64,000 nucleotides of DNA from Escherichia coli. Its GTDB lineage: Bacteria > Pseudomonadota > Gammaproteobacteria > Enterobacterales > Enterobacteriaceae. Both the position numbers and the translations under genes were made by a program. The stretch is taken from assembly GCF_003991155.1 (NCBI RefSeq), contig NZ_CP031293.1, one strand, 5' to 3'. The stretch's first letter is position 1. The number at the start of each line of letters is the position of its first letter. This document shows, one piece after another, positions 1 through 64,000 of the stretch. The notes under the pieces are model-generated. The model searched no databases and had not been told where the DNA came from. It saw nothing but the letters and a program-made list of their open reading frames with translations.

Positions 1-573
1 TACGACGTGGAAGGCCGCGCCCGTGCCGGTGGTGCCTCCAGCTTCCTCGCGGACCGCGTGGAAGAAGAGGGCGAAGTCCGCGTATTTATCGAACATAACG
101 ACAACTTCCGCCTGCCAGCCAACCCAGAAACCCCGGTGATTATGATTGGCCCAGGCACCGGCATCGCGCCGTTCCGCGCCTTTATGCAGCAGCGCGCCGC
201 TGACGAAGCGCCGGGTAAAAACTGGTTGTTCTTTGGCAACCCGCACTTTACGGAAGATTTCCTCTACCAGGTGGAGTGGCAGCGCTACGTCAAAGAGGGC
301 GTGCTGACGCGTATCGATCTTGCCTGGTCGCGCGATCAAAAAGAAAAAATTTACGTACAAGACAAACTGCGCGAACAGGGCGCAGAGCTGTGGCGCTGGA
401 TCAATGACGGTGCCCACATTTATGTCTGCGGCGACGCTAATCGCATGGCGAAAGACGTTGAGCAGGCACTTCTGGAAGTGATTGCCGAATTTGGTGGCAT
501 GGACACCGAAGCGGCGGATGAATTTTTAAGTGAGCTGCGCGTAGAGCGCCGTTATCAGCGAGATGTCTACTAA
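1..573 (+). CDS. cysJ: sulfite reductase (NADPH) flavoprotein subunit, C-terminal part; 5' end lies upstream of the window
   Basis: Reading frame enters from window edge; C-terminal FAD/NADPH-binding domain sequence; stop overlaps cysI start (ATGA at 573). Confidence 0.9.
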
Positions 574-2285
574 TGAGCGAAAAACATCCAGGGCCTTTAG
601 TGGTCGAAGGAAAACTGACAGACGCCGAGCGCATGAAGCTTGAAAGCAACTACCTGCGCGGCACCATTGCGGAAGATTTAAACGACGGCCTGACCGGCGG
701 CTTTAAGGGCGATAACTTCCTGCTGATCCGCTTCCACGGCATGTATCAGCAGGATGACCGCGACATCCGCGCCGAACGTGCTGAACAGAAGCTGGAGCCG
801 CGCCACGCGATGCTGTTGCGCTGCCGTCTGCCGGGTGGCGTGATCACCACCAAACAGTGGCAGGCGATAGACAAATTTGCCGGTGAAAACACCATCTATG
901 GCAGCATTCGCCTGACCAACCGCCAGACGTTTCAGTTCCACGGCATTCTGAAAAAGAACGTCAAACCGGTGCACCAGATGCTGCACTCGGTCGGTCTTGA
1001 TGCGCTGGCGACCGCCAACGACATGAACCGTAACGTACTCTGCACCTCGAACCCTTACGAGTCGCAGCTGCACGCGGAAGCCTATGAATGGGCGAAGAAA
1101 ATTTCTGAACATCTGCTGCCTCGTACCCGCGCGTATGCGGAGATCTGGCTCGATCAGGAAAAAGTCGCCACTACTGATGAAGAGCCGATCCTTGGTCAGA
1201 CCTACCTGCCGCGTAAGTTCAAAACCACGGTAGTGATCCCGCCGCAGAACGATATCGATCTGCACGCCAACGACATGAACTTCGTGGCGATCGCCGAAAA
1301 CGGCAAGCTGGTGGGCTTTAACCTGCTGGTGGGCGGTGGGCTTTCCATCGAACATGGCAACAAGAAAACCTACGCCCGCACGGCGAGTGAGTTTGGCTAT
1401 CTGCCGCTGGAGCATACGCTGGCGGTGGCGGAAGCCGTCGTGACAACTCAGCGTGACTGGGGTAACCGAACCGATCGTAAAAATGCCAAAACCAAATACA
1501 CGCTGGAGCGCGTAGGGGTTGAGACGTTTAAAGCGGAAGTGGAGCGTCGCGCGGGGATCAAATTCGAGCCGATTCGCCCGTATGAGTTTACCGGACGTGG
1601 CGATCGTATTGGCTGGGTTAAGGGCATTGATGATAACTGGCACCTGACGCTGTTTATCGAAAATGGTCGCATCCTTGATTATCCGGGGCGTCCGCTGAAA
1701 ACCGGCTTGCTGGAGATCGCGAAGATCCACAAAGGTGATTTCCGCATTACGGCGAACCAGAATCTGATCATCGCCGGCGTGCCGGAAAGCGAGAAAGCGA
1801 AGATCGAGAAGATCGCCAAAGAAAGCGGGTTAATGAATGCCGTCACGCCGCAGCGTGAAAACTCAATGGCCTGCGTGTCATTCCCGACTTGCCCGCTGGC
1901 GATGGCCGAAGCCGAGCGTTTCCTGCCGTCTTTTATCGACAACATCGATAATTTAATGGCGAAACATGGTGTCAGCGATGAGCATATCGTGATGCGTGTA
2001 ACAGGCTGCCCGAACGGTTGTGGTCGCGCGATGCTGGCGGAAGTGGGCCTGGTGGGTAAAGCGCCGGGTCGCTACAACCTGCATCTTGGCGGCAACCGCA
2101 TTGGGACACGTATCCCACGGATGTATAAAGAAAACATCACCGAACCGGAAATCCTGGCGTCGCTTGATGAACTGATAGGGCGCTGGGCGAAAGAGCGCGA
2201 AGCGGGTGAAGGCTTCGGCGACTTTACGGTGCGTGCGGGCATCATTCGCCCGGTGCTCGATCCGGCGCGCGATTTGTGGGATTAA
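573..2285 (+). CDS. cysI: sulfite reductase hemoprotein beta subunit
   Basis: 570-aa ORF; recognised CysI sequence; translationally coupled to cysJ. Confidence 0.95.
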
Positions 2286-2301
2286 CCATCAGCCCGGTCT
2301 T

Positions 2302-2337
2302 GTAGGCCTGATAAGACGCGTGAGCGTCGCATCAGGC
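2302..2337. repeat. REP (repetitive extragenic palindrome) element between cysI and cysH
   Basis: gtaggcctgataagacgcg...gcgtcgcatcaggc imperfect palindrome typical of enterobacterial REP. Confidence 0.6.
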
Positions 2338-2358
2338 AAGGCAAACAGTGAGGAATCT

Positions 2359-3093
2359 ATGTCCAAACTCGATCTAAACGCCCTGAACGAACTGCCGAAG
2401 GTAGATCGCATTCTGGCGCTGGCGGAAACTAACGCCGAACTGGAAAAACTGGACGCTGAAGGCCGCGTTGCCTGGGCGCTGGATAATCTGCCTGGTGAAT
2501 ATGTACTTTCTTCCAGCTTTGGCATTCAGGCGGCGGTGAGCCTGCATCTGGTGAATCAGATTCGCCCGGATATTCCAGTGATCCTCACCGATACGGGTTA
2601 CTTGTTCCCGGAAACCTACCGCTTTATTGACGAGTTAACGGACAAACTCAAACTCAACCTGAAAGTGTACCGCGCTACCGAAAGCGCCGCCTGGCAGGAA
2701 GCACGTTACGGAAAACTATGGGAGCAGGGCGTTGAAGGCATTGAAAAGTACAATGACATCAACAAAGTCGAACCGATGAACCGGGCGCTGAAAGAACTAA
2801 ACGCGCAAACGTGGTTTGCTGGCCTGCGCCGTGAACAATCCGGCAGCCGCGCCAATTTACCGGTGCTGGCAATTCAGCGTGGCGTATTTAAAGTGCTGCC
2901 GATTATCGACTGGAATAACCGAACGATATATCAGTACCTGCAAAAACATGGCCTGAAATATCACCCATTATGGGACGAAGGATATTTATCGGTCGGTGAT
3001 ACCCATACAACCCGTAAATGGGAACCCGGCATGGCGGAAGAAGAAACGCGTTTCTTTGGCTTGAAAAGGGAATGTGGATTACACGAAGGGTAA
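2359..3093 (+). CDS. cysH: phosphoadenosine phosphosulfate (PAPS) reductase
   Basis: 244-aa ORF starting [14 protein letters not shown]; longer ORF-track start at 2206 rejected in favour of ATG at 2359, which matches the recalled CysH N-terminus and lies just downstream of the REP element. Confidence 0.93.
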
Positions 3094-3112
3094 ATATTGC
3101 TGCTTAAATTAA

Positions 3113-3149
3113 ACGCCTCTGTCTGAAAAGATGGGGGCGTTTTTATTTT
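3113..3149 (+). terminator. putative Rho-independent terminator after cysH
   Basis: GC-rich imperfect hairpin (acgcctc...gggggcgt) followed by TTTTTATTTT. Confidence 0.45.
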
Positions 3150-3357
3150 GCGAGCAGGATTCCTGATTTTAAACGTGAACGCCGCAGGAAGAATCAACAG
3201 GCATAGAATGGCGTTGGGTGCTTGAGGCTGTCTGGCGTTAAGCATTCGCGAGGTTCCAGATGGACAAAAGCCCCAGGCGATATTTCTATCAACCTGAGGC
3301 CAGCGTTCGAACCTAAGCAATTCGGATGTTAGTCTCTTCTTTGCAGGGAGGCAAGAC

Positions 3358-3510
3358 ATGCTGACAAAATATGCCCTTGTGGCAATCATCGTACTGTGTT
3401 GTACAGTACTGGGATTCACGTTGATGGTAGGCGACTCGTTGTGTGAGTTGAGTATCAGAGAACGTGGTATGGAGTTTAAGGCAGTTCTCGCTTACGAATC
3501 GAAGAAGTAG
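3358..3510 (+). CDS. Hok/Gef-family type I toxin (50 aa, small membrane peptide)
   Basis: ORF below the 60-aa track cutoff, translated by hand: [50 protein letters not shown]; hydrophobic N-terminal helix plus SLCE and AYES motifs shared with Hok/Gef/RelF; GGGAGG Shine-Dalgarno 7 nt upstream. Confidence 0.8.
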
Positions 3511-3515
3511 CCACC

Positions 3516-3575
3516 ACGCGGGGTAAAACCCCGCGTACTGAATTGTGATTGTTTGGCCTCCTGCACCCCTTTTTT
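3516..3575 (+). terminator. hok 3' structure: perfect 9-bp stem-loop, fold-back element complementary to transcript 5' region, then T-tract
   Basis: ACGCGGGGU/ACCCCGCGU stem at 3516-3536; GCCUCCUGCACCC (3557-3569) can pair 11/13 with GGGUGCUUGAGGC at 3216-3228; TTTTTT at 3570-3575. Confidence 0.55.
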
Positions 3576-3635
3576 ATACTCTGTTTCTGGTGGCATTGAT
3601 TTCCTGCAGGCAAGGGAGTAATCATTTCAAACCCA

Positions 3636-4673
3636 TTAAGATGCCTTCGCCAGCTCCTTCACCAACGGTAGCATTATCCGCATAACATCACGGCAGCGAC
3701 GTTCTATTCTTCCTGGAAGTGCCTTATCAATATGCTGTTGATTATCCAGTCTTACGTCATGCCAGCTATTTCCTGCAGGGAATGCGGCTGTTTTTGCGCG
3801 TTGCTGATAACCATCCTTATTCCCAAGATTCCAGTTTGTCGCTTCCACCGAAAGTACAGCAATGCCCGCTTTGTCGAATATTTCTGCGTCATTACAACAC
3901 CCAGTGCCTTTCGGATAGTTTTTATTCAAACCTGGATTTGTGGTGGCGGCAATTCCATGACTGCGGGCAATTGCCAGCGCCCGGTCGCGCGTTAATTTCC
4001 TTACTGCTTCAGGTGTTTTTACGCCACTGTTGAAATACAGCTTATCGCCAACAATCAGATTATCGAGATTAATCACCAATAAAGTATTTTTCTTTTCGGT
4101 ATCACTCATGCGCTTGAGTAAATTCTCAGCGCCTAATTTCCCTTCTTCTTCACCACTGGTTGCCACAAAACGAATGCCATATTCGGTTGGCGTATTTTTC
4201 AGGCGTTCAGCCAGCTCCAGCATGACACCTAAACCTGCGGCGTTATCATCCATTCCTTGTAACGTCAGCCCGCCGAGATTGGCATCGGCGTCAGCATCGC
4301 TCAGCGGGGCGTAAGTATCCAGATGCGCCATAATGATGATCTGCTGCGGCGCTTTGCCTTCATGAGCGGCAATCACCGTACTTCCCGTCACGTTATGCCA
4401 GCTCTTGCGATTATCGCGGGCGGTATAAATATACCGACTATTAAATGTCCGAATATCACTGCGATAACCCATTTGCTGAAACTGTTGGCGAATATAATCG
4501 GCAGATAACATTTCTGCAGGAGTTCCGGTCATGCGTCCCGGAAAGAAAGTAGCAATATGTCGTGCCTGGGTATTAGCAAAATCGCCAGGTTTAGGTGACG
4601 AGGCGTGTACGGGGAGAATAAAGCATACGCCGAGCGCCAGGGCAGCGGTACGGTGGCGCAATGCGGAAAACAT
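3636..4673 (-). CDS. iap: alkaline phosphatase isozyme conversion aminopeptidase
   Basis: 345-aa ORF with signal peptide and M28-type peptidase features; convergent with hok. Confidence 0.9.
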   Translation of the reverse strand: MFSALRHRTAALALGVCFILPVHASSPKPGDFANTQARHIATFFPGRMTGTPAEMLSADYIRQQFQQMGYRSDIRTFNSRYIYTARDNRKSWHNVTGSTVIAAHEGKAPQQIIIMAHLDTYAPLSDADADANLGGLTLQGMDDNAAGLGVMLELAERLKNTPTEYGIRFVATSGEEEGKLGAENLLKRMSDTEKKNTLLVINLDNLIVGDKLYFNSGVKTPEAVRKLTRDRALAIARSHGIAATTNPGLNKNYPKGTGCCNDAEIFDKAGIAVLSVEATNWNLGNKDGYQQRAKTAAFPAGNSWHDVRLDNQQHIDKALPGRIERRCRDVMRIMLPLVKELAKAS

Positions 4674-4924
4674 AGTGAGTCCTTAAATACCATGCAAATT
4701 TTTTTACCGCCATAGTATGAAACTGCCGCTGCGCTAAAACAATTTCAAATCTTCCTAAACGCCCGAAATCCGGTGCCTTAAGCACTTTTTGATATTAGCT
4801 TTGCCAAATCGTTATTCCGTTAAGGAACTACTCATTCTAATTGGTAATTTCATTCGTTCTCTTACGCTCCCTATAGTCGAAACATCTGATGGCAAGAAAA
4901 TAGCGGTATTGCAAAGGAACGGTT

Positions 4925-5833
4925 ATGGATCAAAAACGACTTACCCACCTGCGGCAACTGGAGGCGGAAAGCATCCACATTATTCGCGAGGTGGCTGCAG
5001 AATTCTCAAATCCGGTGATGCTCTACTCTATCGGTAAAGATTCCAGCGTCATGCTGCATCTGGCGCGCAAGGCGTTTTATCCAGGTACGCTGCCTTTCCC
5101 GTTGCTGCATGTCGATACCGGCTGGAAATTCCGCGAGATGTATGAGTTCCGCGATCGTACGGCGAAAGCCTACGGCTGCGAGCTGCTGGTGCATAAAAAC
5201 CCGGAAGGCGTGGCGATGGGGATTAATCCATTCGTACACGGCAGCGCGAAACATACCGATATTATGAAAACTGAAGGCCTGAAACAGGCGCTGAACAAAT
5301 ACGGTTTTGATGCCGCCTTCGGTGGTGCGCGCCGTGACGAAGAGAAATCCCGCGCTAAAGAGCGAATCTACTCTTTCCGTGACCGCTTCCATCGCTGGGA
5401 TCCGAAAAATCAGCGCCCGGAGCTGTGGCACAACTACAACGGGCAAATTAACAAAGGCGAAAGCATCCGCGTCTTCCCGCTCTCTAACTGGACCGAGCAG
5501 GATATCTGGCAATACATCTGGCTGGAAAATATCGACATTGTGCCGCTGTATCTCGCTGCGGAACGTCCGGTTCTGGAACGCGACGGTATGTTGATGATGA
5601 TTGATGACAACCGTATCGACCTGCAACCGGGCGAAGTGATTAAAAAACGGATGGTGCGTTTCCGTACGCTGGGCTGCTGGCCGCTGACCGGTGCGGTGGA
5701 GTCAAATGCACAAACACTGCCGGAGATCATCGAAGAGATGCTGGTTTCCACCACCAGTGAACGTCAGGGCCGCGTGATTGACCGCGACCAGGCGGGGTCT
5801 ATGGAGCTGAAAAAACGTCAGGGGTATTTTTAA
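4925..5833 (+). CDS. cysD: sulfate adenylyltransferase subunit 2
   Basis: 302-aa ORF; PAPS-reductase-like fold protein; first gene of cysDNC. Confidence 0.95.
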
Positions 5834-5834
5834 G

Positions 5835-7262
5835 ATGAACACCGCACTTGCACAACAAATCGCCAATGAAGGCGGCGTCGAAGCCTGGATGATTGCGCAA
5901 CAACATAAAAGCCTGCTGCGTTTTCTGACCTGTGGTAGCGTCGATGACGGCAAAAGTACCCTGATTGGTCGCCTGCTGCACGATACCCGCCAAATCTACG
6001 AAGATCAGCTCTCATCGCTGCATAACGACAGTAAGCGTCACGGCACCCAGGGCGAAAAGCTGGATCTGGCGCTTCTGGTGGATGGTCTGCAAGCCGAGCG
6101 TGAACAGGGCATTACTATTGATGTGGCCTACCGCTATTTCTCTACCGAGAAGCGTAAATTTATTATCGCCGACACACCTGGGCACGAGCAGTACACCCGC
6201 AATATGGCGACCGGCGCATCGACATGCGAACTGGCGATCTTACTGATCGACGCCCGTAAAGGCGTGCTCGATCAAACCCGTCGTCACAGTTTTATCTCCA
6301 CACTGTTGGGGATCAAACATCTGGTCGTGGCGATCAACAAAATGGATCTGGTGGATTACAGTGAAGAGACGTTCACCCGTATTCGTGAAGATTATCTGAC
6401 TTTTGCCGGGCAGCTGCCGGGTAATCTGGATATCCGCTTTGTGCCGCTCTCTGCACTGGAAGGCGACAACGTGGCTTCGCAAAGTGAAAGTATGCCGTGG
6501 TACAGCGGTCCGACACTGCTCGAAGTGCTGGAAACCGTGGAGATCCAGCGAGTGGTGGATGCCCAGCCAATGCGCTTCCCGGTGCAGTACGTTAATCGCC
6601 CGAATCTCGATTTTCGTGGCTACGCCGGAACGCTGGCATCCGGTCGCGTGGAAGTCGGGCAACGTGTCAAAGTGCTGCCCTCTGGTGTGGAATCAAACGT
6701 CGCGCGGATCGTGACCTTTGATGGCGATCGCGAAGAAGCCTTTGCCGGAGAAGCGATCACCCTGGTGCTGACGGATGAAATCGACATTAGCCGTGGCGAT
6801 CTGCTGCTGGCGGCAGACGAAGCGTTACCGGCTGTGCAGAGCGCGTCGGTGGATGTGGTATGGATGGCGGAACAGCCGCTTTCCCCGGGCCAGAGTTATG
6901 ACATCAAAATTGCCGGTAAGAAGACGCGTGCTCGTGTTGATGGCATTCGTTATCAGGTTGATATTAATAACCTTACCCAACGCGAGGTTGAAAACCTGCC
7001 GCTGAACGGCATCGGCCTGGTGGATCTCACTTTTGACGAGCCACTGGTGTTAGATCGTTATCAGCAAAATCCGGTGACCGGTGGGCTGATTTTTATCGAT
7101 CGCCTGAGCAATGTGACCGTGGGTGCCGGTATGGTGCACGAGCCAGTTAGCCAGGCAACTGCTGCGCCATCTCAATTCAGTGTATTCGAACTTGAATTGA
7201 ATGCTCTGGTTCGCCGCCACTTTCCGCACTGGGGCGCGCGCGATTTGCTGGGAGATAAATAA
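5835..7262 (+). CDS. cysN: sulfate adenylyltransferase subunit 1 (GTPase)
   Basis: 475-aa ORF with GTP-binding motifs ([18 protein letters not shown]). Confidence 0.95.
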
Positions 7263-7867
7263 TGGCGCTGCATGACGAAAACGTCGTCTGGCATAGCCAT
7301 CCAGTCACTGTGCAACAACGCGAGCTACACCACGGTCATCGTGGTGTAGTGCTGTGGTTTACCGGCCTCTCCGGGTCCGGTAAATCAACGGTCGCCGGGG
7401 CGCTGGAGGAGGCGTTACATAAACTCGGCGTCAGTACGTATCTGCTGGATGGCGACAATGTTCGCCACGGATTATGCAGCGATCTCGGTTTTAGCGATGC
7501 CGATCGTAAAGAGAATATCCGTCGCGTCGGTGAAGTGGCGAATTTGATGGTTGAAGCCGGACTGGTGGTGCTGACCGCATTTATCTCGCCACACCGCGCC
7601 GAACGCCAGATGGTTCGTGAACGCGTAGGAGAAGGGCGCTTTATCGAAGTGTTTGTCGATACACCGCTGGCGATTTGCGAAGCCCGCGATCCAAAAGGCT
7701 TATATAAGAAAGCGCGTGCCGGTGAACTGCGTAACTTTACGGGAATAGATTCTGTTTACGAAGCGCCTGAATCGGCAGAAATTCATCTCAATGGTGAACA
7801 ATTAGTAACAAATTTGGTACAGCAATTATTAGATCTGTTGAGACAGAACGATATTATCAGATCCTGA
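7262..7867 (+). CDS. cysC: adenylylsulfate (APS) kinase
   Basis: 201-aa ORF; P-loop GLSGSGKST; start overlaps cysN stop. Confidence 0.95.
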
Positions 7868-7916
7868 GACACCACCGGGTTTCCATGCCCGGTTCGTCAA
7901 AGTAACAGGATCAAAT

Positions 7917-8240
7917 ATGCGTAATAGCCATAACATTACACTAACAAATAACGACAGCCTTACTGAGGATGAAGAAACCACATGGTCACTGCCTGGTGCC
8001 GTGGTCGGTTTTATCTCCTGGTTATTTGCGCTGGCGATGCCGATGTTGATTTATGGCTCTAACACGCTGTTCTTCTTTATCTACACCTGGCCTTTCTTTC
8101 TGGCACTGATGCCTGTCGCGGTAGTGGTGGGGATTGCGCTGCATTCATTGATGGACGGAAAGCTACGCTACAGTATTGTTTTCACCCTGATGACAGTAGG
8201 CATTATGTTTGGCGCACTGTTTATGTGGCTACTGGGCTAA
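7917..8240 (+). CDS. ygbE: inner membrane protein YgbE
   Basis: 107-aa hydrophobic ORF in conserved position after cysC. Confidence 0.8.
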   Translation: MRNSHNITLTNNDSLTEDEETTWSLPGAVVGFISWLFALAMPMLIYGSNTLFFFIYTWPFFLALMPVAVVVGIALHSLMDGKLRYSIVFTLMTVGIMFGALFMWLLG

Positions 8241-8433
8241 TTTGTACTTTCTTGTCTCCTCTGTTCATAATTCAAACCGTAACTAATAATGAGATTATGT
8301 TCTGCACGCCCTGGGTATACGTAACAATGGACAAATGTGGTACATTTGCCCGCGTTGTCGCGGTATCCCCAACAGAGGATGTAGAGTCGTCTTCGGATGC
8401 ATGGGATGATGATGCCGTTTTTCAGGGGGCAGG

Positions 8434-8745
8434 ATGGGTAAACTAACGCTGCTGTTGCTGGCTATTCTGGTCTGGCTACAGTATTCGCTGTGGTTCGGTA
8501 AGAACGGTATACATGACTATACCCGCGTCAATGATGATGTGGCGGCACAGCAAGCTACAAACGCGAAACTTAAAGCGCGAAACGATCAACTTTTTGCCGA
8601 AATTGACGATCTCAATGGCGGCCAGGAGGCGCTCGAAGAGCGTGCGCGTAATGAACTCAGCATGACCAGGCCGGGCGAAACTTTTTATCGTCTGGTGCCT
8701 GACGCGTCGAAGCGCGCACAGTCTGCGGGGCAAAACAATCGATAA
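8434..8745 (+). CDS. ftsB: cell division protein FtsB
   Basis: 103-aa ORF with N-terminal TM helix and coiled coil. Confidence 0.9.
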
Positions 8746-8763
8746 ATCAGCCCAGGAATTAAC

Positions 8764-9474
8764 ATGGCAACCACTCATTTGGATGTTTGCGCCGTGGTTC
8801 CGGCGGCCGGATTTGGCCGTCGAATGCAAACGGAATGTCCTAAGCAATATCTCTCAATCGGTAATCAAACCATTCTTGAACACTCGGTGCATGCGCTGCT
8901 GGCGCATCCCCGGGTGACACGTGTCGTCATTGCCATAAGTCCTGGCGATAGCCGTTTTGCAAAACTTCCTCTGGCGAATCATCCGCAAATCACCGTTGTA
9001 GATGGCGGTGATGAGCGTGCCGATTCCGTGCTGGCAGGTTTGAAAGCCGCTGGCGACGCGCAGTGGGTATTGGTGCATGATGCCGCTCGTCCTTGTCTGC
9101 ATCAGGATGACCTCGCGCGATTGTTGGCGTTGAGCGAAACCAGCCGCACGGGAGGGATCCTCGCCGCACCAGTGCGCGATACGATGAAACGTGCCGAACC
9201 GGGCAAAAATGCCATTGCTCATACCGTTGATCGCAACGGCTTATGGCACGCGCTGACGCCGCAATTTTTCCCTCGTGAGCTGTTACATGACTGTCTGACG
9301 CGCGCTCTAAATGAAGGCGCGACTATTACTGACGAAGCCTCGGCGCTGGAATATTGCGGATTTCATCCGCAGTTGGTCGAAGGCCGCGCGGATAACATTA
9401 AAGTCACGCGCCCGGAGGATTTGGCGCTGGCCGAATTTTACCTCACCCGAACCATCCATCAGGAGAATACATAA
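8764..9474 (+). CDS. ispD: 2-C-methyl-D-erythritol 4-phosphate cytidylyltransferase
   Basis: 236-aa ORF; recognised IspD sequence. Confidence 0.95.
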
Positions 9475-9953
9475 TGCGAATTGGACACGGTTTTGACGTA
9501 CACGCCTTTGGCGGTGAAGGCCCAATTATCATTGGTGGCGTGCGCATTCCTTACGAAAAAGGGCTGCTGGCGCATTCTGATGGCGACGTGGCGCTCCATG
9601 CGTTGACCGATGCATTGCTTGGCGCGGCGGCGCTGGGGGATATCGGCAAACTGTTCCCGGATACCGATCCGGCATTTAAAGGTGCCGACAGCCGCGAGCT
9701 GTTGCGCGAAGCCTGGCGTCGTATTCAGGCGAAAGGTTATGCCCTCGGCAACGTCGATGTCACTATCATCGCTCAGGCACCGAAGATGTTGCCGCACATT
9801 CCACAAATGCGCGTGTTTATTGCCGAAGATCTCGGCTGCCATATGGATGATGTTAACGTGAAAGCCACTACTACGGAAAAACTGGGATTTACCGGACGTG
9901 GGGAAGGGATTGCCTGTGAAGCGGTGGCGCTACTCATTAAGGCAACGAAATGA
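9474..9953 (+). CDS. ispF: 2-C-methyl-D-erythritol 2,4-cyclodiphosphate synthase
   Basis: 159-aa ORF; starts [12 protein letters not shown]. Confidence 0.95.
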
Positions 9954-10979
9954 TTGAGTTCGATAATCTCACTTACCTCCACGGCAAACCGCAAGGCACC
10001 GGGCTGCTGAAAGCGAATCCGGAAGACTTTGTGGTGGTGGAAGATTTGGGCTTTGAGCCTGATGGTGAAGGTGAGCATATTCTGGTTAGAATCCTCAAAA
10101 ACGGCTGCAATACCCGTTTTGTGGCGGATGCACTGGCGAAATTCCTGAAAATTCATGCCCGTGAAGTCAGCTTCGCTGGGCAAAAAGATAAACATGCTGT
10201 TACGGAACAGTGGTTTTGTGCACGAGTGCCAGGTAAAGAGATGCCGGACCTCAGTGCTTTTCAACTGGAAGGTTGTCAGGTGCTGGAGTATGCGCGACAC
10301 AAGCGTAAGTTGCGTTTAGGTGCACTAAAAGGTAATGCTTTCACTCTGGTGCTGCGCGATGTAAGCAACCGTGACGATGTTGAACAACGTCTCATCGATA
10401 TTTGCGTAAAAGGCGTGCCTAATTATTTTGGTGCTCAGCGTTTTGGTATTGGCGGTAGCAACTTGCAGGGTGCGCTGCGCTGGGCGCAAACCAATACTCC
10501 GGTGCGCGATCGCAATAAACGGAGTTTTTGGTTGTCGGCAGCCCGCAGTGCGTTGTTTAATCAGATTGTTGCTGAGCGCCTCAAAAAAGCAGACGTTAAT
10601 CAAGTTGTTGACGGCGATGCGCTACAATTAGCCGGACGTGGTAGCTGGTTTGTTGCAACCACCGAAGAACTGGCGGAATTACAGCGTCGCGTCAACGATA
10701 AAGAGCTAATGATAACCGCCGCATTGCCGGGCAGTGGCGAATGGGGAACTCAGTGTGAAGCGCTGGCATTCGAACAAGCAGCTGTCGCCGCAGAAACTGA
10801 ATTACAAGCCTTACTGGTGCGCGAAAAAGTTGAAGCCGCGCGCAGAGCGATGCTGCTGTATCCGCAACAATTAAGCTGGAACTGGTGGGATGACGTCACC
10901 GTAGAAATCCGTTTCTGGCTTCCGGCGGGAAGTTTTGCAACCAGCGTTGTCAGGGAACTTATCAACACAACAGGTGATT

Positions 10980-10999
<20 letters not shown>
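9950..10999 (+). CDS. truD: tRNA pseudouridine(13) synthase
   Basis: 349-aa ORF overlapping ispF stop. Confidence 0.9.
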
Positions 11000-12361
<1,362 letters not shown>

Positions 12362-12500
12362 AACGTGAGGAAATACCTGGATTTTTCCTGGTTATTTTGC
12401 CGCAGGTCAGCGTATCGTGAACATCTTTTCCAGTGTTCAGTATGGTGCCTTGCACGGTAATTATGTCACTGGTTATTAACCAATTTTTCCTGGGGGATAA

Positions 12501-13640
12501 ATGAGCGCGGGAAGCCCAAAATTCACCGTTCGCCGCATTGCGGCTTTGTCACTGGTTTCGCTATGGCTGGCAGGCTGTTCTGACACTTCAAATCCACCGG
12601 CCCCGGTCAGCTCCGTTAATGGCAATGCGCCTGCAAATACCAATTCTGGTATGTTGATTACGCCGCCGCCGAAAATGGGGACGACGTCTACAGCTCAGCA
12701 ACCGCAAATTCAGCCGGTACAGCAGCCACAAATTCAGGCCACTCAACAACCGCAAATCCAGCCGGTGCAGCCAGTAGCTCAGCAGCCGGTACAGATGGAA
12801 AACGGACGCATCGTCTATAACCGTCAGTATGGGAACATTCCGAAAGGCAGTTATAGCGGCAGTACCTATACAGTGAAAAAAGGCGACACACTTTTCTATA
12901 TCGCCTGGATTACTGGCAACGATTTCCGTGACCTTGCTCAGCGCAACAATATTCAGGCACCATACGCGCTGAACGTCGGTCAGACCTTACAGGTGGGGAA
13001 TGCTTCCGGTACGCCAATCACTGGCGGAAATGCCATTACCCAGGCCGACGCAGCAGAGCAAGGAGTTGTGATCAAGCCTGCACAAAATTCCACCGTTGCT
13101 GTTGCTTCGCAACCGACAATTACGTATTCTGAGTCTTCGGGTGAACAGAGTGCTAACAAAATGTTGCCGAACAACAAGCCAACTGCGACCACGGTCACAG
13201 CGCCTGTAACGGTACCAACAGCAAGCACAACCGAGCCGACTGTCAGCAGTACATCAACCAGTACGCCTATCTCCACCTGGCGCTGGCCGACTGAGGGCAA
13301 AGTGATCGAAACCTTTGGCGCTTCTGAGGGGGGCAACAAGGGGATTGATATCGCAGGCAGCAAAGGACAGGCAATTATCGCGACTGCAGATGGACGCGTT
13401 GTTTATGCCGGTAACGCGCTGCGCGGCTACGGTAATCTGATTATCATCAAACATAATGATGATTACCTGAGTGCCTACGCCCATAACGACACAATGCTGG
13501 TCCGGGAACAACAAGAAGTGAAGGCGGGGCAAAAAATAGCAACCATGGGTAGCACCGGAACCAGTTCAACACGCTTGCATTTTGAAATTCGTTACAAGGG
13601 GAAATCCGTAAACCCGCTGCGTTATTTGCCGCAGCGATAA
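12501..13640 (+). CDS. nlpD: murein hydrolase activator lipoprotein NlpD (LysM + M23 peptidase-like)
   Basis: 379-aa ORF; lipobox LAGC; Q/P-rich repeat region; C-terminal M23 domain. Confidence 0.93.
12706..12777 (+). repeat. three in-frame tandem 24-bp repeats inside nlpD encoding (QQPQIQPx)3
   Basis: cagcaaccgcaaattcagccggta / cagcagccacaaattcaggccact / caacaaccgcaaatccagccggtg. Confidence 0.8.
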
Positions 13641-13702
13641 ATCGGCGGAACCAGGCTTTTGCTTGAATGTTCCGTCAAGGGATCACGGGTAGGAGCCACC
13701 TT

Positions 13703-14695
13703 ATGAGTCAGAATACGCTGAAAGTTCATGATTTAAATGAAGATGCGGAATTTGATGAGAACGGAGTTGAGGTTTTTGACGAAAAGGCCTTAGTAGAAGA
13801 GGAACCCAGTGATAACGATTTGGCCGAAGAGGAACTGTTATCGCAGGGAGCCACACAGCGTGTGCTGGACGCGACTCAGCTTTACCTTGGTGAGATTGGT
13901 TATTCACCACTGTTAACGGCCGAAGAAGAAGTTTATTTTGCGCGTCGCGCACTGCGTGGAGATGTTGCCTCTCGCCGCCGGATGATCGAGAGTAACTTGC
14001 GTCTGGTGGTAAAAATTGCCCGCCGTTATGGCAATCGTGGTCTGGCGTTGCTGGATCTTATCGAAGAGGGCAACCTGGGGCTGATCCGCGCGGTAGAGAA
14101 GTTTGACCCGGAACGTGGTTTCCGCTTCTCAACATACGCAACCTGGTGGATTCGCCAGACGATCGAACGGGCGATTATGAACCAAACCCGTACTATTCGT
14201 TTGCCGATTCACATCGTAAAGGAGCTGAACGTTTACCTGCGAACCGCACGTGAGTTGTCCCATAAGCTGGACCACGAACCAAGTGCGGAAGAGATCGCAG
14301 AGCAACTGGATAAGCCAGTTGATGACGTCAGCCGTATGCTTCGTCTTAACGAGCGCATTACCTCGGTAGACACCCCGCTGGGTGGTGATTCCGAAAAAGC
14401 GTTGCTGGACATCCTGGCCGATGAAAAAGAGAATGGTCCGGAAGATACCACGCAAGATGACGATATGAAGCAGAGCATCGTCAAATGGCTGTTCGAGCTG
14501 AACGCCAAACAGCGTGAAGTACTGGCACGTCGATTCGGTTTGCTGGGGTACGAAGCGGCAACACTGGAAGATGTAGGTCGTGAAATTGGCCTCACCCGTG
14601 AACGTGTTCGCCAGATTCAGGTTGAAGGCCTGCGCCGTTTGCGCGAAATCCTGCAAACGCAGGGGCTGAATATCGAAGCGCTGTTCCGCGAGTAA
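13703..14695 (+). CDS. rpoS: RNA polymerase sigma factor RpoS (sigma-38)
   Basis: 330-aa ORF from [11 protein letters not shown]; ORF-track start at 13667 rejected; codon 33 is GAG (Glu). Confidence 0.95.
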
Positions 14696-14712
14696 GTAAG
14701 CATCTGTCAGAA

Positions 14713-14746
14713 AGGCCAGTCTCTTATGAGGCTGGCCTTTTTCTTT
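14713..14746. terminator. hairpin plus T-tract between convergent rpoS and MarR-family gene
   Basis: aggccagtctc / gaggctggcct stem with one mismatch, followed by tttttctttt. Confidence 0.6.
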
Positions 14747-14815
14747 TGTATGGGGAGTTGGTGTGTTTCGTCGCCTGGATAAGACACGTCAGCGTCCCAT
14801 CCGGCAATCAACATC

Positions 14816-15224
14816 CTATTTGCTCATCATCTTGCGCACCAGCTGCATAAACAGCTCCTGCTCTTCTGCACTCAAACGCCCCAAAAATTCCTCATCCACA
14901 CTGTCACCAATCGGTATCGCCGCAGCAAGTACCTTTTCTCCTTCGGCAGTCAGCCAGACAAAGCGTCGCCGCTTATCAGCAGAGTCATGTTCTCGTCTGA
15001 CTAAGCCACGATTTTCCATTCGTGCCAACATTTCTGCCAGCGTTGCTTTGGTGCTGACGGCTGCTTCTATCAGTGCCACCTGTTCGATACCAGGTTTATC
15101 AGCAATGGCGCGCATCACCGCGTACTGTGGTTTGGTCAGATCAGGTAACTCGTGCTGCCAGCGAGCCGTGTGCTGCTGAAAAAGCTGTCGTAACTGATGG
15201 AACGCTTTATTTCGTAACGCCATG
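14816..15224 (-). CDS. MarR/SlyA-family transcriptional regulator
   Basis: Winged-helix MarR-like sequence; ATG at 15224 has a GGAG Shine-Dalgarno, the longer 15256 start does not; divergent from the decarboxylase operon. Confidence 0.75.
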
Positions 15225-15369
15225 TAAACTCCGGGCAAACTATCTGCCGCTATCATAGCGGTTTTTCAGTGACGCAGGGGATGTTGTTACTTTTCAGTGC
15301 TTGCCGCGATGAGAACAGAGGCGTATTTTAATAATAACGTTCGTGTACGAACAATTAAGAGAATTAACA

Positions 15370-15963
15370 ATGAGACTGATCGTCGGGATGACAGGGGCCA
15401 CCGGAGCGCCTCTTGGTGTGGCATTACTGCAAGCGCTGCGGGAGATGCCGAATGTCGAGACTCATCTGGTGATGTCGAAGTGGGCGAAAACCACCATTGA
15501 ACTGGAAACGCCTTACAACGCCCGCGATGTTGCTGCCCTCGCAGACTTCTGCCATAACCCGGCGGATCAGGCCGCAACCATCTCCTCAGGTTCCTTTCGT
15601 ACCGACGGCATGATCGTTATTCCGTGCAGTATGAAAACGCTCGCCGGTATCCGTGCCGGTTACGCCGATGGCCTGGTGGGGCGCGCGGCGGACGTCGTGC
15701 TCAAAGAAGGCCGCAAACTGGTGCTGGTGCCGCGTGAAATGCCGCTTAGCACAATCCATCTCGAAAATATGCTCGCACTTTCGCGCATGGGCGTGGCGAT
15801 GGTGCCGCCGATGCCTGCCTTTTATAACCATCCCGAAACGGTAGATGACATTGTCCACCACGTGGTAGCCCGCGTGCTGGATCAATTTGGCCTCGAACAT
15901 CCTCACGCCAGGCGCTGGCAAGGATTGCCGCAGGCCCGGAATTTTTCTCAGGAGAATGAATAA
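15370..15963 (+). CDS. UbiX-family flavin prenyltransferase (decarboxylase subunit B-like)
   Basis: 197-aa ORF starting MRLIVGMTGATGA, typical UbiX/Pad1 N-terminus; first of three tightly linked genes. Confidence 0.8.
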   Translation: MRLIVGMTGATGAPLGVALLQALREMPNVETHLVMSKWAKTTIELETPYNARDVAALADFCHNPADQAATISSGSFRTDGMIVIPCSMKTLAGIRAGYADGLVGRAADVVLKEGRKLVLVPREMPLSTIHLENMLALSRMGVAMVPPMPAFYNHPETVDDIVHHVVARVLDQFGLEHPHARRWQGLPQARNFSQENE

Positions 15964-17390
15964 TGGCATTTGATGATTTACGCAGCTTTTTACAGGCGCT
16001 CGACGACCATGGGCAATTGCTGAAAATCAGCGAAGAGGTGAACGCGGAACCGGATCTGGCAGCAGCAGCTAACGCCACCGGGCGTATCGGCGACGGCGCG
16101 CCCGCGCTGTGGTTTGATAATATTCGCGGCTTTACCGATGCCCGCGTGGCAATGAACACCATCGGTTCCTGGCAGAACCACGCGATTTCCCTCGGCCTGC
16201 CGCCAAATACCCCGGTTAAAAAACAGATTGATGAGTTTATCCGCCGCTGGGATAACTTCCCGATTGCCCCGGAGCGCCGCGCCAATCCGGCCTGGGCGCA
16301 GAACACCGTTGATGGCGACGAGATCAACCTGTTCGATATCCTGCCGCTGTTTCGTTTAAACGATGGCGATGGCGGTTTCTATCTCGACAAAGCGTGCGTG
16401 GTTTCCCGCGATCCGCTTGATCCGGATAACTTCGGCAAGCAGAACGTCGGCATCTACCGTATGGAAGTGAAGGGTAAGCGTAAGCTCGGTCTGCAACCGG
16501 TGCCGATGCACGATATCGCCCTGCATCTGCATAAAGCGGAAGAGCGCGGTGAAGATCTGCCGATTGCCATCACCCTGGGTAACGACCCGATCATCACCCT
16601 GATGGGGGCCACGCCGCTGAAATACGATCAGTCCGAGTACGAAATGGCGGGCGCGCTGCGCGAAAGTCCGTACCCGATCGCCACCGCTCCGCTGACCGGT
16701 TTTGATGTGCCGTGGGGCTCGGAGGTGATCCTCGAAGGAGTCATCGAAAGCCGCAAACGCGAGATTGAAGGGCCATTCGGTGAGTTTACCGGCCACTACT
16801 CCGGCGGGCGCAATATGACCGTCGTGCGCATTGATAAAGTCTCTTATCGCAGCAAACCCATTTTTGAATCGCTCTATCTCGGGATGCCGTGGACGGAAAT
16901 CGACTACCTGATGGGGCCAGCCACCTGTGTGCCGCTGTATCAACAACTGAAAGCTGAGTTCCCGGAAGTGCAGGCGGTAAACGCCATGTACACCCACGGC
17001 CTGCTGGCGATTATCTCCACCAAAAAACGCTACGGTGGCTTTGCCCGCGCGGTGGGCCTCCGTGCGATGACCACGCCGCACGGTCTGGGCTACGTGAAGA
17101 TGGTGATTATGGTCGATGAAGACGTTGATCCGTTCAACCTGCCGCAGGTGATGTGGGCGCTCTCTTCGAAAGTGAACCCGGCAGGGGATTTGGTGCAGTT
17201 GCCGAATATGTCCGTGCTGGAACTCGACCCTGGCTCAAGTCCGGCGGGGATCACCGACAAGCTGATTATCGACGCCACCACGCCTGTCGCCCCGGACAAC
17301 CGTGGTCACTACAGTCAGCCGGTGGTGGATTTACCGGAAACCAAAGCCTGGGCTGAAAAACTGACCGCTATGCTGGCCGCACGTCAATAA
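15963..17390 (+). CDS. UbiD-family non-oxidative aromatic acid decarboxylase (subunit C-like)
   Basis: 475-aa ORF; start overlaps upstream stop; UbiD-like length and sequence. Confidence 0.8.
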   Translation: MAFDDLRSFLQALDDHGQLLKISEEVNAEPDLAAAANATGRIGDGAPALWFDNIRGFTDARVAMNTIGSWQNHAISLGLPPNTPVKKQIDEFIRRWDNFPIAPERRANPAWAQNTVDGDEINLFDILPLFRLNDGDGGFYLDKACVVSRDPLDPDNFGKQNVGIYRMEVKGKRKLGLQPVPMHDIALHLHKAEERGEDLPIAITLGNDPIITLMGATPLKYDQSEYEMAGALRESPYPIATAPLTGFDVPWGSEVILEGVIESRKREIEGPFGEFTGHYSGGRNMTVVRIDKVSYRSKPIFESLYLGMPWTEIDYLMGPATCVPLYQQLKAEFPEVQAVNAMYTHGLLAIISTKKRYGGFARAVGLRAMTTPHGLGYVKMVIMVDEDVDPFNLPQVMWALSSKVNPAGDLVQLPNMSVLELDPGSSPAGITDKLIIDATTPVAPDNRGHYSQPVVDLPETKAWAEKLTAMLAARQ

Positions 17391-17400
17391 GGAGAACAAG

Positions 17401-17637
17401 ATGATTTGTCCACGTTGTGCCGATGAACAGATTGAAGTGATGGCGAAATCGCCGGTAAAAGATGTCTGGACGGTATATCAGTGCCAGCATTGCCTTTATA
17501 CCTGGCGCGATACCGAACCGCTGCGCCGCACCAGCCGCGAACATTATCCCGAAGCGTTCCGCATGACGCAGAAAGATATTGATGACGCGCCGATGGTGCC
17601 GAGCATCCCGCCGCTGCTGGCGGAAGGTAAGTGTTAA
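17401..17637 (+). CDS. small decarboxylase subunit D-like protein with CxxC...CxxC motif
   Basis: 78-aa ORF MICPRCADEQ...CQHCLYTW, 10 bp downstream of the UbiD-like gene. Confidence 0.65.
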   Translation: MICPRCADEQIEVMAKSPVKDVWTVYQCQHCLYTWRDTEPLRRTSREHYPEAFRMTQKDIDDAPMVPSIPPLLAEGKC

Positions 17638-17646
17638 TAAAAAAGT

Positions 17647-17674
17647 GCCGGGTAGAGGCTTTGCTTTACCCGGC
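17647..17674. terminator. hairpin between convergent decarboxylase operon and pphB
   Basis: gccgggta...tacccggc 8-bp stem. Confidence 0.4.
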
Positions 17675-17678
17675 CACG

Positions 17679-18335
17679 TTATTTAATTTTATAAAACGAT
17701 AACCGTCTGCTTTCCGGCGAGCCGGTATCAATATAAACCTGATTGGCAAATGTCTGGATATTTATAAACATCATATGTCCAAAGATAAAACAGTCGGCAC
17801 CGTTTATTTCTTTTAACTCTCCCTTGAATGATTTCTGCACGCGATCAACAGGCCAGAGTAATTCGCTTTCTGCTATTTCTTTACCAAACTGATATTCATC
17901 ACCCGGATAATCTGCATGTGCGATGACATATTTTATGTTGTCGTTAGTGATTTCAATAATATGTGGAAGGTGATGGAATTTCAGCAACAGATCTATTGCC
18001 TCTTGTTGCTCTGAATCATTTAAATTGAAAAACCAGTCACCACCGCTGGCAAGCCACATATTTCCATCGCCAGTTTCGAATGCCTCAAGCGCCATCGCTT
18101 CGTGGTTGCCTTTAGCCGATGTAAACCAGGGCTGGTTTAGCAGGCGCAGCACGTTAAGACTCTCCGGCCCACGATCAATATTATCGCCGACAGAAATAAG
18201 TAAGTCGGTTTCAGGGCAAAAAGAGAGTTGATGTAAGCGGGATTGTAATAATTGATAGTCACCATGAATATCACCAACGGCCCATATATGGCGATAGTGA
18301 TGGGCATTGATTTTTTGATAGCGTGTAGATGGCAT
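17679..18335 (-). CDS. pphB: serine/threonine protein phosphatase 2
   Basis: 218-aa ORF with metallophosphatase motifs GDIHGD, GDNIDRG, GNHE. Confidence 0.9.
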   Translation of the reverse strand: MPSTRYQKINAHHYRHIWAVGDIHGDYQLLQSRLHQLSFCPETDLLISVGDNIDRGPESLNVLRLLNQPWFTSAKGNHEAMALEAFETGDGNMWLASGGDWFFNLNDSEQQEAIDLLLKFHHLPHIIEITNDNIKYVIAHADYPGDEYQFGKEIAESELLWPVDRVQKSFKGELKEINGADCFIFGHMMFINIQTFANQVYIDTGSPESRRLSFYKIK

Positions 18336-18440
18336 GGTTTTACCCTGTAAAATAAGATTTCCTATTATACAGGGTATTTTTATTTGATTCGTCAGTTGTC
18401 GTTAATATTCCCGATAGCAAAAGACTATCGGGAATTGTTA

Positions 18441-21002
18441 TTACACCAGACTCTTCAAGCGATAAATCCACTCCAGCGCCTGACGCGGAGTCAGTGAATC
18501 CGGGTCGAGGTTTTCCAGTGCCTCGACCGCAGGCGAAGTTTCTTCCGGTAGGGACAGCAAAGACATTTGTGTACCATCCACTTGCGTAGCAGCGGCGTTC
18601 GGCGAAATGCTTTCCAGCTCACGCAGTTTTTGCCGTGCGCGCTTAATAACCTCTTTTGGCACGCCCGCCAGAGCAGCAACCGCCAGGCCGTAGCTTTTGC
18701 TCGCCGCGCCATCCTGCACGCTGTGCATAAAGGCAATGGTGTCGCCGTGCTCCAGCGCATCGAGATGCACGTTGGCGACGCCTTCCATTTTCTCCGGCAG
18801 TTGGGTCAGCTCGAAATAGTGGGTAGCAAACAGCGTCAACGCTTTGATCTTATTTGCCAGATTTTCCGCGCATGCCCACGCCAGCGACAGACCATCGTAA
18901 GTGGAAGTTCCGCGCCCAATCTCATCCATCAGCACCAGACTGTACTCGGTGGCGTTATGTAAAATATTGGCGGTTTCGGTCATCTCCACCATAAAGGTTG
19001 AACGCCCGGATGCCAGATCGTCTGCCGCGCCTACGCGGGTAAAGATACGGTCGATCGGGCCAATCTCGACTTTTTGCGCCGGTACGTAGCTGCCGATATA
19101 CGCCATCAGCGCAATCAACGCGGTCTGGCGCATATAGGTACTTTTACCGCCCATGTTCGGACCGGTAATGATCAACATGCGGCGCTGCGGCGACAGGTTC
19201 AGCGGGTTAGCGATAAACGGCTCATTCAGTACTTGTTCAACTACCGGATGGCGACCTTCGGTAATGCGAATACCCGGTTTATCAATAAAGGTCGGGCAGG
19301 TGTAGTTCAGGGTATAGGCCCGTTCCGCCAGGTTCACCAGCACGTCGAGTTCCGCCAGCGCGCTCGCGCTCTGTTGCAACGCTTCCAGATGCGGCAACAG
19401 CAGGTCGAACAGCTCTTCATAAAGTTGTTTTTCCAGAGCCAGTGCTTTGCCTTTTGAGGTGAGAACTTTATCTTCGTACTCTTTCAGCTCCGGAATAATG
19501 TAACGCTCGGCGTTTTTCAGCGTCTGGCGGCGCATGTAGTTAATCGGTGCCAGATGGCTTTGCCCACGGCTGATCTGAATGTAGTAGCCGTGCACTGCAT
19601 TAAAGCCAACTTTCAGCGTGTCCAGGCCGGTACGTTCACGCTCGCGGACCTCCAGACGCTCCAGATAATCGGTCGCACCGTCAGCCAGCGCGCGCCACTC
19701 ATCCAGCTCTTCGTTATAGCCCGATGCGATAACACCACCGTCGCGTACCAGCACCGGTGGTGTGTCGATGATTGCTCGCTCCAGCAGATCGCGCAGCTCG
19801 GCAAACTCGCCCATCTTCTCACGCAGCGCTTGTACCGGTGCACTATCGACATTTTCTAACTGCGCACGCAACTCCGGCAGTTGCTGGAAAGCGTGGCGCA
19901 TACGGGCCAGATCGCGCGGGCGAGCAGTACGTAACGCCAGACGCGCCAGAATACGTTCCAGGTCGCCCACCTGACGCAGCACAGGCTGTATCTCGGCGGT
20001 GAAATCCTGCAATGCGCCAATAGTTTGCTGGCGCTCAAGCAACACGCGGGTATCGCGCACTGGCATATGCAGCCAGCGTTTCAGCATACGACTACCCATC
20101 GGCGTTACAGTGCAGTCGAGCACTGAAGCCAGCGTGTTTTCCGCACCGCCCGCCAGGTTCTGAGTAATTTCCAGGTTACGACGCGTCGCGGCATCCATAA
20201 TGATGCTGTCCTGCTCACGTTCCATGGTGATAGAACGAATATGCGGCAGGGTCGTGCGTTGGGTATCTTTCGCATACTGCAACAGACAACCGGCAGCACA
20301 AAGTCCGCGCGGCGCGTTCTCGACGCCAAAACCGACCAGATCGCGGGTGCCAAATTGCAGATTCAACTGCTGGCGCGCAGTGTCGATTTCAAACTCCCAC
20401 AGCGGACGACGACGCAGGCCGCGACGACCTTCAATCAGCGACATCTCGGCGAAATCTTCTGCATACAACAGCTCTGCCGGGTTGGTACGTTGCAGCTCTG
20501 CAGCCATCGTTTCGCGGTCCGCCGGTTCGCTAAGGCGAAAACGCCCGGAGCTGATATCCAACGTCGCGTAGCCGAACCCTTTGCTGTCCTGCCAGATAGC
20601 TGCCAGCAGGTTATCCTGACGCTCCTGCAACAGCGCTTCATCGCTGATGGTGCCCGGCGTAACGATACGGACAACTTTGCGCTCGACCGGCCCTTTGCTG
20701 GTCGCCGGATCGCCAATTTGTTCGCAGATGGCAACGGACTCGCCCTGATTCACCAGTTTGGCGAGATAGTTTTCCACCGCATGGTAGGGGATCCCCGCCA
20801 TCGGGATCGGCTCTCCCGCGGAAGCACCGCGTTTGGTCAGTGAAATATCCAGCAGCTGCGAGGCGCGTTTCGCGTCGTCATAAAACAGTTCGTAAAAGTC
20901 ACCCATCCGATAGAACAGCAGGATCTCGGGATGCTGGGCTTTCAGCTTGAGATACTGCTGCATCATTGGCGTATGGGCATCAAAATTTTCTATTGCACTC
21001 AT
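18441..21002 (-). CDS. mutS: DNA mismatch repair protein MutS
   Basis: 853-aa ORF; Walker [10 protein letters not shown]; recognised MutS sequence. Confidence 0.97.
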
Positions 21003-21248
21003 GGAGTTATGTCCGGTTCCCTGATATTAAATGGGGTGTGATGGTTTTTATTTTCGTTGTAATCACATAAGGCGCACATGATACCGGAGTTAATCATTTC
21101 AGGGGAAGAAGCGAACGGCGAGTTCTTGATGGTGATTCCGGGAAAGATGCTGTTTTGCAGCTTTTGCGTGATGCTTATGAAGCAAGTACGCAAAATTGCG
21201 TCGGTTGAATAAACCTCCTCCTTCAGAGCCATAGTCCCCTTTCAAATT

Positions 21249-21271
21249 AAGTTGTAATATAAATACACCTT
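21249..21271 (+). promoter_or_regulatory. imperfect inverted repeat upstream of ygbA, candidate NsrR-type operator
   Basis: aagttgtaata-t-aaatacacctt, 18 bp upstream of ygbA start. Confidence 0.35.
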
Positions 21272-21288
21272 AAGAGTATGGAGGCAGC

Positions 21289-21633
21289 ATGTCCGGCAAG
21301 CGTATCTCTCGTGAAAAACTGACGATTAAAAAAATGATCGATCTTTATCAAGCGAAATGCCCGCAGGCGTCAGCGGAGCCGGAGCATTACGACGCGCTGT
21401 TTGCCTACGCGCAAAAGCGGCTGGATAAATGTGTGTTCGGCGAAGAGAAACCAGCCTGTAAGCAGTGTCCGGTGCACTGTTACCAGCCAGCAAAGCGTGA
21501 AGAGATGAAACAGATTATGCGTTGGGCCGGGCCGCGAATGCTGTGGCGTCATCCGATCTTAACCGTGCGTCATCTCATCGATGACAAGCGTCCGGTGCCG
21601 GAGTTGCCAGAAAAATATCGTCCAAAGAAATAA
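21289..21633 (+). CDS. ygbA: YgbA (nitrous-oxide-stimulated promoter family protein)
   Basis: 114-aa ORF with Cys-rich motifs; divergent from mutS. Confidence 0.85.
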   Translation: MSGKRISREKLTIKKMIDLYQAKCPQASAEPEHYDALFAYAQKRLDKCVFGEEKPACKQCPVHCYQPAKREEMKQIMRWAGPRMLWRHPILTVRHLIDDKRPVPELPEKYRPKK

Positions 21634-21637
21634 ATCT

Positions 21638-21660
21638 GCCGGAGAGCCATACTCTCCGGC
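21638..21660. terminator. hairpin between convergent ygbA and molbindin gene
   Basis: gccggagag-ccata-ctctccggc perfect 9-bp stem. Confidence 0.5.
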
Positions 21661-21671
21661 AAATAAGGCGT

Positions 21672-22100
21672 TTACGCTTTGGTGGCAATCAGGATGGCTG
21701 ATGCTTTGATCAATGCAATAACGCGCGAGCCAGTGGTGAGTTTCATTTCATCCTGACTTTCATTTGTTACCACTGCCACAATTTCAAAACCCGCATCCGT
21801 TTTGATATGGACAGTGGCGTTCACTGCGCCTTCGGTGATTGTCGACACGCTGCCAGCAAACTGGTTGCGAGCAGAGAATTTCAGTCCACAGTCTTCCGTT
21901 GCCAGTGTTACCCACGGGGCTTTAATCAGGGCAATCGCTTCTTTCCCTTTTGCCAGACCAAGAGCCTGCTGGCTGCTGTGTGTAACAATTGCCACCAGCT
22001 TTGCACCACCTGCCAGCGTCAGTTCTACTTCATCATTCACAGCGCCCATTGCTACTGCGCTAACTGTTCCGGTTAATTGATTTCTTGCTGAAACTGCCAT
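21672..22100 (-). CDS. tandem TOBE (Mop) domain molybdate-binding protein (molbindin)
   Basis: 142-aa product from MAVSARNQLTG; two SARNQ-containing repeats; AGGAGG Shine-Dalgarno before ATG at 22100. Confidence 0.75.
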   Translation of the reverse strand: MAVSARNQLTGTVSAVAMGAVNDEVELTLAGGAKLVAIVTHSSQQALGLAKGKEAIALIKAPWVTLATEDCGLKFSARNQFAGSVSTITEGAVNATVHIKTDAGFEIVAVVTNESQDEMKLTTGSRVIALIKASAILIATKA

Positions 22101-22144
22101 ACTGCCTCCTTTCATTGAATGTTGATCGAGTATAACCACATCTG

Positions 22145-24223
22145 TTAAATCAATGCCGATTTATCAATTCCCAGTCGCTTCATCCGTGACAGCAGGGTCG
22201 TGCGTTTCAGCCCCAGACGTTGCGCAGCGCCTTTAGGTCCGGCAACCACGCCGTTAGTTTCTTTCAGCACGCGAACAATCAACTGATATTCATCTTCGCC
22301 CTCCTGAGCGACAACCGTTGCGGCAGGCGGCGTTTCAGGTTCTGGTAAAGCAATATCTGGCAATGACAGCTGCAGCACGTTGCCGCGTGTTAGCAATACC
22401 GCGCGCTCAATGACGTTTTCCAGCTCACGCACGTTGCCCGGCCATTCCATGTTGCTCAGGATGCGCAGCGTCTCGGCAGGAATGCTGTCGATATTGCGCC
22501 CCAGACGACGGGCAATTTTGAAGGTAAAGGCTTTCGCCAGCAGCGGAATATCTTCCGGACGCTCGCGTAGTGGCGGCAGGTGGATCGGGAATACGTTCAG
22601 GCGGTAATAGAGATCGCTACGGAACTCTCGGTCGGCGACCATTTTTTTCAGATCGCGGTTAGTCGCGGCAATTAAACGTACGTCCGTCTGAATGATTTTG
22701 TTGCTGCCAAGACGTTCAAACTCCTGTTCCTGTAATACACGCAGCAACTTCGGCTGTAACTCCAGCGGCATATCGCCCACTTCATCGAGGAATAGTGAGC
22801 TTTTATCCGCCAGTTCAAAACGACCAATGCGCTGAGCGCTGGCACCGGTAAAAGCCCCACGCTCATGACCAAATAGATCGCTTTCCAGCAATCCGGCAGG
22901 CATCGCCGCGCAGTTCATTTTGACCATGCGGCGATTATTACGCCCACTGAGATTATGGATCGCGCGGGCAATCAGCTCTTTACCTGTACCAGTTTCACCG
23001 AGGATCAGCACGGTACTGTCACTTTGCGCCACCATTTCAACTTGTTTAAGTACGCTGTACATGGCTTCGCTGCGGCCAATAATCTCGCCAAATTCACTAT
23101 CAACATTGTTGAGCTGCTCGGTCAGGGCGAGGTTTTCATCAACCAGCCGTTCTTTCAGACGATGAATTTCCTGATAGGCGAGGGCGTTATCGACAGCGAT
23201 TGCCACACGTTCGGCAATCTGGCGCAGTAAGCTCAGATTGGTAGTGGTAAATACTTTCTCTTCGCATTGCGCCAGTTTCAGCACGCCCAGCATGGTGTCG
23301 CCAGACATCAGCGGTAACAGGCACAAGGTTTGAATCTGGTTGCCCCAGGTGTCGAACAACATGCGTTCATAGGGGGCTAAATCGTCCCGCTCGTGGAGAT
23401 TAATCAACAGCATCTCTTTACTTTTGAAGACGCGTTCGGTGAGGGTTCCGGCTTCATCGACTTCGCTCTGTTCGTGGGCGGGATGCTGTTTATCAAGATA
23501 GTGAGTGGAGTAGATGTTGAGTTTGTTTTTACGGTGGCTGCGTAAGACAATGCTGATATCGTCAATGTCGAAATAGTAATGGATTTCTTTGGCGACTTCG
23601 CTGACCAGTTCGTCCATATCCAGGCGGGAAAGCACCGCGTTGGTGATGGCGACCAGGATGCGGAAGTTATCGCGTTCCCGGCATAACAACTCATAGTCGA
23701 CATTGTTAACGACGCGGCTCTGGATTTGTTCGGTGACGACAGAAACGATCTGCGTAAATGTTTGCAGGCGATTGAACTCTTTTTCACTCCACGGGCGATC
23801 GTCATAACGAATAAATTCACAGCCACCAAAAATATGCCCTTCCGCCGCCAGTGGCATCAGGCAATAGTGACCAAATTTGGGGTATAGCCCACCTGCGGCC
23901 AGCTGCGGCCAGGTTTCACAAAATTCTTCGTAACTGCAATGCAGCGTATCAGGGCGCGACAAAATGCTGCGTACCGGACCGTGTGCCAGAACAGTTTCGT
24001 CTTCATATTTAATGGGGGTGTCTTTTTCACGCGACGCGTAATAAGACGCACGTTGAGTCTGCGCTTGCCACAACACAATAGCCGCGTTGTCGGCGAGCGC
24101 AGAACGCTTTACCAGTTGCGAAAGAGCCTCACACAGCGAGGCCAGATCGGGCTGCTGCAATAGTGTCCGAGTGATGTCGAACAACCCTTGTTGTCCGAGA
24201 TCACTCATCGGTGTATATGACAT
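22145..24223 (-). CDS. fhlA: formate hydrogenlyase transcriptional activator (sigma-54 dependent)
   Basis: 692 aa from MSYTPMSDLGQQ; GAF domains plus AAA+ sigma-54 activator motifs ([14 protein letters not shown]) and C-terminal HTH. Confidence 0.95.
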   Translation of the reverse strand: MSYTPMSDLGQQGLFDITRTLLQQPDLASLCEALSQLVKRSALADNAAIVLWQAQTQRASYYASREKDTPIKYEDETVLAHGPVRSILSRPDTLHCSYEEFCETWPQLAAGGLYPKFGHYCLMPLAAEGHIFGGCEFIRYDDRPWSEKEFNRLQTFTQIVSVVTEQIQSRVVNNVDYELLCRERDNFRILVAITNAVLSRLDMDELVSEVAKEIHYYFDIDDISIVLRSHRKNKLNIYSTHYLDKQHPAHEQSEVDEAGTLTERVFKSKEMLLINLHERDDLAPYERMLFDTWGNQIQTLCLLPLMSGDTMLGVLKLAQCEEKVFTTTNLSLLRQIAERVAIAVDNALAYQEIHRLKERLVDENLALTEQLNNVDSEFGEIIGRSEAMYSVLKQVEMVAQSDSTVLILGETGTGKELIARAIHNLSGRNNRRMVKMNCAAMPAGLLESDLFGHERGAFTGASAQRIGRFELADKSSLFLDEVGDMPLELQPKLLRVLQEQEFERLGSNKIIQTDVRLIAATNRDLKKMVADREFRSDLYYRLNVFPIHLPPLRERPEDIPLLAKAFTFKIARRLGRNIDSIPAETLRILSNMEWPGNVRELENVIERAVLLTRGNVLQLSLPDIALPEPETPPAATVVAQEGEDEYQLIVRVLKETNGVVAGPKGAAQRLGLKRTTLLSRMKRLGIDKSALI

Positions 24224-24296
24224 TTTGTTCTTCCAGGAAAGCACCGCAAAGCGGTGCAAAAGGTCATTGACTAACTATAGGAGATTTAGAATTTTA

Positions 24297-25307
24297 TTAG
24301 CATATACGCGGAAGCGGTTCGGCGTGTGGTAAATCGAGGGTTCGTTTCACGCCATACAGACCGGCAAGACGAACACCTTTACGTTCCACCACTTCACCAA
24401 TCAGCGCCGCGTCTTTCCCCAGTGGATGGGAATGTAACGCTGCCAGCACTTGCTCTGCCGCGTTGCGTTCAACGGCGATCACCAGTTTGCCTTCGTTGGC
24501 AAAGTTAAGGGCGTCCAGTCCCAGCAGCTCGCAAACGCCACGCACAGCAGGTTTAACCGGCAGTGCCGCTTCTGAAAGTTCAATACCACAACCGCAGGCT
24601 GCCGCGAACTCATGTACCACCGCGTTTACACCACCACGGGTGGCATCACGCAGCGCTTTCACGCCGGGAATGTCACGCAGCGTCTGAATAAGCGGCGTTA
24701 GTACGGCACAGTCGCTGACCAGTTCGCCATCCAGCCCCAGCTGCTCACGCAGGTTAAGGATAGTCGCCCCGTGGTCGCCGAGTGTACCGCTAACCAGCAA
24801 TACATCGCCTGCGGTTAGCGTCTGTGCGCCCCAGTGAATATTCGCCGGAATTGCGCCCATACCAGCGGTGTTGATAAACAGTTTATCTGCCGCGCCGCGC
24901 TGCACCACTTTAGTGTCGCCAGTAACGATGGCAATGCCTGCCGCGCGGGCGGTTTCTGCCATGCTGGTCACAACGGCTTTCAGCGTCTCCATCGGTAATC
25001 CTTCTTCAAGGATAAAGCCACAGGAGAGATAACGCGGAATAGCGCCACTGACCGCTACGTCGTTCGCGGTGCCGCAAATCGCCAGCTTGCCGATATTGCC
25101 ACCAGGAAAGAACAGCGGGTCGATGACGTAGCTGTCGGTGGTGAACGCCAGACGGTCGCCTTCCGCTACCAGCTGCGCCAGATCAAGACGTGCCTGATCT
25201 TCCTGCTCTGCCAGCCACGGGTTGGCAAAGGCTTCCATAAACAGGCTGTTGATTAATTGCTGCATCGCCTGGCCGCCGCTACCGTGGGCGAGTTGGATAT
25301 TATTCAC
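24297..25307 (-). CDS. hypE: hydrogenase maturation carbamoyl dehydratase HypE
   Basis: 336-aa ORF, PurM-like; C-terminal PRIC. Confidence 0.9.
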   Translation of the reverse strand: MNNIQLAHGSGGQAMQQLINSLFMEAFANPWLAEQEDQARLDLAQLVAEGDRLAFTTDSYVIDPLFFPGGNIGKLAICGTANDVAVSGAIPRYLSCGFILEEGLPMETLKAVVTSMAETARAAGIAIVTGDTKVVQRGAADKLFINTAGMGAIPANIHWGAQTLTAGDVLLVSGTLGDHGATILNLREQLGLDGELVSDCAVLTPLIQTLRDIPGVKALRDATRGGVNAVVHEFAAACGCGIELSEAALPVKPAVRGVCELLGLDALNFANEGKLVIAVERNAAEQVLAALHSHPLGKDAALIGEVVERKGVRLAGLYGVKRTLDLPHAEPLPRIC

Positions 25308-26425
25308 GCTTCACTCTCCTGCTGACGATACTGATACCACGCGGCGCACGCTCCTTCGGAGGAAACCATCAGCGCACCAAACGCGGTTTGAGGATTACAG
25401 GTGTTACCAAACAGCGGGCATTGATGCGGCTTACATTTGCCCGTTAATACTTCTCCACAACATGCGCGCGGGTCATCGCAGACCTGCTGCGGTGCCGGGC
25501 GGAAATGCGCTTCGGCATCGAATCGTTGATAATCCGGCGTCAGGTGTACACCAGAAGATTCAATCACGCCTAAGCCGCGCCATTCGCTGTCGCCGTTGAC
25601 ACAGAACACATCGGCAATCGCCTGTTGCGCCAGCAGGTTACCGGCATCCGGCACCACCCGACGATACTGATTCTCTACCTTGCTGTGGGCCGCTATTTTC
25701 TGCTCCACCAGCATGACCACGCCTTGTAGTAGATCAAGCGGTTCGAATCCAGCAACCACCAGCGGACGATGAAAATCGCTGGCGATAAAATTATAGGCGT
25801 CGGTGCCGATAACCATACTGACGTGGCCGGGCGCGAGGAACGCGTCGATACCGTTATCCGGCTGTTCCAGCAAACTGCGCAGTGTTGGGATGAGCGTAAT
25901 GTGCTGGCAGAAGAAGTAAAAATTCTGCACATCGCGGGCTTTTGCCTGTTGCAGAGTGATGGCGGTGGTCGGCATGGTGGTTTCAAAACCTAAGCCGAAG
26001 AACACCACTTTGCGGGTTGGATTCTCCTGCGCCAGTTTCAACGCATCCATCGGCGAGTAAACGATGCGCACATCGGCACCGCGCGCTTTTGCCTGTAACA
26101 GCGAACCCTGTTTCCCTGGTACGCGCATGGCGTCGCCAAAGGTACAGAAGATGACTTCCGGATGGCTGGCAATCTCCACGCAGGTGTCGATTCTACCCAT
26201 CGGCAGTACACACACCGGGCAACCGGGACCGTGGATAAACTCAACGTTTTCCGGCAGCAACTGGTCGAGGCCGAATTTAAAAATGGCGTGGGTATGACCG
26301 CCACACACTTCCATAATCCGCAGAGGGCGTTCGGCGGTGTAAGAGAGATGTGAAGCTCGTTCGCGCAGATGCTCAATTAACTGCATCACCTGTTCCGGCG
26401 CGCGATATTCATCAACAAAACGCAT
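25304..26425 (-). CDS. hypD: hydrogenase maturation factor HypD
   Basis: 373-aa ORF; Cys motifs CGGHTH, GPGCPVC. Confidence 0.93.
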   Translation of the reverse strand: MRFVDEYRAPEQVMQLIEHLRERASHLSYTAERPLRIMEVCGGHTHAIFKFGLDQLLPENVEFIHGPGCPVCVLPMGRIDTCVEIASHPEVIFCTFGDAMRVPGKQGSLLQAKARGADVRIVYSPMDALKLAQENPTRKVVFFGLGFETTMPTTAITLQQAKARDVQNFYFFCQHITLIPTLRSLLEQPDNGIDAFLAPGHVSMVIGTDAYNFIASDFHRPLVVAGFEPLDLLQGVVMLVEQKIAAHSKVENQYRRVVPDAGNLLAQQAIADVFCVNGDSEWRGLGVIESSGVHLTPDYQRFDAEAHFRPAPQQVCDDPRACCGEVLTGKCKPHQCPLFGNTCNPQTAFGALMVSSEGACAAWYQYRQQESEA

Positions 26426-26697
26426 TATTTTTCCTCGCCATACAACAGCGCACCGACATCCGGCTCAACGTCAAACATGTTTTGTAAGGCGTCGAGAGTG
26501 TCGCGCGCTTCGGCTTCATTAATTACGCTCATGGCAAAGCCAACGTGAACCAGTACCCACTGGCCCACGCGTGGCTGACCGTTTTCATCGCAGCTGCCGA
26601 CTAACGATAAATCGACATCGCGCTGAATGCCGCAGACGTCGACTTTCGCCTGGTTGCCGTCAATGGTGCGGATCTGGCCGGGAACGCCTATGCACAT
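26425..26697 (-). CDS. hypC: hydrogenase maturation chaperone HypC
   Basis: 90-aa ORF starting MCIGVPGQI. Confidence 0.9.
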
Positions 26698-27560
26698 CGC
26701 TGTGTCTCCAGCCAGTTCAGCCACTGGTCCATCCCTTCGCCGCTGGTGGCGGAAATAAGGATGATTTCAATTTCTGGATTGACTTCGCGGGCGCAGGCGA
26801 TGCACTTCTCAACGTCAAAGTTGAGATACGGCAGCAGGTCAACTTTGTTGAGCAGCATCAGTGAGGCGGCGGCAAACATATGTGGATATTTCAGCGGTTT
26901 GTCTTCACCTTCGGTAACGGAAAGCACCGCCACTTTGTGTTTTTCACCGAGATCGAAGCTCGCCGGACATACGAGGTTGCCAACGTTTTCGATAAACAGA
27001 ATACCGTTATCGTCCAGTGGCAGGCGCGGCGCGGCGTCGGCGATCATCTGTGCGTCAAGATGGCAACCTTTACCGGTATTCACCTGAATCGCTGGCGTGC
27101 CGGTAGCGCGAATGCGCGCGGCATCGTTCACGGTTTGCTGGTCGCCTTCAATCACCGCACACGGAACGCTATCTTTCAGGCGCATTAAGGTTTCCGTCAG
27201 CAGGGTGGTTTTACCGGAACCAGGGCTGGAAACCAGGTTGAGCACCAGTTGCTTGCGGGCAGCAAAGCGCGCGCGGTTGCGTTCAGCCAGACGGTTATTT
27301 TTGTCCAGCACGTCAATTTCGACTTCCAGCATCCGACGCTGGCTCATGCCCGGCGCGTGAGTGCCCGCTTCGCCATGACCGTAATGCAGGTCGCCTTCTT
27401 CAGTCTGGCTGGGGGTAAATTCAGGCGTTTTAATGCCGGTGATTTTCATCTTCGGGCGTGCCGCCGGGGCAAATGGCGCGCTACGAAACGCGGAATGAGG
27501 GTTATGTTCATCACCCTCGATATACAGGTTGCCTTCACCGCAACCGCATGTTGTACACAT
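26688..27560 (-). CDS. hypB: hydrogenase nickel incorporation GTPase HypB
   Basis: 290-aa ORF; His-rich N-terminal region and GTPase motif GSGKTT. Confidence 0.93.
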
Positions 27561-27563
27561 CGC

Positions 27564-27914
27564 TCACTCCTGGTCTATTTCTATCCGCCGAATCTGTAAA
27601 CCGTCGTCTGCCACAATCTGTAGCATATCACCATGACACTGTGGACAGCGGCGGACGCGCTGGGTCAGTAGCGTCACATACTGTTGGCATGTTTCACACC
27701 AGCATTCGGCCTCTTGTTCTTCGAGGTGCAGTTTACAACCTTCCGCCACGCTGCCGCGGCAAACCAGATCAAAACAAAAGGCAAGAGAGCTGGTTTCGAC
27801 ACAAGAAAATGCGCCAATTTTGAGCCAGACCCCAGTTACGCGTTTTGCGCCGTGTTTTGCGGCCTGCTGTTCGATCAATTCCAGTGCCCGTTGGCAGAGG
27901 GTTATTTCGTGCAT
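27564..27914 (-). CDS. hypA: hydrogenase nickel incorporation protein HypA
   Basis: 116 aa from MHEITLCQ; GGGAGG Shine-Dalgarno; zinc-finger Cys pairs. Confidence 0.9.
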   Translation of the reverse strand: MHEITLCQRALELIEQQAAKHGAKRVTGVWLKIGAFSCVETSSLAFCFDLVCRGSVAEGCKLHLEEQEAECWCETCQQYVTLLTQRVRRCPQCHGDMLQIVADDGLQIRRIEIDQE

Positions 27915-27944
27915 ATCGCCTCCCATTAACTATCGCCAGCTACA

Positions 27945-27960
27945 AGCAATAATTGTGCCA
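27945..27960 (-). promoter_or_regulatory. sigma-54 (-24/-12) promoter for hyp operon
   Basis: Minus-strand reading TGGCAC-aatta-TTGCT, about 30 bp upstream of hypA. Confidence 0.7.
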
Positions 27961-28073
27961 GTGTTGATTATCCCTGCGGTGAATAATGTCGATGATGTCG
28001 AAATGACACGTCGACACGGCGACGAAATTCATCTTTAGCTTAAAAATCTCTTTAATAACAATAAATTAAAAGT

Positions 28074-28089
28074 TGGCACAGAAAATGCT
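28074..28089 (+). promoter_or_regulatory. sigma-54 (-24/-12) promoter for hyc operon
   Basis: TGGCAC-agaaa-ATGCT, about 37 bp upstream of hycA start. Confidence 0.7.
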
Positions 28090-28125
28090 TAAAGCTGGCA
28101 TCTCTGTTAAACGGGTAACCTGACA

Positions 28126-28587
28126 ATGACTATTTGGGAAATAAGCGAGAAAGCCGATTACATCGCACAGCGGCATCGTCGCCTACAGGACCAGTGGCAC
28201 ATCTACTGCAATTCGCTGGTTCAGGGGATCACGTTATCGAAAGCGCGCCTGCATCACGCCATGAGTTGCGCGCCGGACAAAGAACTCTGTTTCGTCCTTT
28301 TTGAACATTTTCGTATTTATGTCACCCTGGCGGATGGCTTTAACAGCCACACCATCGAGTATTACGTCGAAACAAAAGATGGTGAAGACAAACAGCGGAT
28401 TGCGCAGGCGCAACTGAGCATTGACGGCATGATTGATGGCAAGGTCAACATCCGCGATCGCGAACAAGTTCTGGAACACTATCTCGAAAAAATCGCTGGC
28501 GTTTACGACAGCTTATATACCGCCATTGAAAACAATGTGCCGGTGAATTTAAGCCAACTGGTAAAGGGACAAAGCCCGGCAGCATGA
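28126..28587 (+). CDS. hycA: formate hydrogenlyase regulatory protein HycA
   Basis: 153-aa ORF in first position of the hyc operon. Confidence 0.9.
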   Translation: MTIWEISEKADYIAQRHRRLQDQWHIYCNSLVQGITLSKARLHHAMSCAPDKELCFVLFEHFRIYVTLADGFNSHTIEYYVETKDGEDKQRIAQAQLSIDGMIDGKVNIRDREQVLEHYLEKIAGVYDSLYTAIENNVPVNLSQLVKGQSPAA

Positions 28588-28711
28588 GCTGAGGCTTTGC
28601 CCGTTTTGCAGGCGTTACGCCTGTTTGGGGATGGGCGTGTCGATGAGTGTCGAAAATGACATTTCATCGGCATGTTTTCGTCAAAAATGACAATCACCTG
28701 AGGAATGACTG

Positions 28712-29323
28712 GTGAATCGTTTTGTAATTGCTGACTCCACGCTCTGTATCGGCTGTCACACCTGTGAGGCCGCCTGTTCAGAGACGCATCGCCAGCATGG
28801 GCTGCAATCTATGCCGCGCCTGCGAGTGATGTTGAATGAAAAAGAATCTGCGCCACAACTTTGCCACCACTGTGAAGATGCACCCTGCGCAACGGTCTGC
28901 CCGGTTAACGCCATCACCCGCGTTGATGGGGCTGTGCAGCTAAATGAAAGTCTGTGCGTAAGCTGCAAACTGTGCGGCATCGCCTGCCCGTTTGGCGCAA
29001 TTGAATTTTCCGGCAGCCGTCCGCTGGATATTCCGGCAAACGCCAATACTCCGAAAGCGCCACCGGCACCGCCTGCTCCGGCGCGTGTCAGTACGCTGCT
29101 TGACTGGGTGCCAGGTATTCGCGCGATCGCCGTCAAATGTGACCTTTGCAGTTTTGATGAACAAGGTCCGGCCTGCGTGCGGATGTGCCCGACTAAAGCC
29201 CTGCATCTGGTGGATAACACCGATATCGCCCGCGTCAGCAAACGTAAGCGTGAGCTGACTTTTAACACGGACTTTGGCGATCTCACCTTGTTTCAGCAGG
29301 CTCAAAGTGGAGAGGCTAAATGA
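28712..29323 (+). CDS. hycB: formate hydrogenlyase subunit 2 (4Fe-4S ferredoxin-type)
   Basis: 203-aa ORF with multiple CxxCxxCxxxCP motifs. Confidence 0.93.
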   Translation: MNRFVIADSTLCIGCHTCEAACSETHRQHGLQSMPRLRVMLNEKESAPQLCHHCEDAPCATVCPVNAITRVDGAVQLNESLCVSCKLCGIACPFGAIEFSGSRPLDIPANANTPKAPPAPPAPARVSTLLDWVPGIRAIAVKCDLCSFDEQGPACVRMCPTKALHLVDNTDIARVSKRKRELTFNTDFGDLTLFQQAQSGEAK

Positions 29324-31146
29324 GCGCAATTTCCCTGATCAATAGCGGCGTGGCGTGGTTTGTCGCCGCCGCTGTTCTGGCATTTCTCTTTTCTTTTCAA
29401 AAGGCGCTAAGCGGCTGGATAGCCGGAATTGGCGGCGCGGTGGGTAGTCTGTATACGGCAGCCGCGGGCTTCACTGTACTGACTGGCGCGGTTGGCGTGA
29501 GCGGTGCGCTGTCGCTGGTAAGCTACGATGTGCAAATCTCTCCGCTTAACGCGATTTGGCTGATTACGCTCGGTCTGTGCGGTCTGTTTGTCAGCCTCTA
29601 CAACATTGACTGGCATCGCCACGCGCAGGTGAAGTGCAACGGCTTGCAGATCAATATGTTGATGGCTGCCGCCGTCTGCGCCGTCATTGCCAGCAACCTC
29701 GGCATGTTCGTGGTAATGGCCGAAGTCATGGCCTTGTGTGCGGTGTTCCTCACCAGCAACAGCAAAGAGGGCAAACTGTGGTTTGCGCTGGGGCGTCTTG
29801 GCACTCTGCTGCTGGCGATTGCTTGCTGGCTGCTGTGGCAGCGTTACGGCACGCTGGATCTGCGCCTGCTGGATATGCGCATGCAACAGCTGCCGCTTGG
29901 TTCCGATATCTGGCTGCTCGGTGTGATTGGTTTTGGCCTGCTGGCCGGGATTATCCCGCTGCACGGCTGGGTGCCACAGGCTCATGCTAACGCCTCTGCG
30001 CCAGCTGCCGCGCTGTTTTCCACGGTGGTGATGAAAATTGGCCTGCTGGGTATTTTAACTCTGTCACTGCTGGGCGGTAACGCACCGCTGTGGTGGGGGA
30101 TCGCGCTGCTGGTGCTCGGTATGATCACCGCGTTCGTCGGTGGTCTGTATGCGCTGATGGAGCATAATATCCAACGCCTGCTGGCTTACCACACCCTGGA
30201 AAATATCGGCATTATCCTGCTGGGGCTGGGCGCTGGCGTAACGGGTATCGCGCTCGAACAACCGGCGCTGATTGCCCTTGGTCTGGTCGGTGGTCTGTAC
30301 CATCTGCTTAACCATAGCCTGTTCAAGAGCGTACTGTTCCTTGGTGCGGGGAGCGTCTGGTTCCGTACCGGTCATCGCGATATCGAAAAACTCGGTGGTA
30401 TTGGCAAGAAAATGCCGGTTATCTCCATCGCCATGTTAGTCGGGCTGATGGCAATGGCTGCGCTGCCGCCGCTGAACGGTTTTGCCGGGGAATGGGTTAT
30501 CTATCAATCCTTCTTCAAACTGAGCAATAGTGGCGCGTTTGTTGCCCGTCTTCTCGGGCCGCTGCTCGCCGTGGGGCTGGCAATTACCGGTGCGCTGGCG
30601 GTGATGTGTATGGCGAAAGTCTATGGCGTTACTTTCCTCGGCGCGCCGCGTACCAAAGAAGCCGAAAACGCCACCTGTGCGCCGCTCCTGATGAGCGTAA
30701 GCGTAGTGGCACTGGCGATTTGCTGCGTAATTGGCGGTGTTGCTGCGCCGTGGCTGCTGCCGATGCTCTCTGCTGCTGTACCTCTGCCGCTGGAGCCTGC
30801 TAACACCACCGTTTCTCAACCAATGATCACGTTGCTGCTGATTGCCTGCCCGCTGCTGCCATTCATCATTATGGCGATTTGCAAAGGCGATCGTTTGCCG
30901 TCGCGTTTCCGCGGCGCGGCCTGGGTGTGCGGCTACGACCATGAAAAATCAATGGTGATTACTGCTCACGGTTTTGCCATGCCGGTGAAACAGGCGTTTG
31001 CGCCGGTGCTGAAACTGCGCAAATGGCTGAATCCGGTGTCGCTGGTACCGGGCTGGCAGTGCGAGGGGAGTGCGTTGCTGTTCCGCCGGATGGCGCTGGT
31101 TGAACTGGCGGTGCTGGTGGTGATTATTGTTTCACGAGGAGCCTGA
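29320..31146 (+). CDS. hycC: formate hydrogenlyase subunit 3 (membrane, NuoL/M/N-like)
   Basis: 608-aa polytopic membrane ORF. Confidence 0.93.
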   Translation: MSAISLINSGVAWFVAAAVLAFLFSFQKALSGWIAGIGGAVGSLYTAAAGFTVLTGAVGVSGALSLVSYDVQISPLNAIWLITLGLCGLFVSLYNIDWHRHAQVKCNGLQINMLMAAAVCAVIASNLGMFVVMAEVMALCAVFLTSNSKEGKLWFALGRLGTLLLAIACWLLWQRYGTLDLRLLDMRMQQLPLGSDIWLLGVIGFGLLAGIIPLHGWVPQAHANASAPAAALFSTVVMKIGLLGILTLSLLGGNAPLWWGIALLVLGMITAFVGGLYALMEHNIQRLLAYHTLENIGIILLGLGAGVTGIALEQPALIALGLVGGLYHLLNHSLFKSVLFLGAGSVWFRTGHRDIEKLGGIGKKMPVISIAMLVGLMAMAALPPLNGFAGEWVIYQSFFKLSNSGAFVARLLGPLLAVGLAITGALAVMCMAKVYGVTFLGAPRTKEAENATCAPLLMSVSVVALAICCVIGGVAAPWLLPMLSAAVPLPLEPANTTVSQPMITLLLIACPLLPFIIMAICKGDRLPSRFRGAAWVCGYDHEKSMVITAHGFAMPVKQAFAPVLKLRKWLNPVSLVPGWQCEGSALLFRRMALVELAVLVVIIVSRGA

Positions 31147-31148
31147 GA

Positions 31149-32072
31149 ATGAGTGTTTTATATCCGTTAATTCAGGCGCTGGTGCTATTTGCCGTTGCGC
31201 CGCTGCTCTCCGGTATTACCCGCGTAGCGCGCGCCCGTCTGCATAACCGTCGTGGGCCGGGTGTGTTGCAGGAGTATCGCGACATTATCAAACTGCTGGG
31301 GCGTCAGAGCGTTGGCCCGGATGCCTCCGGCTGGGTGTTCCGCCTGACGCCGTATGTGATGGTGGGCGTCATGCTGACTATCGCCACTGCGCTGCCGGTG
31401 GTGACCGTCGGTTCTCCGCTGCCGCAACTGGGCGATTTGATCACCTTACTGTATCTCTTCGCCATCGCGCGTTTCTTCTTTGCCATTTCTGGTCTGGATA
31501 CCGGTAGCCCGTTTACCGCTATCGGCGCGAGCCGTGAAGCGATGCTTGGCGTGTTGGTTGAACCGATGCTGCTGCTTGGTCTGTGGGTCGCCGCACAGGT
31601 TGCCGGTTCCACCAACATCAGCAACATCACCGACACCGTTTATCACTGGCCACTGAGCCAGAGCATCCCGCTGGTGCTGGCGCTTTGTGCCTGTGCGTTC
31701 GCCACTTTTATCGAAATGGGCAAACTGCCGTTCGACCTGGCGGAAGCCGAGCAGGAGTTGCAGGAAGGTCCGCTCTCTGAGTATAGCGGCAGCGGTTTTG
31801 GCGTCATGAAATGGGGCATCAGCCTGAAACAGTTGGTGGTGTTGCAGATGTTCGTCGGGGTGTTTATTCCGTGGGGACAAATGGAAACCTTCACCGTCGG
31901 TGGGCTGCTGCTGGCGCTGGTGATTGCCATCGTCAAACTGGTGGTTGGCGTCCTGGTTATCGCGCTGTTCGAAAACAGCATGGCCCGTCTGCGTCTTGAT
32001 ATTACACCACGCATTACCTGGGCCGGGTTTGGCTTTGCATTTTTAGCGTTCGTCTCCTTGCTGGCGGCGTGA
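31149..32072 (+). CDS. hycD: formate hydrogenlyase subunit 4 (membrane, NuoH-like)
   Basis: 307-aa membrane ORF. Confidence 0.93.
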   Translation: MSVLYPLIQALVLFAVAPLLSGITRVARARLHNRRGPGVLQEYRDIIKLLGRQSVGPDASGWVFRLTPYVMVGVMLTIATALPVVTVGSPLPQLGDLITLLYLFAIARFFFAISGLDTGSPFTAIGASREAMLGVLVEPMLLLGLWVAAQVAGSTNISNITDTVYHWPLSQSIPLVLALCACAFATFIEMGKLPFDLAEAEQELQEGPLSEYSGSGFGVMKWGISLKQLVVLQMFVGVFIPWGQMETFTVGGLLLALVIAIVKLVVGVLVIALFENSMARLRLDITPRITWAGFGFAFLAFVSLLAA

Positions 32073-32089
32073 TTAAAGAGAGTTTGAGC

Positions 32090-33799
32090 ATGTCTGAAGA
32101 AAAATTAGGTCAACATTATCTCGCCGCGCTGAATGAGGCATTTCCGGGCGTCGTGCTGGACCACGCCTGGCAGACCAAAGATCAGCTGACCGTGACCGTG
32201 AAGGTGAACTACCTGCCGGAAGTGGTGGAGTTTCTCTACTACAAGCAGGGGGGCTGGCTGTCGGTGCTGTTTGGTAACGACGAACGCAAACTTAATGGTC
32301 ATTACGCCGTTTACTACGTGCTGTCGATGGAGAAGGGCACCAAATGCTGGATAACCGTGCGCGTTGAAGTTGACGCCAACAAACCGGAATATCCGTCCGT
32401 AACGCCGCGCGTTCCGGCGGCGGTGTGGGGCGAGCGTGAAGTGCGCGATATGTACGGTTTGATTCCGGTAGGGCTGCCGGATGAACGTCGTCTGGTGCTG
32501 CCGGATGACTGGCCGGATGAACTTTATCCGCTGCGTAAAGACAGCATGGATTATCGTCAGCGTCCGGCACCAACTACCGATGCTGAAACCTACGAGTTCA
32601 TCAACGAACTGGGCGACAAGAAAAACAACGTCGTGCCGATTGGTCCGCTGCACGTCACTTCCGACGAACCGGGCCACTTCCGTCTGTTTGTCGATGGCGA
32701 AAACATTATCGACGCCGACTACCGTCTGTTCTACGTTCATCGCGGCATGGAAAAACTGGCGGAAACCCGCATGGGTTATAACGAAGTGACCTTCCTCTCT
32801 GACCGTGTGTGCGGGATCTGCGGCTTTGCTCACAGCACCGCCTACACCACGTCGGTGGAAAACGCGATGGGTATTCAGGTGCCAGAACGAGCGCAGATGA
32901 TCCGCGCCATTCTGCTGGAGGTGGAACGCCTGCACTCGCATCTGCTCAACCTCGGCCTGGCCTGTCACTTTACCGGCTTCGACTCCGGCTTTATGCAGTT
33001 CTTCCGCGTGCGTGAAACCTCCATGAAAATGGCAGAGATCCTTACCGGTGCACGTAAAACCTACGGCCTGAACCTGATCGGCGGGATTCGTCGCGATCTG
33101 CTGAAAGACGACATGATCCAGACCCGCCAGCTGGCACAACAGATGCGTCGTGAAGTGCAGGAGCTGGTGGATGTGCTGCTGAGCACACCGAACATGGAAC
33201 AACGCACCGTCGGTATTGGTCGTCTGGACCCGGAAATCGCTCGCGACTTCAGTAACGTTGGCCCGATGGTCCGTGCCAGCGGTCACGCCCGTGATACCCG
33301 TGCCGATCACCCGTTTGTTGGTTATGGCCTGCTGCCAATGGAAGTCCACAGCGAGCAGGGCTGCGACGTTATTTCCCGTCTGAAAGTGCGTATCAACGAA
33401 GTCTATACCGCGCTGAACATGATCGACTACGGTCTGGATAACCTGCCGGGCGGTCCGCTGATGGTGGAAGGCTTTACCTACATTCCGCACCGTTTCGCGC
33501 TGGGCTTTGCCGAAGCGCCGCGCGGCGACGATATCCACTGGAGCATGACCGGCGACAACCAGAAGCTGTACCGCTGGCGCTGCCGTGCGGCGACCTACGC
33601 GAACTGGCCGACCCTGCGCTACATGCTGCGCGGCAACACCGTTTCCGATGCGCCGCTGATTATCGGTAGCCTGGACCCTTGCTACTCCTGTACCGACCGC
33701 ATGACCGTGGTCGATGTGCGTAAGAAGAAGAGCAAAGTGGTGCCGTACAAAGAACTCGAGCGCTACAGCATTGAGCGTAAAAACTCGCCGCTGAAATAA
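32090..33799 (+). CDS. hycE: hydrogenase 3 large subunit (NiFe)
   Basis: 569 aa from MSEEKLGQHY; ORF-track start at 32069 rejected; NiFe-binding CxxC motifs at both ends. Confidence 0.93.
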   Translation: MSEEKLGQHYLAALNEAFPGVVLDHAWQTKDQLTVTVKVNYLPEVVEFLYYKQGGWLSVLFGNDERKLNGHYAVYYVLSMEKGTKCWITVRVEVDANKPEYPSVTPRVPAAVWGEREVRDMYGLIPVGLPDERRLVLPDDWPDELYPLRKDSMDYRQRPAPTTDAETYEFINELGDKKNNVVPIGPLHVTSDEPGHFRLFVDGENIIDADYRLFYVHRGMEKLAETRMGYNEVTFLSDRVCGICGFAHSTAYTTSVENAMGIQVPERAQMIRAILLEVERLHSHLLNLGLACHFTGFDSGFMQFFRVRETSMKMAEILTGARKTYGLNLIGGIRRDLLKDDMIQTRQLAQQMRREVQELVDVLLSTPNMEQRTVGIGRLDPEIARDFSNVGPMVRASGHARDTRADHPFVGYGLLPMEVHSEQGCDVISRLKVRINEVYTALNMIDYGLDNLPGGPLMVEGFTYIPHRFALGFAEAPRGDDIHWSMTGDNQKLYRWRCRAATYANWPTLRYMLRGNTVSDAPLIIGSLDPCYSCTDRMTVVDVRKKKSKVVPYKELERYSIERKNSPLK

Positions 33800-33808
33800 G
33801 GAATCGCC

Positions 33809-34351
33809 ATGTTTACCTTTATCAAAAAAGTTATCAAAACCGGCACGGCGACCTCGTCTTATCCGCTGGAGCCGATTGCGGTTGATAAAAACTTCCGTGG
33901 TAAGCCAGAGCAGAACCCGCAGCAGTGCATCGGCTGCGCGGCCTGCGTCAATGCCTGCCCGTCAAACGCCTTAACGGTTGAAACCGACCTCGCCACAGGA
34001 GAGCTTGCCTGGGAGTTTAATCTCGGGCGCTGCATCTTCTGTGGACGCTGCGAAGAAGTTTGCCCGACGGCGGCGATCAAACTGTCGCAAGAGTACGAAC
34101 TGGCGGTGTGGAAGAAAGAAGACTTCCTGCAACAGTCCCGCTTCGCGCTGTGCAACTGCCGCGTCTGCAATCGTCCTTTCGCCGTCCAGAAAGAGATCGA
34201 CTACGCCATTGCGCTGCTTAAGCACAATGGTGACAGCCGCGCGGAAAACCACCGCGAAAGCTTTGAGACTTGCCCGGAATGTAAGCGCCAGAAATGCCTG
34301 GTGCCGTCCGACCGTATTGAACTGACTCGCCATATGAAAGAGGCCATCTGA
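33809..34351 (+). CDS. hycF: formate hydrogenlyase subunit 6 (ferredoxin-like)
   Basis: 180-aa ORF with 4Fe-4S Cys motifs. Confidence 0.93.
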
Positions 34352-35118
34352 TGAGCAATTTATTAGGCCCCCGTGACGCCAACGGCATTCCGGTCCCGAT
34401 GACGGTGGATGAATCCATCGCCAGCATGAAGGCGTCGTTACTGAAAAAAATCAAACGTTCTGCCTACGTTTACCGCGTGGACTGCGGCGGCTGCAACGGC
34501 TGCGAAATCGAAATTTTCGCCACGCTTTCGCCGCTGTTTGATGCAGAACGCTTCGGCATTAAAGTCGTTCCTTCACCGCGTCATGCGGATATTTTACTGT
34601 TTACCGGCGCGGTCACCCGTGCAATGCGATCCCCTGCGCTGCGTGCGTGGCAGTCCGCGCCGGACCCGAAAATCTGTATCTCCTACGGTGCCTGCGGTAA
34701 CAGCGGTGGCATTTTCCACGATCTCTACTGCGTGTGGGGCGGTACGGATAAAATCGTCCCGGTGGATGTCTACATTCCGGGGTGCCCGCCAACGCCAGCC
34801 GCCACGCTGTACGGCTTTGCAATGGCGCTCGGCCTGCTGGAGCAGAAAATTCACGCCCGTGGCCCGGGTGAGCAGGATGAACAACCGGCGGAAATCCTTC
34901 ATGGCGATATGGTGCAGCCGCTGCGTGTGAAAGTGGATCGCGAAGCACGCCGCCTGGCGGGTTATCGTTACGGTCGTCAGATTGCCGATGACTTCCTGAC
35001 ACAGTTAGGGCAGGGTGAAGAACAGGTTGCACGCTGGCTGGAAGCGGAAAACGATCCGCGTCTGAACGAGATTGTCAGCCATCTGAATCATGTTGTTGAA
35101 GAGGCGCGTATCCGATGA
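34351..35118 (+). CDS. hycG: hydrogenase 3 small subunit
   Basis: 255-aa ORF, NuoB-like. Confidence 0.93.
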
Positions 35119-35525
35119 GTGAAAAGGTGGTGTTCAGTCAACTGAGCCGTAAATTTATTGATGAGAACGATGCCACGCCCGCCGAGGCGCAGCAGGTGGT
35201 CTATTACAGCCTGGCGATTGGTCACCACCTTGGGGTTATCGATTGCCTGGAAGCCGCGCTCACCTGCCCGTGGGATGAATATCTGGCATGGATTGCCACT
35301 CTGGAGACGGGCAGTGAAGCCCGCCGTAAAATGGAAGGCGTGCCGAAGTACGGTGAGATCGTCATCGACATTAACCATGTGCCGATGCTGGCTAACGCAT
35401 TCGATAAAGCCCGGGCAGCGCAAACTTCGCAGCAGAAAGAATGGAGTACCATGCTGTTAAGTATGCTGCATGATATTTATCAGGAAAATGCCATCTATTT
35501 GATGGTGAGGAGACTGCGTGACTGA
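35115..35525 (+). CDS. hycH: formate hydrogenlyase maturation protein HycH
   Basis: 136-aa ORF overlapping hycG stop. Confidence 0.9.
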
Positions 35526-35985
35526 CGTTTTACTCTGTGTTGGCAATAGCATGATGGGCGATGATGGCGCAGGTCCGCTGCTGGCGGAAAAGTGCGCCGC
35601 CGCGCCGAAAGGTAACTGGGTGGTGATTGACGGCGGTAGCGCACCGGAAAACGACATCGTCGCCATCCGTGAACTGCGCCCGACACGACTGCTGATTGTC
35701 GATGCCACGGATATGGGGCTAAACCCCGGCGAGATCCGCATCATCGATCCGGATGACATCGCCGAGATGTTTATGATGACTACCCATAACATGCCGCTGA
35801 ACTACCTTATCGACCAGTTGAAAGAAGACATTGGCGAAGTGATTTTCCTCGGCATCCAGCCGGATATCGTCGGTTTTTACTACCCGATGACCCAGCCGAT
35901 TAAAGATGCGGTAGAAACCGTTTATCAACGACTGGAAGGCTGGGAAGGGAATGGCGGCTTCGCGCAGTTAGCGGTGGAAGAATAA
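35518..35985 (+). CDS. hycI: hydrogenase 3 maturation endopeptidase HycI
   Basis: 155-aa ORF starting [19 protein letters not shown]. Confidence 0.92.
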   Translation: MTDVLLCVGNSMMGDDGAGPLLAEKCAAAPKGNWVVIDGGSAPENDIVAIRELRPTRLLIVDATDMGLNPGEIRIIDPDDIAEMFMMTTHNMPLNYLIDQLKEDIGEVIFLGIQPDIVGFYYPMTQPIKDAVETVYQRLEGWEGNGGFAQLAVEE

Positions 35986-36009
35986 TTCTTCATTAGGGAA
36001 TTCAGGGAA

Positions 36010-36783
36010 TTGAACATCAAAACAGGGATGTGCGCTTTTTTATTGAGCTTAGTGCTGCCTGCACAGGCCACCAGCTTTACCGAATATCTGCCAATGAGTG
36101 ACAGCGAATACGCGCAAAAGCGGGCGCTGAAACCTCTCCTGACTATGCCTTATTATACCGAGCAAACCTGGCATTTTAGAAAAGTGGGCGTTGCTGGCGT
36201 GACGCTTGAGAAGATGCCAAATGATGATAGTGAATGGCAATTGAACGGTAAAGATCGCGCCGGTAAATCCTGGTCTGTGCCTGTGGGGGTGCTGCAAAAT
36301 ATGGCGGGTAATGCGCAACTTTACCGTGCCGATCTTGATCGTAACGGCATTCAGGATCTGGTTATCTGGCGGGGTATTTCAGGAAATGGTCTGGCACCTA
36401 ACGCGTTTTTGATTCTGATGACCTTTAATCAGCAAGGTCGCCCGTGTGTTTTTCAGTCCGATAGTTTTTATACCGCAAGTGAAACTGGCATTGATGATTT
36501 GCTGGATTTACAAAGGAATGGCCACACGCAATTGCTGGATATGCAGTTTGATTCCGGTTACTGGATAACCAGTCTGTATCAGGTAAAAGACGCCAAATGG
36601 CAGCGTGTTCACGGCTGGTTTGGCAAGTTAAGCTATCCCGCGCTCACGCGTTTTACTTATACCCCCAACCGTAAACTCGTCCTCAAACCCATCGCCGGGC
36701 GCGACCCGCAATCGGAAGATCTGGCGCTGACGCAGCGTTGCTTGATAAAGGGGGATGTTCTTGATGGGGTGAACCAGCTCTGA
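36010..36783 (+). CDS. hypothetical exported protein (predicted signal peptide, cleavage near AQA-TS)
   Basis: 257-aa ORF 24 bp after hycI, same strand; TTG start gives MNIKTGMCAFLLSLVLPAQA (ATG at 36028 is an alternative); no recognised family. Confidence 0.55.
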   Translation: MNIKTGMCAFLLSLVLPAQATSFTEYLPMSDSEYAQKRALKPLLTMPYYTEQTWHFRKVGVAGVTLEKMPNDDSEWQLNGKDRAGKSWSVPVGVLQNMAGNAQLYRADLDRNGIQDLVIWRGISGNGLAPNAFLILMTFNQQGRPCVFQSDSFYTASETGIDDLLDLQRNGHTQLLDMQFDSGYWITSLYQVKDAKWQRVHGWFGKLSYPALTRFTYTPNRKLVLKPIAGRDPQSEDLALTQRCLIKGDVLDGVNQL

Positions 36784-36798
36784 TGCCAAACGCCAGAT

Positions 36799-36862
36799 TG
36801 CCCGATGCGCAACGCTTATCGGGCCTTGTAGGCCGGATAAGGCGTTCACGCCGCATCCGGCA
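36799..36862. repeat. BIME: two adjacent REP-type palindromic units
   Basis: ttgcccgatgcgcaacgcttatcgggcc and gtaggccggataaggcgttcacgccgcatccggca. Confidence 0.7.
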
Positions 36863-36869
36863 CGGTTAC

Positions 36870-39760
<2,891 letters not shown>

Positions 39761-40018
39761 CGGATTTTATCCTGTTATCAGTAGGGTAGATGTAGTTGTT
39801 ATCAGTCGACGTGACGGAAAATGCCGATGCTGAAACGGAATTAGGAAACCGGTTTCACAAAATCATGAATAGTTGTCACTAAATAAGCAAGAGAGTTAAT
39901 TGTTCATTTTTTATATTTGTGAAACCGGTCACCTGAATATTTTTCCCGCCGATTGCGCAAGGACAATCGGCAAACGGTGCAGTACACTGCGTTGATTGCG
40001 TGTAAAGGGATGAAAATG

Positions 40019-41029
40019 ATGACGACGATGCTGGAAGTGGCGAAGCGCGCCGGGGTTTCAAAAGCGACCGTTTCCCGCGTGCTTTCAGGTAATGGCTACG
40101 TCAGCCAGGAGACTAAAGATCGCGTGTTTCAGGCGGTAGAAGAGAGCGGTTACCGCCCAAACTTGCTGGCGCGCAATCTGTCGGCGAAGAGTACTCAGAC
40201 GCTGGGGCTGGTAGTGACCAACACGCTTTACCACGGCATTTATTTTAGTGAACTACTGTTTCATGCCGCGCGAATGGCTGAAGAGAAAGGGCGACAGTTG
40301 CTATTGGCAGATGGTAAACACAGCGCCGAAGAAGAGCGCCAGGCGATTCAGTATCTGCTGGATTTGCGCTGCGACGCCATTATGATTTACCCGCGTTTTT
40401 TAAGCGTGGATGAGATTGATGACATCATTGACGCACACAGTCAGCCGATAATGGTGCTTAATCGCCGCCTGCGCAAAAATAGCAGCCATAGCGTCTGGTG
40501 CGATCATAAACAGACCAGCTTTAACGCCGTGGCAGAGTTGATAAACGCCGGGCATCAGGAGATTGCTTTCCTTACCGGCTCGATGGATTCCCCCACCAGC
40601 GTTGAACGTCTTGCCGGGTATAAAGACGCGCTGTCGCAGCATGGTATTGCGCTCAATGAAAAACTTATCGCTAACGGTAAATGGACGCCTGCCAGCGGGG
40701 CCGAAGGGGTAGAAACGTTGCTCGAACGTGGGGCTAAATTTAGCGCGTTAGTTGCCAGTAACGACGATATGGCGATAGGTGCGATGAAAGCGTTGCACGA
40801 GCGCGGCGTAGCGGTGCCAGAGCAGGTGTCAGTTATCGGATTCGATGATATCGCTATTGCCCCCTACACCGTTCCGGCGCTCTCCAGCGTAAAAATTCCG
40901 GTAACTGAGATGATTCAGGAAATTATTGGACGGCTGATTTTTATGCTCGATGGTGGGGATTTCTCACCGCCGAAAACCTTCAGCGGAAAACTGATCCGCC
41001 GCGGCTCCCTCATTGCTCTTTCGCAATAA
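40019..41029 (+). CDS. ascG: LacI-family repressor of asc operon
   Basis: About 336 aa from MTTMLEVAKRAGVSKATVSRVL (HTH); ORF-track start at 39953 rejected; reading frame uninterrupted. Confidence 0.88.
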   Translation: MTTMLEVAKRAGVSKATVSRVLSGNGYVSQETKDRVFQAVEESGYRPNLLARNLSAKSTQTLGLVVTNTLYHGIYFSELLFHAARMAEEKGRQLLLADGKHSAEEERQAIQYLLDLRCDAIMIYPRFLSVDEIDDIIDAHSQPIMVLNRRLRKNSSHSVWCDHKQTSFNAVAELINAGHQEIAFLTGSMDSPTSVERLAGYKDALSQHGIALNEKLIANGKWTPASGAEGVETLLERGAKFSALVASNDDMAIGAMKALHERGVAVPEQVSVIGFDDIAIAPYTVPALSSVKIPVTEMIQEIIGRLIFMLDGGDFSPPKTFSGKLIRRGSLIALSQ

Positions 41030-41040
41030 ACATTGTCATC

Positions 41041-41074
41041 ACATGTCATCGTCACTAGTGTCGATGACATCGTT
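41041..41074 (+). terminator. putative Rho-independent terminator after ascG
   Basis: atgtcatcg / cgatgacat 9-bp stem followed by cgtttttcc. Confidence 0.5.
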
Positions 41075-41177
41075 TTTCCTGCATTACAGAATTTAATTTC
41101 TTTAAATAACAGTAAATTAAAAACTGGCATGATTTGTGAATGTATCGGCGCATTAACTGTCATTGCTGGAGAATTTG

Positions 41178-41705
41178 ATGAACCGTTTCATCATTGCTGA
41201 CGCGAGTAAATGTATTGGTTGCCGTACCTGTGAAGTGGCGTGCGTGGTTTCTCATCAGGAGAATCAGGACTGTGCATCGCTGACCCCGGAAACTTTTTTA
41301 CCGCGAATCCATGTCATTAAAGGTGTGAACATTTCTACGGCAACAGTCTGCCGTCAGTGTGAAGATGCACCGTGCGCTAACGTCTGCCCGAATGGTGCTA
41401 TCAGCCGTGATAAAGGGTTTGTTCATGTGATGCAGGAACGTTGCATTGGTTGCAAAACCTGCGTTGTGGCTTGCCCGTATGGCGCGATGGAAGTGGTGGT
41501 ACGTCCGGTGATTCGCAACAGCGGCGCAGGGCTTAACGTACGGGCTGACAAAGCCGAAGCCAATAAATGCGACCTCTGTAACCATCGTGAAGACGGCCCG
41601 GCGTGTATGGCTGCTTGCCCGACCCATGCGCTGATTTGTGTCGATCGTAATAAACTTGAACAACTGAGCGCAGAAAAACGTCGCCGTACGGCGCTGATGT
41701 TCTAA
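41178..41705 (+). CDS. hydN: electron transport protein HydN (4Fe-4S ferredoxin-type)
   Basis: 175 aa from [15 protein letters not shown]; multiple Cys clusters. Confidence 0.9.
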
Positions 41706-41857
41706 AAATCTTACTGAACTGTTCTGGCATCAAAGGAATTCCCGGAAATATTCGTAGAATACGGAGCGGGCGGTATCGCCGACCTGTGATTGCCGGATAC
41801 GACGCGGTCGTGTCCGGCTGGGCGGGTTACGAAATTCATGATGGCGGGAATAACTCA

Positions 41858-44098
41858 ATGGCAAAAAACATATCTTGCGGTGTCCAACTGCGTATTCGTG
41901 GCAAAGTGCAGGGCGTCGGTTTTCGTCCGTTTGTCTGGCAACTGGCACAGCAATTAAATCTTCACGGCGATGTCTGTAATGACGGCGATGGCGTAGAAGT
42001 CCGGCTGCTGGAAGCCCCGGAAACGTTTCTTGTTCAATTGCATCAGCACTGCCCGCCGCTGGCGCGTATTGATAGCGTCGAGCGTGAGCCGTTTATCTGG
42101 TCACAACTGCCCACTGAGTTCACTATCCGCCAGAGCACAGGCGGCACCATGAATACGCAAATTGTCCCGGATGCCGCCACTTGCCCTGCTTGCCTTGCCG
42201 AAATGAATACCCCGGGCGAGCGGCGTTATCGTTATCCGTTTATCAACTGTACCCACTGCGGCCCGCGTTTCACCATTATTCGCGCGATGCCTTACGACCG
42301 CCCGTTTACCGTGATGGCGGCGTTTCCGCTGTGTCCGGCTTGTGACAAAGAGTACCGCGACCCGCTCGATCGTCGCTTCCACGCCCAGCCGGTGGCCTGC
42401 CCGGAGTGTGGCCCACATCTTGAATGGGTAAGTCATGGTGAACATGCAGAACAAGAGGCGGCATTACAGGCGGCTATCGCACAGTTAAAAATGGGCAACA
42501 TTGTCGCCATCAAAGGGATTGGCGGATTTCATCTCGCCTGCGATGCGCGTAACAGTAACGCGGTGGCGACACTACGGGCACGTAAACATCGCCCGGCGAA
42601 ACCGCTGGCGGTCATGTTGCCAGTGGCTGACGGTTTACCAGACGCTGCGCGCCAGTTGCTTACCACGCCCGCCGCGCCGATTGTGCTGGTGGATAAAAAA
42701 TACATACCTGAGCTTTGTGATGATATCGCCCCTGGCCTTAACGAAGTTGGGGTGATGTTGCCTGCGAACCCGCTCCAGCATTTGCTGTTACAGGAACTGC
42801 AATGCCCGCTGGTGATGACCTCCGGCAACCTGAGCGGTAAACCACCAGCTATCAGCAACGAACAGGCGCTGGCGGATTTGCAGGGCATTGCCGACGGATT
42901 CTTGATACATAACCGCGACATCGTGCAGCGGATGGATGATTCGGTGGTGCGCGAAAGCGGCGAAATGCTGCGCCGTTCGCGGGGGTATGTGCCGGATGCG
43001 CTGGCTTTGCCTCCGGGCTTTAAAAATGTTCCGCCTGTGCTGTGTCTCGGCGCGGATCTGAAAAATACCTTCTGCCTGGTGCGCGGTGAACAAGCGGTGT
43101 TGAGTCAGCATCTGGGCGATTTAAGTGACGATGGCATCCAGATGCAGTGGCGCGAAGCGTTACGCCTGATGCAAAACATCTACGATTTTACCCCGCAATA
43201 CGTTGTGCATGACGCACATCCGGGCTATGTCTCCAGCCAGTGGGCGCGCGAAATGAATCTGCCGACGCAAACGGTGCTGCATCATCATGCCCACGCGGCG
43301 GCGTGTCTGGCAGAACATCACTGGCCACTGGAGGGCGGTGATGTCATTGCTTTGACGCTCGACGGTATCGGTATGGGGGAGAACGGCGCTTTGTGGGGCG
43401 GCGAGTGTCTGCGGGTGAACTATCGCGAATGCCAGCACCTGGGCGGCTTGCCAGCGGTGGCGCTTGCTGGGGGCGATTTGGCTGCAAAGCAGCCGTGGCG
43501 TAACCTGCTGGCGCAGTGCCTGCGCTTTGTGCCGGAGTGGCAGAATTACCCTGAAACGGCAAGTGTGCAACAGCAAAACTGGAGCGTGCTGGCGCGGGCC
43601 ATTGAGCGTGGAATTAACGCGCCGCTGGCATCATCGTGTGGACGTTTGTTCGATGCCGTAGCGGCGGCGTTGGGCTGTGCGCCAGCCACGTTAAGTTATG
43701 AAGGTGAAGCGGCTTGCGCCCTCGAGGCGCTGGCGGCTTCGAGCCAGGGAGTGACGCATCCGGTGACGATGCCGCTGGTGGACAATCAACTGGATCTCGC
43801 CACCTTCTGGCAGCAGTGGCTGAACTGGCAGGCACCGGTTAATCAACGCGCGTGGGCGTTTCATGATGCGCTGGCGCAGGGTTTTGCCGCGTTGATGCGT
43901 GAGCAGGCCACGATGCGCGGTATCACTACGCTGGTATTTAGCGGTGGGGTTATTCATAACCGATTGCTGCGTACACGCCTGGCGCATTATCTCGCTGATT
44001 TCACATTACTCTTTCCGCAGAGTTTACCGGCGGGTGATGGCGGCTTGTCTCTGGGGCAGGGGGTTATTGCTGCGGCGCGCATCCTGCATGCTGCATAG
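41858..44098 (+). CDS. hypF: carbamoyltransferase HypF
   Basis: Start [10 protein letters not shown]; acylphosphatase, Zn-finger, YrdC and Kae1-like regions; exact start codon uncertain. Confidence 0.9.
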
Positions 44099-44176
44099 TG
44101 GCGGATGTGGCGTAACGAAGCGTTAAAAGTAGCGCGGACAGTCCCCTCGCCCTTTGGGCGAGGGAGAAAACCATGC

Positions 44177-45310
44177 CTACATCGGCAACGTTTTCAACAA
44201 TCCAAACGCCTCTTTCATCCGATCCTCACTGACCACAAAGGCGCGAAGCTGGTCTGTATCGTCAACGCCGCGTGCCACCATTCCCTGATGTTCGGTATTA
44301 ATTTGCCAGCGTAAATCCTGACGCTGGGTTTCGCCTGCCAGATGCAGCGGTAATTCTGGCGTTTTGATTTTCACCAGCATCGCCGGGAGTTTCAGCGGCG
44401 TGTTATTGCCGAGAAGAATTTTTGCCAGCACCATCGCGCTAAGTTGAATCGGCTGGAGGAACGGCAATACCTGACCGTTAATTTCCGCGCAATCGCCCAG
44501 CGCATAAATATCGGCATTACTGGTTTGCAGATAACTATCGACGCAAACGCCGCGATTAATCGTCAGCCCGGCGCGTCGTGCCAGGGCGGTTTCCGGGCGC
44601 AGCCCGGTGGCGGCAATTACCGCATCCACTTCGATGCTGCGCTGGCGGTCCAGCGTTGCCAGAATGCCAGAATCCGTTTTTTCCAGCCCCTGCAACTGAG
44701 ATTTTAACAGCAGATGAACGCCCATCTCCGTCAACCGATGCTGCAAGCGGCTGCTTACTTCCGGTGGCATTAACGATGCCAGAATACTGGCAGCGTTGTC
44801 GATTAGCGTGACCGCTTTGCCTGCACGACAAAAATCCATCGCCAGTTCGCTACCAATCAAGCCACCGCCAACAATCAACACGCGTCGGGCATCCCGCAGT
44901 TGCGTTTCACAGGCGCGATACTCTTGCTGACTATTTAACGTCAGCATTAACTCACGCCCGGGCACTGGCGGGACAAAGGCGCTGGCACCGGTTGCCAGCA
45001 CTAACTTGTCGTATTGCCACTGATTATTCTGACTTTTCACCACATGGGCTTTGGCATCGATATCCGTTACCCAGGTGTGCGGAAACAGGCGCAGATTAAA
45101 CTGCCCGGCAAATTCACCTGCCGTCTGGCGGGTAAGGTCGTCGGCACGTTGCCCCTGACTGATAACATGGCTGAGGTCAGGTTTGTTGTACTCATCCATG
45201 CTGTCGGCGGCAATCAGGGTTAATGGAATACTGGCGTCCTGTTTGCGAATATTTTTCACCAGTTGGCGGGCGGCGAAGCCCGAACCAATGATCACAATGC
45301 CGTTGCTCAT
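44177..45310 (-). CDS. norW: NADH:flavorubredoxin reductase
   Basis: 377-aa ORF; FAD/NAD GxGxxG motifs. Confidence 0.93.
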
Positions 45311-46746
45311 TTTGCCTCCGATGCCAGTTCGTCAAAGACGTCTTTGCCGAGAGAGCATTCCGGGCACAGGAAGTTATCCGGGACTTCACTCCACGGCGTT
45401 CCTGGCGCAACGTCCTGCATTGGCTCGCCTTTTGCCGGATCGTAAATCCACTGGCAGACGCTGCATTGCATCCGTGGGCCGAGGTCAGCCGTCGTGGCGG
45501 CAGAGGTTTCTTCTTTAACCACCGTATTCACCGTGCTCTGCGGCAGCGGCGCGAGCGCCCACTGACGGGCGATTTCGCGACCGTGTTCACGACATAACTC
45601 CAGAGCGTCCTGGTCTGGTCGCCATTTGGCTTTCAGGCTAAGCGACATTTCGAAACCCGCATCCTGCAGGCGCGTGGAAAGACGATCCACCGCACCGCCG
45701 CTCCAGCCGTGAGAGCCGAAAGCGCTGGCGCGTTTGTTACGGAAGCGTAATCCGGTCATCTCCTCCACCAGCCCGGCGATTTTCGGCATCATCACATTAT
45801 TCATCGTAGAGGTGCCGACCAGCACGCCTTTTGAGCGGAAGACATTGGTCAGGATTTCGTTTTTATCGCTTCGGGCGACGTTGAAAATTTTCACCGCCAC
45901 GCGTGGGTCGGTTTCCGCAATCCCCTGGGCGATAGCGTCAGCCATCATGCGGGTGTTATTCGACATGGTGTCGTAGAAAATGGTGATTCTGTCTTCCTGA
46001 TAATCCGCCGCCCATTTCAGGTACAGCTCGACAATTTGCGTCGGGTTATCGCGCCATACCACGCCGTGAGAGGTCGCTATCATATCGACTGGTAAGTTAA
46101 AGCCCAGGATCTCGGTAATTTTCGGCGTTACCAGGCGGCTGAACGGCGTCAGGATATTGGCGTAGTAACGCTGGCACTGCTCGAAAAGCTCCGTCTGATC
46201 CACTTCATCGTTGAACAGATGCTCGTCGCAGTAGTGCTGACCGAAAGCATCGTTACTGAACAGCACCGCGTCGCCTGTCAGGTAAGTCATCATGCTGTCC
46301 GGCCAGTGCAGCATTGGCGTTTCGACAAAAATGAGCTGTTTGCCGTTGCCGATATCCAGCGTGTCGCCAGTTTTCACCACATTAAAATTCCACTCCGGAT
46401 GATGGTGATGACCATTTATTGAGTCGATAGCGTTGGCAGTACAATAGATCGGCGTATCGGGAATTTGCGCCATCAGTTCGGTCAGCGCCCCGGCGTGATC
46501 CTCTTCAGCATGGTTAATCACGATGTAATCGATATCCGCCAGATCGATTTCATTACGCAGGTTCTGCACAAATTCGCGGCTGAATTTATGGTCGACGGTG
46601 TCGATCAGCACGTTTTTTTCTTCACGGATGAGGTAGCTGTTGTAGCTGCTGCCGCGCAGCGTTTTATATTCTGTACCGTGAAAATCACGTACTTCCCAGT
46701 CACGTTGACCAACCCAATGAATGTTATTTTTCACCACAATAGACAT
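45307..46746 (-). CDS. norV: anaerobic nitric oxide reductase flavorubredoxin
   Basis: 479-aa full-length ORF; metallo-beta-lactamase, flavodoxin and C-terminal rubredoxin CxxC pairs. Confidence 0.95.
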
Positions 46747-46792
46747 AGCAACCTCAATTTATTCAGCGTGTTCTAAAAAGATGTCTTGCTAA

Positions 46793-46809
46793 TTGCAGAT
46801 TGCGTGCCA
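46793..46809 (-). promoter_or_regulatory. sigma-54 (-24/-12) promoter for norVW
   Basis: Minus-strand reading TGGCAC-gcaat-CTGCA. Confidence 0.7.
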
Positions 46810-46864
46810 GTTTTTTATCTGATTGTTTTTACTCTATAAATAAAATTGTGCTCATTAATGAGTA

Positions 46865-46920
46865 GTCAAAATGACTATCAATAAAATGGTCGATATGACA
46901 ATATCTATAGTCAAATTGAC
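46865..46920. promoter_or_regulatory. three NorR enhancer-binding sites (GTCA-N3-TGAC)
   Basis: gtcaaaatgac (46865-46875), gtcgatatgac (46889-46899), gtcaaattgac (46910-46920). Confidence 0.75.
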
Positions 46921-46932
46921 AGTGAGGCAAAG

Positions 46933-48447
46933 ATGAGTTTTTCCGTTGATGTGCTGGCGAATATCGCCATCGAATTGCAGCGTGGGATTGGTCATCAGGA
47001 TCGTTTTCAGCGCCTGATCACCACGCTGCGTCAGGTGCTGGAGTGTGATGCCTCTGCGTTGCTACGTTACGACTCGCGGCAGTTTATTCCGCTTGCCATC
47101 GACGGGCTGGCGAAGGATGTACTCGGTAGACGCTTTGCGCTGGAAGGGCATCCACGGCTGGAAGCGATTGCCCGCGCCGGGGACGTGGTGCGTTTTCCCG
47201 CAGACAGCGAATTGCCCGATCCCTATGACGGTTTGATTCCCGGGCAGGAGAGTCTGAAGGTTCACGCCTGCGTTGGTCTGCCATTGTTTGCCGGGCAAAA
47301 CCTGATCGGCGCATTGACGCTCGACGGGATGCAGCCCGATCAGTTCGATGTTTTCAGCGACGAAGAGTTACGCCTGATTGCCGCGCTGGCGGCGGGAGCG
47401 TTAAGCAATGCGTTGCTGATTGAGCAACTGGAAAGCCAGAATATGCTGCCGGGCGATGCCGCGCCGTTTGAAGCGGTGAAACAGACGCAGATGATTGGCT
47501 TGTCGCCAGGCATGACGCAATTGAAAAAAGAGATTGAGATTGTGGCGGCGTCCGATCTCAACGTCCTGATCAGCGGTGAGACTGGAACCGGTAAGGAGCT
47601 GGTGGCGAAAGCGATTCATGAAGCCTCGCCACGGGCGGTGAATCCGCTGGTCTATCTCAACTGTGCTGCACTGCCGGAAAGTGTGGCGGAAAGTGAGTTG
47701 TTCGGGCATGTGAAAGGAGCGTTTACTGGTGCTATCAGTAACCGCAGCGGGAAGTTTGAAATGGCGGATAACGGCACACTGTTTCTCGATGAGATCGGCG
47801 AGTTGTCGTTGGCATTGCAGGCCAAGCTGCTGAGGGTGTTGCAGTATGGCGATATTCAGCGCGTTGGCGATGACCGCAGTTTGCGGGTCGATGTGCGCGT
47901 GCTGGCGGCGACTAACCGCGACTTACGCGAAGAGGTGCTGGCAGGGCGATTCCGCGCCGATTTGTTTCATCGCCTGAGCGTGTTTCCACTTTCGGTGCCG
48001 CCGCTGCGTGAGCGGGGCGATGATGTCATTCTGCTGGCGGGGTATTTCTGCGAGCAGTGTCGTTTGCGGCTGGGGCTCTCCCGCGTGGTATTAAGTTCCG
48101 GGGCGCGGAATTTATTGCAACATTATAGTTTCCCGGGGAACGTGCGCGAACTGGAACATGCTATTCATCGGGCGGTAGTGCTGGCGAGAGCAACCCGCAG
48201 CGGCGATGAAGTGATTCTCGAGGCGCAACATTTTGCTTTTCCTGAGGTGACGTTGCCGCCGCGAGAAGCTGCGGCGGTGCCCGTTGTTAAGCAAAATCTG
48301 CGTGAAGCGACAGAAGCGTTCCAGCGTGAAACCATTCGCCAGGCACTGGCACAAAATCATCACAACTGGGCTGCCTGCGCGCGAATGCTGGAAACTGACG
48401 TCGCCAACCTGCATCGGCTGGCGAAACGTCTGGGATTGAAGGATTAA
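46933..48447 (+). CDS. norR: anaerobic nitric oxide reductase transcription regulator (sigma-54 dependent)
   Basis: 504-aa ORF; GAF domain plus AAA+ sigma-54 activator motifs ([14 protein letters not shown]). Confidence 0.95.
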
Positions 48448-49409
48448 ATAATCCCGGCCTGATAGAAATCCTGCAGGTTAATTGCGCCGGTGAGTTTGCC
48501 GTTTTCATCCACCACCGGTGCGGCAGTGATTTTGCGCTTCATCAGGATCTCTTTGGCGTCGATGGCGCGACTTTGTGCCTGTAATGTGGTGCCGCCTGTC
48601 GTCATCGCTTCATTAACTGGCGTGGTGAGTGCGCCGCCGCCAACCAGCCAGCGACGTAAATCGCCGTCGGTAAAGACGCCTTGTACCTGTTGTTGAGCGT
48701 CACATACCGCCACCAGCCCCAGACCAGTGCGGCTGAGTTCCAGCATCGCATCCATCACGCTGGCGGTTAACGCTACCTGCGGGATAGCGTCATCACGGCG
48801 CATCAGATGATGCACTTTATTCAGCAAGCGAGCGCCCAGTGCTCCAGCAGGGTGGGAGCGGGCAAAATCTTCTTCATTAAATCCGCGCGCCTGCATGACC
48901 GCCATCGCCAGCGCGTCACCCATCATCAGGGTATTCACGGTGCTGGAGGTCGGCGCAAGGTGCATCGGACAGGCTTCGCGTTCTACGGAGATATCCAGCA
49001 CCGCTTTCGCCGCCAGGCCCAGCGGTGACGTCGGTTTGCCGGTCATCGCCAGCAGCGCGATAGATTTATCTTCCAGACGCGGAATAATCAGATCCAGTTC
49101 CTTCGCGCCACCGGAGTAAGAGATAAACAGCATCACATCGCGGCTTTCGATCATCCCCAGGTCGCCGTGCAATGCCTCTGCCGGATGGACAAAAAAGGCA
49201 GGAGTGCCGGTGCTGGCAAGCGTTGCGGCGATTTTCTTACCAATGTGGCCCGATTTGCCAATTCCCGAAACCACCACTTTGCCTTCGCAGTGCAGGATGA
49301 TATTGGCGGCGCGAACAAAATCATCGCCCAGACGTTCCGGTAAATGGCTTGCTTCCTGCAACTCCAGCATTAACGTCTGACGTCCCGCGTTCAGTAGTGC
49401 TTCACTCAT
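48444..49409 (-). CDS. gutQ: D-arabinose 5-phosphate isomerase
   Basis: 321-aa ORF with SIS and tandem CBS domains. Confidence 0.9.
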
Positions 49410-50175
49410 TGCTCTCTCCGGTTATGATCACGTCGATCCCTTTTTCTTCCAGCGCCTGACGAAACGCTGGATCGATACCTGCGTCGGTAATCAGCTTATC
49501 GACGCTTTCAAGACTACAAACCACGTTGGGGCTTTTACGACCAAACTTCGATGAGTCAGCCATCAAAATCACTTCGCGCGCGGCATTACACATCGCCTTA
49601 CTGACGGTATAGACCTCGTTGAAGGTGGTTACGCCCGCATTGAGATCGATGCCGTCAGTGCCCATGAACAATTTGTCGAAGGTGAAATGCTCGAAGGCAT
49701 TCTCTGCCAGTTGCCCGTGAAATGAGGCCGATTTTTTGCGAAATGTTCCGCCTGGCATCAGGATAGTTTGTTCGTTATCCAGTTCGGATAGCGCATTGAC
49801 GATATGCAGGCTGTTGGTCATCACTGTGATGTTATTAAAGCGCGAGAGCAGGGGAACCATCTGCAAAACGGTACTGCCAGCATCAAGAATGATCGAATCG
49901 CCATCATGGATAAAACTAACGGCAGCTTCTGCAATCAGCTCTTTCTTGTGGGTGTTGATGAGTGTTTTATGATCGATAGGCGGATCGGATTCCTCTTTAT
50001 TCAACACCACTCCGCCATAAGTACGAATGACGGTTCCGGCATGTTCCAGAATGACCAGATCTTTGCGAATGGTTGTGCCTGTGGTGTCAAAGTATTGCGC
50101 CAATTCTTCAACCGAGCATTTACCCTGCTTTTGCAGATACTCCAGAATGGCGGCCTGACGCTGACGAGGTTTCAT
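49402..50175 (-). CDS. srlR: DeoR-family glucitol operon repressor
   Basis: 257-aa ORF with DeoR HTH. Confidence 0.9.
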
Positions 50176-50241
50176 GGGCGTGATTACCTGATTTAGGTTT
50201 CAAAATGATAACTTCGCAAGCAAGTAACATTCACAACGAAA

Positions 50242-50601
50242 TTATCCACGTTTCAGTTTAAGCGCCAATGATAGAGCATTCTGTGATAGTGGATCATGGG
50301 GAAAGATCACATCGGGCTGTAAATCACCCGCATGCATACCGGTAATTGCGGGAATTTTTTGCGGTCGGGCGAAGACGGTCAGTCCTTTCATAAACAAGGT
50401 GTCGACGATGCGTTGCTGATCGTCCAGCGCGATGGCGACCACGACCCGCGGTTTAAAGCGCCCGCTGGAACGGCCCACGCCAACCCGCCCTTGCTGGCAT
50501 AGCGTGTCGAAGGCACGGTTAAAACGAGAAATTTGCCAACCGCCTAAGGCCAGTTGCGCACACCAGGCGATAACGGCGACGGTGATGAGTGCGGATACCA
50601 T
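50242..50601 (-). CDS. gutM: glucitol operon activator
   Basis: 119-aa ORF in conserved position between srlD and srlR. Confidence 0.85.
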   Translation of the reverse strand: MVSALITVAVIAWCAQLALGGWQISRFNRAFDTLCQQGRVGVGRSSGRFKPRVVVAIALDDQQRIVDTLFMKGLTVFARPQKIPAITGMHAGDLQPDVIFPHDPLSQNALSLALKLKRG

Positions 50602-50637
50602 AACTTCTCCGTAATGTAGTGGCGGAAGTCCTGTAGA

Positions 50638-50660
50638 CCTGATAAGCGTAGCGCATCAGG
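50638..50660. repeat. REP element in srlD-gutM spacer
   Basis: cctgataagcgtagcgcatcagg palindrome, followed by a gcggagatc...gatctccgc hairpin at 50677-50700. Confidence 0.6.
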
Positions 50661-50706
50661 CATTCTATTAGTCGCGCGGAGATCCTTAAAAGATCTCCGC
50701 TGTTGA

Positions 50707-51861
<1,155 letters not shown>

Positions 51862-51871
51862 GTTTCAGCCT

Positions 51872-53409
<1,538 letters not shown>

Positions 53410-53646
53410 TTATTGTTTTATTACCAAACGGCAATCTAATCTAATCAGATTGAAAGATTTAAAAGTGTTATTTTGATCGCAAAATGAAAGATAAATATTT
53501 TAATTTGAAAGTTTGAATAAAAGGATAGCGAGGAGAATGAGTTGAGTTATGTAAAGTCCGTATCGGGCAGTGACTACCGCTTCCTTGTGCGGGGCGTGAT
53601 GCTTTACCATACTTGCCCCTGGTTGAATCTGTTAAATGGACCCCTC

Positions 53647-54732
53647 ATGTTCAAGCGTCGTTATGTAACATTGCTTCCCCTTTTTGTGTTGCTTGCCGCC
53701 TGTAGCAGCAAGCCAAAACCTACTGAGACTGAAACGACCACCGGAACGCCGTCTGGCGGCTTCCTGCTTGAGCCGCAGCACAATGTGATGCAGATGGGCG
53801 GTGACTTCGCCAATAACCCGAATGCCCAGCAGTTCATCGACAAAATGGTGAACAAACACGGTTTCGATCGTCAGCAGTTGCAGGAAATTCTCTCCCAGGC
53901 GAAACGTCTGGATTCGGTACTGCGGCTGATGGATAACCAGGCACCAACCACATCGGTGAAACCGCCATCAGGTCCGAACGGCGCATGGCTGCGTTATCGC
54001 AAAAAATTTATTACGCCGGACAACGTGCAGAATGGTGTGGTTTTCTGGAATCAGTATGAAGATGCGTTGAATCGCGCGTGGCAGGTGTATGGCGTACCGC
54101 CGGAAATTATCGTCGGGATTATCGGCGTTGAAACCCGCTGGGGGCGCGTGATGGGGAAAACCCGTATCCTCGATGCGCTGGCAACGCTGTCATTTAACTA
54201 CCCACGCCGCGCGGAGTATTTCTCTGGCGAGCTGGAAACTTTCCTGCTGATGGCGCGCGATGAGCAGGACGATCCGCTCAATCTGAAAGGTTCCTTTGCC
54301 GGGGCGATGGGCTACGGACAGTTTATGCCGTCGTCTTACAAACAATATGCGGTAGATTTCAGCGGCGACGGGCATATCAACCTGTGGGATCCGGTTGATG
54401 CCATTGGTAGTGTGGCGAACTATTTCAAAGCGCACGGCTGGGTGAAAGGCGATCAGGTCGCGGTAATGGCAAACGGTCAGGCTCCAGGCTTGCCAAATGG
54501 CTTCAAAACCAAGTACAGCATTTCGCAGCTTGCCGCGGCAGGTTTAACGCCACAGCAGCCGCTGGGCAACCATCAACAAGCCAGCCTGCTGCGTCTGGAT
54601 GTTGGAACAGGTTACCAGTACTGGTACGGTCTGCCGAACTTCTACACCATTACCCGTTATAACCACAGCACCCATTACGCAATGGCGGTCTGGCAGTTAG
54701 GACAAGCCGTGGCGCTGGCGCGCGTGCAGTAA
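53647..54732 (+). CDS. mltB: membrane-bound lytic murein transglycosylase B
   Basis: 361 aa from MFKRRYVTLLPLFVLLAACSS (lipobox); ORF-track start at 53542 rejected. Confidence 0.9.
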   Translation: MFKRRYVTLLPLFVLLAACSSKPKPTETETTTGTPSGGFLLEPQHNVMQMGGDFANNPNAQQFIDKMVNKHGFDRQQLQEILSQAKRLDSVLRLMDNQAPTTSVKPPSGPNGAWLRYRKKFITPDNVQNGVVFWNQYEDALNRAWQVYGVPPEIIVGIIGVETRWGRVMGKTRILDALATLSFNYPRRAEYFSGELETFLLMARDEQDDPLNLKGSFAGAMGYGQFMPSSYKQYAVDFSGDGHINLWDPVDAIGSVANYFKAHGWVKGDQVAVMANGQAPGLPNGFKTKYSISQLAAAGLTPQQPLGNHQQASLLRLDVGTGYQYWYGLPNFYTITRYNHSTHYAMAVWQLGQAVALARVQ

Positions 54733-54876
54733 CTATTTGCAAGAGGGGAGCGTGAGCTTCCCTCTGGCTAATCAGCTTTTTTCTGAATCCTCCTCGTAAA
54801 ATTGCAACGCCAACACCATCTTCCTGACGAAAGTGCTATCTTGTCCGGCATAAATTTTTGACTGACAGAGGTTGTG

Positions 54877-55374
54877 ATGACTGACAGTGAACTGATGCAG
54901 TTAAGCGAACAGGTTGGGCAGGCGCTGAAAGCCCGTGGCGCAACCGTAACAACTGCTGAGTCTTGTACCGGCGGTTGGGTAGCGAAAGTGATTACCGATA
55001 TTGCCGGCAGTTCCGCCTGGTTTGAACGCGGATTTGTCACCTACAGTAACGAAGCAAAAGCGCAAATGATCGGTGTACGCGAAGAGACGCTGGCGCAGCA
55101 TGGTGCGGTGAGCGAACCTGTCGTGGTGGAAATGGCGATAGGCGCACTGAAAGCGGCTCGTGCTGATTACGCCGTGTCTATTAGTGGTATCGCCGGGCCG
55201 GATGGCGGCAGTGAAGAGAAGCCTGTCGGCACCGTCTGGTTTGCTTTTGCCACCGCCCGCGGCGAAGGTATTACCCGCCGGGAATGCTTCAGCGGTGACC
55301 GTGATGCGGTGCGTCGTCAGGCTACTGCGTATGCATTGCAGACCTTGTGGCAACAATTTCTACAAAACACTTGA
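54877..55374 (+). CDS. pncC: NMN amidohydrolase (CinA-like C-terminal domain)
   Basis: 165 aa from MTDSELMQLSEQ. Confidence 0.88.
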   Translation: MTDSELMQLSEQVGQALKARGATVTTAESCTGGWVAKVITDIAGSSAWFERGFVTYSNEAKAQMIGVREETLAQHGAVSEPVVVEMAIGALKAARADYAVSISGIAGPDGGSEEKPVGTVWFAFATARGEGITRRECFSGDRDAVRRQATAYALQTLWQQFLQNT

Positions 55375-55375
55375 T

Positions 55376-56515
<1,140 letters not shown>

Positions 56516-56534
56516 TCGTCTTGTTTGATACACA

Positions 56535-56570
56535 AGGGTCGCATCTGCGGCCCTTTTGCTTTTTTAAGTT
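56535..56570 (+). terminator. recA-recX intergenic hairpin with T-tract
   Basis: gggtcgcatctgcggccc followed by ttttgctttttt. Confidence 0.6.
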
Positions 56571-56583
56571 GTAAGGATATGCC

Positions 56584-57084
56584 ATGACAGAATCAACATC
56601 CCGTCGCCCGGCATATGCTCGCCTGTTGGATCGTGCGGTACGCATTCTGGCGGTGCGCGATCACAGTGAGCAAGAACTGCGACGTAAACTCGCGGCACCG
56701 ATTATGGGCAAAAATGGCCCGGAAGAGATTGATGCCACGGCAGAAGATTACGAGCGTGTTATTGCCTGGTGCCATGAACATGGCTATCTCGATGACAGCC
56801 GATTTGTTGCGCGCTTTATCGCCAGCCGTAGCCGCAAAGGTTATGGACCTGCGCGTATTCGTCAGGAACTGAATCAGAAAGGTATTTCCCGCGAAGCGAC
56901 AGAAAAAGCGATGCGTGAATGTGACATCGACTGGTGCGCACTGGCGCGCGATCAGGCGACGCGAAAATATGGCGAACCTTTGCCAACTGTCTTTTCAGAA
57001 AAAGTTAAGATCCAGCGTTTTCTGCTCTATCGTGGCTATCTGATGGAAGATATCCAGGATATTTGGCGAAATTTTGCCGACTGA
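56584..57084 (+). CDS. recX: RecA regulator RecX
   Basis: 166-aa ORF directly downstream of recA. Confidence 0.92.
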
Positions 57085-57212
57085 ACGCATACGGGATTTT
57101 ACTTCCCAGTCAAGAAAACTTATCTTATTCCCACTTTTCAGTTACCAGCCGGGCGGTTAACGACACGCAACGGCTGGTAGCGATATTTCGTTAGCTTGAT
57201 TTCAGGATAATT

Positions 57213-59843
57213 ATGAGCAAGAGCACCGCTGAGATCCGTCAGGCGTTTCTCGACTTTTTCCATAGTAAGGGACATCAGGTAGTTGCCAGCAGCTCCCTGG
57301 TACCCCATAACGACCCAACTTTGTTGTTTACCAACGCCGGGATGAACCAGTTCAAGGATGTGTTCCTTGGGCTCGACAAGCGTAATTATTCCCGCGCTAC
57401 CACTTCCCAACGCTGCGTGCGTGCGGGTGGTAAACACAACGACCTGGAAAACGTCGGTTACACCGCGCGTCACCATACCTTCTTCGAAATGCTGGGCAAC
57501 TTCAGCTTCGGCGACTATTTCAAACACGATGCCATTCAGTTTGCATGGGAACTGCTGACCAGTGAAAAATGGTTTGCCCTGCCGAAAGAGCGTCTGTGGG
57601 TTACCGTCTATGAAAGCGACGACGAAGCCTACGAAATCTGGGAAAAAGAAGTAGGGATCCCGCGCGAACGTATTATTCGCATCGGCGATAACAAAGGTGC
57701 GCCATACGCATCTGACAACTTCTGGCAGATGGGTGACACTGGTCCGTGCGGCCCGTGCACCGAAATCTTCTACGATCACGGCGACCACATTTGGGGTGGC
57801 CCTCCGGGAAGTCCGGAAGAAGACGGCGACCGCTACATTGAGATCTGGAACATCGTCTTCATGCAGTTCAACCGCCAGGCCGATGGCACGATGGAACCGC
57901 TGCCGAAGCCGTCTGTAGATACCGGTATGGGTCTGGAGCGTATTGCTGCGGTGCTGCAACACGTTAACTCTAACTATGACATCGACCTGTTCCGCACGTT
58001 GATCCAGGCGGTAGCGAAAGTCACTGGCGCGACCGATCTGAGCAATAAATCGCTGCGCGTAATCGCAGACCACATTCGTTCTTGTGCGTTCCTGATCGCG
58101 GATGGCGTAATGCCGTCCAATGAAAACCGTGGTTATGTACTGCGTCGTATCATTCGTCGCGCAGTGCGTCACGGTAATATGCTCGGCGCGAAAGAAACCT
58201 TCTTCTACAAACTGGTTGGTCCGCTGATCGACGTTATGGGCTCTGCGGGTGAAGACCTGAAACGCCAGCAGGCGCAGGTTGAGCAGGTGCTGAAGACTGA
58301 AGAAGAGCAGTTTGCCCGTACTCTGGAGCGCGGTCTGGCGCTGCTGGACGAAGAGCTGGCAAAACTTTCTGGTGATACGCTGGATGGTGAAACTGCTTTC
58401 CGTCTGTACGACACCTATGGCTTCCCGGTTGACCTGACGGCTGATGTTTGTCGTGAGCGCAACATCAAAGTTGACGAAGCTGGATTTGAAGCAGCAATGG
58501 AAGAGCAGCGTCGTCGTGCGCGCGAAGCCAGCGGCTTTGGTGCCGATTACAACGCAATGATCCGTGTTGACAGTGCATCTGAATTTAAAGGCTATGACCA
58601 TCTGGAACTGAACGGCAAAGTGACCGCGCTGTTTGTTGATGGTAAAGCGGTTGATGCCATCAATGCAGGCCAGGAAGCTGTGGTCGTGCTGGATCAAACG
58701 CCATTCTATGCGGAATCCGGCGGTCAGGTTGGTGATAAAGGCGAACTGAAAGGCGCTAACTTCTCCTTTGCGGTGGAAGATACGCAGAAATACGGCCAGG
58801 CGATTGGTCACATCGGTAAACTTGCTGCGGGTTCTCTGAAAGTGGGCGACGCGGTGCAGGCTGATGTTGATGAAGCTCGTCGCGCCCGTATTCGTCTGAA
58901 TCACTCCGCAACGCACCTGATGCACGCGGCGCTGCGCCAGGTTCTGGGTACTCATGTATCGCAGAAAGGTTCACTGGTTAACGACAAAGTGCTGCGCTTC
59001 GACTTCTCACACAACGAAGCGATGAAACCGGAAGAGATTCGTGCGGTCGAAGACCTGGTGAACGCACAGATTCGCCGTAACTTGCCGATCGAAACCAACA
59101 TCATGGATCTCGAAGCGGCGAAAGCGAAAGGTGCGATGGCGCTGTTCGGCGAGAAGTATGATGAGCGCGTACGCGTGCTGAGCATGGGCGATTTCTCCAC
59201 CGAGTTGTGTGGCGGTACTCACGCCAGCCGCACTGGTGATATTGGTCTGTTCCGCATCATCTCTGAATCGGGTACTGCTGCAGGCGTTCGTCGTATCGAA
59301 GCGGTAACCGGAGAAGGCGCTATCGCCACCGTTCATGCAGACAGTGATCGCTTAAGCGAAGTCGCGCATCTGCTGAAAGGCGATAGCAATAATCTGGCTG
59401 ATAAAGTGCGTTCAGTACTGGAACGTACGCGTCAGTTGGAAAAAGAGTTACAACAGCTTAAAGAACAAGCTGCCGCACAGGAGAGCGCAAATCTTTCCAG
59501 TAAGGCAATTGATGTTAATGGTGTTAAGCTGTTGGTTAGCGAGCTTAGCGGTGTTGAGCCGAAAATGTTGCGTACCATGGTTGACGATTTAAAAAATCAG
59601 CTGGGGTCGACAATTATCGTGCTGGCAACGGTAGTCGAAGGTAAGGTTTCTCTGATTGCAGGCGTATCTAAGGACGTCACAGATCGTGTGAAAGCAGGGG
59701 AGCTGATTGGTATGGTCGCTCAGCAGGTGGGCGGCAAGGGTGGTGGACGTCCTGACATGGCGCAAGCCGGTGGTACGGATGCTGCGGCCTTACCTGCAGC
59801 GTTAGCCAGTGTGAAAGGCTGGGTCAGCGCGAAATTGCAATAA
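57213..59843 (+). CDS. alaS: alanine--tRNA ligase
   Basis: 876-aa ORF; recognised AlaRS sequence. Confidence 0.98.
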
Positions 59844-60077
59844 TATAAGCGTCAGGCAATGCCGTGGACTCGCTTCACGGCATTCGCATTAACGCTATCG
59901 ACAACGATAAAGTCAGGTTGAAGTTGTGTATATCGGCTAAACTTAGGTTTAACAGAATGTAATGCCATGACTGCTTAGATGTAATGTGTTTGTCATTGCT
60001 TACTTTTTGGCGTTATATGATGGATAATGCCGGGATACAGAGAGACCCGACTCTTTTAATCTTTCAAGGAGCAAAGA

Positions 60078-60263
60078 ATGCTGATTCTGACTCGTCGAGT
60101 TGGTGAGACCCTCATGATTGGGGATGAGGTCACCGTGACAGTTTTAGGGGTAAAGGGCAACCAGGTACGTATTGGCGTAAATGCCCCGAAGGAAGTTTCT
60201 GTTCACCGTGAAGAGATCTACCAGCGTATCCAGGCTGAAAAATCCCAGCAGTCCAGTTACTAA
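60078..60263 (+). CDS. csrA: carbon storage regulator CsrA
   Basis: 61-aa [51 protein letters not shown]. Confidence 0.98.
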
Positions 60264-60270
60264 TCTTTCC

Positions 60271-60296
60271 GCGTCTCATCTTTATCGGTGAGACGC
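60271..60296 (+). terminator. hairpin after csrA
   Basis: gcgtctcatc-tttatc-ggtgagacgc. Confidence 0.5.
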
Positions 60297-60488
60297 ACCC
60301 TCAAAATTTCTCTTTCACTCCATTGTCTTTTCGCTTTACTCCCGTTCATTCAACTTAAGTCTCCATTTTTTTGCATTACTGCTATCTGTCAGACCTCCGT
60401 TTTTCTGTTGATAAAACACTCTTTTTGACGTTTTTACAGACTAATTGAGCGTGAAGTGTGCAAACGATAAAAGTGTGGGAAAAATTGT

Positions 60489-60516
60489 TTGACTTATAAG
60501 TCTCAGAAAGTAATAT
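60489..60516 (+). promoter_or_regulatory. putative sigma-70 promoter of serV-argVYZQ tRNA operon
   Basis: TTGACT, 16-bp spacer, TAATAT, then GC-rich discriminator gtgcgcc. Confidence 0.5.
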
Positions 60517-60578
60517 GTGCGCCACGCAGCGACGATGAGCGATAAACAAGTTCTTCGAAGCACTCGTAAGAGGCGTGT

Positions 60579-60671
60579 GGTGAGGTGGCCGAGAGGCTGA
60601 AGGCGCTCCCCTGCTAAGGGAGTATGCGGTCAAAAGCTGCATCCGGGGTTCGAATCCCCGCCTCACCGCCA
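60579..60671 (+). tRNA. serV: tRNA-Ser (anticodon GCU)
   Basis: 93-nt cloverleaf with long variable arm; GGTGAGG...CCTCACCGCCA; anticodon loop CTGCTAA. Confidence 0.93.
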
Positions 60672-60674
60672 TTT

Positions 60675-60751
60675 GCATCCGTAGCTCAGCTGGATAGAGT
60701 ACTCGGCTACGAACCGAGCGGTCGGAGGTTCGAATCCTCCCGGATGCACCA
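60675..60751 (+). tRNA. argV: tRNA-Arg (anticodon ACG), copy 1
   Basis: 77-nt GCATCCGTAGCTCAGCTGGATAGAG...CGGATGCACCA; anticodon loop CTACGAA; copy-to-gene-name assignment is tentative. Confidence 0.93.
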
Positions 60752-60815
60752 TCTCTTACTTGATACGGCTTTAGTGGCGGTATCAAAAAATCTGCAGTAA
60801 AGTAAGTTTCCCGAT

Positions 60816-60892
60816 GCATCCGTAGCTCAGCTGGATAGAGTACTCGGCTACGAACCGAGCGGTCGGAGGTTCGAATCCTCCCGGATGCACCA
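60816..60892 (+). tRNA. argY: tRNA-Arg (anticodon ACG), copy 2
   Basis: Identical 77-nt sequence; name assignment tentative. Confidence 0.93.
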
Positions 60893-60954
60893 TCTCTTAC
60901 TTGATATGGCTTTAGTAGCGGTATCAATATCAGCAGTAAAATAAATTTCCCGAT

Positions 60955-61031
60955 GCATCCGTAGCTCAGCTGGATAGAGTACTCGGCTACGAACCGAGCG
61001 GTCGGAGGTTCGAATCCTCCCGGATGCACCA
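60955..61031 (+). tRNA. argZ: tRNA-Arg (anticodon ACG), copy 3
   Basis: Identical 77-nt sequence; name assignment tentative. Confidence 0.93.
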
Positions 61032-61093
61032 TCTCTTACTTGATATGGCTTTAGTAGCGGTATCAATATCAGCAGTAAAATAAATTTCCCGAT

Positions 61094-61170
61094 GCATCCG
61101 TAGCTCAGCTGGATAGAGTACTCGGCTACGAACCGAGCGGTCGGAGGTTCGAATCCTCCCGGATGCACCA
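61094..61170 (+). tRNA. argQ: tRNA-Arg (anticodon ACG), copy 4
   Basis: Identical 77-nt sequence; name assignment tentative. Confidence 0.93.
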
Positions 61171-61263
61171 TATTCTCCGTAACCTTCAGCAATGAAGGTA
61201 TCGAAGAGGTAGCGATATTAACCGCACGCCAGCAGCGGCCCGAAGGGCGAACGCCAGTGAGTC

Positions 61264-61281
61264 ATCCTCCCGGATGCACCA
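61264..61281 (+). other. 18-nt duplicate of tRNA-Arg 3' end (tRNA remnant)
   Basis: atcctcccggatgcacca exactly matches the 3' end of the tRNA-Arg genes; flanking tatt also shared. Confidence 0.6.
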
Positions 61282-61428
61282 TATTATCCAAAAAATTTCC
61301 TTCAAAAATATCTCATTTCTAAATAACTACTTTATCCATTTCCTGAATTTTCTTCTCCTTCGCCATCAGCGACAAAATCAAGCAATTACGCTAAAGTAGC
61401 GTCATATTTTTCGACTTGCGAGAAGACC

Positions 61429-61995
61429 ATGTACGAGCGTTATGCAGGTTTAATTTTTGATATGGATGGCACCATCCTGGATACCGAGCCTACGCACCGT
61501 AAAGCGTGGCGCGAAGTATTAGGGCACTACGGTCTTCAGTACGATGTTCAGGCGATGATTGCGCTTAATGGCTCGCCCACCTGGCGTATTGCTCAGGCAA
61601 TTATTGAGCTGAATCAGGCCGATCTCGACCCGCATGCGTTAGCGCGTGAAAAAACAGAAGCAGTAAGAAGTATGCTGCTGGATAGTGTCGAGCCGCTTCC
61701 TCTTGTTGAAGTGGTGAAAAGTTGGCATGGTCGTCGCCCAATGGCTGTAGGAACGGGGAGTGAAAGCGCCATCGCTGAGGCATTGCTGGCGCACCTGGGA
61801 TTACGCCGTTATTTTGACGCCGTCGTCGCTGCCGATCACGTCAAACACCATAAACCCGCGCCAGACACATTTTTGTTGTGCGCGCAGCGTATGGGCGTGC
61901 AACCGACACAGTGTGTGGTCTTTGAAGATGCCGATTTCGGTATTCAGGCGGCCCGTGCAGCAGGCATGGACGCTGTGGATGTTCGCTTGCTGTGA
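61429..61995 (+). CDS. yqaB: HAD-family sugar phosphatase (fructose-1-phosphate phosphatase)
   Basis: 188-aa ORF with HAD motif FDMDGT. Confidence 0.88.
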   Translation: MYERYAGLIFDMDGTILDTEPTHRKAWREVLGHYGLQYDVQAMIALNGSPTWRIAQAIIELNQADLDPHALAREKTEAVRSMLLDSVEPLPLVEVVKSWHGRRPMAVGTGSESAIAEALLAHLGLRRYFDAVVAADHVKHHKPAPDTFLLCAQRMGVQPTQCVVFEDADFGIQAARAAGMDAVDVRLL

Positions 61996-62420
61996 GTGAA
62001 GCGTTATCGCTTTTCTCGTTGTTTGCCAGTAGTTTTCTCAGCGCTACACTATTACCCGGCAACTCCGAAGTCGTGCTGGTGGCAATGTTGCTTTCCGGGA
62101 TCAGTCATCCCTGGGTTTTAGTTTTAACAGCAACAATGGGTAATAGCCTTGGAGGGTTAACTAACGTTATCCTTGGGCGTTTCTTTCCATTGCGTAAAAC
62201 ATCGCGCTGGCAAGAGAAAGCTACCGGCTGGCTGAAACGCTATGGTGCAGTCACGCTATTATTAAGCTGGATGCCCGTGGTTGGCGATTTACTGTGTCTG
62301 TTAGCGGGATGGATGCGCATCTCGTGGGGACCGGTAATCTTTTTTTTGTGCCTTGGTAAAGCGTTACGCTATGTTGCAGTTGCAGCAGCTACCGTTCAGG
62401 GCATGATGTGGTGGCACTAA
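61992..62420 (+). CDS. yqaA: DedA-like inner membrane protein YqaA
   Basis: 142-aa membrane ORF overlapping yqaB stop. Confidence 0.85.
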   Translation: MSEALSLFSLFASSFLSATLLPGNSEVVLVAMLLSGISHPWVLVLTATMGNSLGGLTNVILGRFFPLRKTSRWQEKATGWLKRYGAVTLLLSWMPVVGDLLCLLAGWMRISWGPVIFFLCLGKALRYVAVAAATVQGMMWWH

Positions 62421-62465
62421 TTGTAGGCCTGCACATATGGTCACCATTACAGTTATGCTAATTAA

Positions 62466-64000
<1,535 letters not shown>

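Follow-up and report, generated by a model that had tools for sequence, protein, structure and literature searches.

Known hok/sok systems and the cysH-iap region

The hok/sok (parB) system of plasmid R1 is the paradigm type I toxin-antitoxin system. Hok/Gef toxins carry a cysteine at position 46 that is either coded in the DNA or made by RNA editing (PMC12214031), and the second route applies to HokC, HokD and HokE. In expression tests of Hok homologues, 42 of 45 were toxic, HokE included, and the same work summarises that chromosomal hokA, hokB and hokC do not bring about post-segregational killing and that such chromosomal loci were reported not to be activated by rifampicin (bioRxiv 10.1101/2025.08.07.668861). 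One chromosomal locus of this type, hokX/sokX at cysH, is already known, being annotated in RefSeq and named in the literature. Almendros et al. 2014 (PMC3903273) reported hok sok in the CRISPR-I region of all strains but those with cas-E2, and described a cas-less arrangement B that arises by deletion, cas-E1 having been lost beside a resident hok sok. The adherent-invasive strain (AIEC) NRG857c carries an intact hok (“hok-5”), homologous to hokX, in its cysH-iap region (PMC7232551), and hok plus sokX is found beside cysH in 90% of UPEC (PMC12736100). Searchable literature yielded no experiments on hokX itself.

The window analysed here, a 64-kb stretch of Escherichia coli DNA, very probably holds between cysH and iap a complete chromosomal hokX/sokX module, in a variant of the CRISPR-I region from which the cas-E genes, the leader and the CRISPR2.1 array have been deleted (arrangement B). 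This CRISPR-less cysH-hok-iap layout is likewise a described one, and about 21% of the complete E. coli genomes have it. Since hokX/sokX is well conserved and carried at this site by approximately 78% of complete genomes, and the CRISPR-less layout has been published, the observation that gave rise to this analysis is correct but ordinary, and the locus matters little as a discovery. Its practical value is that of a sanity check, in that a type I toxin gene and a missing CRISPR-Cas system were both recognised from raw sequence in the first-pass annotation.

The spacer and its flanking genes

The flanking genes and the only terminator-like site found in positions 3050-3700 are as follows.

2359-3093, plus strand: cysH (PAPS reductase), left flank; NCBIfam TIGR02057 at 346.7 bits and NF002537 at 323 bits, with the same coding sequence annotated in strain 2016C-3878
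3636-4673, minus strand: iap (aminopeptidase), right flank; NCBIfam NF007568 at 705 bits
3111-3151, plus strand: intrinsic terminator of cysH, a 14-pair stem followed by a T-run

As cysH ends at 3093 and iap, on the minus strand, at 3636, the spacer comprises positions 3094-3635, or 542 bp, in agreement with the gap of about 540 bp noted at first reading. The terminator is predicted to insulate hok from read-through out of cysH. Two weak Rfam matches in the region, to ctRNA_p42d (E 0.018) and Spot_42 (E 0.056), both correspond to this terminator hairpin and were set aside.

The spacer had also been described as free of cas genes and CRISPR repeats, and every scan bears this out. No match to the type I-E repeat consensus with three or fewer mismatches occurs in the whole window, a tandem-repeat search found no CRISPR-like array, no Rfam CRISPR-DR family reaches its gathering threshold, and no cas gene is annotated across the stretch of 2016C-3878, a 99.98% identical genome, that matches the window. 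The 29-bp type 2 repeats and cas-E genes that mark a type I-E CRISPR-Cas locus (CRISPR-I/CRISPR2.1) between cysH and iap are thus both absent. A GC-rich hairpin at 3516-3536 has a superficial likeness to a CRISPR repeat stem. It is part of the hok 3′ UTR, and strains with cas genes conserve it as well.

The toxin gene hokX

The elements of the coding region are listed below.

3358-3510, plus strand: hokX toxin coding sequence, 50 aa, with Cys14, Cys15, Cys29 and Tyr46; Pfam PF01848, and RefSeq WP_000956458.1, “Hok/Gef family protein”
3346-3351, plus strand: hok Shine-Dalgarno sequence GGGAGG, read from the sequence and invariant in 12 alleles
3493-3495, plus strand: TAC codon of Tyr46 with G as the next base (UACG), predicted to lie in a loop; context CTCGCTTACGAA, the same as in K-12 hokE
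3326-3364, plus strand: 12-codon upstream reading frame found by three-frame translation, its stop overlapping the hok start (ATGCTGA); ATG and frame are conserved in 12 hokX alleles

The 50-codon reading frame is uninterrupted, with the hydrophobic N-terminus and the SLCE and AYES motifs ascribed to it in the first-pass annotation, and the Shine-Dalgarno sequence lies 6 nt ahead of its ATG. Assignment to the Hok/Gef family, for which a profile search had been suggested, is confirmed by a match to Pfam HOK_GEF (PF01848) that covers the whole model (positions 1-42 of 42, 38.9 bits, E 6.3e-10). The peptide has 318 homologues at E <= 0.001, and PF01848 is present in almost all of the 120 homologues listed. 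It has the features expected of the family (about 50 aa, an N-terminal transmembrane helix, Cys14 and Cys29), with hydrophobic residues from 5 to 24 and both cysteines in place. HokX scores below the curated NCBIfam cut-offs, with 53 bits against 89 for the HokA equivalog model NF007290 and 39.5 against 73 for the Hok subfamily model NF007279. Identity with HokA, its best NCBIfam match, was rejected because the NF007290 score falls short of the cut-off; HokE is 78% identical to HokX.

In the predicted mRNA fold the Tyr46 codon sits in a 9-nt loop, CUUACGAAU. By analogy with the edited members of the family, this codon is a candidate site for A-to-I editing by TadA, which would give Cys46.

The upstream reading frame raises the question of mok, which in the R1 paradigm opens within the Sok target region and, by overlapping hok, couples its translation. 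A canonical mok frame overlapping hok is not conserved in any of the three frames across 12 alleles, and there is no start codon at the position equivalent to that of R1 mok, so that mok of the R1 kind is lacking. A frame opening at ATG 3260, with the Shine-Dalgarno sequence GAGG at 3250, is closed in this allele by TAA at 3314-3316. The 12-codon frame at 3326-3364 is possibly a minimal equivalent of mok. Its role is uncertain and its coupling to hok translation unproven, given that the same ATG is in frame with hok in the paralogue hokE.

Hok mRNA, Sok and regulatory elements

The elements that surround the toxin gene are given below, many of them predicted.

3204-3209, plus strand: putative -10 box of the hok mRNA, TAGAAT, read from the sequence; a +1 is predicted 7 nt further on, at 3216, and the box does not vary among 12 aligned alleles
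3216-3576, plus strand: predicted full-length hok mRNA of about 361 nt, from position 1 of the Rfam sok model at 3216 to the end of shared homology
3216-3227, plus strand: tac-like 5′ element GGGTGCTTGAGG, paired with the 3′ fbi in the minimum free energy (MFE) fold and invariant in 12 alleles
3296-3336, plus strand: Sok-target hairpin in the hok leader, GAGGC...GUCUC, from the Rfam consensus structure and the MFE and centroid folds of the shortened mRNA
3260-3318, minus strand: Sok antisense RNA gene, 59 nt, orthologue of K-12 sokX (b4701), placed by mapping the K-12 annotation through the alignment
3326-3354, minus strand: putative Sok promoter, with -35 TTGCCT (3354 to 3349), a 17-nt spacer and -10 TAACAT (3331 to 3326), and a start at about 3318
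3516-3536, plus strand: GC-rich 3′ UTR hairpin ACGCGGGG-TAAAA-CCCCGCGT, which folds and is intact here; elsewhere an IS186/IS421 insertion hot spot
3555-3575, plus strand: fbi-like element GGCCTCCTGCACCCC and T-run at the end of the conserved module, paired with tac in the MFE structure

The Rfam sok model matches positions 3216-3373 with 110 bits against a gathering score of 59. The match runs along the entire leader in the sense of hok, and so identifies the locus but not the strand of Sok. Upstream of the leader no good -35 element was found, and the -10 box was not reported by the consensus promoter scan; that part of the hok promoter is for this reason inferred. At the other end, homology shared with cas-positive strains stops exactly at 3576, and a scan of 3050-3700 predicts no intrinsic terminator at the 3′ end of the hok mRNA.

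The hok-type 3′ RNA structure pointed out at first reading is recovered by folding. In the MFE structure of 3216-3577 the 5′ end closes on the 3′ end, GGGUGC..GAGG pairing with CCUC..GCACCC (z = -4.1, and none of 100 shuffled sequences folds as well). In both the MFE and the centroid structure, 3216-3221 and 3224-3227 are predicted to pair with 3557-3568, and when the last 40 nt are removed in silico the 5′ end refolds locally. Cas-less strains and cas-E1 strains both keep the fbi-like element, in O157:H7 with a change compatible with G-U pairing, and differences between alleles in the Sok-target hairpin are mostly changes of G-U to A-U.

The predicted Sok RNA folds into a single-stranded 5′ tail, a hairpin and a U-tail (-22.7 kcal/mol, z = -3.6). 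Its putative promoter agrees with the consensus at 8 of 12 positions, which is under the scan threshold, and hence is assigned by inference; no variation is seen in this stretch among 12 alleles, and K-12 still has it, the break in homology falling just beyond, at 3360. Plus-strand sites that the promoter scan did report, at 3361-3389 inside hok and at 3553-3580 over fbi, were treated as chance matches, neither fitting the module. Two hallmarks of the hok/sok paradigm are thus present in silico, namely a cis-antisense gene over the leader and predicted long-range pairing of tac with fbi.

Conservation and distribution in E. coli

A survey of 5426 complete E. coli genomes gave matches to the spacer region in 5425, with at least 80% of the spacer covered at 90-100% identity in 4142. 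The matches number 6107, and all are chromosomal, none being on a plasmid. The hok coding region occurs in 4217 genomes (approximately 78%), so that an intact copy is the norm and not an exception. The 3′ UTR runs uninterrupted through fbi in 3407 genomes and is not contiguous in about 810 of the 4217 that carry hok; in sampled cases of the latter it is split by IS186/IS421, and in four of the loci compared the insertion follows about position 3531, in the 3′ UTR hairpin. Hok adjoins iap directly in 1123 genomes.

Synteny beside cysH was checked, and alleles were aligned, in 12 loci. WP_000956458.1 is annotated at cysH in cas-less and in cas-positive strains, O157:H7 included. These loci hold six alleles of the coding sequence with 10 variable sites, of which nine are synonymous and one causes the replacement C15F; with 34 synonymous and 116 non-synonymous sites in total, dN/dS is roughly 0.03. 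The same Hok peptide is found in distant lineages that differ by 4-6% at the DNA level in this region, and the leader at 3216-3300 has a single variable site among the aligned alleles. The bias towards synonymous change, the near-invariant leader, the tac-fbi fold and the conserved Sok promoter and hairpin suggest that the locus is maintained. The support that purifying selection and complete regulatory elements lend to a “live” locus is indirect.

Outside Escherichia, the closest homologues (Enterobacter, Citrobacter rodentium) lie in unrelated contexts, with no cysH synteny, and beyond E. coli hok was found beside iap only in one contig labelled E. albertii.

CRISPR-Cas rearrangements at the junctions

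The first-pass annotation was right that K-12 has CRISPR-Cas beside cysH, as cas3 and casA adjoin cysH there. It went on to place hok in the window “instead of” CRISPR-Cas, and this does not hold, the same module being present between cysH and cas3 in CRISPR-positive strains. As these type I-E-positive strains encode an identical protein, hok is a resident neighbour and not a replacement of CRISPR-Cas. An alignment with this sequence between cysH and the cas genes of CRISPR-positive strains, and with the reading frame disrupted in the window, had been named as evidence against the original reading. The former was found but not the latter; the frame is undisrupted here, and so only half of that combination applies and the reading is not overturned by it.

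Beyond the module lies one further feature.

3577-3621, no strand assigned: segment of 45 bp at the junction, exclusive to cas-less genomes, a scar left by the CRISPR-Cas deletion

This scar occurs once each in 1127 of the 5426 genomes, at 99% identity or more in 1119. It is absent from the cas-positive locus L002, in which homology resumes at about 3622-3625 beside iap. When the segment was compared by short-word BLAST with cas-positive, K-12 and IS-bearing loci, nothing beyond chance 8-13-mers matched, and there was no similarity to the cas genes or leader of L002; a sensitive search of all complete genomes located the segment at the cas-less junction and nowhere else. The direct hok-iap junction with its near-identical scar is the counterpart of arrangement B, the cas-less layout of Almendros et al. 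2014.

K-12 is homologous to the window (93.9% identity) as far as 3360, a position within the hok start codon, and so keeps the sokX part alone. A hok/sok remnant next to cysH, suggested tentatively at first reading, is accordingly real: it is sokX (b4701), which maps to 3318-3260 of the window on the minus strand. The cas-E1 junction and the single-origin cas-less scar both start one base past fbi and its T-run, at 3576. In the K-12-type (cas-E2) replacement the cut falls exactly on the hok start codon, which leaves the Sok gene and its promoter in place; hok without sok was not seen among sampled genomes. It is conceivable that hokX/sokX constrains the loss or exchange of neighbouring CRISPR-Cas, all the surviving rearrangements seen here respecting the module, but we regard this as distinctly doubtful. 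If it were true, CRISPR-Cas turnover in E. coli would be shaped by a type I toxin-antitoxin system that serves as boundary or anchor.

For specialists in type I toxin-antitoxin systems, the points of interest are the strong purifying selection on the peptide, the lack of a canonical mok, the likely TadA site at Tyr46, a 3′ hairpin recurrently hit by IS186, as in hokE, and CRISPR-Cas breakpoints that spare either the whole module or the antitoxin alone.

Proposed mechanism and alternative explanations

The analysis itself shows which locus this is and its orthology, that each element is intact, the predicted pairing of the two mRNA ends, purifying selection and the frequency in the population. 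The mechanism that we propose is built by homology with the R1 hok/sok paradigm; for the ends of the transcripts, processing at the 3′ end, the action of Sok, coupled translation, RNA editing and toxicity it draws on knowledge of the family. A weak constitutive promoter (-10 at 3204-3209) would give a stable hok mRNA of about 360 nt from 3216. In the full-length mRNA, pairing of tac (3216-3227) with fbi (3555-3569) would keep the molecule closed to ribosomes and to Sok, until slow 3′ trimming takes off fbi and the 5′ end refolds locally. Sok, a short and unstable antisense RNA (3318 to 3260) whose promoter overlaps the hok ribosome-binding region, would then pair with the leader hairpin just upstream of the 12-codon frame, so that translation is blocked and the duplex is targeted for cleavage, as in the Sok-dependent RNase III decay of the paradigm. 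Were Sok to drop, the 50-aa Hok would be made and would insert into the inner membrane via its N-terminal helix, with its C-terminus in the periplasm, and depolarise the membrane. Full toxicity may also need editing of Tyr46 (UACG) to Cys by TadA, which would permit a Cys29-Cys46 disulfide.

That the reading frame and RNA motifs arose by chance in an intergenic spacer has a negligible probability, as the small size of the frame is all that speaks for it, and the Pfam match at 6.3e-10, the 110-bit Rfam match, the 318 homologues and the synonymous bias of the variation rule it out. Scarcely more credible is a mobile hok/sok that inserted at a hotspot and displaced or replaced CRISPR-Cas. Hok does fill here the interval that holds cas3 to cas2 and the CRISPR array in K-12, and hok genes often occur on plasmids and prophages. 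Displacement is nevertheless refuted by the co-occurrence of the module with cas genes, an identical module standing between cysH and cas3 in cas-E1-positive strains with homology from cysH to 3576. In addition, all 6107 matches are chromosomal, it is K-12 that has lost the hok coding sequence, and the published reconstruction (PMC3903273) infers deletion of cas-E1 beside a resident hok sok.

A more serious competitor, which we still hold to be unlikely, is a silent relic that looks conserved. The toxin gene would be intact, but with mok gone, Tyr at residue 46 and a general failure of chromosomal hok loci to kill, the native module would be beyond activation; hitch-hiking, or some function of Sok by itself, would account for its persistence. 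There is indeed no long mok frame, the upstream frame is broken by a stop or frameshift in several alleles, strains of the K-12 type fare well with nothing but sokX, a contiguous 3′ UTR through fbi is lacking from about 810 of the 4217 genomes with hok, and chromosomal hokA, hokB and hokC are summarised as not causing post-segregational killing (bioRxiv 10.1101/2025.08.07.668861). On the other hand, nine of the ten variable coding sites are synonymous, with the same peptide across distant lineages, and the leader, Shine-Dalgarno sequence, Sok promoter and tac/fbi are invariant or compatibly changed, which is unexpected for a neutral relic. Close homologues, HokE among them, are moreover toxic on expression (bioRxiv 10.1101/2025.08.07.668861). 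We favour a complete hokX/sokX module, which the sequence evidence suggests is maintained.

Comparison with known systems

The module resembles R1 hok/sok (parB) in its membrane toxin of the same Pfam family, its cis-antisense RNA against the leader, the predicted pairing of the mRNA 5′ and 3′ ends, and the overlap of the putative Sok promoter with the toxin translation initiation region. It differs from R1 in being chromosomal, and on no plasmid in complete E. coli genomes, in having no 70-codon mok, and in its residue 46, which is Tyr and not Cys. A role in post-segregational killing is not expected of it.

Among the K-12 paralogues compared, the closest is hokE/sokE (b4415/b4835), with 39 of 50 residues identical to HokX. 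The two loci align over tac, the Sok region, the target hairpin, the Shine-Dalgarno sequence, the coding sequence and the 3′ GC hairpin, and hokE shares with hokX the UACG context of Tyr46 and the IS186 target site in the 3′ hairpin. They differ in site, hokE lying beside ybdK, and in that IS186B parts hokE from its fbi in K-12 whereas hokX of the window is unbroken. Read from the upstream ATG, hokE is in frame and hokX is not; in hokX this ATG opens the 12-codon frame, which as a separate reading frame is not conserved in hokE.

Of the module K-12 keeps only the side nearest cysH, as far as the hok ATG (sokX), whereas toxin gene and 3′ UTR are both complete in the window; unlike in E. coli B-type strains, the 3′ hairpin is here not split by IS186/IS421. 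In substance the locus of the window is the hokX/sokX locus of other E. coli, which occupies the same site directly downstream of cysH, at 94-100% DNA identity and with the same protein accession.

The hokX/sokX locus between cysH and iap

The plus strand of the window carries cysJ (partial), cysI and cysH. The features of the spacer that follows, and of its flanks, are listed below; the two promoters are putative.

Features of the cysH-iap interval
2359-3093, plus strand: cysH (PAPS reductase equivalog models, 323-347 bits)
3094-3635: cysH-iap spacer, 542 bp
3111-3151: strong intrinsic terminator of cysH (terminator scan)
3204-3209: putative hok promoter, -10-like TAGAAT, 7 nt before 3216, the start of the Rfam model
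3318 to 3260, minus strand: Sok orthologue, folding as a single-stranded 5' tail, a hairpin and a U-tail (z = -3.6)
3354 to 3349 and 3331 to 3326, minus strand: putative Sok promoter, TTGCCT, 17 nt, TAACAT
3358-3510, plus strand: hok, uninterrupted ORF of 50 codons (translation)
3516-3536: GC-rich hairpin in the 3' UTR, downstream of the hok CDS
3636-4673, minus strand: iap (705 bits)

The first-pass annotation had described cysH and iap as about 540 bp apart, with no CRISPR repeats or cas genes and with an uninterrupted 50-codon Hok/Gef ORF, a GGGAGG Shine-Dalgarno sequence and hok-type RNA structure, all of which is borne out. The Shine-Dalgarno sequence lies 6 nt 5' of the hok ATG, the peptide gives a full-model match to Pfam HOK_GEF (E 6.3e-10), and the Rfam sok model scores 110 bits at 3216-3373 (gathering score 59). 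The type I-E CRISPR repeat occurs nowhere in the whole 64 kb with up to 3 mismatches allowed, no CRISPR-like array was found in the window, and the annotation of E. coli 2016C-3878, 99.98% identical to the window across 61 kb, has no cas genes between cysJ and gshA. The hit to the Rfam family “sok” (RF01794) lies on the hok-sense strand and runs the length of the leader, between mRNA +1 and the start of hok, whereas the curated K-12 SokX and SokE RNAs are antisense and lie inside that span; the match thus marks the locus, or hok leader, and not the Sok strand.

What lies between cysH and iap is a known type I toxin-antitoxin locus, named hokX/sokX in the literature, in a cas-less CRISPR-I arrangement that is likewise known; RefSeq calls the ORF “Hok/Gef family protein”. 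Almendros et al. (2014) count “a hok sok system” among the standard elements of the region between iap and cysH (CRISPR-I), found in all strains but those with K-12-type cas-E2 genes, and derive the cas-less “arrangement B” from it by deletion (PMC3903273). An intact hok homologous to hokX was reported from the cysH-iap intergenic region in an AIEC study (PMC7232551), and in a 2025 UPEC survey 90% of strains had hok together with sokX beside cysH, the others having only sokX (PMC12736100).

Distribution and relation to CRISPR-Cas

Megablast searching of 5426 complete E. coli genomes matched the spacer in 5425, always on the chromosome, with at least 80% of the query covered in 4142. The matches fall into the coverage classes below.

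Coverage of the spacer and genome counts for its segments
Spacer 1-542: cas-less, like the window
Spacer 1-483: hok, then cas3
Spacer 1-438: IS inserted in the 3' UTR
Spacer 1-267: K-12-like
Spacer 1-85: rare larger deletions
3340-3520, hok coding region: 4217/5426 genomes (78%), all at 90% identity or more
3490-3585, 3' UTR unbroken through fbi: 3407/5426
3450-3770 in one piece, direct hok-iap junction: 1123/5426 (21%)
3577-3621, 45-bp junction segment: 1127/5426, one copy each, at least 99% identical in 1119

An intact hok is no exception, since most genomes carry one, and the gene resides alongside CRISPR-Cas rather than replacing it. The identical protein, WP_000956458.1, occupies the same position in the cas-less strains 2016C-3878 and 81009, and lies between cysH and cas3 in the CRISPR-Cas I-E-positive E203449, O157:H7 Z1767, 2014C-3051 and A19. 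Aligning the spacer places hok between cysH and the cas genes of CRISPR-positive strains as well, with the ORF undisrupted in the window. The suggested link to a hok/sok remnant beside K-12 cysH proved correct. Since K-12 homology to the window (93.9%) ends at 3360, within the hok start codon, with cas3 next, and the opposite-strand K-12 small RNA SokX (b4701) maps to 3318 to 3260, the window has the complete form of a locus of which K-12 retains only the antitoxin half.

Homology to cas-positive strains ends at 3576 and, in the cas-positive locus examined, restarts at about 3622-3625 beside iap, leaving the 45-bp segment 3577-3621 without counterpart. Such a pattern is consistent with one ancestral deletion that removed cas-E1 together with the array, as published. 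The breakpoints coincide either with 3576 or with the hok ATG, in the latter case leaving sok in place, and might suggest that the hokX/sokX module constrains where CRISPR-Cas is lost or exchanged; this is unlikely to be more than coincidence. The 45-bp segment was seen only at the cas-less hok-iap junction, with no source detectable in cas-positive loci; it holds a palindromic CCTGCAGG, and its ATTTCCTGCAGG recurs at 3767-3778, within iap.

RNA anatomy and conservation

No convincing -35 element is present upstream of TAGAAT. The mRNA 5' end, GGGTGCTTGAGG (3216-3227, tac), is complementary to GGCCTCCTGCACCC (3555-3568, in fbi), and both the MFE and centroid folds of 3216-3577 are closed by this end pairing (-131 kcal/mol, z = -4.1). 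Without the last 40 nt the 5' end is predicted to refold locally, freeing the leader hairpin 3296-3336. The putative Sok promoter agrees with the consensus at just 8 of 12 positions, and the promoter scan did not report it; it overlaps the hok Shine-Dalgarno sequence and is kept in K-12, where the break lies just beyond. Fbi and its T-run end at 3575, 3' of the GC hairpin.

Among 12 loci from diverse lineages (6 CDS alleles), hok has 10 variable sites, 9 of them synonymous and the other giving C15F, in a CDS that offers about 34 synonymous and 116 non-synonymous sites; by our calculation, which ignores phylogenetic non-independence, the neutral chance of at least 9 in 10 being synonymous is about 1e-5. 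In the same loci a single site varies across the leader 3216-3300, the Shine-Dalgarno sequence, Sok promoter and tac are invariant, and differences in fbi are compatible with pairing. Variation is concentrated where the Sok 5' tail and target loop lie; changes there automatically keep cis-antisense complementarity. These patterns point to hokX/sokX as a selected, probably functional module, which is not proof of killing; we infer its hok/sok function from homology together with selection.

The GC-rich hairpin is a recurrent IS186/IS421 target. In derivatives of E. coli B and in several further strains (comparison loci L004, L013, L014 and L017), insertion within it (after ~3531) separates fbi from hok, and a contiguous 3' UTR through fbi is absent in ~810 of 4217 hok-carrying genomes; that of the window is free of IS interruption.

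Across 3222-3364 the upstream frames differ between alleles, through allele-specific stop codons and indels of 1 or 5 nt. In the window, TAA 3314-3316 ends the ORF that starts at ATG 3260 (Shine-Dalgarno GAGG, 3250-3253); K-12-type alleles leave this frame open, and O157/ST131-type alleles carry a frameshift in it. The 12 hokX alleles have just one constant upstream feature, a 12-codon ORF (3326-3364), the stop of which overlaps the hok ATG (ATGCTGA). In some lineages a leader ORF is fused in frame to Hok as an 81-aa ORF, e.g. an EHEC allele on 424 contigs, and gene callers sometimes give N-terminally extended “Hok” proteins of 62-83 aa from hokX alleles (P0002, P0006).

Other features of the window

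Between rpoS (13667-14695) and mutS (18441-21002), the interval 14816-18335 encodes a MarR-family regulator, hydroxyarylic acid decarboxylase subunits B, C and D, and pphB; this gene set probably differs from that of K-12, in a region known to be polymorphic. At 60579-61170, a tRNA-Ser(GCT) gene precedes four copies of tRNA-Arg(ACG) arrayed in tandem on a 139-141-bp repeat. The 99.98%-identical 2016C-3878 has five, so copy number varies. tRNA-Arg(ACG), the natural substrate of TadA, has four genes in the same window as hokX. The nlpD coding region contains an imperfect tandem repeat (12695-12771, 24-bp period, 3.2 copies), and a gene of ~250 aa lies between ascB and hycI (~36028-36783, minus strand; “hypothetical protein” WP_024179463.1 in the annotation of a near-identical reference genome).

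Comparison with known hok systems

E. coli chromosomes carry a median of 6 hok loci each; 42 of 45 Hok homologues tested were toxic, with no enrichment near defence systems (bioRxiv 10.1101/2025.08.07.668861). The top NCBIfam match of the peptide is the HokA model, under its cut-off. Among the matches listed, homologues 80-92% identical occur in Klebsiella, Enterobacter and Citrobacter, with cysH adjacency not seen in those examined; an E. albertii-labelled contig has the cas-less hok-iap layout. The closest non-Escherichia homologue (92%, among the matches listed) belongs to a tandem hok pair ~330-530 bp apart on Enterobacter-type contigs (L018-L020, 3472-4153), adjoining TehB-like and DJ-1/AraC genes, an example of the hok “islets” of the 2025 preprint (bioRxiv 10.1101/2025.08.07.668861).

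The predicted end pairing and refolding of hokX mRNA follow the same tac/fbi logic as plasmid R1 hok mRNA. hokX lacks a canonical mok: the target hairpin has no start codon where that of R1 would lie. The 12-codon ORF may act as a minimal mok; the equivalent ATG is in frame with hok in hokE but not in hokX. HokE is the closest of the K-12 paralogues compared (39 of 50 residues identical), and K-12 hokE carries IS186B at the equivalent base of its 3' hairpin (comparison locus L009, 1700-1710). Cys46 of HokC, HokD and HokE is reportedly made by TadA A-to-I editing, and the toxicity of HokB is linked to a disulfide between Cys29 and Cys46 (PMC12214031; also bioRxiv 10.1101/2025.08.07.668861). Codon 46 of hokX (3493-3495) is Tyr, TAC with G next, and falls within a loop of 9 nt in the predicted fold (CUUACGAAU); this codon context is identical to that of K-12 hokE, and by analogy it would be a candidate site for the same editing to Cys46.

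Follow-up and report, generated by a model that had tools for sequence, protein, structure and literature searches.

The closest described systems to the locus analyzed here occupy the same position, downstream of cysH, in other Escherichia coli: sokX of K-12 (b4701), hokX of E. coli B and hok/sokX of UPEC/AIEC strains. Among uropathogenic strains a hok toxin gene and sokX adjoin cysH in 90%, the remainder having sokX alone, as in K-12 (PMC12736100), and the hok gene of the cysH-iap region is homologous to hokX of E. coli B (PMC7232551). Neither hokX nor cysH is mentioned in Faridani 2006 or in the 2025-26 Hok-diversity preprint. The closest paralog is hokE/sokE of K-12, with about 79–80% nucleotide identity over window positions 3268-3512, the same architecture, an Rfam leader match of 84 bits, a 60-nt sokE on the opposite strand and no annotated long mok. 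Also in K-12, hokC(gef)/mokC/sokC and hokB/mokB/sokB belong to the same family, with leader-model scores of 118 and 110 bits and sokC and sokB of 57–59 nt on the opposite strand. Their mok frames differ, mokC being an in-frame extension of 69 codons and mokB an ORF of 55 codons in a different frame. The model of how hok/sok works is that of plasmid R1, summarised in PMC1635323. R1 hok/mok/sok and an IncF plasmid locus in our comparison (L072) resemble the present locus in having a Hok-family toxin, an RF01794 leader (90 bits in L072), a -10 hexamer 6 nt before a GGGUG start, complementary 5′ and 3′ elements, a GC hairpin just past the stop codon and an antisense RNA to the leader, although the plasmid Hok proteins are only 40–43% identical to the one found here.

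The present study concerns a 64-kb window of an E. coli chromosome (the whole stretch of DNA that was analyzed, to which all coordinates refer) and within it the region between cysH (2206-3093, plus strand) and iap (3636-4673, minus strand). An intact copy of the chromosomal hokX/sokX type I toxin-antitoxin locus occupies this region; as such it is already known and ordinary. The identical locus in E. coli 2016C-3878 is annotated cysI-cysH-"Hok/Gef family protein"-iap-cysD. In the window iap directly follows the module with no CRISPR-Cas I-E between them, whereas K-12 has only the leader and sokX, homology stopping at the hok ATG and cas3 following; because K-12 homology runs up to that ATG, the sok promoter and sokX are retained there and hok is absent. 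Some strains carry IS421 about 20 nt past the hok stop codon, which removes the 3′ fold-back element, and K-12 hokE has IS186 19 nt after its stop codon; the window has no such insertion, and no IS element interrupts the module or lies nearby. The region is present whole or in part in 5425 of 5426 complete E. coli genomes, about 4146 of which hold at least 80% of positions 3190-3580. An intact hok/sok-type module with a closed mRNA, antisense control by Sok and leader coupling is very probably the best explanation of the patterns described below.

Identity was established by models of RNA and protein families and by homology across the Enterobacteriaceae. The first-pass annotation, made from the letters of the window, had proposed that the region encodes a regulated hok transcript, and a covariance-model search bears this out: the match to RF01794 at 3216-3373 on the plus strand covers the full model (1–157) at 110 bits against a gathering score of 59 (E 4e-24), and RF01794 is the sole non-tRNA Rfam family in the window. 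Although this family is named "sok", its matches at four curated K-12 loci are on the hok-sense strand, opposite sokC, sokB, sokE and sokX, so that it must be read as a model of the hok mRNA leader; the plus-strand match here marks a structured hok leader in full length and not an antisense RNA. For comparison, one genome per species was scanned, which yielded 56 homologous loci with Hok proteins 72–100% identical, in Escherichia, Pseudocitrobacter, Kluyvera, Klebsiella, Citrobacter, Enterobacter and other Enterobacteriaceae, and 51 distinct transcripts, hereafter the relatives. In the resulting alignment (A1) one row, L066, is mostly gapped owing to wrong coordinates, with counts unaffected.

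The toxin gene itself occupies 3358-3510 on the plus strand and encodes 50 amino acids plus a stop (RefSeq WP_000956458.1). This small protein of the Hok/Gef family matches PF01848 (HOK_GEF) over positions 1–42 of 42, with an E value of 6.3e-10 and 38.9 bits. It scores under the curated cut-offs of both the NCBIfam HokA equivalog NF007290 (53 bits, cut-off 89) and the NCBIfam Hok subfamily NF007279 (39.5 bits, cut-off 73); HokA can therefore be excluded, and the RefSeq name goes no further than "Hok/Gef family protein". Across 50 relatives the invariant residues are M.TKYAL...LC...LCE...E...LA.E..K, the ORF is intact in 50 of 51, variable sites fall 31/16/42 on the first, second and third codon positions, and other Escherichia species encode a protein with 100% identity. 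Judged by this pattern of substitution hok is evolving as a coding gene, and the intact ORF with its mainly third-position variation gives indirect support to a presumed toxic product, which would damage the inner membrane and kill or arrest the cell once Sok is depleted. A Shine-Dalgarno sequence, GGGAGG, lies at 3347-3352 on the plus strand, 5 nt before the ATG, and the GGAGGCAA at this site is invariant in the family. In all folds it is mostly paired, with a probability of being unpaired of 0.25–0.38.

Upstream, the TAGAAT hexamer at 3204-3209 (plus strand), read at first pass as the -10 element of a hok promoter, is retained in that role. In 47 of 51 relatives a TAnnAT lies 6 nt ahead of a conserved GGGUGC; the hexamer has a conservation (mean fraction identical to the window) of 0.84, with flanks at 0.23–0.41. 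The promoter is weak, with a -10 only; no -35 is recognisable in the sequence, as expected for a weak hok promoter. Since a consensus scan called none of the hok promoter, the sok promoter or a plus-strand terminator near 3575, the assignment of these elements is based on conservation and homology. Promoter-like scan matches at 3361-3389 and 3553-3580 on the plus strand were set aside, as no conserved feature fits them. The full-length hok mRNA would run from 3216 to 3575 on the plus strand, about 360 nt, these ends being deduced and not mapped. Its 5′ end is placed where the Rfam model begins, at 3216, and its presumed 3′ end is a T6 tract at 3570-3575. Among loci of differing genomic context homology extends from the -10 to just past the 3′ fold-back element and T tract, and homology with strains in which cas3 is adjacent stops at about 3574-3577, which supports a transcript end there. 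Neither folding nor the consensus scan found a local hairpin before the T6 tract; only a long-range helix abuts it.

That helix is the fold-back between the 5′ element tac, GGGTGCTTGAGGC/GGGUGCUUGAGGC, at 3216-3228 (plus strand, conservation 0.95) and the 3′ element fbi, GCCTCCTGCACCC/GCCUCCUGCACCC, at 3556-3568 (plus strand), which is followed by a C and then the T6 tract. The first-pass annotation had recognised this pairing partner and placed it at 3557-3569, one base off; the pairing it described, 11 of 13 positions, holds, the mismatch being a central UU/UC. In the 64-kb window the exact 13-mer is found once, and so is its two-mismatch complement. Allowing up to two mismatches, three such 13-mers are found against 1.8 expected, so that matches of this kind are not rare by chance and the significance of the pairing comes from folding and conservation and not from a motif count. 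RNA 3216-3575 folds with a minimum free energy (MFE) of -131.3 kcal/mol (z -3.97), with the 5′-3′ helix in both the MFE and the centroid structure and an ensemble pairing probability of only 0.55 for its 6-bp core. If the 3′ end is removed (3216-3540), tac refolds into a local 5′ hairpin. When each relative was folded separately, nucleotides 1–6 paired with a GCACCC core, some 45–50 nt past the hok stop codon, in 50 of 51, a count to be read with the caveat that each relative's 3′ end was located by the GCACCC motif itself; the de novo consensus fold from RNAalifold contains the same tac-fbi helix. The fold-back expected of hok mRNAs, as originally suggested, is predicted by all three approaches.

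Conservation of the fold-back takes the form of retained complementarity. The 11-bp tac-fbi helix is paired in 90% of alignment cells, compared with 37–59% when the strands are slid, and its 6-bp core (helix 1) in 100%. Covariation in tac-fbi amounts to three double-change cells only, and the counting measures are no better than shuffles, so the helix is supported by conserved complementarity and not by covariation. Two substitutions have occurred inside fbi within E. coli, both C>U opposite G. The GCACCC core of fbi has a conservation of 0.94 with flanks at 0.36–0.52; neighboring sequence overall is 0.23–0.52 identical, and the -10, tac and the fbi core stand out as sharp islands. hokE has the tac GGGUGCCUGAAGC. 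In plasmid L072 fbi is followed by a separate GC-rich hairpin; the window differs in that the T tract comes directly after fbi.

The antisense component could be placed by homology to a curated RNA. Mapping of K-12 sokX (b4701) gives a SokX ortholog of 59 nt, running from 3318 to 3260 on the minus strand; it is identical to K-12 MG1655 at 54 of 54 positions over 3313-3260 and differs at two of its five 5′-terminal nucleotides. A minus-strand hairpin GCCUCAGG/CCUGGGGC followed by UUUUGU had been put forward as the terminator of a Sok-like RNA, and it matches the 3′ end of the curated sokX: the terminator spans 3261-3300 (minus strand), with a stem 3300-3293/3274-3267, inner GAUA/UAUC and then UUUUGU, a free energy of -22.7 kcal/mol and z of -2.4 for a folded 63-nt RNA, and conservation of 0.86 over 3263-3300. 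The sok promoter, at 3326-3354 on the minus strand, comprises a -35 TTGCCT (reverse complement of 3349-3354), a 17-nt spacer and a -10 TAACAT (reverse complement of 3326-3331). The -10 lies 7 nt from the start at 3318, and this geometry agrees with the 5′ end of curated sokX; the -35 and spacer are invariant in 51 of 51 relatives, with TAACAT, TACCAT or TACTAT as the -10. At the level of sequence, then, the locus appears to encode in cis an antisense Sok of about 60 nt that has a promoter and a terminator of its own and full complementarity to the part of the leader immediately before the translation start region. Ribo-seq in EHEC gave a ribosome coverage value of 0.63 at the orthologous element (PMC5331693), and Ribo-seq signal at sokX has elsewhere been ascribed to structured-RNA contamination (PMC7580957); these two reports on sokX contradict each other.

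The stretch to which Sok is complementary overlaps a structure of the leader that shows covariation. This Sok-target hairpin, also a helix of the Rfam model, occupies 3296-3336 on the plus strand, with outer stem 3296-3300/3332-3336, inner stem 3303-3311/3321-3329 and loop 3312-3320. It is paired in 86.9% of cells against 29–57% when slid, and 30 cells show double changes against 8.4 +/- 2.4 after shuffling, none of 500 shuffles reaching 30. The 5′ hairpin of the leader also covaries, as does a GC-rich hairpin after the hok stop codon at 3516-3536 (plus strand), which was seen in the predicted folds and has 15 double changes (alignment pair 321/341). By analogy with plasmid R1, the latter hairpin is likely to be the stop for a 3′ exonuclease that defines the truncated mRNA; an mRNA trimmed back to this point would have lost fbi and measure about 325 nt, a counterpart of the truncated R1 hok mRNA. 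In the MFE structure the hok Shine-Dalgarno sequence pairs with CUCUUCUU at 3335-3342, inside the leader ORF described below. No covariation was seen in this sequestering hairpin, and its slid controls are paired nearly as often (80–82%), so that the covariation test is uninformative for it.

A working model may be put together from these elements, in part by analogy with R1. The weak hok promoter would produce the mRNA of about 360 nt, from 3216 to about 3575, and pairing of tac with fbi would hold this mRNA closed and inert. A stronger, convergent promoter within the leader would meanwhile produce the 59-nt Sok, from 3318 to 3260 on the minus strand. As in R1, fbi would be lost when the 3′ end is slowly trimmed to the GC hairpin at 3516-3536, after which the 5′ end would refold locally and the mRNA could bind Sok or, if Sok were absent, be translated. 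Accessibility of the hok Shine-Dalgarno and AUG after trimming in silico moves from 0.25 to 0.28, which is no clear rise, so the activation step is carried over from R1. The stretch covered by Sok ends 8 nt before an ATG at 3326 and some 29 nt ahead of the hok Shine-Dalgarno sequence; since it stops short of the latter, the block is most plausibly indirect. Sok would prevent ribosomes from starting at ATG 3326 and so block hok indirectly. Ribosomes that did start there would melt the CUCUUCUU:GGGAGG hairpin, and the same ribosomes would terminate at UGA 3362-3364 on the hok AUG, from which re-initiation could follow. The locus would by this analogy work like R1 hok/sok apart from a minimal leader ORF lacking a Shine-Dalgarno sequence and the lack of a terminal hairpin beyond fbi.

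The leader ORF is a part of the module in which this locus departs from R1 hok/sok. It has 12 codons and occupies 3326-3364 on the plus strand, from ATG 3326 to a TGA at 3362-3364 that lies over hok codons 2–3 and overlaps the hok ATG at 3358 as AUGCUGA, just as the first-pass annotation had it. That annotation went on to suggest a mok-like translational coupling, and the data are compatible with this suggestion: the ORF and its overlap are real, and against coupling stand the lack of a Shine-Dalgarno sequence, a frame that varies among relatives, an ATG shared with the sok -10 box and a covarying stem, and the missing covariation in the hairpin that sequesters the hok Shine-Dalgarno sequence. 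A canonical mok start (GAGG, 7–8 nt, ATG) is absent in the window, which has GCGTTCGAAC in place of GCGTATGAAC; such a start is found at -51 or -50 in relatives from Klebsiella and Kluyvera and in plasmid L072 at -57, where GAGG, 7 nt and ATG open an in-frame mok of 68 codons, unlike the 12-codon ORF of the window. The ATG of hokE lies 36 nt before hok and in frame, whereas that of the window lies 32 nt before hok and out of frame. In mokC and mokB, Sok overlaps the first 9–11 nt of mok; here it ends upstream of the leader ATG. Two other candidates for a mok were rejected: an N-terminally extended Hok or long mok, as the hok frame is closed by TGA 3295 with no start before 3358, and a mok in the third frame, as the ORF from TTG 3222 closes at 3332, short of hok.

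Among relatives ATG 3326 has a homologous ATG in 45 of 51. At 28 loci it lies 32 nt before hok and opens a 12-codon ORF whose stop, TGA (22) or TAA (6), falls on hok codons 2–3, the change from TGA to TAA in the six being synonymous in hok. At 17 loci it shares the hok frame, 33 or 36 nt upstream of hok, one of these being interrupted by a stop, and at the remaining six the homologous position is ATA, with another ATG at -14 opening an ORF that ends at the same TGA. An upstream ATG-initiated ORF crossing the hok start region is found in 44 of 51 relatives.

An alternative explanation, which concedes the same hok/sok module, is that the 12-codon ORF is not a functional mok and hok is translated directly from GGGAGG. 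ATG 3326 would then be only a by-product of the sok -10 box and of the 3′ arm of the Sok-target hairpin, and control would operate through RNA structure and Sok-triggered cleavage or decay rather than through translational coupling. We regard this as quite possible, if on balance somewhat doubtful. Its attraction is that the sequence of the ATG is largely spoken for, as its A and T coincide with positions 6 and 5 of the sok -10, where the TAnnAT motif is invariant, and its G (G3328) pairs with C3304 in the covarying Sok-target stem. The 20 nt upstream of the ATG contain no Shine-Dalgarno sequence, hok has a near-consensus one of its own at good spacing, the six relatives with ATA and the unconserved frame point the same way, and K-12 annotation gives no mok for the closest paralog, hokE. 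However, Sok (3260-3318) falls short of the hok Shine-Dalgarno sequence (3347-3352), so that it cannot occlude that site directly and would have to act by an indirect route; 45 of 51 relatives keep the G of the ATG though the -10 box does not need a G; the six ATA loci have their substitute ATG with an ORF ending at the same TGA; and an ORF over the hok start region is preserved in the 44 relatives noted above. The curated mokC and mokA, which the in-frame form among the relatives resembles, also start at an upstream ATG in the hok frame. The leader ORF as a putative mok equivalent is plausible on this evidence, and we consider a mok-like role more probable than not.

These patterns could be combined in a broader proposal, that in the hokX/hokE clade mok has been cut down to a start codon without a Shine-Dalgarno sequence, with frame-switching, and that the tac-fbi helix doubles as the transcription terminator; taken jointly this is tentative and, we think, rather unlikely to hold in every part. 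The Sok-target hairpin may carry this minimal mok start codon in its 3′ arm, and single-base indels would move the leader frame between a 12-codon ORF ending on the hok AUG and an in-frame extension of Hok. The tac-fbi helix, which abuts the T6 tract in the absence of a local hairpin, might itself be the terminator. If the proposal is true, what matters is translating through the hok start region and not the leader peptide. The variable mok-like start in the hokX/hokE clade poses a small question, that of coupling kept while the leader peptide is dispensable.

It could also be that the locus is a decaying relic, as are hok loci in K-12, with the toxin no longer expressed. Pedersen and Gerdes 1999, as cited in PMC7232551, report the K-12 hok loci inactivated, K-12 has lost the hok ORF at this very locus, the IS421 insertion of other strains removes fbi, and the hok promoter is weak. 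Decay is nevertheless improbable for the copy in the window, as all elements are present and uninterrupted with no IS element nearby, Hok is unchanged in other Escherichia species, all but one of the relatives have an intact ORF with variation mostly at third codon positions, and conservation is higher in the regulatory elements than in the sequence flanking them. That an ordinary intergenic region with a spurious small ORF resembles a hok locus by chance deserves almost no credence, for although a -10 hexamer or a 13-mer with two mismatches can arise randomly, such a reading is refuted by homology (Rfam E 4e-24, Pfam E 6e-10, 56 homologous loci and a curated orthologous sRNA).

The intact hokX/sokX module is a textbook type I toxin-antitoxin module and has little significance beyond annotation. 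Routine pipelines call the Hok coding sequence and miss the Sok RNA, the leader ORF, tac and fbi, and a map of these elements is useful for studies of chromosomal hok loci and their possible roles in persistence or stress. It is also useful for the variable junction between cysH-iap and CRISPR-Cas I-E, the edge of which coincides with the presumed end of the hok transcript.

The gene order of the window strain is cysH-hok/sok-iap (3093-3636), and neither cas genes nor a CRISPR array was found between cysH and iap in this interval. In comparison with loci L002, L003, L004 and L006, homology of CRISPR-Cas I-E strains to the window stops at approximately 3574-3577, where the hok T tract ends, and that of K-12-type strains breaks at 3360, the hok ATG. 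These end points indicate that the toxin-antitoxin module forms the border of the variable CRISPR-Cas region. On the cysH side, a terminator-like hairpin of 14 bp followed by a T run (3111-3142, plus strand) lies 18 nt past the cysH stop codon and would insulate the hok promoter from cysH transcription.

There was no local hairpin before the T6 tract (3570-3575), which is directly adjoined only by the long-range helix between tac (3216-3228) and fbi (3556-3568). The IncF plasmid hok locus (L072) differs in having a separate GC hairpin 3′ of fbi, absent in the window. The fold-back helix itself may act as the hok transcription terminator, a candidate role. Three independent loci (a variant of hokX as well as hokE and hokC of K-12) carry IS421/IS186 some 19-20 nt past the stop codon of hok, with insertion points at approximately window position 3531 (the break in L004), 708 in L014 and 332 in L012. 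All fall within the GC-rich post-stop hairpin GCGGGG...CCCCGC and sever fbi, and this hairpin looks like a hotspot of recurrent IS insertion.

Matches to Rfam RF01794 ("sok antitoxin") occurred on the hok-sense strand, both in the window (3216-3373) and in L011, L012, L013 and L014. Because the model is sense to hok and the curated sokC, sokB, sokE and sokX RNAs lie on the opposite strand, these matches mark the hok leader rather than an antisense RNA. Upstream of hok, relatives in Klebsiella, Kluyvera and Enterobacter have, besides the -32 ATG, a canonical mok start at -51/-50 consisting of GAGG, 8 nt and ATG (L028, L029, L032, L033, L045, L047, L048 and L054), whereas E. coli hokX lacks it; within one clade the mok start is thus plastic in evolution.

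Elsewhere in the window, a plus-strand tRNA cluster (60579-61170) opens with tRNA-Ser(GCU), after which come four tRNA-Arg(ACG) genes, all four with identical scores against the tRNA model.

Follow-up and report, generated by a model that had tools for sequence, protein, structure and literature searches.

An Imperfect In-Frame Minisatellite in the N-Terminal Tether of Escherichia coli NlpD and Its Copy-Number Variation

The nlpD Locus

In the window, by which we mean the whole 64,000-nucleotide stretch of Escherichia coli DNA analysed here, surE is followed by pcm, nlpD and rpoS, the usual conserved order, as judged from the open reading frames and from RefSeq annotation at matching loci. The nlpD coding sequence occupies positions 12501..13640 on the plus strand and encodes 379 amino acids when read from the ATG at 12501 (ORF list, NCBIfam and Pfam); the RefSeq/PGAP start is the in-frame TTG at 12546, which gives a protein of 364 residues. 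A first-pass annotation, made from the sequence alone, had named the gene nlpD, and this identity is borne out by the NCBIfam equivalog NF008123, which matches residues 4-379 with 679 bits, above its curated cut-off of 311.

The predicted protein has the architecture expected of NlpD, namely a signal peptide with a lipobox followed by a LysM domain and then a C-terminal LytM/M23 domain. The lipobox, L-A-G-C at residues 23-26 (12567..12578, plus strand, read from the translation), places Cys26 as the first, lipid-anchored residue of the mature protein; A24, G25 and C26 are unchanged across 21 homologues, and lipidation of Cys26 is inferred from the lipobox consensus together with the literature (bioRxiv 10.1101/2021.01.05.425367). 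The LysM peptidoglycan-binding domain spans residues 123-165 (12867..12995, plus strand; Pfam PF01476, E 2.7e-12) and is the first folded domain past the tether. The Pfam Peptidase_M23 match covers residues 279-372, with NKGIDIAG and RLHFE at the active-site motif positions, where catalytic M23 enzymes carry HxxxD and HxH. NlpD has been described as an outer-membrane lipoprotein and LytM-type activator of the septal amidase AmiC (bioRxiv 10.1101/2021.01.05.425367).

Anatomy of the Repeat

The stretch from the lipobox Cys26 to the start of the LysM domain at residue 123 is Q/P/V-rich and serves as the N-terminal linker or tether. The repeat, at residues 66-89, lies within this linker, to which the first-pass annotation had already assigned it. 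Three 24-bp units follow one another in frame on the plus strand: unit 1 at 12696..12719 (CAGCAACCGCAAATTCAGCCGGTA, encoding QQPQIQPV), the divergent middle unit 2 at 12720..12743 (CAGCAGCCACAAATTCAGGCCACT, QQPQIQAT) and unit 3 at 12744..12767 (CAACAACCGCAAATCCAGCCGGTG, again QQPQIQPV). A degenerate tail at 12768..12794 (plus strand), which reads QPV-AQQPV-Q (QPVAQQPVQ), forms with the end of unit 3 a 9-bp QPV sub-repeat of the form CAGCCxGTx, one copy of which has been gained or lost in some strains. The reading of three in-frame units encoding QQPQIQxx octapeptides, taken directly from the open reading frame, thus agrees with the earlier description, although the interval given for it, 12706-12777, is the same array taken 10 nt out of register: position 12706 is codon position 2 of Gln69, and the third “unit” so delimited overlaps the tail, the in-frame units being those at 12696-12767.

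The units are far from identical, units 1 and 3 agreeing at 21/24 positions, units 1 and 2 at 17/24 and units 2 and 3 at 15/24 (62-88%), and the longest exact repeats inside the array are 11-12 nt. From the exact-repeat list, the 11-nt direct repeat CAACCGCAAAT lies at 12699..12709 in unit 1 and at 12747..12757 in unit 3 (both plus strand, a lag of 48), and the 12-nt repeat CAGCCGGTACAG lies at 12711..12722 with a second copy at 12783-12794 (plus strand, a lag of 72); a 9-nt exact repeat, CAAATTCAG, is present at 24-bp spacing. Tandem Repeats Finder (TRF) reports the array at 12695-12771 with a period of 24, 3.2 copies, 71% matches and a score of 85, which ranks it second among the tandem repeats of the window, behind an array of tRNA-Arg genes. 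The array is, in short, an imperfect in-frame minisatellite of 3 x 24 bp with a degenerate tail that bears a 9-bp sub-repeat.

It was also considered whether the periodicity could arise by chance in a segment of low complexity, and codon shuffling rules this out. None of 500 shuffles of the codons of the whole gene reached a TRF score of 85 (maximum 50), nor did any of 500 shuffles of the linker codons (maximum 61) or of 500 confined to codons 65-99 (maximum 82), so that 0/1500 shuffles attain the observed score. The lag-24 matches within the array, 32/48, correspond to a binomial P of 1.7e-9.

Copy Number among Escherichia Genomes

Copy number was surveyed in 5,426 complete E. coli genomes, a non-random sample that includes many O157:H7 strains. 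The nlpD locus was found in 5,420/5,426 of these, once or twice in each, always on the chromosome and always annotated as nlpD. Since the identity bands obtained with the native query cannot separate alleles that differ in length, the census relied on a probe for unit 2 and on synthetic alleles searched with strict E-value cut-offs, set such that only single-piece, full-length matches to the synthetic allele pass. The unit-2 probe, 52 nt long and centred on that unit, was found in 5,355/5,426 genomes, and 65 genomes have the locus and lack the probe.

The comparison across E. coli proposed by the first-pass annotation shows that copy number is not invariant, and it shows as well that one allele dominates. 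Approximately 5,354/5,420 genomes (~98.6%) carry three copies, a figure that includes 11 with a 9-bp change. A one-copy allele (-48 bp), detected with a synthetic one-copy query, is present in 61/5,420 genomes (1.1%), and a five-copy allele (+48 bp) was found in exactly one genome, PapRG-04-4. Synthetic two- and four-copy queries gave zero full-length, high-identity matches among the complete E. coli genomes; what these queries did surface were the +48-bp allele of PapRG-04-4 and variants of -9 bp and +9 bp, all three of which were read directly. When the real 9-bp alleles of the QPV sub-repeat were used as queries, the -9-bp form was found in 7 genomes and the +9-bp form in 4. In four genomes the locus is present, the unit-2 probe is absent and the genome is not one of the 61; one of these is RM9387, whose nlpD allele is ~10% divergent, resembles that of E. 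fergusonii and keeps all 3 units. Calculated from the census counts, the variants together amount to ~1.3% of the 5,420 genomes, and the allele diversity is ~0.03.

Outside the census, one-copy proteins were found in Shigella dysenteriae, S. flexneri, S. boydii and further E. coli, and the one-copy allele lies on dozens of Shigella contigs. A +72-bp duplication was found in one E. coli assembly (GCA_044690665.1), and an allele of seven units in one Escherichia-like assembly that is ~6% divergent (GCA_026283405.1); the seven-unit type is absent from the complete E. coli genomes searched. Every length change seen, whether -48, +48, +72 or +/-9 bp, is a multiple of 3 and leaves the nlpD reading frame intact, and the in-frame character of all of them means that there is no on/off switching at this repeat.

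Repeat Junctions and the Origin of Length Changes

The sequences of the variant alleles retain traces of where the exchanges took place. In TW14359, AMSHJX01, ECCWS199, PK8566, 2015C-4498, P276M and the Shigella contigs, the single remaining unit is a hybrid that joins the 5′ CAG of unit 1 to the 3′ ATC CAG CCA GTx of unit 3, which places the crossover within the 11-nt repeat CAACCGCAAAT at its 48-bp spacing. PEC145 represents a second type of junction, as its one-copy allele retains the whole of unit 1, so that the crossover there lies in the 7-nt GTGCAGC, likewise at 48-bp spacing. The five-copy allele bears the reciprocal hybrid unit, CAA...ATT CAG CCG GTG, and CAACCGCAAAT is accordingly the crossover site for most of the 48-bp deletions and for the 48-bp duplication. 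The junction of the +72-bp duplication matches the 12-nt CAGCCGGTACAG at 72-bp spacing, and the +/-9-bp alleles occur on haplotypes in which the 9-bp CAGCCAGTA is perfectly repeated. All of the length variants observed can therefore be assigned to exact direct repeats that are among the longest in the array.

These junctions suggest that the length changes would arise by slipped-strand mispairing at replication or by unequal exchange between exact repeats, a mechanism that we infer from the allele sequences. The first-pass annotation had called the repeat prone to slippage, a view that fits the placement of the junctions at short exact repeats but is overstated for an imperfect array of which ~98.6% of genomes share the three-copy form.

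The changes of whole units seen in the complete genomes proceed in steps of two, which is consistent with the 11-nt repeat being common to units 1 and 3. It is plausible that slippage depends on similarity, such that the middle unit, with only 15-17/24 positions in common with its neighbours, would be too divergent to pair with them, and only odd copy numbers would result. Against this explanation stands the 9-nt repeat at 24-bp spacing described above, in spite of which zero +/-24-bp alleles were found. Selection against two or four copies is a possible alternative for the odd-only pattern.

Recurrence of the One-Copy Allele and Its Value as a Marker

Whether the 61 one-copy genomes descend from a single deletion can be judged from the flanking haplotypes, which were compared over 2,275 ungapped sites from pcm to rpoS. 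TW14359, with one copy, has 0 flanking differences from the three-copy strain O157 180-PT54, and the same is true of one-copy AMSHJX01 against 2014C-3061 (three copies, -9 bp) and of one-copy PK8566 against 13P460A (three copies, +9 bp). ECCWS199 and P276M, both with one copy, differ from three-copy CFSAN051542 at 1 flanking site, and PEC145 (one copy) differs from K-12 (three copies) at 3. By this comparison, the one-copy allele arose through at least five independent deletions among the 7 one-copy genomes sampled, and such repeated origins on different haplotypes make the allele homoplasic.

At least 11 of the 61 one-copy records are named O157:H7 strains, including TW14359, EC4115, SS17, SS52 and JEONG-1266, and other O157 genomes, such as 180-PT54, have three copies. 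TW14359 has been termed a clade 8 outbreak strain (PMC8779985). The repeat does therefore split some sub-lineages, which upholds in part the earlier suggestion that it could serve as a strain marker; its discrimination is nonetheless very low. Given an allele diversity of ~0.03 and the homoplasy of the one-copy form, copy number at nlpD is a weak strain marker, and those who would use it for typing should be warned that it is poor and homoplasic even though some O157:H7 sub-lineages are separated by it.

Constraint, Ancestry and Role of the Segment

Comparison of the three QQPQIQ cores between K-12 and RM9387 reveals 9 synonymous and 0 non-synonymous differences. The same holds between units of one allele, for which the synonymous and non-synonymous differences number 8 and 0 in the window, 13 and 0 in RM9387, and 60 and 0 in the seven-copy allele, at codons where only 17% of random single-base changes would be expected to be synonymous. 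The final two residues of the units, on the other hand, are variable, with PV, AT, SV, SA, PI and PM all represented. Core differences that are without exception synonymous imply a constraint on the peptide and not on the DNA, and on these counts the QQPQIQ core is evidently subject to protein-level purifying selection.

The motif PQIQPV is present as a single copy in Citrobacter, Salmonella, Phytobacter, Enterobacter, Kosakonia and related genera, where it sits in a variable Q/P/V-rich stretch of ~15 to 65 residues. A single PQIQPV in other genera implies that the Escherichia triplet arose by multiplication of a pre-existing motif, and the phyletic distribution clearly points to the array being an Escherichia-lineage amplification of PQIQPV. 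The one-copy allele resembles the arrangement in C. freundii.

As to what the segment does, the best-supported reading is that of a flexible, near-neutral spacer. The segment would act mainly as an extended connection through which the LysM and LytM domains of the outer-membrane-anchored protein gain access to septal peptidoglycan, it would belong to the disordered N-terminal linker required for Lol-dependent sorting, and its exact length would be close to neutral. Structural information adds little here: no solved structure covers NlpD residues 1-234, and an AlphaFold2 model built on a 21-sequence alignment has a mean pLDDT of 32 over its whole length, the M23 domain included, and is uninformative on disorder. 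What speaks against a pure spacer is that QQPQIQ is conserved more strictly than a spacer needs. Taken as a whole, we consider it probable that the repeat is a minisatellite in the NlpD tether, derived by amplification of PQIQPV, with a constrained core, with length changes at direct repeats and with a near-neutral spacer role.

Competing Interpretations

Given the strict conservation of the core, QPQIQPV might be a functional short linear motif, such as one at which a partner in the periplasm or outer membrane docks to control NlpD, with copy number tuning the interaction; the one-copy alleles of O157:H7 sub-lineages and Shigella would then be adaptive and not neutral. Core differences that are only synonymous, both between units and between Escherichia lineages, the retention of PQIQPV in many genera within an otherwise variable segment, and the persistence in successful lineages of an allele that arose at least five times are all in keeping with such a motif. 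However, a mutational hot spot alone would yield the same recurrence, and the existence of one-, five- and seven-copy forms beside three copies in ~98.6% of genomes argues against strict dosage. The NlpD of Yersinia, moreover, is without the P/Q-rich region and yet works in cell separation (PMC2736372), and on balance we regard docking as unlikely. A more elaborate version, in which a putative QPQIQPV motif binds an envelope partner controlling amidase activation, was tripled in Escherichia and has had its collapse to one copy favoured by selection, strikes us as a long shot. If it were true, selection on the control of cell separation, and not neutral slippage, would account for the recurrent collapse seen in O157:H7 sub-lineages, in Shigella and in scattered commensals. 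To our knowledge, no partner of the QPQIQPV motif has been described.

The near-neutral spacer can also be set against a view of the repeat as a contingency or VNTR locus that is hypermutable, varies rapidly and reversibly and would be useful in typing. Its units do lie head to tail, its copy number is polymorphic among strains (1, 3 and 5), 9-bp variants occur in both directions, and deletions as well as duplications were found. This view is nevertheless very doubtful, given the divergence of the units and the shortness of the longest exact repeats, and since high diversity with low homoplasy is not what the census shows: variants make up ~1.3% of 5,420 genomes with a diversity of ~0.03, as against a reported 0.49-0.73 for O157 MLVA loci (PMC3768571), and 234 isolates surveyed for tolA had 8 to 16 copies of its repeat (PMC3477136). 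Nor is there an on/off switch by frameshift or promoter spacing, as a contingency (phase-variable) locus would have. A function at the level of DNA or RNA, such as a regulatory element for rpoS or an antisense product, with the peptide repeat incidental, draws on the fact that nlpD and rpoS form an operon, with the main promoter of rpoS located within nlpD (PMC3391293), but the synonymous differences that keep the peptide speak for constraint on the protein and not on the nucleotides and make such a function scarcely credible. A promoter scan returned zero promoter-like sites in 12300-13800, an Rfam scan zero families over the nlpD region, and no open reading frame of 80 or more amino acids overlies the repeat in other frames; strains without 48 bp of the array are, furthermore, common and viable. 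The rpoS promoter sits near 13136, ~567 nt ahead of rpoS and ~370 nt downstream of the array. Finally, the variants might be artefacts of assembly or sequencing, a suspicion that attaches most readily to the five-copy allele of PapRG-04-4, the +72-bp allele of GCA_044690665.1 and the seven-copy allele of GCA_026283405.1, each known from a single assembly. As a general explanation, this is highly improbable, because the one-copy allele occurs in 61 independently finished genomes, among them several separately sequenced O157:H7 strains, and also on dozens of Shigella contigs, and because 72 bp is far below the length of a sequencing read, so that collapse of the array is unlikely.

Comparison with Known Systems

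The repeat itself is not new and has been known since 1994, when nlpD was described by Ichikawa et al. in a report whose title, as cited in later work (PMC2736372), names a P/Q-rich repeat; gene, N-terminal P/Q-rich repeat and placement ahead of LysM all agree, and this is the feature that the first-pass annotation had picked out. The P/Q-rich region was later noted as present in the NlpD of E. coli and Salmonella and absent from that of Yersinia (Tidhar et al. 2009, PMC2736372). In the literature searched, with the content of the 1994 paper excepted, we found nothing specific on a 48-bp nlpD polymorphism, on nlpD as a VNTR or on a link to O157 clades. As a textbook type of low-complexity tether feature in a well-studied gene, the repeat matters little; what is added here is a census and a mechanism, that is, a near-monomorphic locus, steps of 48 bp at an 11-nt repeat, and a one-copy allele that recurs.

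Length variation in this part of the gene has a precedent in Salmonella. The nlpD of S. Typhimurium UK-1 carries a 12-bp in-frame deletion that its authors judged to lie outside the rpoS promoter (PMC3391293). It is likewise an in-frame indel in an orthologue, and the 12 bp that were lost (reverse complement CGCCGCAACAAG) agree with the QQTPQQAP portion of the P/Q-rich part of Salmonella NlpD. The unit is a different one, however, as is the species, and Salmonella NlpD does not have the QQPQIQxx triplet.

A likeness in kind is offered by tolA (Zhou, Michiels & Aertsen 2012, PMC3477136), where an imperfect in-frame tandem repeat also lies in the extended connecting segment of an envelope protein and also differs in copy number from strain to strain through slippage or recombination. 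The two differ in scale, since the tolA array comprises 13 units, each of 15-18 bp, and shows a broad range of copy numbers and measured phenotypic effects (PMC3477136), whereas nlpD has 3 units, a single allele in ~98.6% of genomes and, in copy number, steps of two units only. The natural one-, three-, five- and seven-copy alleles offer material for studying how tether length and the QPQIQPV motif affect the sorting of NlpD and the activation of AmiC. We know of no phenotype for a change in nlpD copy number.

Functional context comes from El Rayes et al. (bioRxiv 10.1101/2021.01.05.425367), who classed the N-terminus of NlpD as a disordered linker and included the protein as one of three lipoproteins tested. 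When residues 29-64 of NlpD are deleted, ~60% of the protein stays in the inner membrane and the chaining of an envC nlpD mutant is not rescued, and deletion of lpp restores the sorting of the linker-deleted protein (bioRxiv 10.1101/2021.01.05.425367). The repeat belongs to this same tether, which runs from the Lol sorting signal to the first folded domain, and the deletion of residues 29-64 ends just one residue before the repeat region at 65-99.

Start sites and length variation in nlpD

Current RefSeq/PGAP records place the start of nlpD at an in-frame TTG (12546) rather than at the upstream ATG (12501), which yields a protein of 364 aa in place of the 379-aa long form, in which this TTG is Leu16; each allele is therefore represented in protein databases by two length series. 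A further database protein, P0030 (340 aa), is an NlpD variant that does without 39 residues of the Thr/Ser/Pro-rich linker (…AVAS|TTEPTV…), the second linker of the protein, which runs from LysM to the M23 domain. In-frame length variation thus also occurs in the other linker of NlpD.

A divergent locus and the region downstream of rpoS

At the locus of strain RM9387 (NZ_CP009104.1), which is labelled E. coli, about 220 of the 2,275 ungapped sites compared across pcm-nlpD-rpoS are unlike those of other E. coli, and the NlpD N-terminus is identical to that of E. fergusonii NlpD (P0010). Because of these differences and this identity, the sequences point either to an imported segment or to a genome from a mislabelled or divergent lineage.

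In the rpoS-mutS interval (14816-21002), ORFs and domain matches comprise a MarR-family ORF on the minus strand, a Flavoprotein/UbiX-like ORF, one for a UbiD-like decarboxylase and one with Metallophos; next comes mutS, also on the minus strand (18441-21002). The MarR, Flavoprotein and UbiD genes also lie downstream of rpoS, in the same order, in L005, an Escherichia-like assembly about 6% divergent. Among the database proteins, P0087 (403 aa) combines the N-terminal part of NlpD with Sigma70_r4, and P0045 (560 aa) and P0092 (550 aa) have UbiD domains joined to that same part; all three look like natural deletions joining nlpD to rpoS or to the next gene beyond, that is, rpoS-loss alleles.

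RNA genes in the window

On the plus strand, 3216-3373 scores 110 bits with the Rfam model for the sok antitoxin RNA (RF01794; gathering score 59), and this suggests a chromosomal hok/sok-type toxin-antitoxin locus at this position. At the other end, 60579-61170 on the plus strand holds tRNA-Ser(gct) and, after it, tRNA-Arg(acg) in four identical copies. The tRNA-Arg copies are spaced about 139 nt apart, and their array is the top tandem repeat of the 64-kb window (TRF score 936). The whole tRNA-Ser/tRNA-Arg array looks like the serV-argVYZQ cluster.

Follow-up and report, generated by a model that had tools for sequence, protein, structure and literature searches.

The window, by which we mean the whole stretch of 64,000 nucleotides analyzed here, extends from cysJ to gshA on the E. 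coli chromosome and carries an uninterrupted, full-length rpoS frame (330 aa) directly 3' of nlpD (Table 1). Translation of the window starts this frame at an ATG at 13703 and ends it with a TAA closing at 14695, giving 330 sense codons, and reading of the region from 13600 to 14000 revealed a GGAG Shine-Dalgarno-like motif 5' of the ATG. A longer frame opening at an upstream ATG (13667) appears in the mechanical ORF listing; the interval 13703-14695 is the one that translates to the canonical 330-residue RpoS. The annotation of isolate LWY24 places rpoS (WP_000081550.1) at coordinates equal to this interval, and the window gene shares 100% nucleotide identity with annotated rpoS in many genomes. 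Open reading frames on the opposite strand over rpoS (e.g., 13701-13952, 83 aa) were considered and rejected as mechanical six-frame ORFs within a strongly conserved gene, and at the Rfam gathering threshold no RNA family was matched in the rpoS leader or gene.

Table 1. Coordinates of rpoS, its parts and the neighboring features in the window.
Feature	Position	Strand	Description	Basis
rpoS CDS	13703..14695	+	330 codons plus TAA; RpoS (σS), RefSeq WP_000081550.1	frame, translation, profiles, nucleotide identity
rpoS codon 33	13799..13801	+	GAG (Glu), ancestral and majority allele; CAG (Gln) in MG1655, TAG (amber) in W3110	
Acidic N-terminal tail of RpoS, residues 1-55	13703..13867	+	5' of all recognized sigma-70 domains; contains residue 33	
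nlpD and rpoS upstream region	12501..13702	+	379-aa ORF from 12501; annotated nlpD 12546 to 13640	
MarR-family regulator	14816-15223	-		annotation
Hydroxyarylic acid decarboxylase VdcB/C/D	15370-17637	+	NCBIfam VdcB, VdcC and VdcD above cut-offs	annotation, NCBIfam
Tandem Mop/TOBE (molybdenum-pterin-binding) gene	21672-22100	-	142 aa; between ygbA and fhlA; c3292 in PMC4209514	

The assignment of the product to RpoS is supported by two NCBIfam equivalog profiles, NF004207 (604.6 bits against a cut-off of 394) and TIGR02394 (480.7 bits against 378.7), and by PDB searches, in which the top matches were E. coli RpoS chains. The sigma-70 regions follow one another in the expected order, all above Pfam gathering scores: region 1.2 (PF00140, residues 56-88), region 2 (PF04542, 94-163), region 3 (PF04539, 174-248) and region 4 (PF04545, 262-315). 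From the reading frame, the gene is predicted to yield a full-length, 330-residue σS, whose expression and activity we infer.

Counting 96 nucleotides from the ATG (13703 + 96) places codon 33 at 13799-13801, where the window reads GAG in the context V31-E32-E33-E34-P35. The original prediction had described a full-length rpoS of 330 codons with GAG at codon 33, and translation confirmed both its coordinates and its frame; the observation is real. Residue 33 belongs to the acidic N-terminal tail, which precedes sigma regions 1.2 to 4. The boundary of this tail is given by the start of Pfam region 1.2 at residue 56; the TIGR02394 alignment begins at residue 48, and alignments to RpoS chains from species other than E. 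coli in the PDB begin only at residue 52.

Codon 33 also falls within a short repeat. A perfect 10-bp direct repeat, GAAGAGGAAC, is present at 13796-13805 and 13826-13835, and GAG at codon 33 is part of the first copy. The second copy lies 30 nt downstream and in frame, so that the two copies encode E32-E33-E34 and E42-E43-E44; a K-12 CAG or TAG at codon 33 renders the first copy imperfect. Strain ECOR70 has been reported to carry a deletion of RpoS amino acids 32-41 (PMC3074542), the size of which is as expected for slippage between the two repeats.

We aligned the rpoS regions of MG1655 (NC_000913.3) and W3110 (NC_007779.1) with the window gene. At gene nucleotide 97 the window has G (GAG), MG1655 has C (CAG) and W3110 has T (TAG), and this is the sole non-synonymous difference; seven further differences from both K-12 strains, at nucleotides 163, 264, 354, 462, 573, 732 and 819, are all synonymous. 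K-12-lineage alleles are recognized by C or T at nucleotide 97, and the window has neither. The expectation that K-12 derivatives would show CAG or TAG at this codon was therefore borne out, in that GAG is not the codon of either K-12 reference in the alignment and the frame assignment holds. The MG1655 gene (b2741), an rpoS(33Q) allele, resembles that of the window in identity, length and adjacency to nlpD, with 985/993 nucleotides identical, but differs by CAG (Gln) instead of GAG (Glu) at codon 33 and by the seven synonymous changes, and its downstream neighbor is ygbN where the window has a MarR-family gene. The rpoS(Am33) gene of W3110, EMG2, WG1 and J53 is again the same gene, on the same K-12 haplotype as in MG1655, but with a TAG stop at codon 33 that the window does not have; for W3110, the RefSeq annotation is that of a pseudogene interrupted by an internal stop. 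According to Subbarayan & Sarkar 2004, as cited in PMC5454202, the Am33 allele has lower σS activity and gives an N-terminally truncated product from an internal secondary translation start.

Differences from MG1655 extend upstream of the gene, with 16 substitutions in 12501-13702 and 17 in the compared span 12362-13702. No substitution relative to MG1655 was found in the last 161 nt before the rpoS ATG (13542-13702). The main rpoS promoter and the long leader lie inside nlpD, and the 161 nt before the ATG presumably contain the translational control region of that leader.

Distribution and ancestry of the codon-33 alleles

The polymorphism of codon 33 in K-12 rpoS is already known from Atlung 2002 and Subbarayan & Sarkar 2004, both as represented in the papers that cite them, and the codon has also been covered by surveys of VTEC (PMC2700278) and ECOR (PMC3074542) strains. 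Stocks of K-12 vary at this position between TAG, CAG, TAT and GAG, and GAG is common in natural non-K-12 isolates (PMC2700278); relative to K-12, C97G/Q33E is found in almost every ECOR strain sequenced (PMC3074542). To place the window allele among sequenced genomes, 75-mers centered on codon 33 were compared by megablast with 5,426 complete E. coli genomes, 5,414 of which gave a match. The exact 75-mer with GAG was found in 4,813 genomes (88.9% of 5,414), that with CAG in 173 (3.2%) and that with TAG in 121 (2.2%), leaving 307 genomes (5.7%) with none of the three. GAG is therefore present in at least 88.9% of the complete E. coli genomes and is the expected outcome in the window; for a single codon, chance is the wrong test, and the relevant point is the majority status of GAG.

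The origin of the two minor alleles was judged by strain name in 60 genomes of each kind, out of 173 with CAG and 121 with TAG. All 60 CAG genomes among the matches listed derive from K-12; they include MG1655 sublines, BW25113, DH10B, MC4100, BW2952 and HST04. Most of the 60 TAG genomes listed derive from K-12 as well (including W3110, J53, NCM3722, HMS174 and S17-1), with a few of uncertain origin; among the 60 are the early K-12 stocks EMG2 and WG1, and also BLR(DE3), which received its recA-queE segment from K-12 by transduction and with it an rpoS that has the nonsense mutation at codon 33 (PMC5454202).

The 307 genomes outside the three exact 75-mers were inspected through a spread listing and four fetched examples. 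FWSEC0005 carries GAG with one synonymous neighboring change. TUM10828 (locus L096:1141-2133) also carries GAG, and its rpoS differs from that of the window at 30 nucleotides and at 0 amino acids, an identity of all 330 residues that indicates very strong purifying selection on RpoS. GAG is thus the default state at codon 33, with a true share that is probably well above 89%. The other two examples were of different kinds: codon 33 is CTG (Leu) in TUM23337 (locus L098:1141-2133), a K-12-like strain developed in the laboratory, and in FDAARGOS_1058 (locus L099:1141-2149) the rpoS frame is shifted by a 16-bp tandem duplication, AAAGGCCTTAGTAGAA, whose end falls at codon 32.

Beyond E. coli, species-representative genomes were scanned with a DNA pattern anchored on the conserved P35-L46 stretch, with codons 32-34 left unconstrained; the scan recovered 90 loci, more divergent RpoS N termini falling outside this sample. 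Glu occupied the codon-33 position in 90/90 Enterobacteriaceae species genomes (88 GAG, 2 GAA), among them Escherichia albertii, other Escherichia, Salmonella enterica subspecies, Citrobacter, Enterobacter, Leclercia, Lelliottia, Kosakonia, Pluralibacter and Cedecea. The window has what distinguishes a natural, ancestral Glu33 allele, namely GAG or GAA at the codon in the common RpoS protein, and WP_000081550.1 is also the RpoS of LWY24, BL21(DE3), TUM10828 and FWSEC0005. In this wild-type protein of natural isolates and BL21(DE3), all 330 residues, Glu33 included, are identical to those of the window and the nlpD-rpoS arrangement is the same; the synonymous haplotypes differ from that of the window by 8 nucleotides in BL21, 9 in FWSEC0005 and 30 in TUM10828. 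BL21(DE3) carries the K-12-type nucleotide at all 7 synonymous rpoS sites, yet has GAG.

Because Glu is found in all 90 species genomes and BL21(DE3) has GAG on a K-12-type haplotype, the CAG and TAG alleles arose within the K-12 pedigree from an ancestor with GAG. Early in that pedigree, gene nucleotide 97 would have changed from G to T, producing the amber TAG, and later single-base changes in some K-12 sublines may have given rise to sense codons, CAG (Gln) in MG1655 and CTG (Leu) in one laboratory strain. We infer the order GAG to TAG to CAG, in single-base steps, which fits the presence of TAG in EMG2 and WG1 and agrees with Atlung et al. 2002 as that work is cited in PMC2700278. The odd one at codon 33 is the K-12 reference, not the window sequence. 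We are highly confident that the rpoS of the window is the ordinary wild-type gene of an E. coli outside K-12, and that codon 33 reads GAG because Glu33 is ancestral in Enterobacteriaceae RpoS, a reading that none of the results contradicts; in the lineage of the window, no change at this codon would have occurred. Codon 33 can accordingly serve as a quick marker for K-12-derived DNA, through CAG, TAG and rarer variants such as CTG.

Genomic background of the window

Some K-12 strains have been reported to carry Glu (GAG) at codon 33 (Atlung 2002, as cited in PMC2700278), and if such a stock were the source of the window, the codon would be silent on its background. We regard this origin as extremely improbable, given what surrounds the codon. 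Relative to MG1655, 7 synonymous changes in rpoS and 17 changes upstream already argue against it, as does the gene content. Between rpoS and pphB-mutS, the segment 14816-17637 holds MarR-VdcBCD genes in place of the ygbI-ygbN genes that occupy this interval in MG1655, W3110 and BL21, and this segment is a marker of a non-K-12 background independent of the codon. Further along, a Mop/TOBE gene separates ygbA from fhlA; it is missing in MG1655 and BL21(DE3), where the ygbA-fhlA gap is ~36 bp. None of the characters of a K-12 background (ygbI-ygbN at the pphB-rpoS interval, the K-12 synonymous haplotype, fhlA adjoining ygbA) was thus found in the window. K-12 presumably carries its CRISPR-Cas I-E locus at the cysH-iap site; no type I-E CRISPR repeat was found within the 64-kb window, and a K-12-type CRISPR-Cas I-E locus is therefore absent from it.

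The relatives of the window point the same way. Only 41 of the 5,426 complete genomes show at least 99% identity over the 24 kb around rpoS, and the 25 of these that were listed have as their sources chickens, cattle, pigs, pets, humans and wastewater, with no K-12 or laboratory strain among the matches listed. Among the nearest genomes, LWY24 was isolated from chicken feces; it is identical over window positions 1-39999 and shows a single mismatch (62611) over 32001-64000, or 1 base in 64 kb. That sole differing base lies within gshA.

Polymorphism of the mutS-rpoS region is likewise well known, and the arrangement seen here has a described counterpart. The o454-negative 'pattern I' (O157:H7/EHEC1 type) of the mutS-rpoS (o454-nlpD) region comprises a slyA-like MarR gene, kpdB/C/D (VdcBCD) and pphB-mutS without o454/ygbN (PMC4209514), and the window is alike. 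It differs in that a c3292-like Mop/TOBE gene is also present in the ygbA-fhlA interval; PMC4209514 lists this gene for CFT073 and E2348/69 and omits it for EDL933. That the window derives from a background other than K-12, resembling that of natural isolates, is well founded, the main weight lying on the linked synonymous haplotype and the rpoS-mutS gene content and less on codon 33.

This conclusion upholds one part of the suggestion that an intact Glu33 marks a non-domesticated background, in that the background is indeed non-K-12 and resembles that of natural isolates. The codon alone, however, is no indicator. BL21(DE3), a heavily domesticated B strain, has GAG and an identical RpoS (WP_000081550.1), and because it shares this protein and some K-12 stocks are reported with GAG, codon 33 is no marker of non-domestication. 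The same observation shows that Glu33 is compatible with domestication, and the source of the window could in principle be a laboratory strain, domesticated from a lineage other than K-12, in which Glu33 persists alongside laboratory adaptation, as in BL21(DE3). This reading is very unlikely. The genomes nearest to the window, which spans 64 kb without rssB, crl or spoT, are field, clinical and wastewater isolates; LWY24 departs from it at one position over 64 kb, and of the 41 near-identical genomes, the 25 listed include no laboratory strain. A BL21-like source in particular is opposed by the different rpoS haplotype of BL21 and by its retention of ygbI-N. The observation has little significance beyond annotation: it confirms a stretch of non-K-12 E. 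coli DNA with an uninterrupted, canonical rpoS.

Codon 33 and the general stress response

The original prediction had also linked the intact Glu33 to a non-domesticated general stress response background, and this part found no support, as an intact Glu33 frame reveals little of that response. Published work indicates that the E33 and Q33 forms are similar in activity, the Q33E difference being described as one that 'has similar functional activity' (PMC3074542, citing Atlung 2002). Levels of σS, moreover, differ among strains with the same RpoS sequence and are not simply the result of rpoS sequence, and the rpoS-defective natural isolates, ~20-30%, arise through other mutations (PMC3074542). 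Codon 33 marks neither 'wildness' nor the strength of the stress response.

One could nevertheless propose that Glu33 and Gln33 are functionally different, and that the codon marks a stress response physiologically unlike that of MG1655. Two observations speak for such a difference: the invariance of Glu33 in 90/90 Enterobacteriaceae species under a pattern that left the codon unconstrained, and the divergent E. coli allele whose 30 nucleotide differences bring no amino-acid change, in keeping with strong purifying selection on RpoS. They have to be weighed against the similar activity of Q33E and the variation of σS levels beyond rpoS sequence (PMC3074542), and against the position of residue 33 outside all sigma-70 domains, and we consider a functional difference unlikely. 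A related and rather more speculative idea, to which we give little credence, is that the acidic N-terminal tail including residue 33 may have a conserved, unappreciated role, for example in delivery to RssB/ClpXP, in Crl-assisted holoenzyme assembly or in promoter escape. If so, the Q33 reference of MG1655 would be a subtly non-native σS. Any effect of such a role is unlikely to be large because published comparisons report similar activity.

Other features of the window

Apart from the rpoS region, Rfam matches in the window were limited to sok and five tRNAs. The cysH-iap gap (3094-3635) contains only a hok/sok toxin-antitoxin locus, with the sok RNA at 3216-3373 (RF01794, 110 bits) and the Hok/Gef CDS at 3358-3510; at the same site BL21(DE3) has a CRISPR remnant, IS421 and hok. 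Between hycI and ascB, positions 36028-36783 (+) encode a 251-aa hypothetical protein with a signal-peptide-like N terminus, for which neither Pfam nor NCBIfam gave a match and which BL21(DE3) lacks. Its gene is present at ≥80% coverage in 1,461/5,426 complete E. coli genomes, and its 3' flank (~36750-36869) is a repeat with dozens of copies per genome. The tRNA genes form a cluster at 60579-61170 (+), 3' of csrA, consisting of tRNA-Ser(GCT) followed by 4 tandem tRNA-Arg(ACG), which is the ordinary E. coli arrangement.

Follow-up and report, generated by a model that had tools for sequence, protein, structure and literature searches.

Gene organization between rpoS and mutS

The interval described here separates rpoS from pphB in the window, which is the whole 64,000-nucleotide stretch of Escherichia coli DNA that was analyzed. 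It spans positions 14696–17678 and holds four genes, all of which are intact. The rpoS gene ends at position 14695 and is followed by an intrinsic terminator on the plus strand (14709–14742), recovered by a terminator scan as a hairpin with 15 stem pairs and a T-run, TTTTTCTTTT. The first gene of the interval, hosA, lies on the minus strand (14816–15223) and encodes a MarR-family winged-helix repressor of 135 amino acids; RefSeq has a MarR family regulator with identical coordinates. An alternative in-frame ATG upstream, at 15256, would extend the hosA product to 146 amino acids, and the 135-amino acid form begins at the RefSeq and HosA start. Beyond a gap of 146 bp, and divergent from hosA, three genes follow on the plus strand. 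They encode subunit B, a UbiX-family flavin prenyltransferase (15370–15963; 594 bp, 197 amino acids), subunit C, the catalytic subunit and a UbiD-family decarboxylase dependent on prenylated FMN (prFMN) (15963–17390; 1428 bp, 475 amino acids), and subunit D, a zinc-ribbon activator that binds C (17401–17637; 237 bp, 78 amino acids). The minus-strand genes pphB (17679–18335) and mutS (18441–21002) lie downstream.

This arrangement bears out the initial annotation, which had described a divergent MarR gene and a three-gene operon between rpoS and pphB, with subunits of 197, 475, and 78 amino acids joined by overlapping or near-abutting junctions. The final A of the B stop codon TAA (15961–15963) doubles as the first base of the C start codon ATG, giving a 1-nt overlap, and a 10-nt spacer lies between the C stop codon and the start of D, which is preceded by a GGAG ribosome-binding site. 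A tightly coupled B-C-D order on one strand is the layout of a hydroxyarylic acid decarboxylase (HAD) operon.

D and pphB converge on a GC-rich hairpin (17647–17674), seen in the terminator scan and in the sequence itself, with a T-run after the stem on the minus strand. It probably terminates pphB transcription and closes the B-C-D operon as well. The hairpin is specific to the direct D-pphB junction: homologous hairpins occur in O157:H7 and PCP06238, and none is present in K-12 or in strains that carry both gene sets.

Of the whole interval, K-12 shares nothing but the rpoS terminator, and K-12-type genomes match the interval over its first 46–53 bases only. As initially proposed, ygbI-ygbN are missing here; ygbN-ygbI are present at the K-12-type site. 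The rpoS-mutS region had also been described as polymorphic, in agreement with the 2.9-kb insert of O157:H7 and the patterns I–IV reported for this region (PMC4209514). The hosA-HAD locus is what LeClerc and Herbelin described as the "2.9-kb" segment next to rpoS, and it corresponds to patterns I/IV of PMC4209514. E. coli O157:H7, EPEC, and UMN026 carry the same four genes in the same order, on the same strands, and in the same position adjoining rpoS. At this locus of O157:H7, EPEC, and UMN026 the genes have been named slyA-like hosA, pad1/ecdB, yclC/ecdC, and yclD/ecdD, and their RefSeq product names are the same as those in the window. The enzyme itself goes by EcdBCD or "Had" in O157:H7 and by KpdBCD in Klebsiella.

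Family assignment and active-site residues of the subunits

We assigned B, C, and D to protein families by NCBIfam profile searches with curated cut-offs. B scored 312.9 bits against the VdcB model (NF041206; cut-off, 290) and 258 against the UbiX subfamily model (cut-off, 188), and 193 of its 197 residues (98%) were identical to those of a solved UbiX-like protein from E. coli O157:H7 (PDB ID: 1SBZ). C scored 790 bits against the VdcC model (NF041204; cut-off, 650) and matched Sedimentibacter VdcC (PDB ID: 7AE4, chain A) over residues 3–471 with E = 7.9e-160. D scored 121.2 bits against the VdcD model (NF041205; cut-off, 30) and matched chain a of the same structure with E = 3.5e-11. Because the curated cut-offs were passed and solved structures were matched, these comparisons support the assignment of B, C, and D to the VdcBCD/BsdBCD-type non-oxidative hydroxyarylic acid decarboxylases, as the initial annotation had suggested from the subunit layout. 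The RefSeq product names given to identical DNA are likewise those of a VdcBCD/BsdBCD-type decarboxylase.

The catalytic residues expected of a UbiD-family enzyme are a Glu–Arg–Glu triad and a conserved Leu (E277, R173, E282, and L439 in Fdc1). In an alignment with the homologous VdcC of Sedimentibacter hydroxybenzoicus (ShVdcC; VdcCD structures 7AE4, 7AE5, and 7AE7), R166, E269, E274, and L421 of C correspond to R168, E273, E278, and L425, and both the triad and the Leu are therefore present. D carries Cys3, Cys6, Cys28, and Cys31 in two CXXC knuckles, at positions identical to those of the zinc ligands of ShVdcD, and also shares R36 and E39 with that protein. The two differ in that D is 10 residues longer and has E12 in place of R12, which forms a salt bridge in ShVdcD.

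Membership of B and C in the UbiX and UbiD superfamilies, together with matches of C to the E. coli UbiD structures 2IDB and 5M1C (E ~5e-47), would fit a second UbiX/UbiD pair for ubiquinone biosynthesis acting on 3-polyprenyl-4-hydroxybenzoate. We consider such a role highly improbable: C reached 174.1 bits against the UbiD equivalog model PRK10922 (NF008175), far below its cut-off of 788, whereas it passed that of VdcC; a VdcD zinc-ribbon subunit is present, whereas the ubiquinone pathway has none; K-12 makes ubiquinone without the B-C-D locus; and the adjoining HosA responds to free 4-hydroxybenzoate.

A further reading takes C for an AroY-type protocatechuate (3,4-dihydroxybenzoate) decarboxylase with B and D as its helpers. 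AroY structures do match C (5O3M, E = 7e-28; 5NY5, E = 4e-25), and co-expression of Enterobacter B and D homologues has been published to raise AroY activity. The match of C to VdcC is nevertheless stronger by ~130 orders of magnitude, AroY is reported to be active without a D subunit and to be encoded away from kpdBCD, and the response of HosA is specific to 4-hydroxybenzoate, all of which leaves an AroY-type enzyme with very little probability compared with a VdcBCD-type one.

Two other families were considered and rejected. The cut-offs of the phenylphosphate carboxylase alpha/beta models were missed (TIGR02723, 123.2 versus 564.6; TIGR02724, 148.4 versus 468.95). The models of the bagremycin/ferroverdin proteins BagL-BagM-BagN (FevM-FevK-FevL; NF041230, NF041218, and NF041219) were all missed, with scores and cut-offs of 88.6 and 230 for the regulator, 343 and 420 for B, and 116.3 and 1000 for C. 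Judged by these scores, the resemblance to the Bag/Fev set is that of a merely related combination of MarR, UbiX, and UbiD proteins.

HosA, its operator, and the putative promoters

The regulator matched the structure deposited as "Transcriptional regulator HosA" from EPEC (PDB ID: 8AGA) with E = 1.6e-83 and identity at 132 of 134 aligned residues (~98.5%), by which the MarR gene is identified as that of the characterized repressor HosA. The account by Roy & Ranjan (2016), as cited elsewhere, describes HosA as repressing the HAD operon and its own gene, with 4-hydroxybenzoate releasing HosA and inducing the operon, and places the HosA site downstream of the transcription start. Published measurements give a KD of ~4.7 μM for HosA and 4-hydroxybenzoate by EMSA and ITC, and a 38-fold response, specific for 4-hydroxybenzoate, of a HosA reporter in vivo; relief of DNA binding by 4-hydroxybenzoate has been published for the HosA proteins of both UMN026 and O157:H7. 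HosA may have targets beyond the hosA-BCD operon, because it has also been tied to motility in EPEC.

Aligned E. coli alleles located the HosA operator, a 14-bp palindrome reading GTTCGTGTACGAAC, at 15339–15352, 17 nt ahead of the B start codon. Most alleles have the perfect palindrome GTTCGTATACGAAC, with which the window agrees at 13 of 14 positions; a central A-to-G change removes the perfect symmetry and could alter basal expression. The same G is found in natural operators of other Escherichia species, Vibrio ruber, an Erwinia genome, and Nonomuraea. A search for CAAGCATATGCTTG, the HosA site in its published form, gave no match with up to three mismatches in the hosA-B intergenic region of the window or of the E. 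coli loci. The supplement of the Sci Adv 2018 paper prints the 14-bp site and its flanks backwards, running from 3' to 5' of the native sequence, which explains why CAAGCATATGCTTG was not found; the native palindrome is GTTCGTATACGAAC.

We placed the promoter of B-C-D at 15301–15329 on the plus strand from cross-genus conservation alone, because a consensus promoter scan of 14600–17800 gave no sigma-70 site. The putative sigma-70 promoter consists of a -35 element TTGCCG (15301–15306), a 17-nt spacer, and a -10 element TATTTT (15324–15329); it agrees with 8 of 12 consensus positions, under the threshold of the scan, and its CTTG and GTA columns are invariant in 11 enterobacterial genomes. With the promoter at this position, the operator would sit just 3' of the transcription start. 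The hosA gene is divergent from the HAD operon, with the 14-bp palindrome between the putative promoter and the first gene.

On the hosA side, a 15-bp palindrome, CCGCTATCATAGCGG, was found in the leader/promoter region (15247–15261). Enterobacterial genera share its core TATCATAGC, five E. coli alleles show no variation in the 13-bp core CGCTATCATAGCG (15249–15261), and the 11-genome alignment has tat(c/g)atagc as a conserved block. The reverse strand of this segment reads TATGAT, which is probably the -10 element of hosA.

Allelic divergence and distribution

Protein identity to the O157:H7 alleles was 99.4% for C, 98.7% for D, 98.0% for B, and 95.6% for HosA. Only the allele sets the locus of the window apart: its nucleotides diverge from O157 by 3–6%, with hardly any nonsynonymous change in C, B, and D, and one central operator base is changed. 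C differed from its O157:H7 allele at 81 nucleotides and only 3 amino acids, with no internal stops, and because of this imbalance it is evidently under purifying selection. The mostly silent differences in C and the absence of internal stops, together with NCBIfam scores above the cut-offs, indicate that B, C, and D are not chance open reading frames. In hosA, 6 amino acid changes occurred among 19 differing codons.

The central substitution in the operator and the divergence of the haplotype, by 4–6%, from other E. coli alleles might be taken to mean that the lineage of the window retains only a decaying remnant of the locus, with an enzyme that is inactive or unresponsive to HosA. Loss does happen, since C and D appear split in the single Citrobacter amalonaticus assembly that was scanned. 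Against decay here, all four open reading frames are full length with zero internal stops, the changes are nearly all synonymous (3 amino acid changes among 79 changed codons in C and 4 among 19 in B), no catalytic or zinc-binding residue has been lost, and the G variant of the operator is widespread in other species with intact modules. A decayed locus is accordingly hard to credit, and we regard the module as an intact hosA-HAD locus.

The full module was present in 2379 of 5426 complete E. coli genomes (44%), most of which keep ygbI-ygbN too; the direct D-pphB junction of the window was found in 742 of the 2379. The gene set is thus wider than O157-like strains. The order rpoS-hosA-BCD-mutS also occurs in Citrobacter, Kluyvera, Kosakonia, and Franconibacter, and Klebsiella spallanzanii has the rpoS side only. 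From this order in other genera, the module looks ancestral at the rpoS-mutS site and lost in K-12, not inserted in O157.

The haplotype of the window was found at ≥99% identity in about 49–50 of the 5426 complete genomes. Strain 2016C-3878 agrees with the window without a difference over 1–10434 and 8696–23678, but the two do not match exactly: further downstream there are 8 SNPs and a gap in 40.7 kb, and one tRNA-Arg repeat fewer. An origin of the allele in a cryptic Escherichia clade was rejected: E. whittamii, Escherichia sp. E1V33, and MOD1-EC7003 matched at 88–96%, no closer than ordinary E. coli alleles. About 49 complete genomes share the pphB-mutS allele of the clone; their sources are humans, poultry, livestock, and wastewater.

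A genome-wide operator scan returned 110 matches. Chance alone would yield roughly as many for 16 specified bases in 298 Gb, and only the 34 loci adjoining a hosA or B/C homologue are meaningful. At these 34 loci, in ~33 other genomes from three phyla, the operator is flanked by hosA and B/C homologues. All 14 bases of the operator are unchanged at a HosA identity of ~47–54% in Nocardia, Pseudonocardia, Nonomuraea, Vibrio, Shewanella, and Commensalibacter, a pattern that comes from an exact-operator search, which is biased to genomes conserving the operator and silent on the number of modules without it. We tentatively propose, with somewhat more doubt than confidence, that repressor, operator, and B-C-D move across phyla as one self-contained 4-hydroxybenzoate-inducible cassette, and that the clone haplotype, which extends over hosA through mutS and shows 4–6% synonymous divergence, is old.

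Discussion

The locus is almost certainly hosA-HAD, the E. coli operon for non-oxidative, reversible decarboxylation of hydroxyarylic acids, with its own adjoining repressor, and no feature of the sequence conflicts with this reading. The DNA itself shows what the four proteins are, that the catalytic and zinc-binding residues are present, how the operon is laid out, and where the operator lies. Contrary to what would have spoken against the initial annotation, the proteins cluster with UbiX/UbiD decarboxylase subunits and K-12 lacks the module.

According to the proposed working of the locus, a MarR-type HosA dimer on the 14-bp palindrome just 3' of the transcription start would block transcription of both B-C-D and hosA. 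Incoming 4-hydroxybenzoate would bind HosA and take it off the DNA, and the operon would then be transcribed. B, a UbiX-type flavin prenyltransferase, would make reduced prenylated FMN, which the UbiD-type C would take as its cofactor, and the small zinc-ribbon D would hold the loops of C that bear the catalytic Glu–Arg–Glu to give an active C-D complex. This complex would convert 4-hydroxybenzoate to phenol and CO2 and vanillate to guaiacol and CO2, working best without oxygen. Decarboxylase activity in the strain of the window is what analogy with the known enzymes would predict. The cloned O157:H7 genes reportedly gave decarboxylase activity. In published work on near-identical or homologous proteins, VdcC requires VdcD, the complex is a C6D6 hexamer with an oxygen-labile cofactor, and the Sedimentibacter and Bacillus enzymes carry out reversible decarboxylation of 4-hydroxybenzoate/vanillate that depends on prFMN and on C and D. 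The O157:H7 enzyme has been published as the reference "Had" of the gut tyrosine-to-phenol pathway.

The same B-C-D subunit set forms BsdBCD/VdcBCD of Bacillus subtilis and Streptomyces sp. D7. The regulator in B. subtilis is the LysR-type BsdA, in contrast to the MarR-type HosA here. KpdBCD of Klebsiella and EcdBCD of Enterobacter cloacae, which have been used in muconate engineering, are orthologous operons under the same naming convention, with ~88–97% protein identity in B and C and ~73–81% in HosA; the Klebsiella loci share the layout of hosA, operator, and BCD, and the B subunit of these systems is published to supply prFMN and also to boost AroY.

The hosA-HAD locus is already known, having been annotated, crystallized, and put to biosensor use, and it was rightly taken from the outset for a strain-typing and metabolic marker, not a novel system. 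The locus has long served as a marker of the polymorphic rpoS-mutS region, and there is little novelty in finding it here; HosA is in standard use as a component of 4-hydroxybenzoate biosensors. In the window, the locus is of practical use for typing, as an O157-like arrangement in which the module is present, ygbI-ygbN are absent, and D is joined directly to pphB. The module is also a known accessory metabolic trait in phenolic-acid detoxification or turnover and gut phenol production.

Gene organization of the rpoS–mutS interval

The open reading frame (ORF) list placed a MarR-family gene (14816–15223/15256, minus strand) after the end of rpoS at 14695, followed on the plus strand by three decarboxylase subunit genes, B (15370–15963; 197 aa), C (15963–17390; 475 aa), and D (17401–17637; 78 aa), and on the minus strand by pphB (17679–18335) and mutS (18441–21002). 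The coordinates and protein lengths that the initial annotation had given for this gene set between rpoS and pphB were thus correct, as was its description of the junctions as overlapping or near-abutting: the last base of the B stop codon TAA (15961–15963) is the first base of the C start codon, and 10 nt containing a GGAG ribosome-binding site separate the C stop codon from the D start codon. Among E. coli alleles, conservation across the interval was lowest (81–90%) in the spacer that separates the rpoS terminator from the hosA stop codon. The sequence GCCTGGATAAGACACGTCAGCGTCCCATCCGGCA at 14773–14806 within this spacer resembled, by eye against the REP consensus, a repetitive extragenic palindromic (REP) element.

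Family assignment of the decarboxylase subunits

Scoring against NCBIfam models with curated cut-offs placed B above the VdcB cut-off (312.9 against 290), C above that of VdcC (790 against 650), and D above that of VdcD (121.2 against 30). The window proteins scored far under the cut-offs of the ubiquinone UbiD equivalog, the phenylphosphate carboxylase subunits, and bagremycin BagM/BagN. These family scores, together with the presence of a D subunit, ruled out that B and C are paralogues of ubiquinone UbiX/UbiD, that C is an AroY-type enzyme, and that the genes encode a phenylphosphate carboxylase.

Structural comparison agreed with the proposed UbiX/UbiD/small-subunit module of the VdcBCD/BsdBCD type. 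B shared 193 of its 197 residues with the UbiX-like protein of E. coli O157:H7 (PDB ID: 1SBZ). The best structure for C was Sedimentibacter hydroxybenzoicus VdcC (ShVdcC; PDB ID: 7AE4, chain A; E = 7.9e-160), as against 1.6e-49 for the second best and 1e-25 to 1e-28 for AroY-type enzymes. With catalytic residues numbered according to the VdcCD structure paper (PMC8379154), R166, E269, E274, and L421 of C aligned to R168, E273, E278, and L425 of ShVdcC. D matched the zinc-ribbon subunit held in the same crystal, with Cys 3, 6, 28, and 31 at the positions of the four zinc ligands of ShVdcD.

Experiments on homologues have established their need for D, their C6D6 assembly, their substrates, and their sensitivity to oxygen (PMC8379154 among other sources). 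B-type proteins are stated in the literature to supply prenylated FMN (prFMN), and the O157:H7 enzyme is the reference "Had" in a multi-step tyrosine-to-phenol pathway of gut bacteria. The O157:H7 genes were reportedly cloned, and their activity confirmed, by Lupa et al. in 2005.

The regulator HosA and its operator

The MarR-family protein differed at 2 of 134 residues from the "Transcriptional regulator HosA" (PDB ID: 8AGA; E = 1.6e-83), a match that identifies the gene as hosA. According to Roy & Ranjan (Biochemistry, 2016), whose work is recounted in a 2024 preprint by others, HosA represses its own gene and the hydroxyarylic acid decarboxylase (HAD) operon B-C-D, its palindromic site lies downstream of the transcription start, and 4-hydroxybenzoate releases HosA and thereby induces the operon. 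Independent groups have reported a KD of ~4.7 µM for 4-hydroxybenzoate and employed HosA in in-vitro biosensors, and O157:H7 HosA gave a specific, 38-fold reporter response in vivo (2026 paper).

A perfect 14-bp palindrome, GTTCGTATACGAAC, occurred in the hosA–B intergenic region of four other E. coli alleles; its counterpart in the window, GTTCGTGTACGAAC (15339–15352), ends 17 nt ahead of the B start codon. The 14-bp HosA binding site printed with its flanks in the oligonucleotide table of a supplement (Sci Adv 2018; PMC6261655), CAAGCATATGCTTG, had no literal match in the hosA–B intergenic region of the window or the E. coli loci, because the printed site and flanks are the native E. coli sequence (compared with window 15330–15360) read 3' to 5'. 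Taken 5' to 3', CAAGCATATGCTTG specifies a duplex other than the native GTTCGTATACGAAC, and genome searches that use the string as printed will return nothing.

A scan with GTTCGTNTACGAACAAT of one genome per species (298 Gb) returned 110 matches, approximately the number expected by chance overall; at 34 of these loci the motif adjoined a homologue of hosA, one of B or C, or both, and in 23 of 25 extracted intergenic regions it ended 13–36 nt ahead of the first gene. Genomes with the motif in this setting included other Escherichia species, Salmonella enterica subsp. diarizonae, Citrobacter, Klebsiella, Kluyvera, Kosakonia, Franconibacter, Erwinia, Rahnella, and Pantoea, and the motif also stood beside module homologues in Vibrio ruber, Shewanella mangrovi, Commensalibacter, and the actinobacteria Nocardia, Pseudonocardia, and Nonomuraea. 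Both variants of the central bases were present among these genomes, and the G in the window is therefore a natural variant and no evidence of decay.

In hosA-BCD loci (scan loci L017, L030, L118, L079, L022, and L014, among others) of Actinobacteria, Vibrio, Shewanella, and an acetic-acid bacterium, the 14-bp operator was exact save for two varying central bases, with HosA just 47–54% identical, in a sample biased toward conservation by the exact-motif search. The actinobacterial and Shewanella intergenic regions carried two full operator copies, as against one in E. coli. At the Commensalibacter and two Erwinia loci (L014, L020, and L064), the operator was followed directly by C, and the B gene was not detected in the fetched sequence.

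Alignment of 11 enterobacterial hosA–B intergenic regions delineated a conserved block, TATCATAGC (15250–15258), whose reverse strand reads TATGAT, plausibly the hosA -10 element. A conserved CTTG lay inside a -35-like TTGCCG (15301–15306), and a conserved GTA opened a -10-like TATTTT (15324–15329). Since a consensus promoter scan made no call at 15301–15329, the B-C-D promoter there is putative; the operator would lie just downstream of the corresponding transcription start, in agreement with the published description.

Distribution and divergence of the interval

The interval was 100% identical to that of E. coli 2016C-3878, where RefSeq labels it as a MarR regulator and subunits B, C, and D, and the full hosA-BCD module was found in 2379 of 5426 complete E. 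coli genomes. The module is absent from this position in a K-12-type genome, which carries ygbN-ygbM-otnC-otnK-ltnD-ygbI instead and has only the rpoS terminator (46 bases) in common with the interval; some E. coli strains carry both the hosA-BCD and ygbI-ygbN sets. The direct D–pphB junction, with its own hairpin (17647–17674), occurred in 742 genomes, O157:H7 among them. This gene content fits the known polymorphism of the mutS–rpoS region, described with a 2.9-kb O157:H7 segment and patterns I–IV (PMC4209514).

The order rpoS-hosA-B-C-D-mutS also occurred in Citrobacter, Kluyvera, Kosakonia, and Franconibacter, while the Klebsiella spallanzanii and Kluyvera genomosp. 3 loci stop before mutS and show the rpoS side only. 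The simplest reading is therefore that the module was ancestrally present at this site and was lost in the K-12 lineage. In the sole Citrobacter amalonaticus assembly scanned (L067), C and D appeared split by frameshifts.

The haplotype of the window clone across the rpoS–mutS region is unusually diverged. From hosA to D, identity to O157 was 94–98%, and pphB stood at ~90–91% and mutS at ~94.5% identity to K-12 and to O157:H7 alike; the neighboring rpoS, surE, and pcm showed >99% identity. The divergence of mutS was nearly all synonymous (141 nt, 3 aa). C differed from O157 by 81 nucleotides and 3 amino acids and B by 19 nucleotides and 4 amino acids, and this nearly all synonymous divergence, with all ORFs intact, excluded that the locus is a decayed remnant. 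The pphB–mutS allele (17679–21002) was present at ≥99.9% in only 49 of 5426 complete genomes; the next closest was at 97.1%, followed by IAI39 and CE10 at 96.6%, and three cryptic Escherichia genomes compared were no closer. In addition, truD (9950–10999) showed ~94.5% identity to K-12 and likewise to O157:H7. The divergence of pphB, mutS, and truD is in keeping with the known recombinant history of mutS. In two bovine E. coli that share the window's clone, MRY15-117 and MRY15-131, IS1 interrupts pphB.

Other features in the window

A hok/sok-type type I toxin–antitoxin (3216–3510; Rfam sok, 110 bits) with a 50-aa Hok-family ORF, labeled Hok/Gef in RefSeq, lay between cysH (2359–3093) and iap (3636–4673). 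In K-12 this position holds the type I-E CRISPR-Cas locus; no CRISPR array or cas genes were found within the 64-kb window. Between ygbA and fhlA, a gene for a 142-aa protein with two molybdenum-pterin-binding (Mop/TOBE) domains (21672–22100, minus strand) was present in PCP06238 and corresponds to the CFT073 'c3292' marker of PMC4209514; the K-12-type and O157:H7 loci that were compared lacked it.

A 251-aa ORF between hycI and ascB (36028–36783, plus strand; hypothetical in RefSeq) had no family match in Pfam or NCBIfam, had by eye a hydrophobic, signal-peptide-like N-terminus, and was found in 1461 of 5426 complete E. coli genomes (at least 80% coverage). The final ~120 bases of the 881-base query (~36752–36870), comprising the last ~30 bases of the ORF and the spacer ahead of ascB, gave many matches per genome (lowest 6, median 37) and are therefore a dispersed repeat, REP-like by eye. 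A tandem array at 60579–61170 comprised tRNA-Ser(GCU) and four identical tRNA-Arg(ACG) genes, as against five of the latter in the otherwise near-identical 2016C-3878, from which the window also departs by 8 SNPs and a single gap across 40.7 kb; the window therefore derives from a close relative of 2016C-3878 rather than from that assembly itself.

Predicted function of the locus

In the window's strain, where every step is predicted from sequence identity, HosA would block transcription until freed from DNA by 4-hydroxybenzoate. B would then produce reduced prFMN for binding by C, D would stabilize the C loops bearing the Glu-Arg-Glu triad, and the oxygen-labile C–D complex would decarboxylate 4-hydroxybenzoate or vanillate. 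Knowledge of the system already extends to crystal structures for three of the four proteins or close homologues. The locus is, as initially proposed, a typing and metabolic marker rather than a novel system.

Follow-up and report, generated by a model that had tools for sequence, protein, structure and literature searches.

Stem-loops at three convergent gene junctions in the mutS-rpoS region of an Escherichia coli chromosome as probable transcript 3'-end elements

Bidirectional terminators at convergent gene pairs are established in Escherichia coli (Ju et al. 2019, by SEnd-seq, as cited in bioRxiv 10.1101/2022.10.23.513370). For REP elements, partly Rho-dependent termination and a stabilising role have been reported, together with a link to higher expression of convergent pairs (bioRxiv 10.64898/2026.03.23.713779). 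In this study, hairpins were analysed in a window of 64,000 nucleotides of E. coli chromosome, a near-exact match to strain 2016C-3878, that spans the mutS-rpoS (fhlA-nlpD) region. Compared with this region as described by Ewers et al. 2014 (PMC4209514), the window shows the pattern without o454/ygbN and with slyA-like/kpdBCD; the c3292 molybdenum-pterin-binding gene beside fhlA is present in the window too. Hairpins of this type are familiar features, and the mosaic nature of the region is likewise established.

Gene calls were taken from the RefSeq annotation of the near-identical record NZ_CP029747.1 (100% match over 12500-24300), with Pfam domains added (Table 1). The preliminary description had placed one stem-loop at each of the rpoS/MarR (J1), hadD/pphB (J2) and ygbA/TOBE (J3) junctions. 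Sequence and annotation bore this out, each hairpin lying where it had been placed, between the stop codons of a convergent pair. The gene labels given there agreed with Pfam, which returned MarR, UbiX- and UbiD-like decarboxylase subunits, the metallophosphatase PphB, YgbA_NO and double TOBE; by annotation and Pfam, hadB, hadC and hadD encode subunits B (UbiX-like), C (UbiD-like) and D of a non-oxidative hydroxyarylic acid decarboxylase.

Table 1. Genes and palindromes at the three convergent junctions (positions in the window)
Feature	Coordinates	Strand	Remarks and basis
rpoS CDS	13703..14695	+	Upstream gene of J1; annotation
J1, rpoS intrinsic terminator	14711..14747	+	AAA, stem 14714-14737, U-tract TTTTTCTTTT
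REP-like imperfect palindrome	14766..14809	.	Between rpoS terminator and MarR stop codon
MarR-family regulator gene	14816..15223	-	Convergent with rpoS; annotation; Pfam MarR, E 4.9e-12
hadB-hadC-hadD operon	15370..17637	+	Annotation; Pfam Flavoprotein and UbiD domains
J2, A-tract and palindrome	17638..17674	.	A-tract 17638-17644, palindrome 17647-17674; folding, sequence
pphB, serine/threonine phosphatase 2	17679..18335	-	Convergent with hadD; annotation; Pfam Metallophos
ygbA	21289..21633	+	Annotation; Pfam YgbA_NO, E 4e-41
J3, hairpin and minus-strand tail	21624..21660	-	Hairpin 21638-21660, 9-10 pairs; folding, terminator scan
Double-TOBE (molbindin-like) gene	21672..22100	-	Annotation; Pfam TOBE, 2 stretches
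fhlA	22145..24223	-	Core gene upstream of TOBE gene, same strand; annotation

J1, J2 and J3 are very probably ordinary transcription-unit 3'-end elements of the nlpD-rpoS ... mutS ... fhlA region of E. coli. Hairpin-only energies on the plus and minus strands were -19.2 and -14.1 kcal/mol for J1, -20.0 and -14.7 kcal/mol for J2, and -16.8 and -18.0 kcal/mol for J3. The plus-strand hairpin of J1 and those of J2 and J3 on both strands (-14 to -20 kcal/mol) lay 4-18 nt from stop codons. When folds of 70-75 nt were compared with 200 dinucleotide shuffles, the z-scores were -3.8 (+) and -4.5 (-) for J1, -3.4 (+) and -2.2 (-) for J2, and -4.4 (+) and -5.4 (-) for J3; the minus-strand fold of J2 was modest, 7 of the 200 shuffles being equally good. 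Among the non-overlapping local optima of all 40-nt windows in the 64 kb, J1 ranked 2nd in energy, J3 9th and J2 23rd.

In a terminator scan of positions 12000-25000, the three longest stems were those of J1 (15 pairs), J2 (14 pairs) and J3 (11 pairs). The scan reports J2 on the plus strand only, because a mismatch on the minus strand takes the loop beyond the 8-nt limit; direct folding recovers the minus-strand hairpin, followed by ACUUUUUU. Perfect stems of at least 9 bp were found at 7 sites, all but one of them intergenic, where about 2 sites would be expected. This count includes J3 and misses J1 and J2 owing to the G-U pairs in their stems, so energy ranking was used for both. Lax terminator-like matches in the same interval (20) were little above those in shuffles (14.1, sd 3.6). 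Such weak enrichment, together with several coding windows equally stable in the 40-nt ranking, would suit palindromes that arose by chance or serve as non-RNA features (protein-binding sites, recombination scars) with no role in transcription, but the positions just past stop codons, the shuffle z-scores and the excess of perfect, mostly intergenic stems argue against this reading, as do the RNA 3' ends mapped where K-12 has its J1 homologue and the conservation with compensatory stem changes described below. It is extremely improbable, even though homology between alternative arrangements stops at J1 itself and adjacent to J2 and J3.

The number of U residues in the first 8 nt after the stem was 7 for J1 plus, 6 for J2 minus, 4 for J3 minus, 4 for J1 minus, 3 for J2 plus and 1 for J3 plus. 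Terminator prediction on both strands, proposed in the preliminary description as a check, gave uneven results: a U-rich tail was present for rpoS (J1, plus) and pphB (J2, minus) and less clearly for fhlA-TOBE (J3, minus). On the hadD and ygbA strands no U-tract accompanies the hairpin, and for MarR the tail is only UUUCUG. Strong asymmetry between strands was seen in all hairpins and had been overlooked earlier; that of the U-tracts argues against symmetric intrinsic action.

J1 is the canonical intrinsic (Rho-independent) terminator of rpoS. Its stem (GGCCAGTCTC/GAGGCTGGCC; 10 pairs including one G-U) begins 18 nt past the rpoS stop codon, encloses the loop TTAT and runs into the U-tract given in Table 1. 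In K-12 Term-seq data, the primary rpoS 3' end, 2866510(-), lies 7 nt beyond the J1-homologous stem (PMC7815308, supplementary file 1); K-12 TRS data give rpoS 3' ends at 2866506 and 2866510 and a second end, 2866465, at the next hairpin (PMC10687069). Published mapping thus places the 3' ends of the K-12 homologue of J1 inside the U-tract. Compared with the K-12 terminator, the stem and its spacing from the rpoS stop codon are identical, a U-tract follows, and the junction is convergent in both. The loop differs: this strain has TTAT, whereas the six further E. coli sequences in the comparison have AAGC. The U-tract is longer here (UUUUUCUUUU versus UUUUCUG in K-12). Where a REP-like palindrome and the MarR gene lie in this strain, K-12 carries a second hairpin, on the ygbN side.

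The J1 stem was the same in seven E. coli arrangements, including K-12, O111, O157 and a flavodoxin/MBL-type strain, irrespective of the next gene. A hairpin search anchored on the T-tract in rpoS downstream regions found a hairpin with T-tract 3' of rpoS in 116 of 119 Enterobacterales species, at most 130 nt from the stop codon (median 17 nt), and compensatory changes were observed at four stem pairs of J1 among 47 Enterobacteriaceae sequences. By the usual mechanism, the GC-rich hairpin would form in the nascent RNA and the U-tract after it would weaken the RNA-DNA hybrid, so that polymerase would be released a few nucleotides into the U-tract. The sole Rfam match in 12000-25000, to ctRNA_p42d at J1, scored 28.6 bits, below the gathering score of 50, and was treated as a generic hairpin-plus-U match rather than as a ctRNA.

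In the same gap, J1 is trailed by a REP-like palindrome missed in the preliminary description. It aligns with an O111 counterpart and with two canonical REPs found elsewhere in the window (2296-2345 and 36823-36872), and its minus-strand fold has an energy of -22.8 kcal/mol. Its head is degenerate, GTCG instead of the GTAG that the O111 counterpart keeps. Set against the REP/BIME elements of enterobacteria, it resembles a diverged E. coli REP.

J2 (GCCGGGTAGAG-GCTTTG-CTTTACCCGGC) begins 9 nt past the hadD stop codon and finishes 4 nt before that of pphB. On the minus strand, the hairpin and its U-rich tail have the canonical terminator form for pphB; on the plus strand, the hairpin at the 3' end of hadD is stronger but lacks a U-tract beside it. 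With its U-tract on the minus strand, J2 would serve pphB if it acts as a canonical terminator. An orthologous palindrome directly 3' of hadD was found in a small alignment of 10 sequences, 5 of them Escherichia-like, among these a MAG that bears the label Pseudocitrobacter, and the other 5 from Citrobacter, Pseudocitrobacter and Lelliottia. In it 91% of cells were paired, and 2 pairs showed compensatory change; changes such as GCCGGGT/ACCCGGC to GCCCGGT/ACCGGGC preserve pairing. The A-run upstream of J2 was kept in most of the aligned homologues. On this model, the A-run past the hadD stop codon would be read as a U-tract on the opposite strand, so that J2 would terminate pphB transcripts in the canonical intrinsic way. 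For hadD, J2 would most likely be a pause site and a 3'-end stabiliser against exonucleases, like REP-type hairpins, and termination there may be helped by Rho or polymerase collision.

J2 and the REP-like palindrome behind J1 could instead both be REP-type elements that mainly stabilise mRNA 3' ends or cause partly Rho-dependent attenuation, without intrinsic termination. The alignment of the latter palindrome with canonical REPs, the GTAG head of its O111 counterpart and the missing U-tract on the hadD strand of J2 agree with this, and J2 homologues in Citrobacter youngae and Pluralibacter end in GGCCTAC, one C. youngae copy being paired with an inverted E. coli-type REP. J2 may correspond to the REP class that is abundant in Klebsiella and Enterobacter. 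In E. coli, however, J2 has GGCCAC instead of GGCCTAC and a canonical U-tract on the pphB strand, and a BLAST search with 48 nt found it as a single copy in 809 of 5426 genomes, always at the pphB end. A regular-expression search of 1.1 Mb of enterobacterial loci found no copies of the motif beyond the hadD site except a few unrelated matches. With a single place per genome and a motif confined to the hadD site, membership of J2 among the REPs is not established, and the REP-type reading is rather unlikely as the main account. It overlaps with the transcript-end explanation, and the two are compatible.

J3 (GCCGGAGAG-CCATA-CTCTCCGGC) begins 4 nt past the ygbA stop codon and finishes 11 nt before that of the TOBE gene. 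Its minus-strand tail, AGAUUUAUUUCUUU (21637 down to 21624), is U-rich and interrupted; the plus-strand (ygbA) tail, AAAUAAGG, has no U-tract. The minus strand of J3 is likely the 3' end of the fhlA-TOBE transcript: hairpin and interrupted U-tract would close the fhlA(-TOBE) transcript, and the ygbA strand would have the hairpin only. In K-12, which is without the TOBE gene, the counterpart of J3, GCCGGACAG...CTGTCCGGC, lies between ygbA and fhlA. The stems of the two E. coli alleles, a small sample, differ by one compensatory pair, G:C to C:G. For ygbA, fhlA, pphB (sense) and ygbI, no 3' ends are listed in the two K-12 data sets (PMC7815308 and PMC10687069). The former (file 2) gives a K-12 Rho termination region antisense within pphB at 2860217(-), which we read as ygbI-side transcription passing the hairpin of the equivalent K-12 junction; if so, such hairpins can leak. 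The analysis thus shows the hairpins' structure, position, strand asymmetry, conservation and covariation, to which published data add RNA 3' ends for the K-12 homologue of J1; actual termination at J2 and J3, as well as any bidirectional or collision-assisted action, is inferred.

The preliminary description had also proposed that the hairpins insulate inserted accessory genes from neighbouring core genes. What stands of this is that transcript-end hairpins lie at the convergent junctions and probably restrict transcription from running on into the convergent neighbour. As a property of inserted genes, insulation did not hold up, core junctions having equal hairpins and J1 and J3 being independent of the neighbouring gene. 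All 6 gapped convergent junctions in the window had a hairpin of -21 kcal/mol or better, including the core pairs hok/iap, hypF/norW and a hypothetical gene/ascB; the best fold at divergent junctions did not go beyond -17.3. Since every gapped convergent pair has one, such hairpins are no particular means of insulating inserted genes.

The TOBE gene, present in 1889 of 5426 E. coli genomes (about 35%), lies 44 nt downstream of the core gene fhlA on the same strand. The window fold scan found no hairpin in this gap, where the best fold was only -6 kcal/mol, so no insulation separates the TOBE gene from fhlA; the TOBE gene has a strong ribosome-binding site (AAAGGAGG) and is probably co-transcribed with fhlA. 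Moreover, the order rpoS then MarR-hadBCD, with unchanged orientation, recurs in Citrobacter, Kluyvera, Leclercia, Lelliottia, Enterobacter, Klebsiella and others. Being so widespread beside rpoS in Enterobacteriaceae, the cluster is not a recent insert, which corrects the earlier view; it looks ancestral and lost in K-12 rather than inserted here.

A dedicated system, in which every inserted module would come with or acquire a stem-loop of its own and so be separated transcriptionally from core genes, would account for J2 travelling with the hadBCD module across genera and for each alternative mutS-rpoS segment bearing its own convergent-end hairpin (the ygbN and ygbI/pphB hairpins in K-12 and O111). 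Against this, J1 and J3 go with core genes and are kept irrespective of the adjoining gene, and the equally strong hairpins of core-core junctions, the lack of separation between fhlA and the TOBE gene and the spread of MarR-hadBCD all count in the same direction. Such a system is very improbable and, given these comparisons, largely refuted. The hairpins were inherited with their genes rather than serving as an insulation device.

Boundaries of the mosaic segments adjoin terminator or REP palindromes. Homology between arrangements ends a few bases from the U-tract of the rpoS terminator, at the stop codon of pphB, next to J2, and at J3 itself. The slot between hadD and pphB holds a 35-bp palindrome in this strain and a 6-kb ygbI-ygbN cluster in the O111 type. 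Given these breaks at hairpins and the shared slot, palindromes might be hot spots of illegitimate or REP-mediated recombination that swaps transcription units. The breakpoints are equally explained by selection, since only indels sparing genes and terminators survive, and it is distinctly unlikely that exchange within the mutS-rpoS mosaic takes place at the hairpins themselves. Ewers et al. 2014 (PMC4209514) is silent on hairpins, and the word 'terminator' is absent from that paper; the adjacency of boundaries and hairpins was observed in the present analysis. Past annotation, the three probable transcript ends have little significance, in a well-studied typing region that is used medically.

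Compared with REP elements, J2 is like the REP-like GGCCTAC palindromes at the same site in Citrobacter and Pluralibacter; it differs in being single-copy in E. coli, where REPs have many dispersed copies, and in lacking the CTAC tail. At the sequence level, the likeness to bidirectional terminators consists of one stem-loop between converging stop codons in short gaps of 38-120 nt; in contrast, the canonical U-tract of each hairpin is confined to a single strand. The RNA polymerase collision model requires a stem-loop to position collisions (bioRxiv 10.1101/2022.10.23.513370), and such a stem-loop is present at J1, J2 and J3.

The region between positions 12500 and 24300 had a 100% match in many complete E. 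coli chromosomes, and the window as a whole showed 2 mismatches to NZ_CP029747.1 (strain 2016C-3878, reverse strand) up to position 60906. Gene names and coordinates were taken from the annotation of this near-identical record, and the gene labels of the preliminary description all agreed with Pfam. Stem-loops had been described there at three convergent junctions, rpoS/MarR (J1), hadD/pphB (J2), and ygbA/TOBE (J3); all three were present at exactly the positions claimed and were the longest stems found by a terminator scan of the region. With lax settings, the scan gave 20 matches overall compared with 14.1 in shuffled sequences (sd 3.6), which is little excess.

Genes and stem-loops of the region, with folding energies, z-scores, and stability ranks (non-overlapping local optima among 40-nt folds in the 64-kb window)
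Feature	Position	Strand	Energy, +/− (kcal/mol)	z, +/−	Rank
nlpD					
rpoS	13703–14695	+			
J1	14714–14737		−19.2/−14.1	−3.8/−4.5	2
REP-type palindrome	14766–14809				10
MarR-family gene	14816–15223	−			
hadB, hadC, hadD (non-oxidative hydroxyarylic acid decarboxylase subunits)	15370–17637	+			
slot between hadD and pphB stops	17638–17681				
J2	17647–17674		−20.0/−14.7	−3.4/−2.2	23
pphB	17679–18335	−			
mutS-pphB spacer (105 nt)	18336–18440	−			
spacer hairpin 1	18407–18435				
mutS	18441–21002	−			
hypothetical gene (44 aa)	between mutS and ygbA				
ygbA	21289–21633	+			
J3	21638–21660		−16.8/−18.0	−4.4/−5.4	9
TOBE-domain gene	21672–22100	−			
fhlA	22145–24223	−			
palindrome upstream of recA	55374–55395				

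Elsewhere in the window, a Hok/Gef toxin gene was located 125 nt after iap (hok/gef to iap, approximately 3358–4673), followed by cysH. Type I-E cas genes lie beside iap in two other E. coli (L004 and L008), with an annotated CRISPR array in L008 as well; the CRISPR-Cas locus appears to be missing from this strain. The palindrome upstream of recA is perfect (ATACTGTATGAGCATACAGTAT) and presumably represents a LexA (SOS) box, which it resembles. From 60907 the window diverged from NZ_CP029747.1, just upstream of the tRNA-Arg/tRNA-Ser array of that record; an insertion or deletion, such as a different tRNA-Arg copy number, would possibly explain this.

The best reading of J1–J3 is that they are ordinary transcript-end hairpins, a role that we infer for J2 and J3. 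J1 was followed by UUUUUCUUUU on the rpoS strand versus only UUUCUG on the MarR strand, J2 by ACUUUUUU on the pphB strand versus CACGUUAUUU on the hadD strand, and J3 by AGAUUUAUUUCUUU on the fhlA/TOBE strand versus AAAUAAGG on the ygbA strand. Since the U-rich tails are thus one-sided, canonical intrinsic terminators are present only for rpoS and pphB and, less clearly, for fhlA-TOBE.

Through homology to the mapped K-12 terminator, J1 can be regarded as proven to be the rpoS terminator. Term-seq of K-12 placed a primary rpoS 3′ end at 2866510(−) (PMC7815308, supplementary file 1), 7 nt beyond the stem as counted on the printed sequence, and an independent data set gave rpoS ends at 2866506 and 2866510, with a second end, 2866465, at the ygbN-side hairpin (PMC10687069). 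The stem was identical in K-12, O111, O157, two strains in which MarR-hadBCD and the ygb genes are combined, and one whose rpoS is followed by a flavodoxin/MBL-fold segment; homology between arrangements stopped at or just past the J1 U-tract. By these comparisons, the stem can be considered independent of downstream gene content. The loop (14724–14727) was TTAT here versus AAGC in all 6 other E. coli compared, a change of four consecutive nucleotides; this allele appears rare, because only 70 of 5401 genomes matched the junction at ≥99%. A degenerate rpoS 3′ end, searched in one genome per species, gave 120 loci, 119 of them with enough downstream sequence, and in 116 of the 119 a single hairpin and then a T-tract lay ≤130 nt from the stop codon (median distance 17 nt, median −18.6 kcal/mol). 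Stem sequences differed in Serratia, Pantoea, and Erwinia, and compensatory changes were found at four stem pairs among 47 Enterobacteriaceae sequences.

By its distribution, J2 can be assigned to the had operon. Among 5426 E. coli genomes, 809 carried it, in every case at the end adjoining pphB, and the palindrome was found in Escherichia sp. E1V33 and directly 3′ of the hadD stop in Citrobacter werkmanii, C. youngae, another Citrobacter, Pseudocitrobacter, and Lelliottia. In an alignment of 10 sequences, 91% of cells were paired and two pairs had changed on both sides, which would lend modest support in so small a sample. The slot between the hadD and pphB stops holds a 35-bp palindrome in this strain and O157, and in the O111 type (L003 12078–18170) a 6-kb ygbN-ygbI cluster that has hairpins of its own at the ends; K-12 instead lacks MarR-hadBCD. 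In strains carrying both MarR-hadBCD and ygbN-ygbI, hadD is followed by a symmetric ygbN hairpin (A-run, stem, T-run) in place of J2, and K-12, which has no J2, carries another hairpin at its ygbI/pphB junction. The latter may be leaky, with transcription from the ygbI side as the putative source, since bicyclomycin data place a Rho termination region inside pphB, in antisense orientation, at 2860217(−) (Rho score 5.9; PMC7815308).

J2 may have descended from a REP-type element, because several homologues end in GGCCTAC and one in C. youngae is linked to an inverted REP of the E. coli type. J2 itself departs from the REP class in copy number, REP elements being multi-copy and J2 present once per genome in E. 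coli. On the hadD strand, J2 could plausibly have a REP-like role as stabiliser or attenuator, as could the diverged REP-type palindrome that lies between J1 and the MarR stop codon. This palindrome, unlisted in the preliminary description, has the head GTCG here versus GTAG in its O111 counterpart. The mutS-pphB spacer contains two strong hairpins (together −36.7 kcal/mol, z −7.4), the first with a perfect 11-bp stem and the second ending at the pphB ribosome-binding site; the primary mutS 3′ end of K-12 lies just before the pphB start codon (2859758-9).

J3 would be older than the difference between strains in the TOBE gene. K-12 and other strains without this gene carry GCCGGACAG-GCAGAT-CTGTCCGGC in the gap that separates the ygbA stop from the fhlA stop, and this strain carries GCCGGAGAG-CCATA-CTCTCCGGC, with one pair swapped on both sides and another loop. 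The TOBE segment (approximately 480 bp), whose gene was found in 1889 of 5426 genomes, is situated between J3 and the fhlA stop. No terminator-like site was detected by terminator scan or folding in the 44-nt fhlA-TOBE gap, where the best fold was only −6 kcal/mol and a strong ribosome-binding site lies at the end; the TOBE gene is likely co-transcribed with fhlA.

The hairpins had been proposed to insulate inserted accessory genes from core neighbours. The proposal holds in part: the hairpins would act as terminators, but they are not specific to accessory genes, as all 6 gapped convergent junctions of the window (hok/iap, rpoS/MarR, hadD/pphB, ygbA/TOBE, hypothetical gene/ascB, and hypF/norW) have one, the best folds being −21.4 to −25.1 kcal/mol; the seven divergent junctions gave −7.4 to −17.3 kcal/mol. 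Moreover, the MarR-hadBCD cluster looks old and lost from some E. coli lineages, since many genera of Enterobacteriaceae share the order rpoS, MarR (−), hadB, hadC, hadD (+), and finally pphB or mutS (−). In Serratia, Pantoea, and Erwinia, mutS is directly convergent with rpoS, and in a further E. coli arrangement (L009) rpoS is followed by flavodoxin and MBL-fold genes. In Salmonella enterica subsp. arizonae (L087), the cluster after rpoS is inverted (hadD−, hadC−, hadB−, MarR+) and followed by a ygbI-like gene and then mutS, so that rpoS converges on hadD and not on the MarR gene.

Collision-assisted bidirectional termination, a known mechanism, requires a stem-loop between convergent genes (bioRxiv 10.1101/2022.10.23.513370), and could serve those strands at J1–J3 that have no U-tract. 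The region is already documented as a polymorphic mosaic (PMC4209514), and elements of the J1–J3 kind are likewise known.

Follow-up and report, generated by a model that had tools for sequence, protein, structure and literature searches.

The question raised by this locus is what is encoded by the small open reading frame (ORF) that follows a gene for a UbiD-like protein in the analyzed window, i.e. the whole stretch of 64,000 nucleotides of Escherichia coli DNA (contig NZ_CP031293.1). A previous sequence-only reading had described a 78-aa product with the motifs CPRC (residues 3–6) and CQHC (residues 28–31), and the translation contains both exactly as described. It had further proposed that this protein is a zinc ribbon and a partner of the UbiD-like protein, and had regarded such third subunits as poorly characterized. 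According to the results presented below, the 78-aa protein (EcdD) is very probably subunit D of a three-gene EcdBCD system, a non-oxidative hydroxyarylic-acid decarboxylase of 4-hydroxybenzoate/vanillate, in which it would serve as a zinc ribbon that binds and activates EcdC. The direct basis of this reading consists of the ORF, the family, the conservation of the motif, the predicted fold, the gene context and two of three interface salt bridges; zinc binding, complex formation and activation are ascribed to EcdD by analogy with its homologues.

The frame is a real gene, ecdD (aliases vdcD, bsdD, shdD and kpdD; Table 1). It starts with ATG and ends with TAA, the stop codons being in tandem (TAA TAA), and its 78-aa translation is MICPRCADEQIEVMAKSPVKDVWTVYQCQHCLYTWRDTEPLRRTSREHYPEAFRMTQKDIDDAPMVPSIPPLLAEGKC. 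The gap between ecdC and ecdD is 10 nt, the upstream 475-aa UbiD-family ORF ending with TAA at 17388–17390. On the other side, ecdD is convergent to pphB (17679–18335), and the hairpin located between these two genes is probably a shared bidirectional terminator; of its two strands, the minus strand has the better T-run.

Table 1. Coordinates of the ecdBCD genes and of the associated features within the window.
Feature	Coordinates	Strand	Evidence
MarR-family regulator, divergent	14816..15223 (RefSeq extent)	-	Pfam MarR, RefSeq; presumptive regulatory role
ecdB/vdcB, UbiX-type flavin prenyltransferase making prFMN	15370..15963	+	Pfam Flavoprotein, NF041206, RefSeq
ecdC/vdcC, 475-aa UbiD-family prFMN-dependent decarboxylase, catalytic partner of D	15963..17390	+	Pfam, NF041204, PDB homology
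AAGGAG, putative Shine-Dalgarno sequence of ecdD	17389..17394	+	seen in sequence; overlaps the ecdC stop codon, 6 nt 5′ of ATG
ecdD/vdcD, 78-aa zinc-ribbon subunit D	17401..17637	+	ORF listing, NF041205, PDB match, AF2, Foldseek, RefSeq WP_000562981.1
GC-rich hairpin between convergent ecdD and pphB, putative terminator	17647..17674	.	terminator-like site from scan

Comparison of EcdD with the NCBIfam equivalog model NF041205 (VdcD) yielded a score of 121.2 bits (cut-off 30), with a match extending over residues 3–72 of the protein and positions 1–70 of the 70 in the profile. PF26358 (EcdD_BsdD_detox) is present as a precomputed annotation on all EcdD homologues; the Pfam-A set searched with EcdD had no PF26358 model. 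Two other domain assignments were rejected: (i) DUF1062 (PF06353), whose match is below the gathering threshold (21 vs 23 bits), is confined to residues 19–45 and to 27 of 135 profile positions, and represents a common zinc-knuckle resemblance without membership, and (ii) DUF5795, with a sub-threshold score of 17.5 bits. EcdD also has a Pro-rich tail of the VPxIPPL type (MVPSIPPLL, residues 65–73), and the gene order is B-C-D, with a VdcC-type UbiD gene directly 5′ of ecdD and a VdcB (UbiX-type) gene in the same operon. EcdC matched all three Pfam domains UbiD_N, UbiD and UbiD_C, and scored 790 bits against NF041204 (VdcC; cut-off 650), while EcdB scored 312.7 bits against NF041206 (VdcB; cut-off 290). 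The catalytic motifs NVGIYR (with R166) and EGPFGE are retained in EcdC, which, judged from its sequence, looks catalytically intact.

The VdcD/EcdD/BsdD family is small and compact. A word-indexed search yielded 179 relatives of EcdD, and HMMER, run exhaustively over 1.84 billion representatives of 50%-identity clusters, yielded 190. The D subunits of Enterobacter cloacae and Klebsiella pneumoniae (EcdD/KpdD) and of Bacillus subtilis (BsdD) are orthologous and encoded in B-C-D operons, and the Klebsiella and Salmonella cluster representatives are 86–90% identical to the EcdD analyzed here. In an alignment of 39 sequences, residues C3, R5, S17, F53, P67 and P70 are invariant, and C6, C28, C31, W35, R36 and E39 are conserved in at least 90%; the exceptions at the Cys positions are visibly corrupted sequences. 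Of the representatives of up to 150 aa that were newly retrieved (134), 99 carry the pattern CxxC-N(15-30)-CxxC. Most of those without the motif aligned with the query in its C-terminal part only, and all 11 that were read were N-terminally truncated, Cys-substituted in a manner resembling sequencing or frameshift errors, or contaminated with adapters (e.g. the “LIHISEPTRL” artefact). The four cysteines are thus essentially universal in the family, and the CxxC pair is no chance motif.

Two long repeat proteins, P0134 (1737 aa) and P0248 (553 aa), in which EcdD residues approx. 6–46 were matched 22 and 5 times, respectively, were rejected as members of the family. Both look like proteins with propeller or lectin-type WxxYQ repeats, and they are paralleled by weak matches of EcdD to PLL-lectin propellers in the PDB. 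The matches to P0134 and P0248 come from a common ‘W-x-V/L-Y-Q’ strand motif, and not from zinc-ribbon homology.

A phmmer search of PDB sequences with EcdD identified “Protein ShdD” (7AE4/7AE5/7AE7; E=3.5e-11), the deposited name of the VdcD subunit of the vanillate/4-hydroxybenzoate decarboxylase VdcCD of Sedimentibacter hydroxybenzoicus (ShVdcD). The alignment begins at residue 1 with all four cysteines in register, so that positions 3, 6, 28 and 31 are identical in the two proteins. For EcdC, the comparison with ShVdcC (7ae4_A) gave E=7.9e-160 and 53% identity. Although only approx. 41% identical, ShVdcD and EcdD have in common W35-R36-x-T-E39, the VPxIPPL tail and a superposing fold (predicted in the case of EcdD). 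They differ in that EcdD contains a 6-residue insertion (LRRTSR) after the ribbon and a longer C-terminus, and in that the host of EcdD is a facultative enterobacterium, whereas that of ShVdcD is a strict anaerobe.

The AlphaFold2 (AF2) model of EcdD, built from the 39-sequence alignment, has a mean pLDDT of 93 and contains strands 11–16, 24–28 and 34–36, to which short helices and then an extended tail are joined; the predicted fold is that of a three-stranded antiparallel zinc ribbon. In a Foldseek comparison with the PDB, the best seven matches to this model were all ShVdcD chains (7ae4/7ae5/7ae7; probability 1.00, target-normalised TM 0.78–0.87). The next were weak matches to the zinc ribbons of NrdR, TFIIS, Rpa12 and Pol I/II small subunits (E ≥ 0.2, approx. 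39 aligned columns). Structure prediction of the 78-aa protein alone, which the sequence-only reading had put forward as a check, thus returned a predicted metal-binding ribbon whose nearest structure is ShVdcD, and not a fold devoid of a metal site, which the same reading had named as counter-evidence.

The role of the D subunit has been studied with the homologous enzymes. In the ShVdcCD structures (PDB 7AE4, 7AE5 and 7AE7; Marshall et al. 2021, Nat Commun 12:5065; PMC8379154), VdcD is a zinc ribbon with one Zn tetrahedrally held by C3, C6, C28 and C31, and the VdcC hexamer is decorated by six D subunits, i.e. 1:1, in the crystals, including the apo forms. The interface between VdcC and VdcD (approx. 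1661 Å2) involves or buries 59% of the D residues, and VdcD touches the loops bearing the catalytic E-R-E residues (PMC8379154). [quoted passage not shown] A stoichiometric C-D complex and a requirement for D were shown for the enzymes of both S. hydroxybenzoicus and B. subtilis, and the same paper cites earlier genetics (Chow 1999, Lupa 2005, Lupa 2008) according to which D is required for activity (PMC8379154). Zinc binding has been shown by crystallography only for ShVdcD (PMC8379154), and the literature that could be searched yielded no experiment on E. coli EcdD or EcdCD.

The zinc ribbon and the partnership with the UbiD-like protein are thus upheld by the VdcD equivalog match and by the homology with ShVdcD, in which the same four cysteines coordinate Zn (PMC8379154). 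For this family, the opinion that such third subunits are poorly characterized is outdated, because co-purification, stoichiometry, activity dependence and C-D crystals were published in 2021 (PMC8379154); with that work, the experiments proposed for this locus had already been done on homologues (C 53% and D approx. 41% identical).

The published salt bridges of ShVdcCD were mapped on six C-D pairs. Two of them are conserved in E. coli and in the other four pairs compared: D-R36/C-E31 of S. hydroxybenzoicus corresponds to R36/E29 of E. coli, and D-E39/C-R133 to E39/R131. Conservation does not extend to the remaining bridge, D-R12/C-D173, the corresponding E. coli residues being E12 and G171. 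Residue G171 of EcdC is placed within a KGKRK loop (flanked by K170, K172, R173 and K174), shortly after the catalytic R166. No clear covariation pointing to a compensatory charge swap at R12/D173 was observed among the six C-D pairs, a number too small for a test of covariation, and this comparison was dropped as evidence.

The adjacency of D to UbiD genes was analyzed by seven targeted locus look-ups, one of which (L008) covered too little sequence for the gene 5′ of D to be identified. The layout with a divergent MarR gene followed by B, C and D is also found in Saccharopolyspora rosea and in Vibrio salinus. In the locus L005 (GCA_023431625.1) B-C-D is located beside a LysR-type regulator, and on two short metagenome contigs a UbiD-family gene lies directly 5′ of a D gene, whose product is 29–34% identical to EcdD. 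The sequence-only reading had named a lack of homologues beside UbiD-like genes elsewhere as the finding that would speak against it, and the opposite was observed in all of these cases. In addition, a 1571-bp contig (GCA_015689235.1) encodes an apparent single polypeptide (P0242) composed of a UbiD domain and then a D-type zinc ribbon; as a Rosetta-stone protein, a real C-D fusion would hint at physical interaction, but P0242 could also be an artefact of assembly, frameshift or gene calling.

The D gene of Saccharopolyspora (5001–5234 in L002/L003) encodes a protein 70% identical to EcdD, a value unusually high for a pair composed of an actinomycete and an enterobacterium. This identity and the shared layout suggest horizontal transfer of the whole MarR/B/C/D cassette, a view with which its scattered occurrence in E. 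coli (44% of the genomes) would agree.

The order of genes given by RefSeq for the E. coli locus is pcm, nlpD, rpoS, the divergent MarR gene, the decarboxylase subunits B, C and D, pphB and mutS, and the EcdD product (in a 100% identical genome) is named “non-oxidative hydroxyarylic acid decarboxylases subunit D”. The rpoS-mutS segment is a well-known polymorphic region of the E. coli chromosome, one that is not known from K-12. Several complete E. coli chromosomes match the 3-kb stretch 14700–17700 at 100% identity. Of 5426 complete genomes of this species, 2418 contain the stretch and 2414 contain ecdD considered alone; the nucleotide allele of ecdD present here (at least 99% identity) was found in 49 of the 5426. 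The mechanically called ORFs of three genes are longer than in RefSeq: ecdB starts at GTG 15343 (206 aa) vs ATG 15370 (197 aa), the MarR gene at 15256 vs 15223, and rpoS at 13667 vs 13703. This is ordinary start-codon ambiguity.

The E. coli variant analyzed here is a minority allele, whose product ends with Cys78 (TGT, 17632–17634), a fifth cysteine placed in the flexible tail. The only other E. coli EcdD allele retrieved (cluster representative P0002) carries A64T, A75V and C78R in the alignment. Cys78 is probably neutral, because deletion of the tail barely affects the homologue ShVdcD.

Two further features were noted elsewhere in the window. A sok antitoxin RNA (Rfam RF01794) was recognized at 3216–3373 (+); the match, of 110 bits where the gathering score is 59, points to a putative chromosomal toxin-antitoxin locus of the hok/sok type. 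Five tRNA genes are present at 60579–61167 (+), one of 90 nt and then four of 74 nt with identical scores and a spacing of approx. 140 bp; this cluster resembles the serV-argVYZQ array of E. coli.

The mechanism that we propose for EcdBCD is drawn from the solved and assayed homologues, and would comprise the following elements: (i) Cys3, Cys6, Cys28 and Cys31 would tetrahedrally bind one structural Zn2+, which would hold the three-stranded zinc-ribbon sheet of EcdD, (ii) this sheet and the Pro-rich C-terminal tail would pack 1:1 on each EcdC protomer of a hexamer, (iii) the contact would adjoin the EcdC loops with the catalytic Glu-Arg-Glu, and (iv) EcdD, without taking part in the chemistry, would stabilise the active-site geometry and so turn on prFMN-dependent (de)carboxylation. 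The prFMN would be provided by the UbiX-like EcdB, and the divergent MarR-type gene presumably controls the operon. By analogy with these homologues, we are highly confident that EcdD would prove to be a structural-Zn ribbon bound 1:1 to EcdC and an allosteric activator of the decarboxylase.

Activation by D is partner-specific, since in metabolic-engineering work co-expression of enterobacterial D (KpdD/EcdD) with the non-cognate UbiD enzyme AroY had a negligible or even a negative effect (PMC5779730). AroY was enhanced or attenuated by KpdD/EcdD depending on context (PMC5779730), which hints at cross-talk of EcdD with other UbiD-family enzymes. Such cross-talk, or a redox/oxygen-sensitive Zn-Cys4 switch releasing D and shutting the oxygen-labile decarboxylase, would make EcdD more than a passive clamp, and we consider this improbable.

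Small accessory chaperones or maturases are used by other UbiD systems (PMC10865409; PMC13040415), and VdcCD purified from a heterologous host lacked the cofactor and had to be reconstituted in vitro (PMC8379154). EcdD might accordingly be no permanent subunit but a transient assembly or maturation factor, which loads or oxidises prFMN in EcdC in a manner similar to LpdD or PhdC/YclD. Like D, LpdD (a prFMNH2 chaperone), PhdC/YclD (prFMN maturase) and the gamma subunit of phenylphosphate carboxylase are small, are encoded beside UbiD/UbiX genes and are needed for activity or boost it. In contrast to D, which binds Zn and the enzyme surface, these proteins bind flavin, and their sequences and folds are unrelated and place them in another family; the lack of sequence similarity between D and LpdD has been pointed out (PMC8379154). 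Moreover, activity scaled with the D:C stoichiometry, and D was bound 1:1 even in apo crystals (PMC8379154). The LpdD_chaperone gene (PF21758) occurs as a separate, extra gene beside B-C-D in Vibrio (1940–2332 in L004) and in L005 (4632–5024), from which it follows that the two roles are separately encoded. A function of EcdD in maturation is therefore very unlikely. In the RefSeq annotation of the E. coli locus, an LpdD_chaperone gene is absent between rpoS and mutS.

The zinc ribbons of NrdR, TFIIS and RNA-polymerase subunits, being the nearest folds beyond ShVdcD, could point to EcdD as a nucleic-acid-binding (TFIIS- or NrdR-like) regulator of the operon. These fold matches are weak, as indicated above, more than half of the residues of the homologous D are buried against VdcC (PMC8379154), and the locus already has a MarR-type regulator, which makes a regulatory function of EcdD extremely unlikely.

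The probability that ecdD is a chance open frame, as its short length and an overlapping 58-aa antisense ORF (17368–17544, taken as spurious) might suggest, is negligible, and we count this possibility as already refuted by the curated HMM match, the solved homologue in the PDB, the alignment and the representative search, with conservation of the protein from Enterobacterales to Actinomycetota and more distant relatives and with invariant motif positions; the gene also has its own Shine-Dalgarno sequence.

As a discovery, ecdD carries little weight, since the gene, its family, the zinc ribbon and the activating role of subunit D are already known, annotated and structurally described. The practical relevance of the system lies in the formation of phenol and guaiacol from 4-hydroxybenzoate and vanillate in enterobacteria, and in biocatalytic (de)carboxylation.
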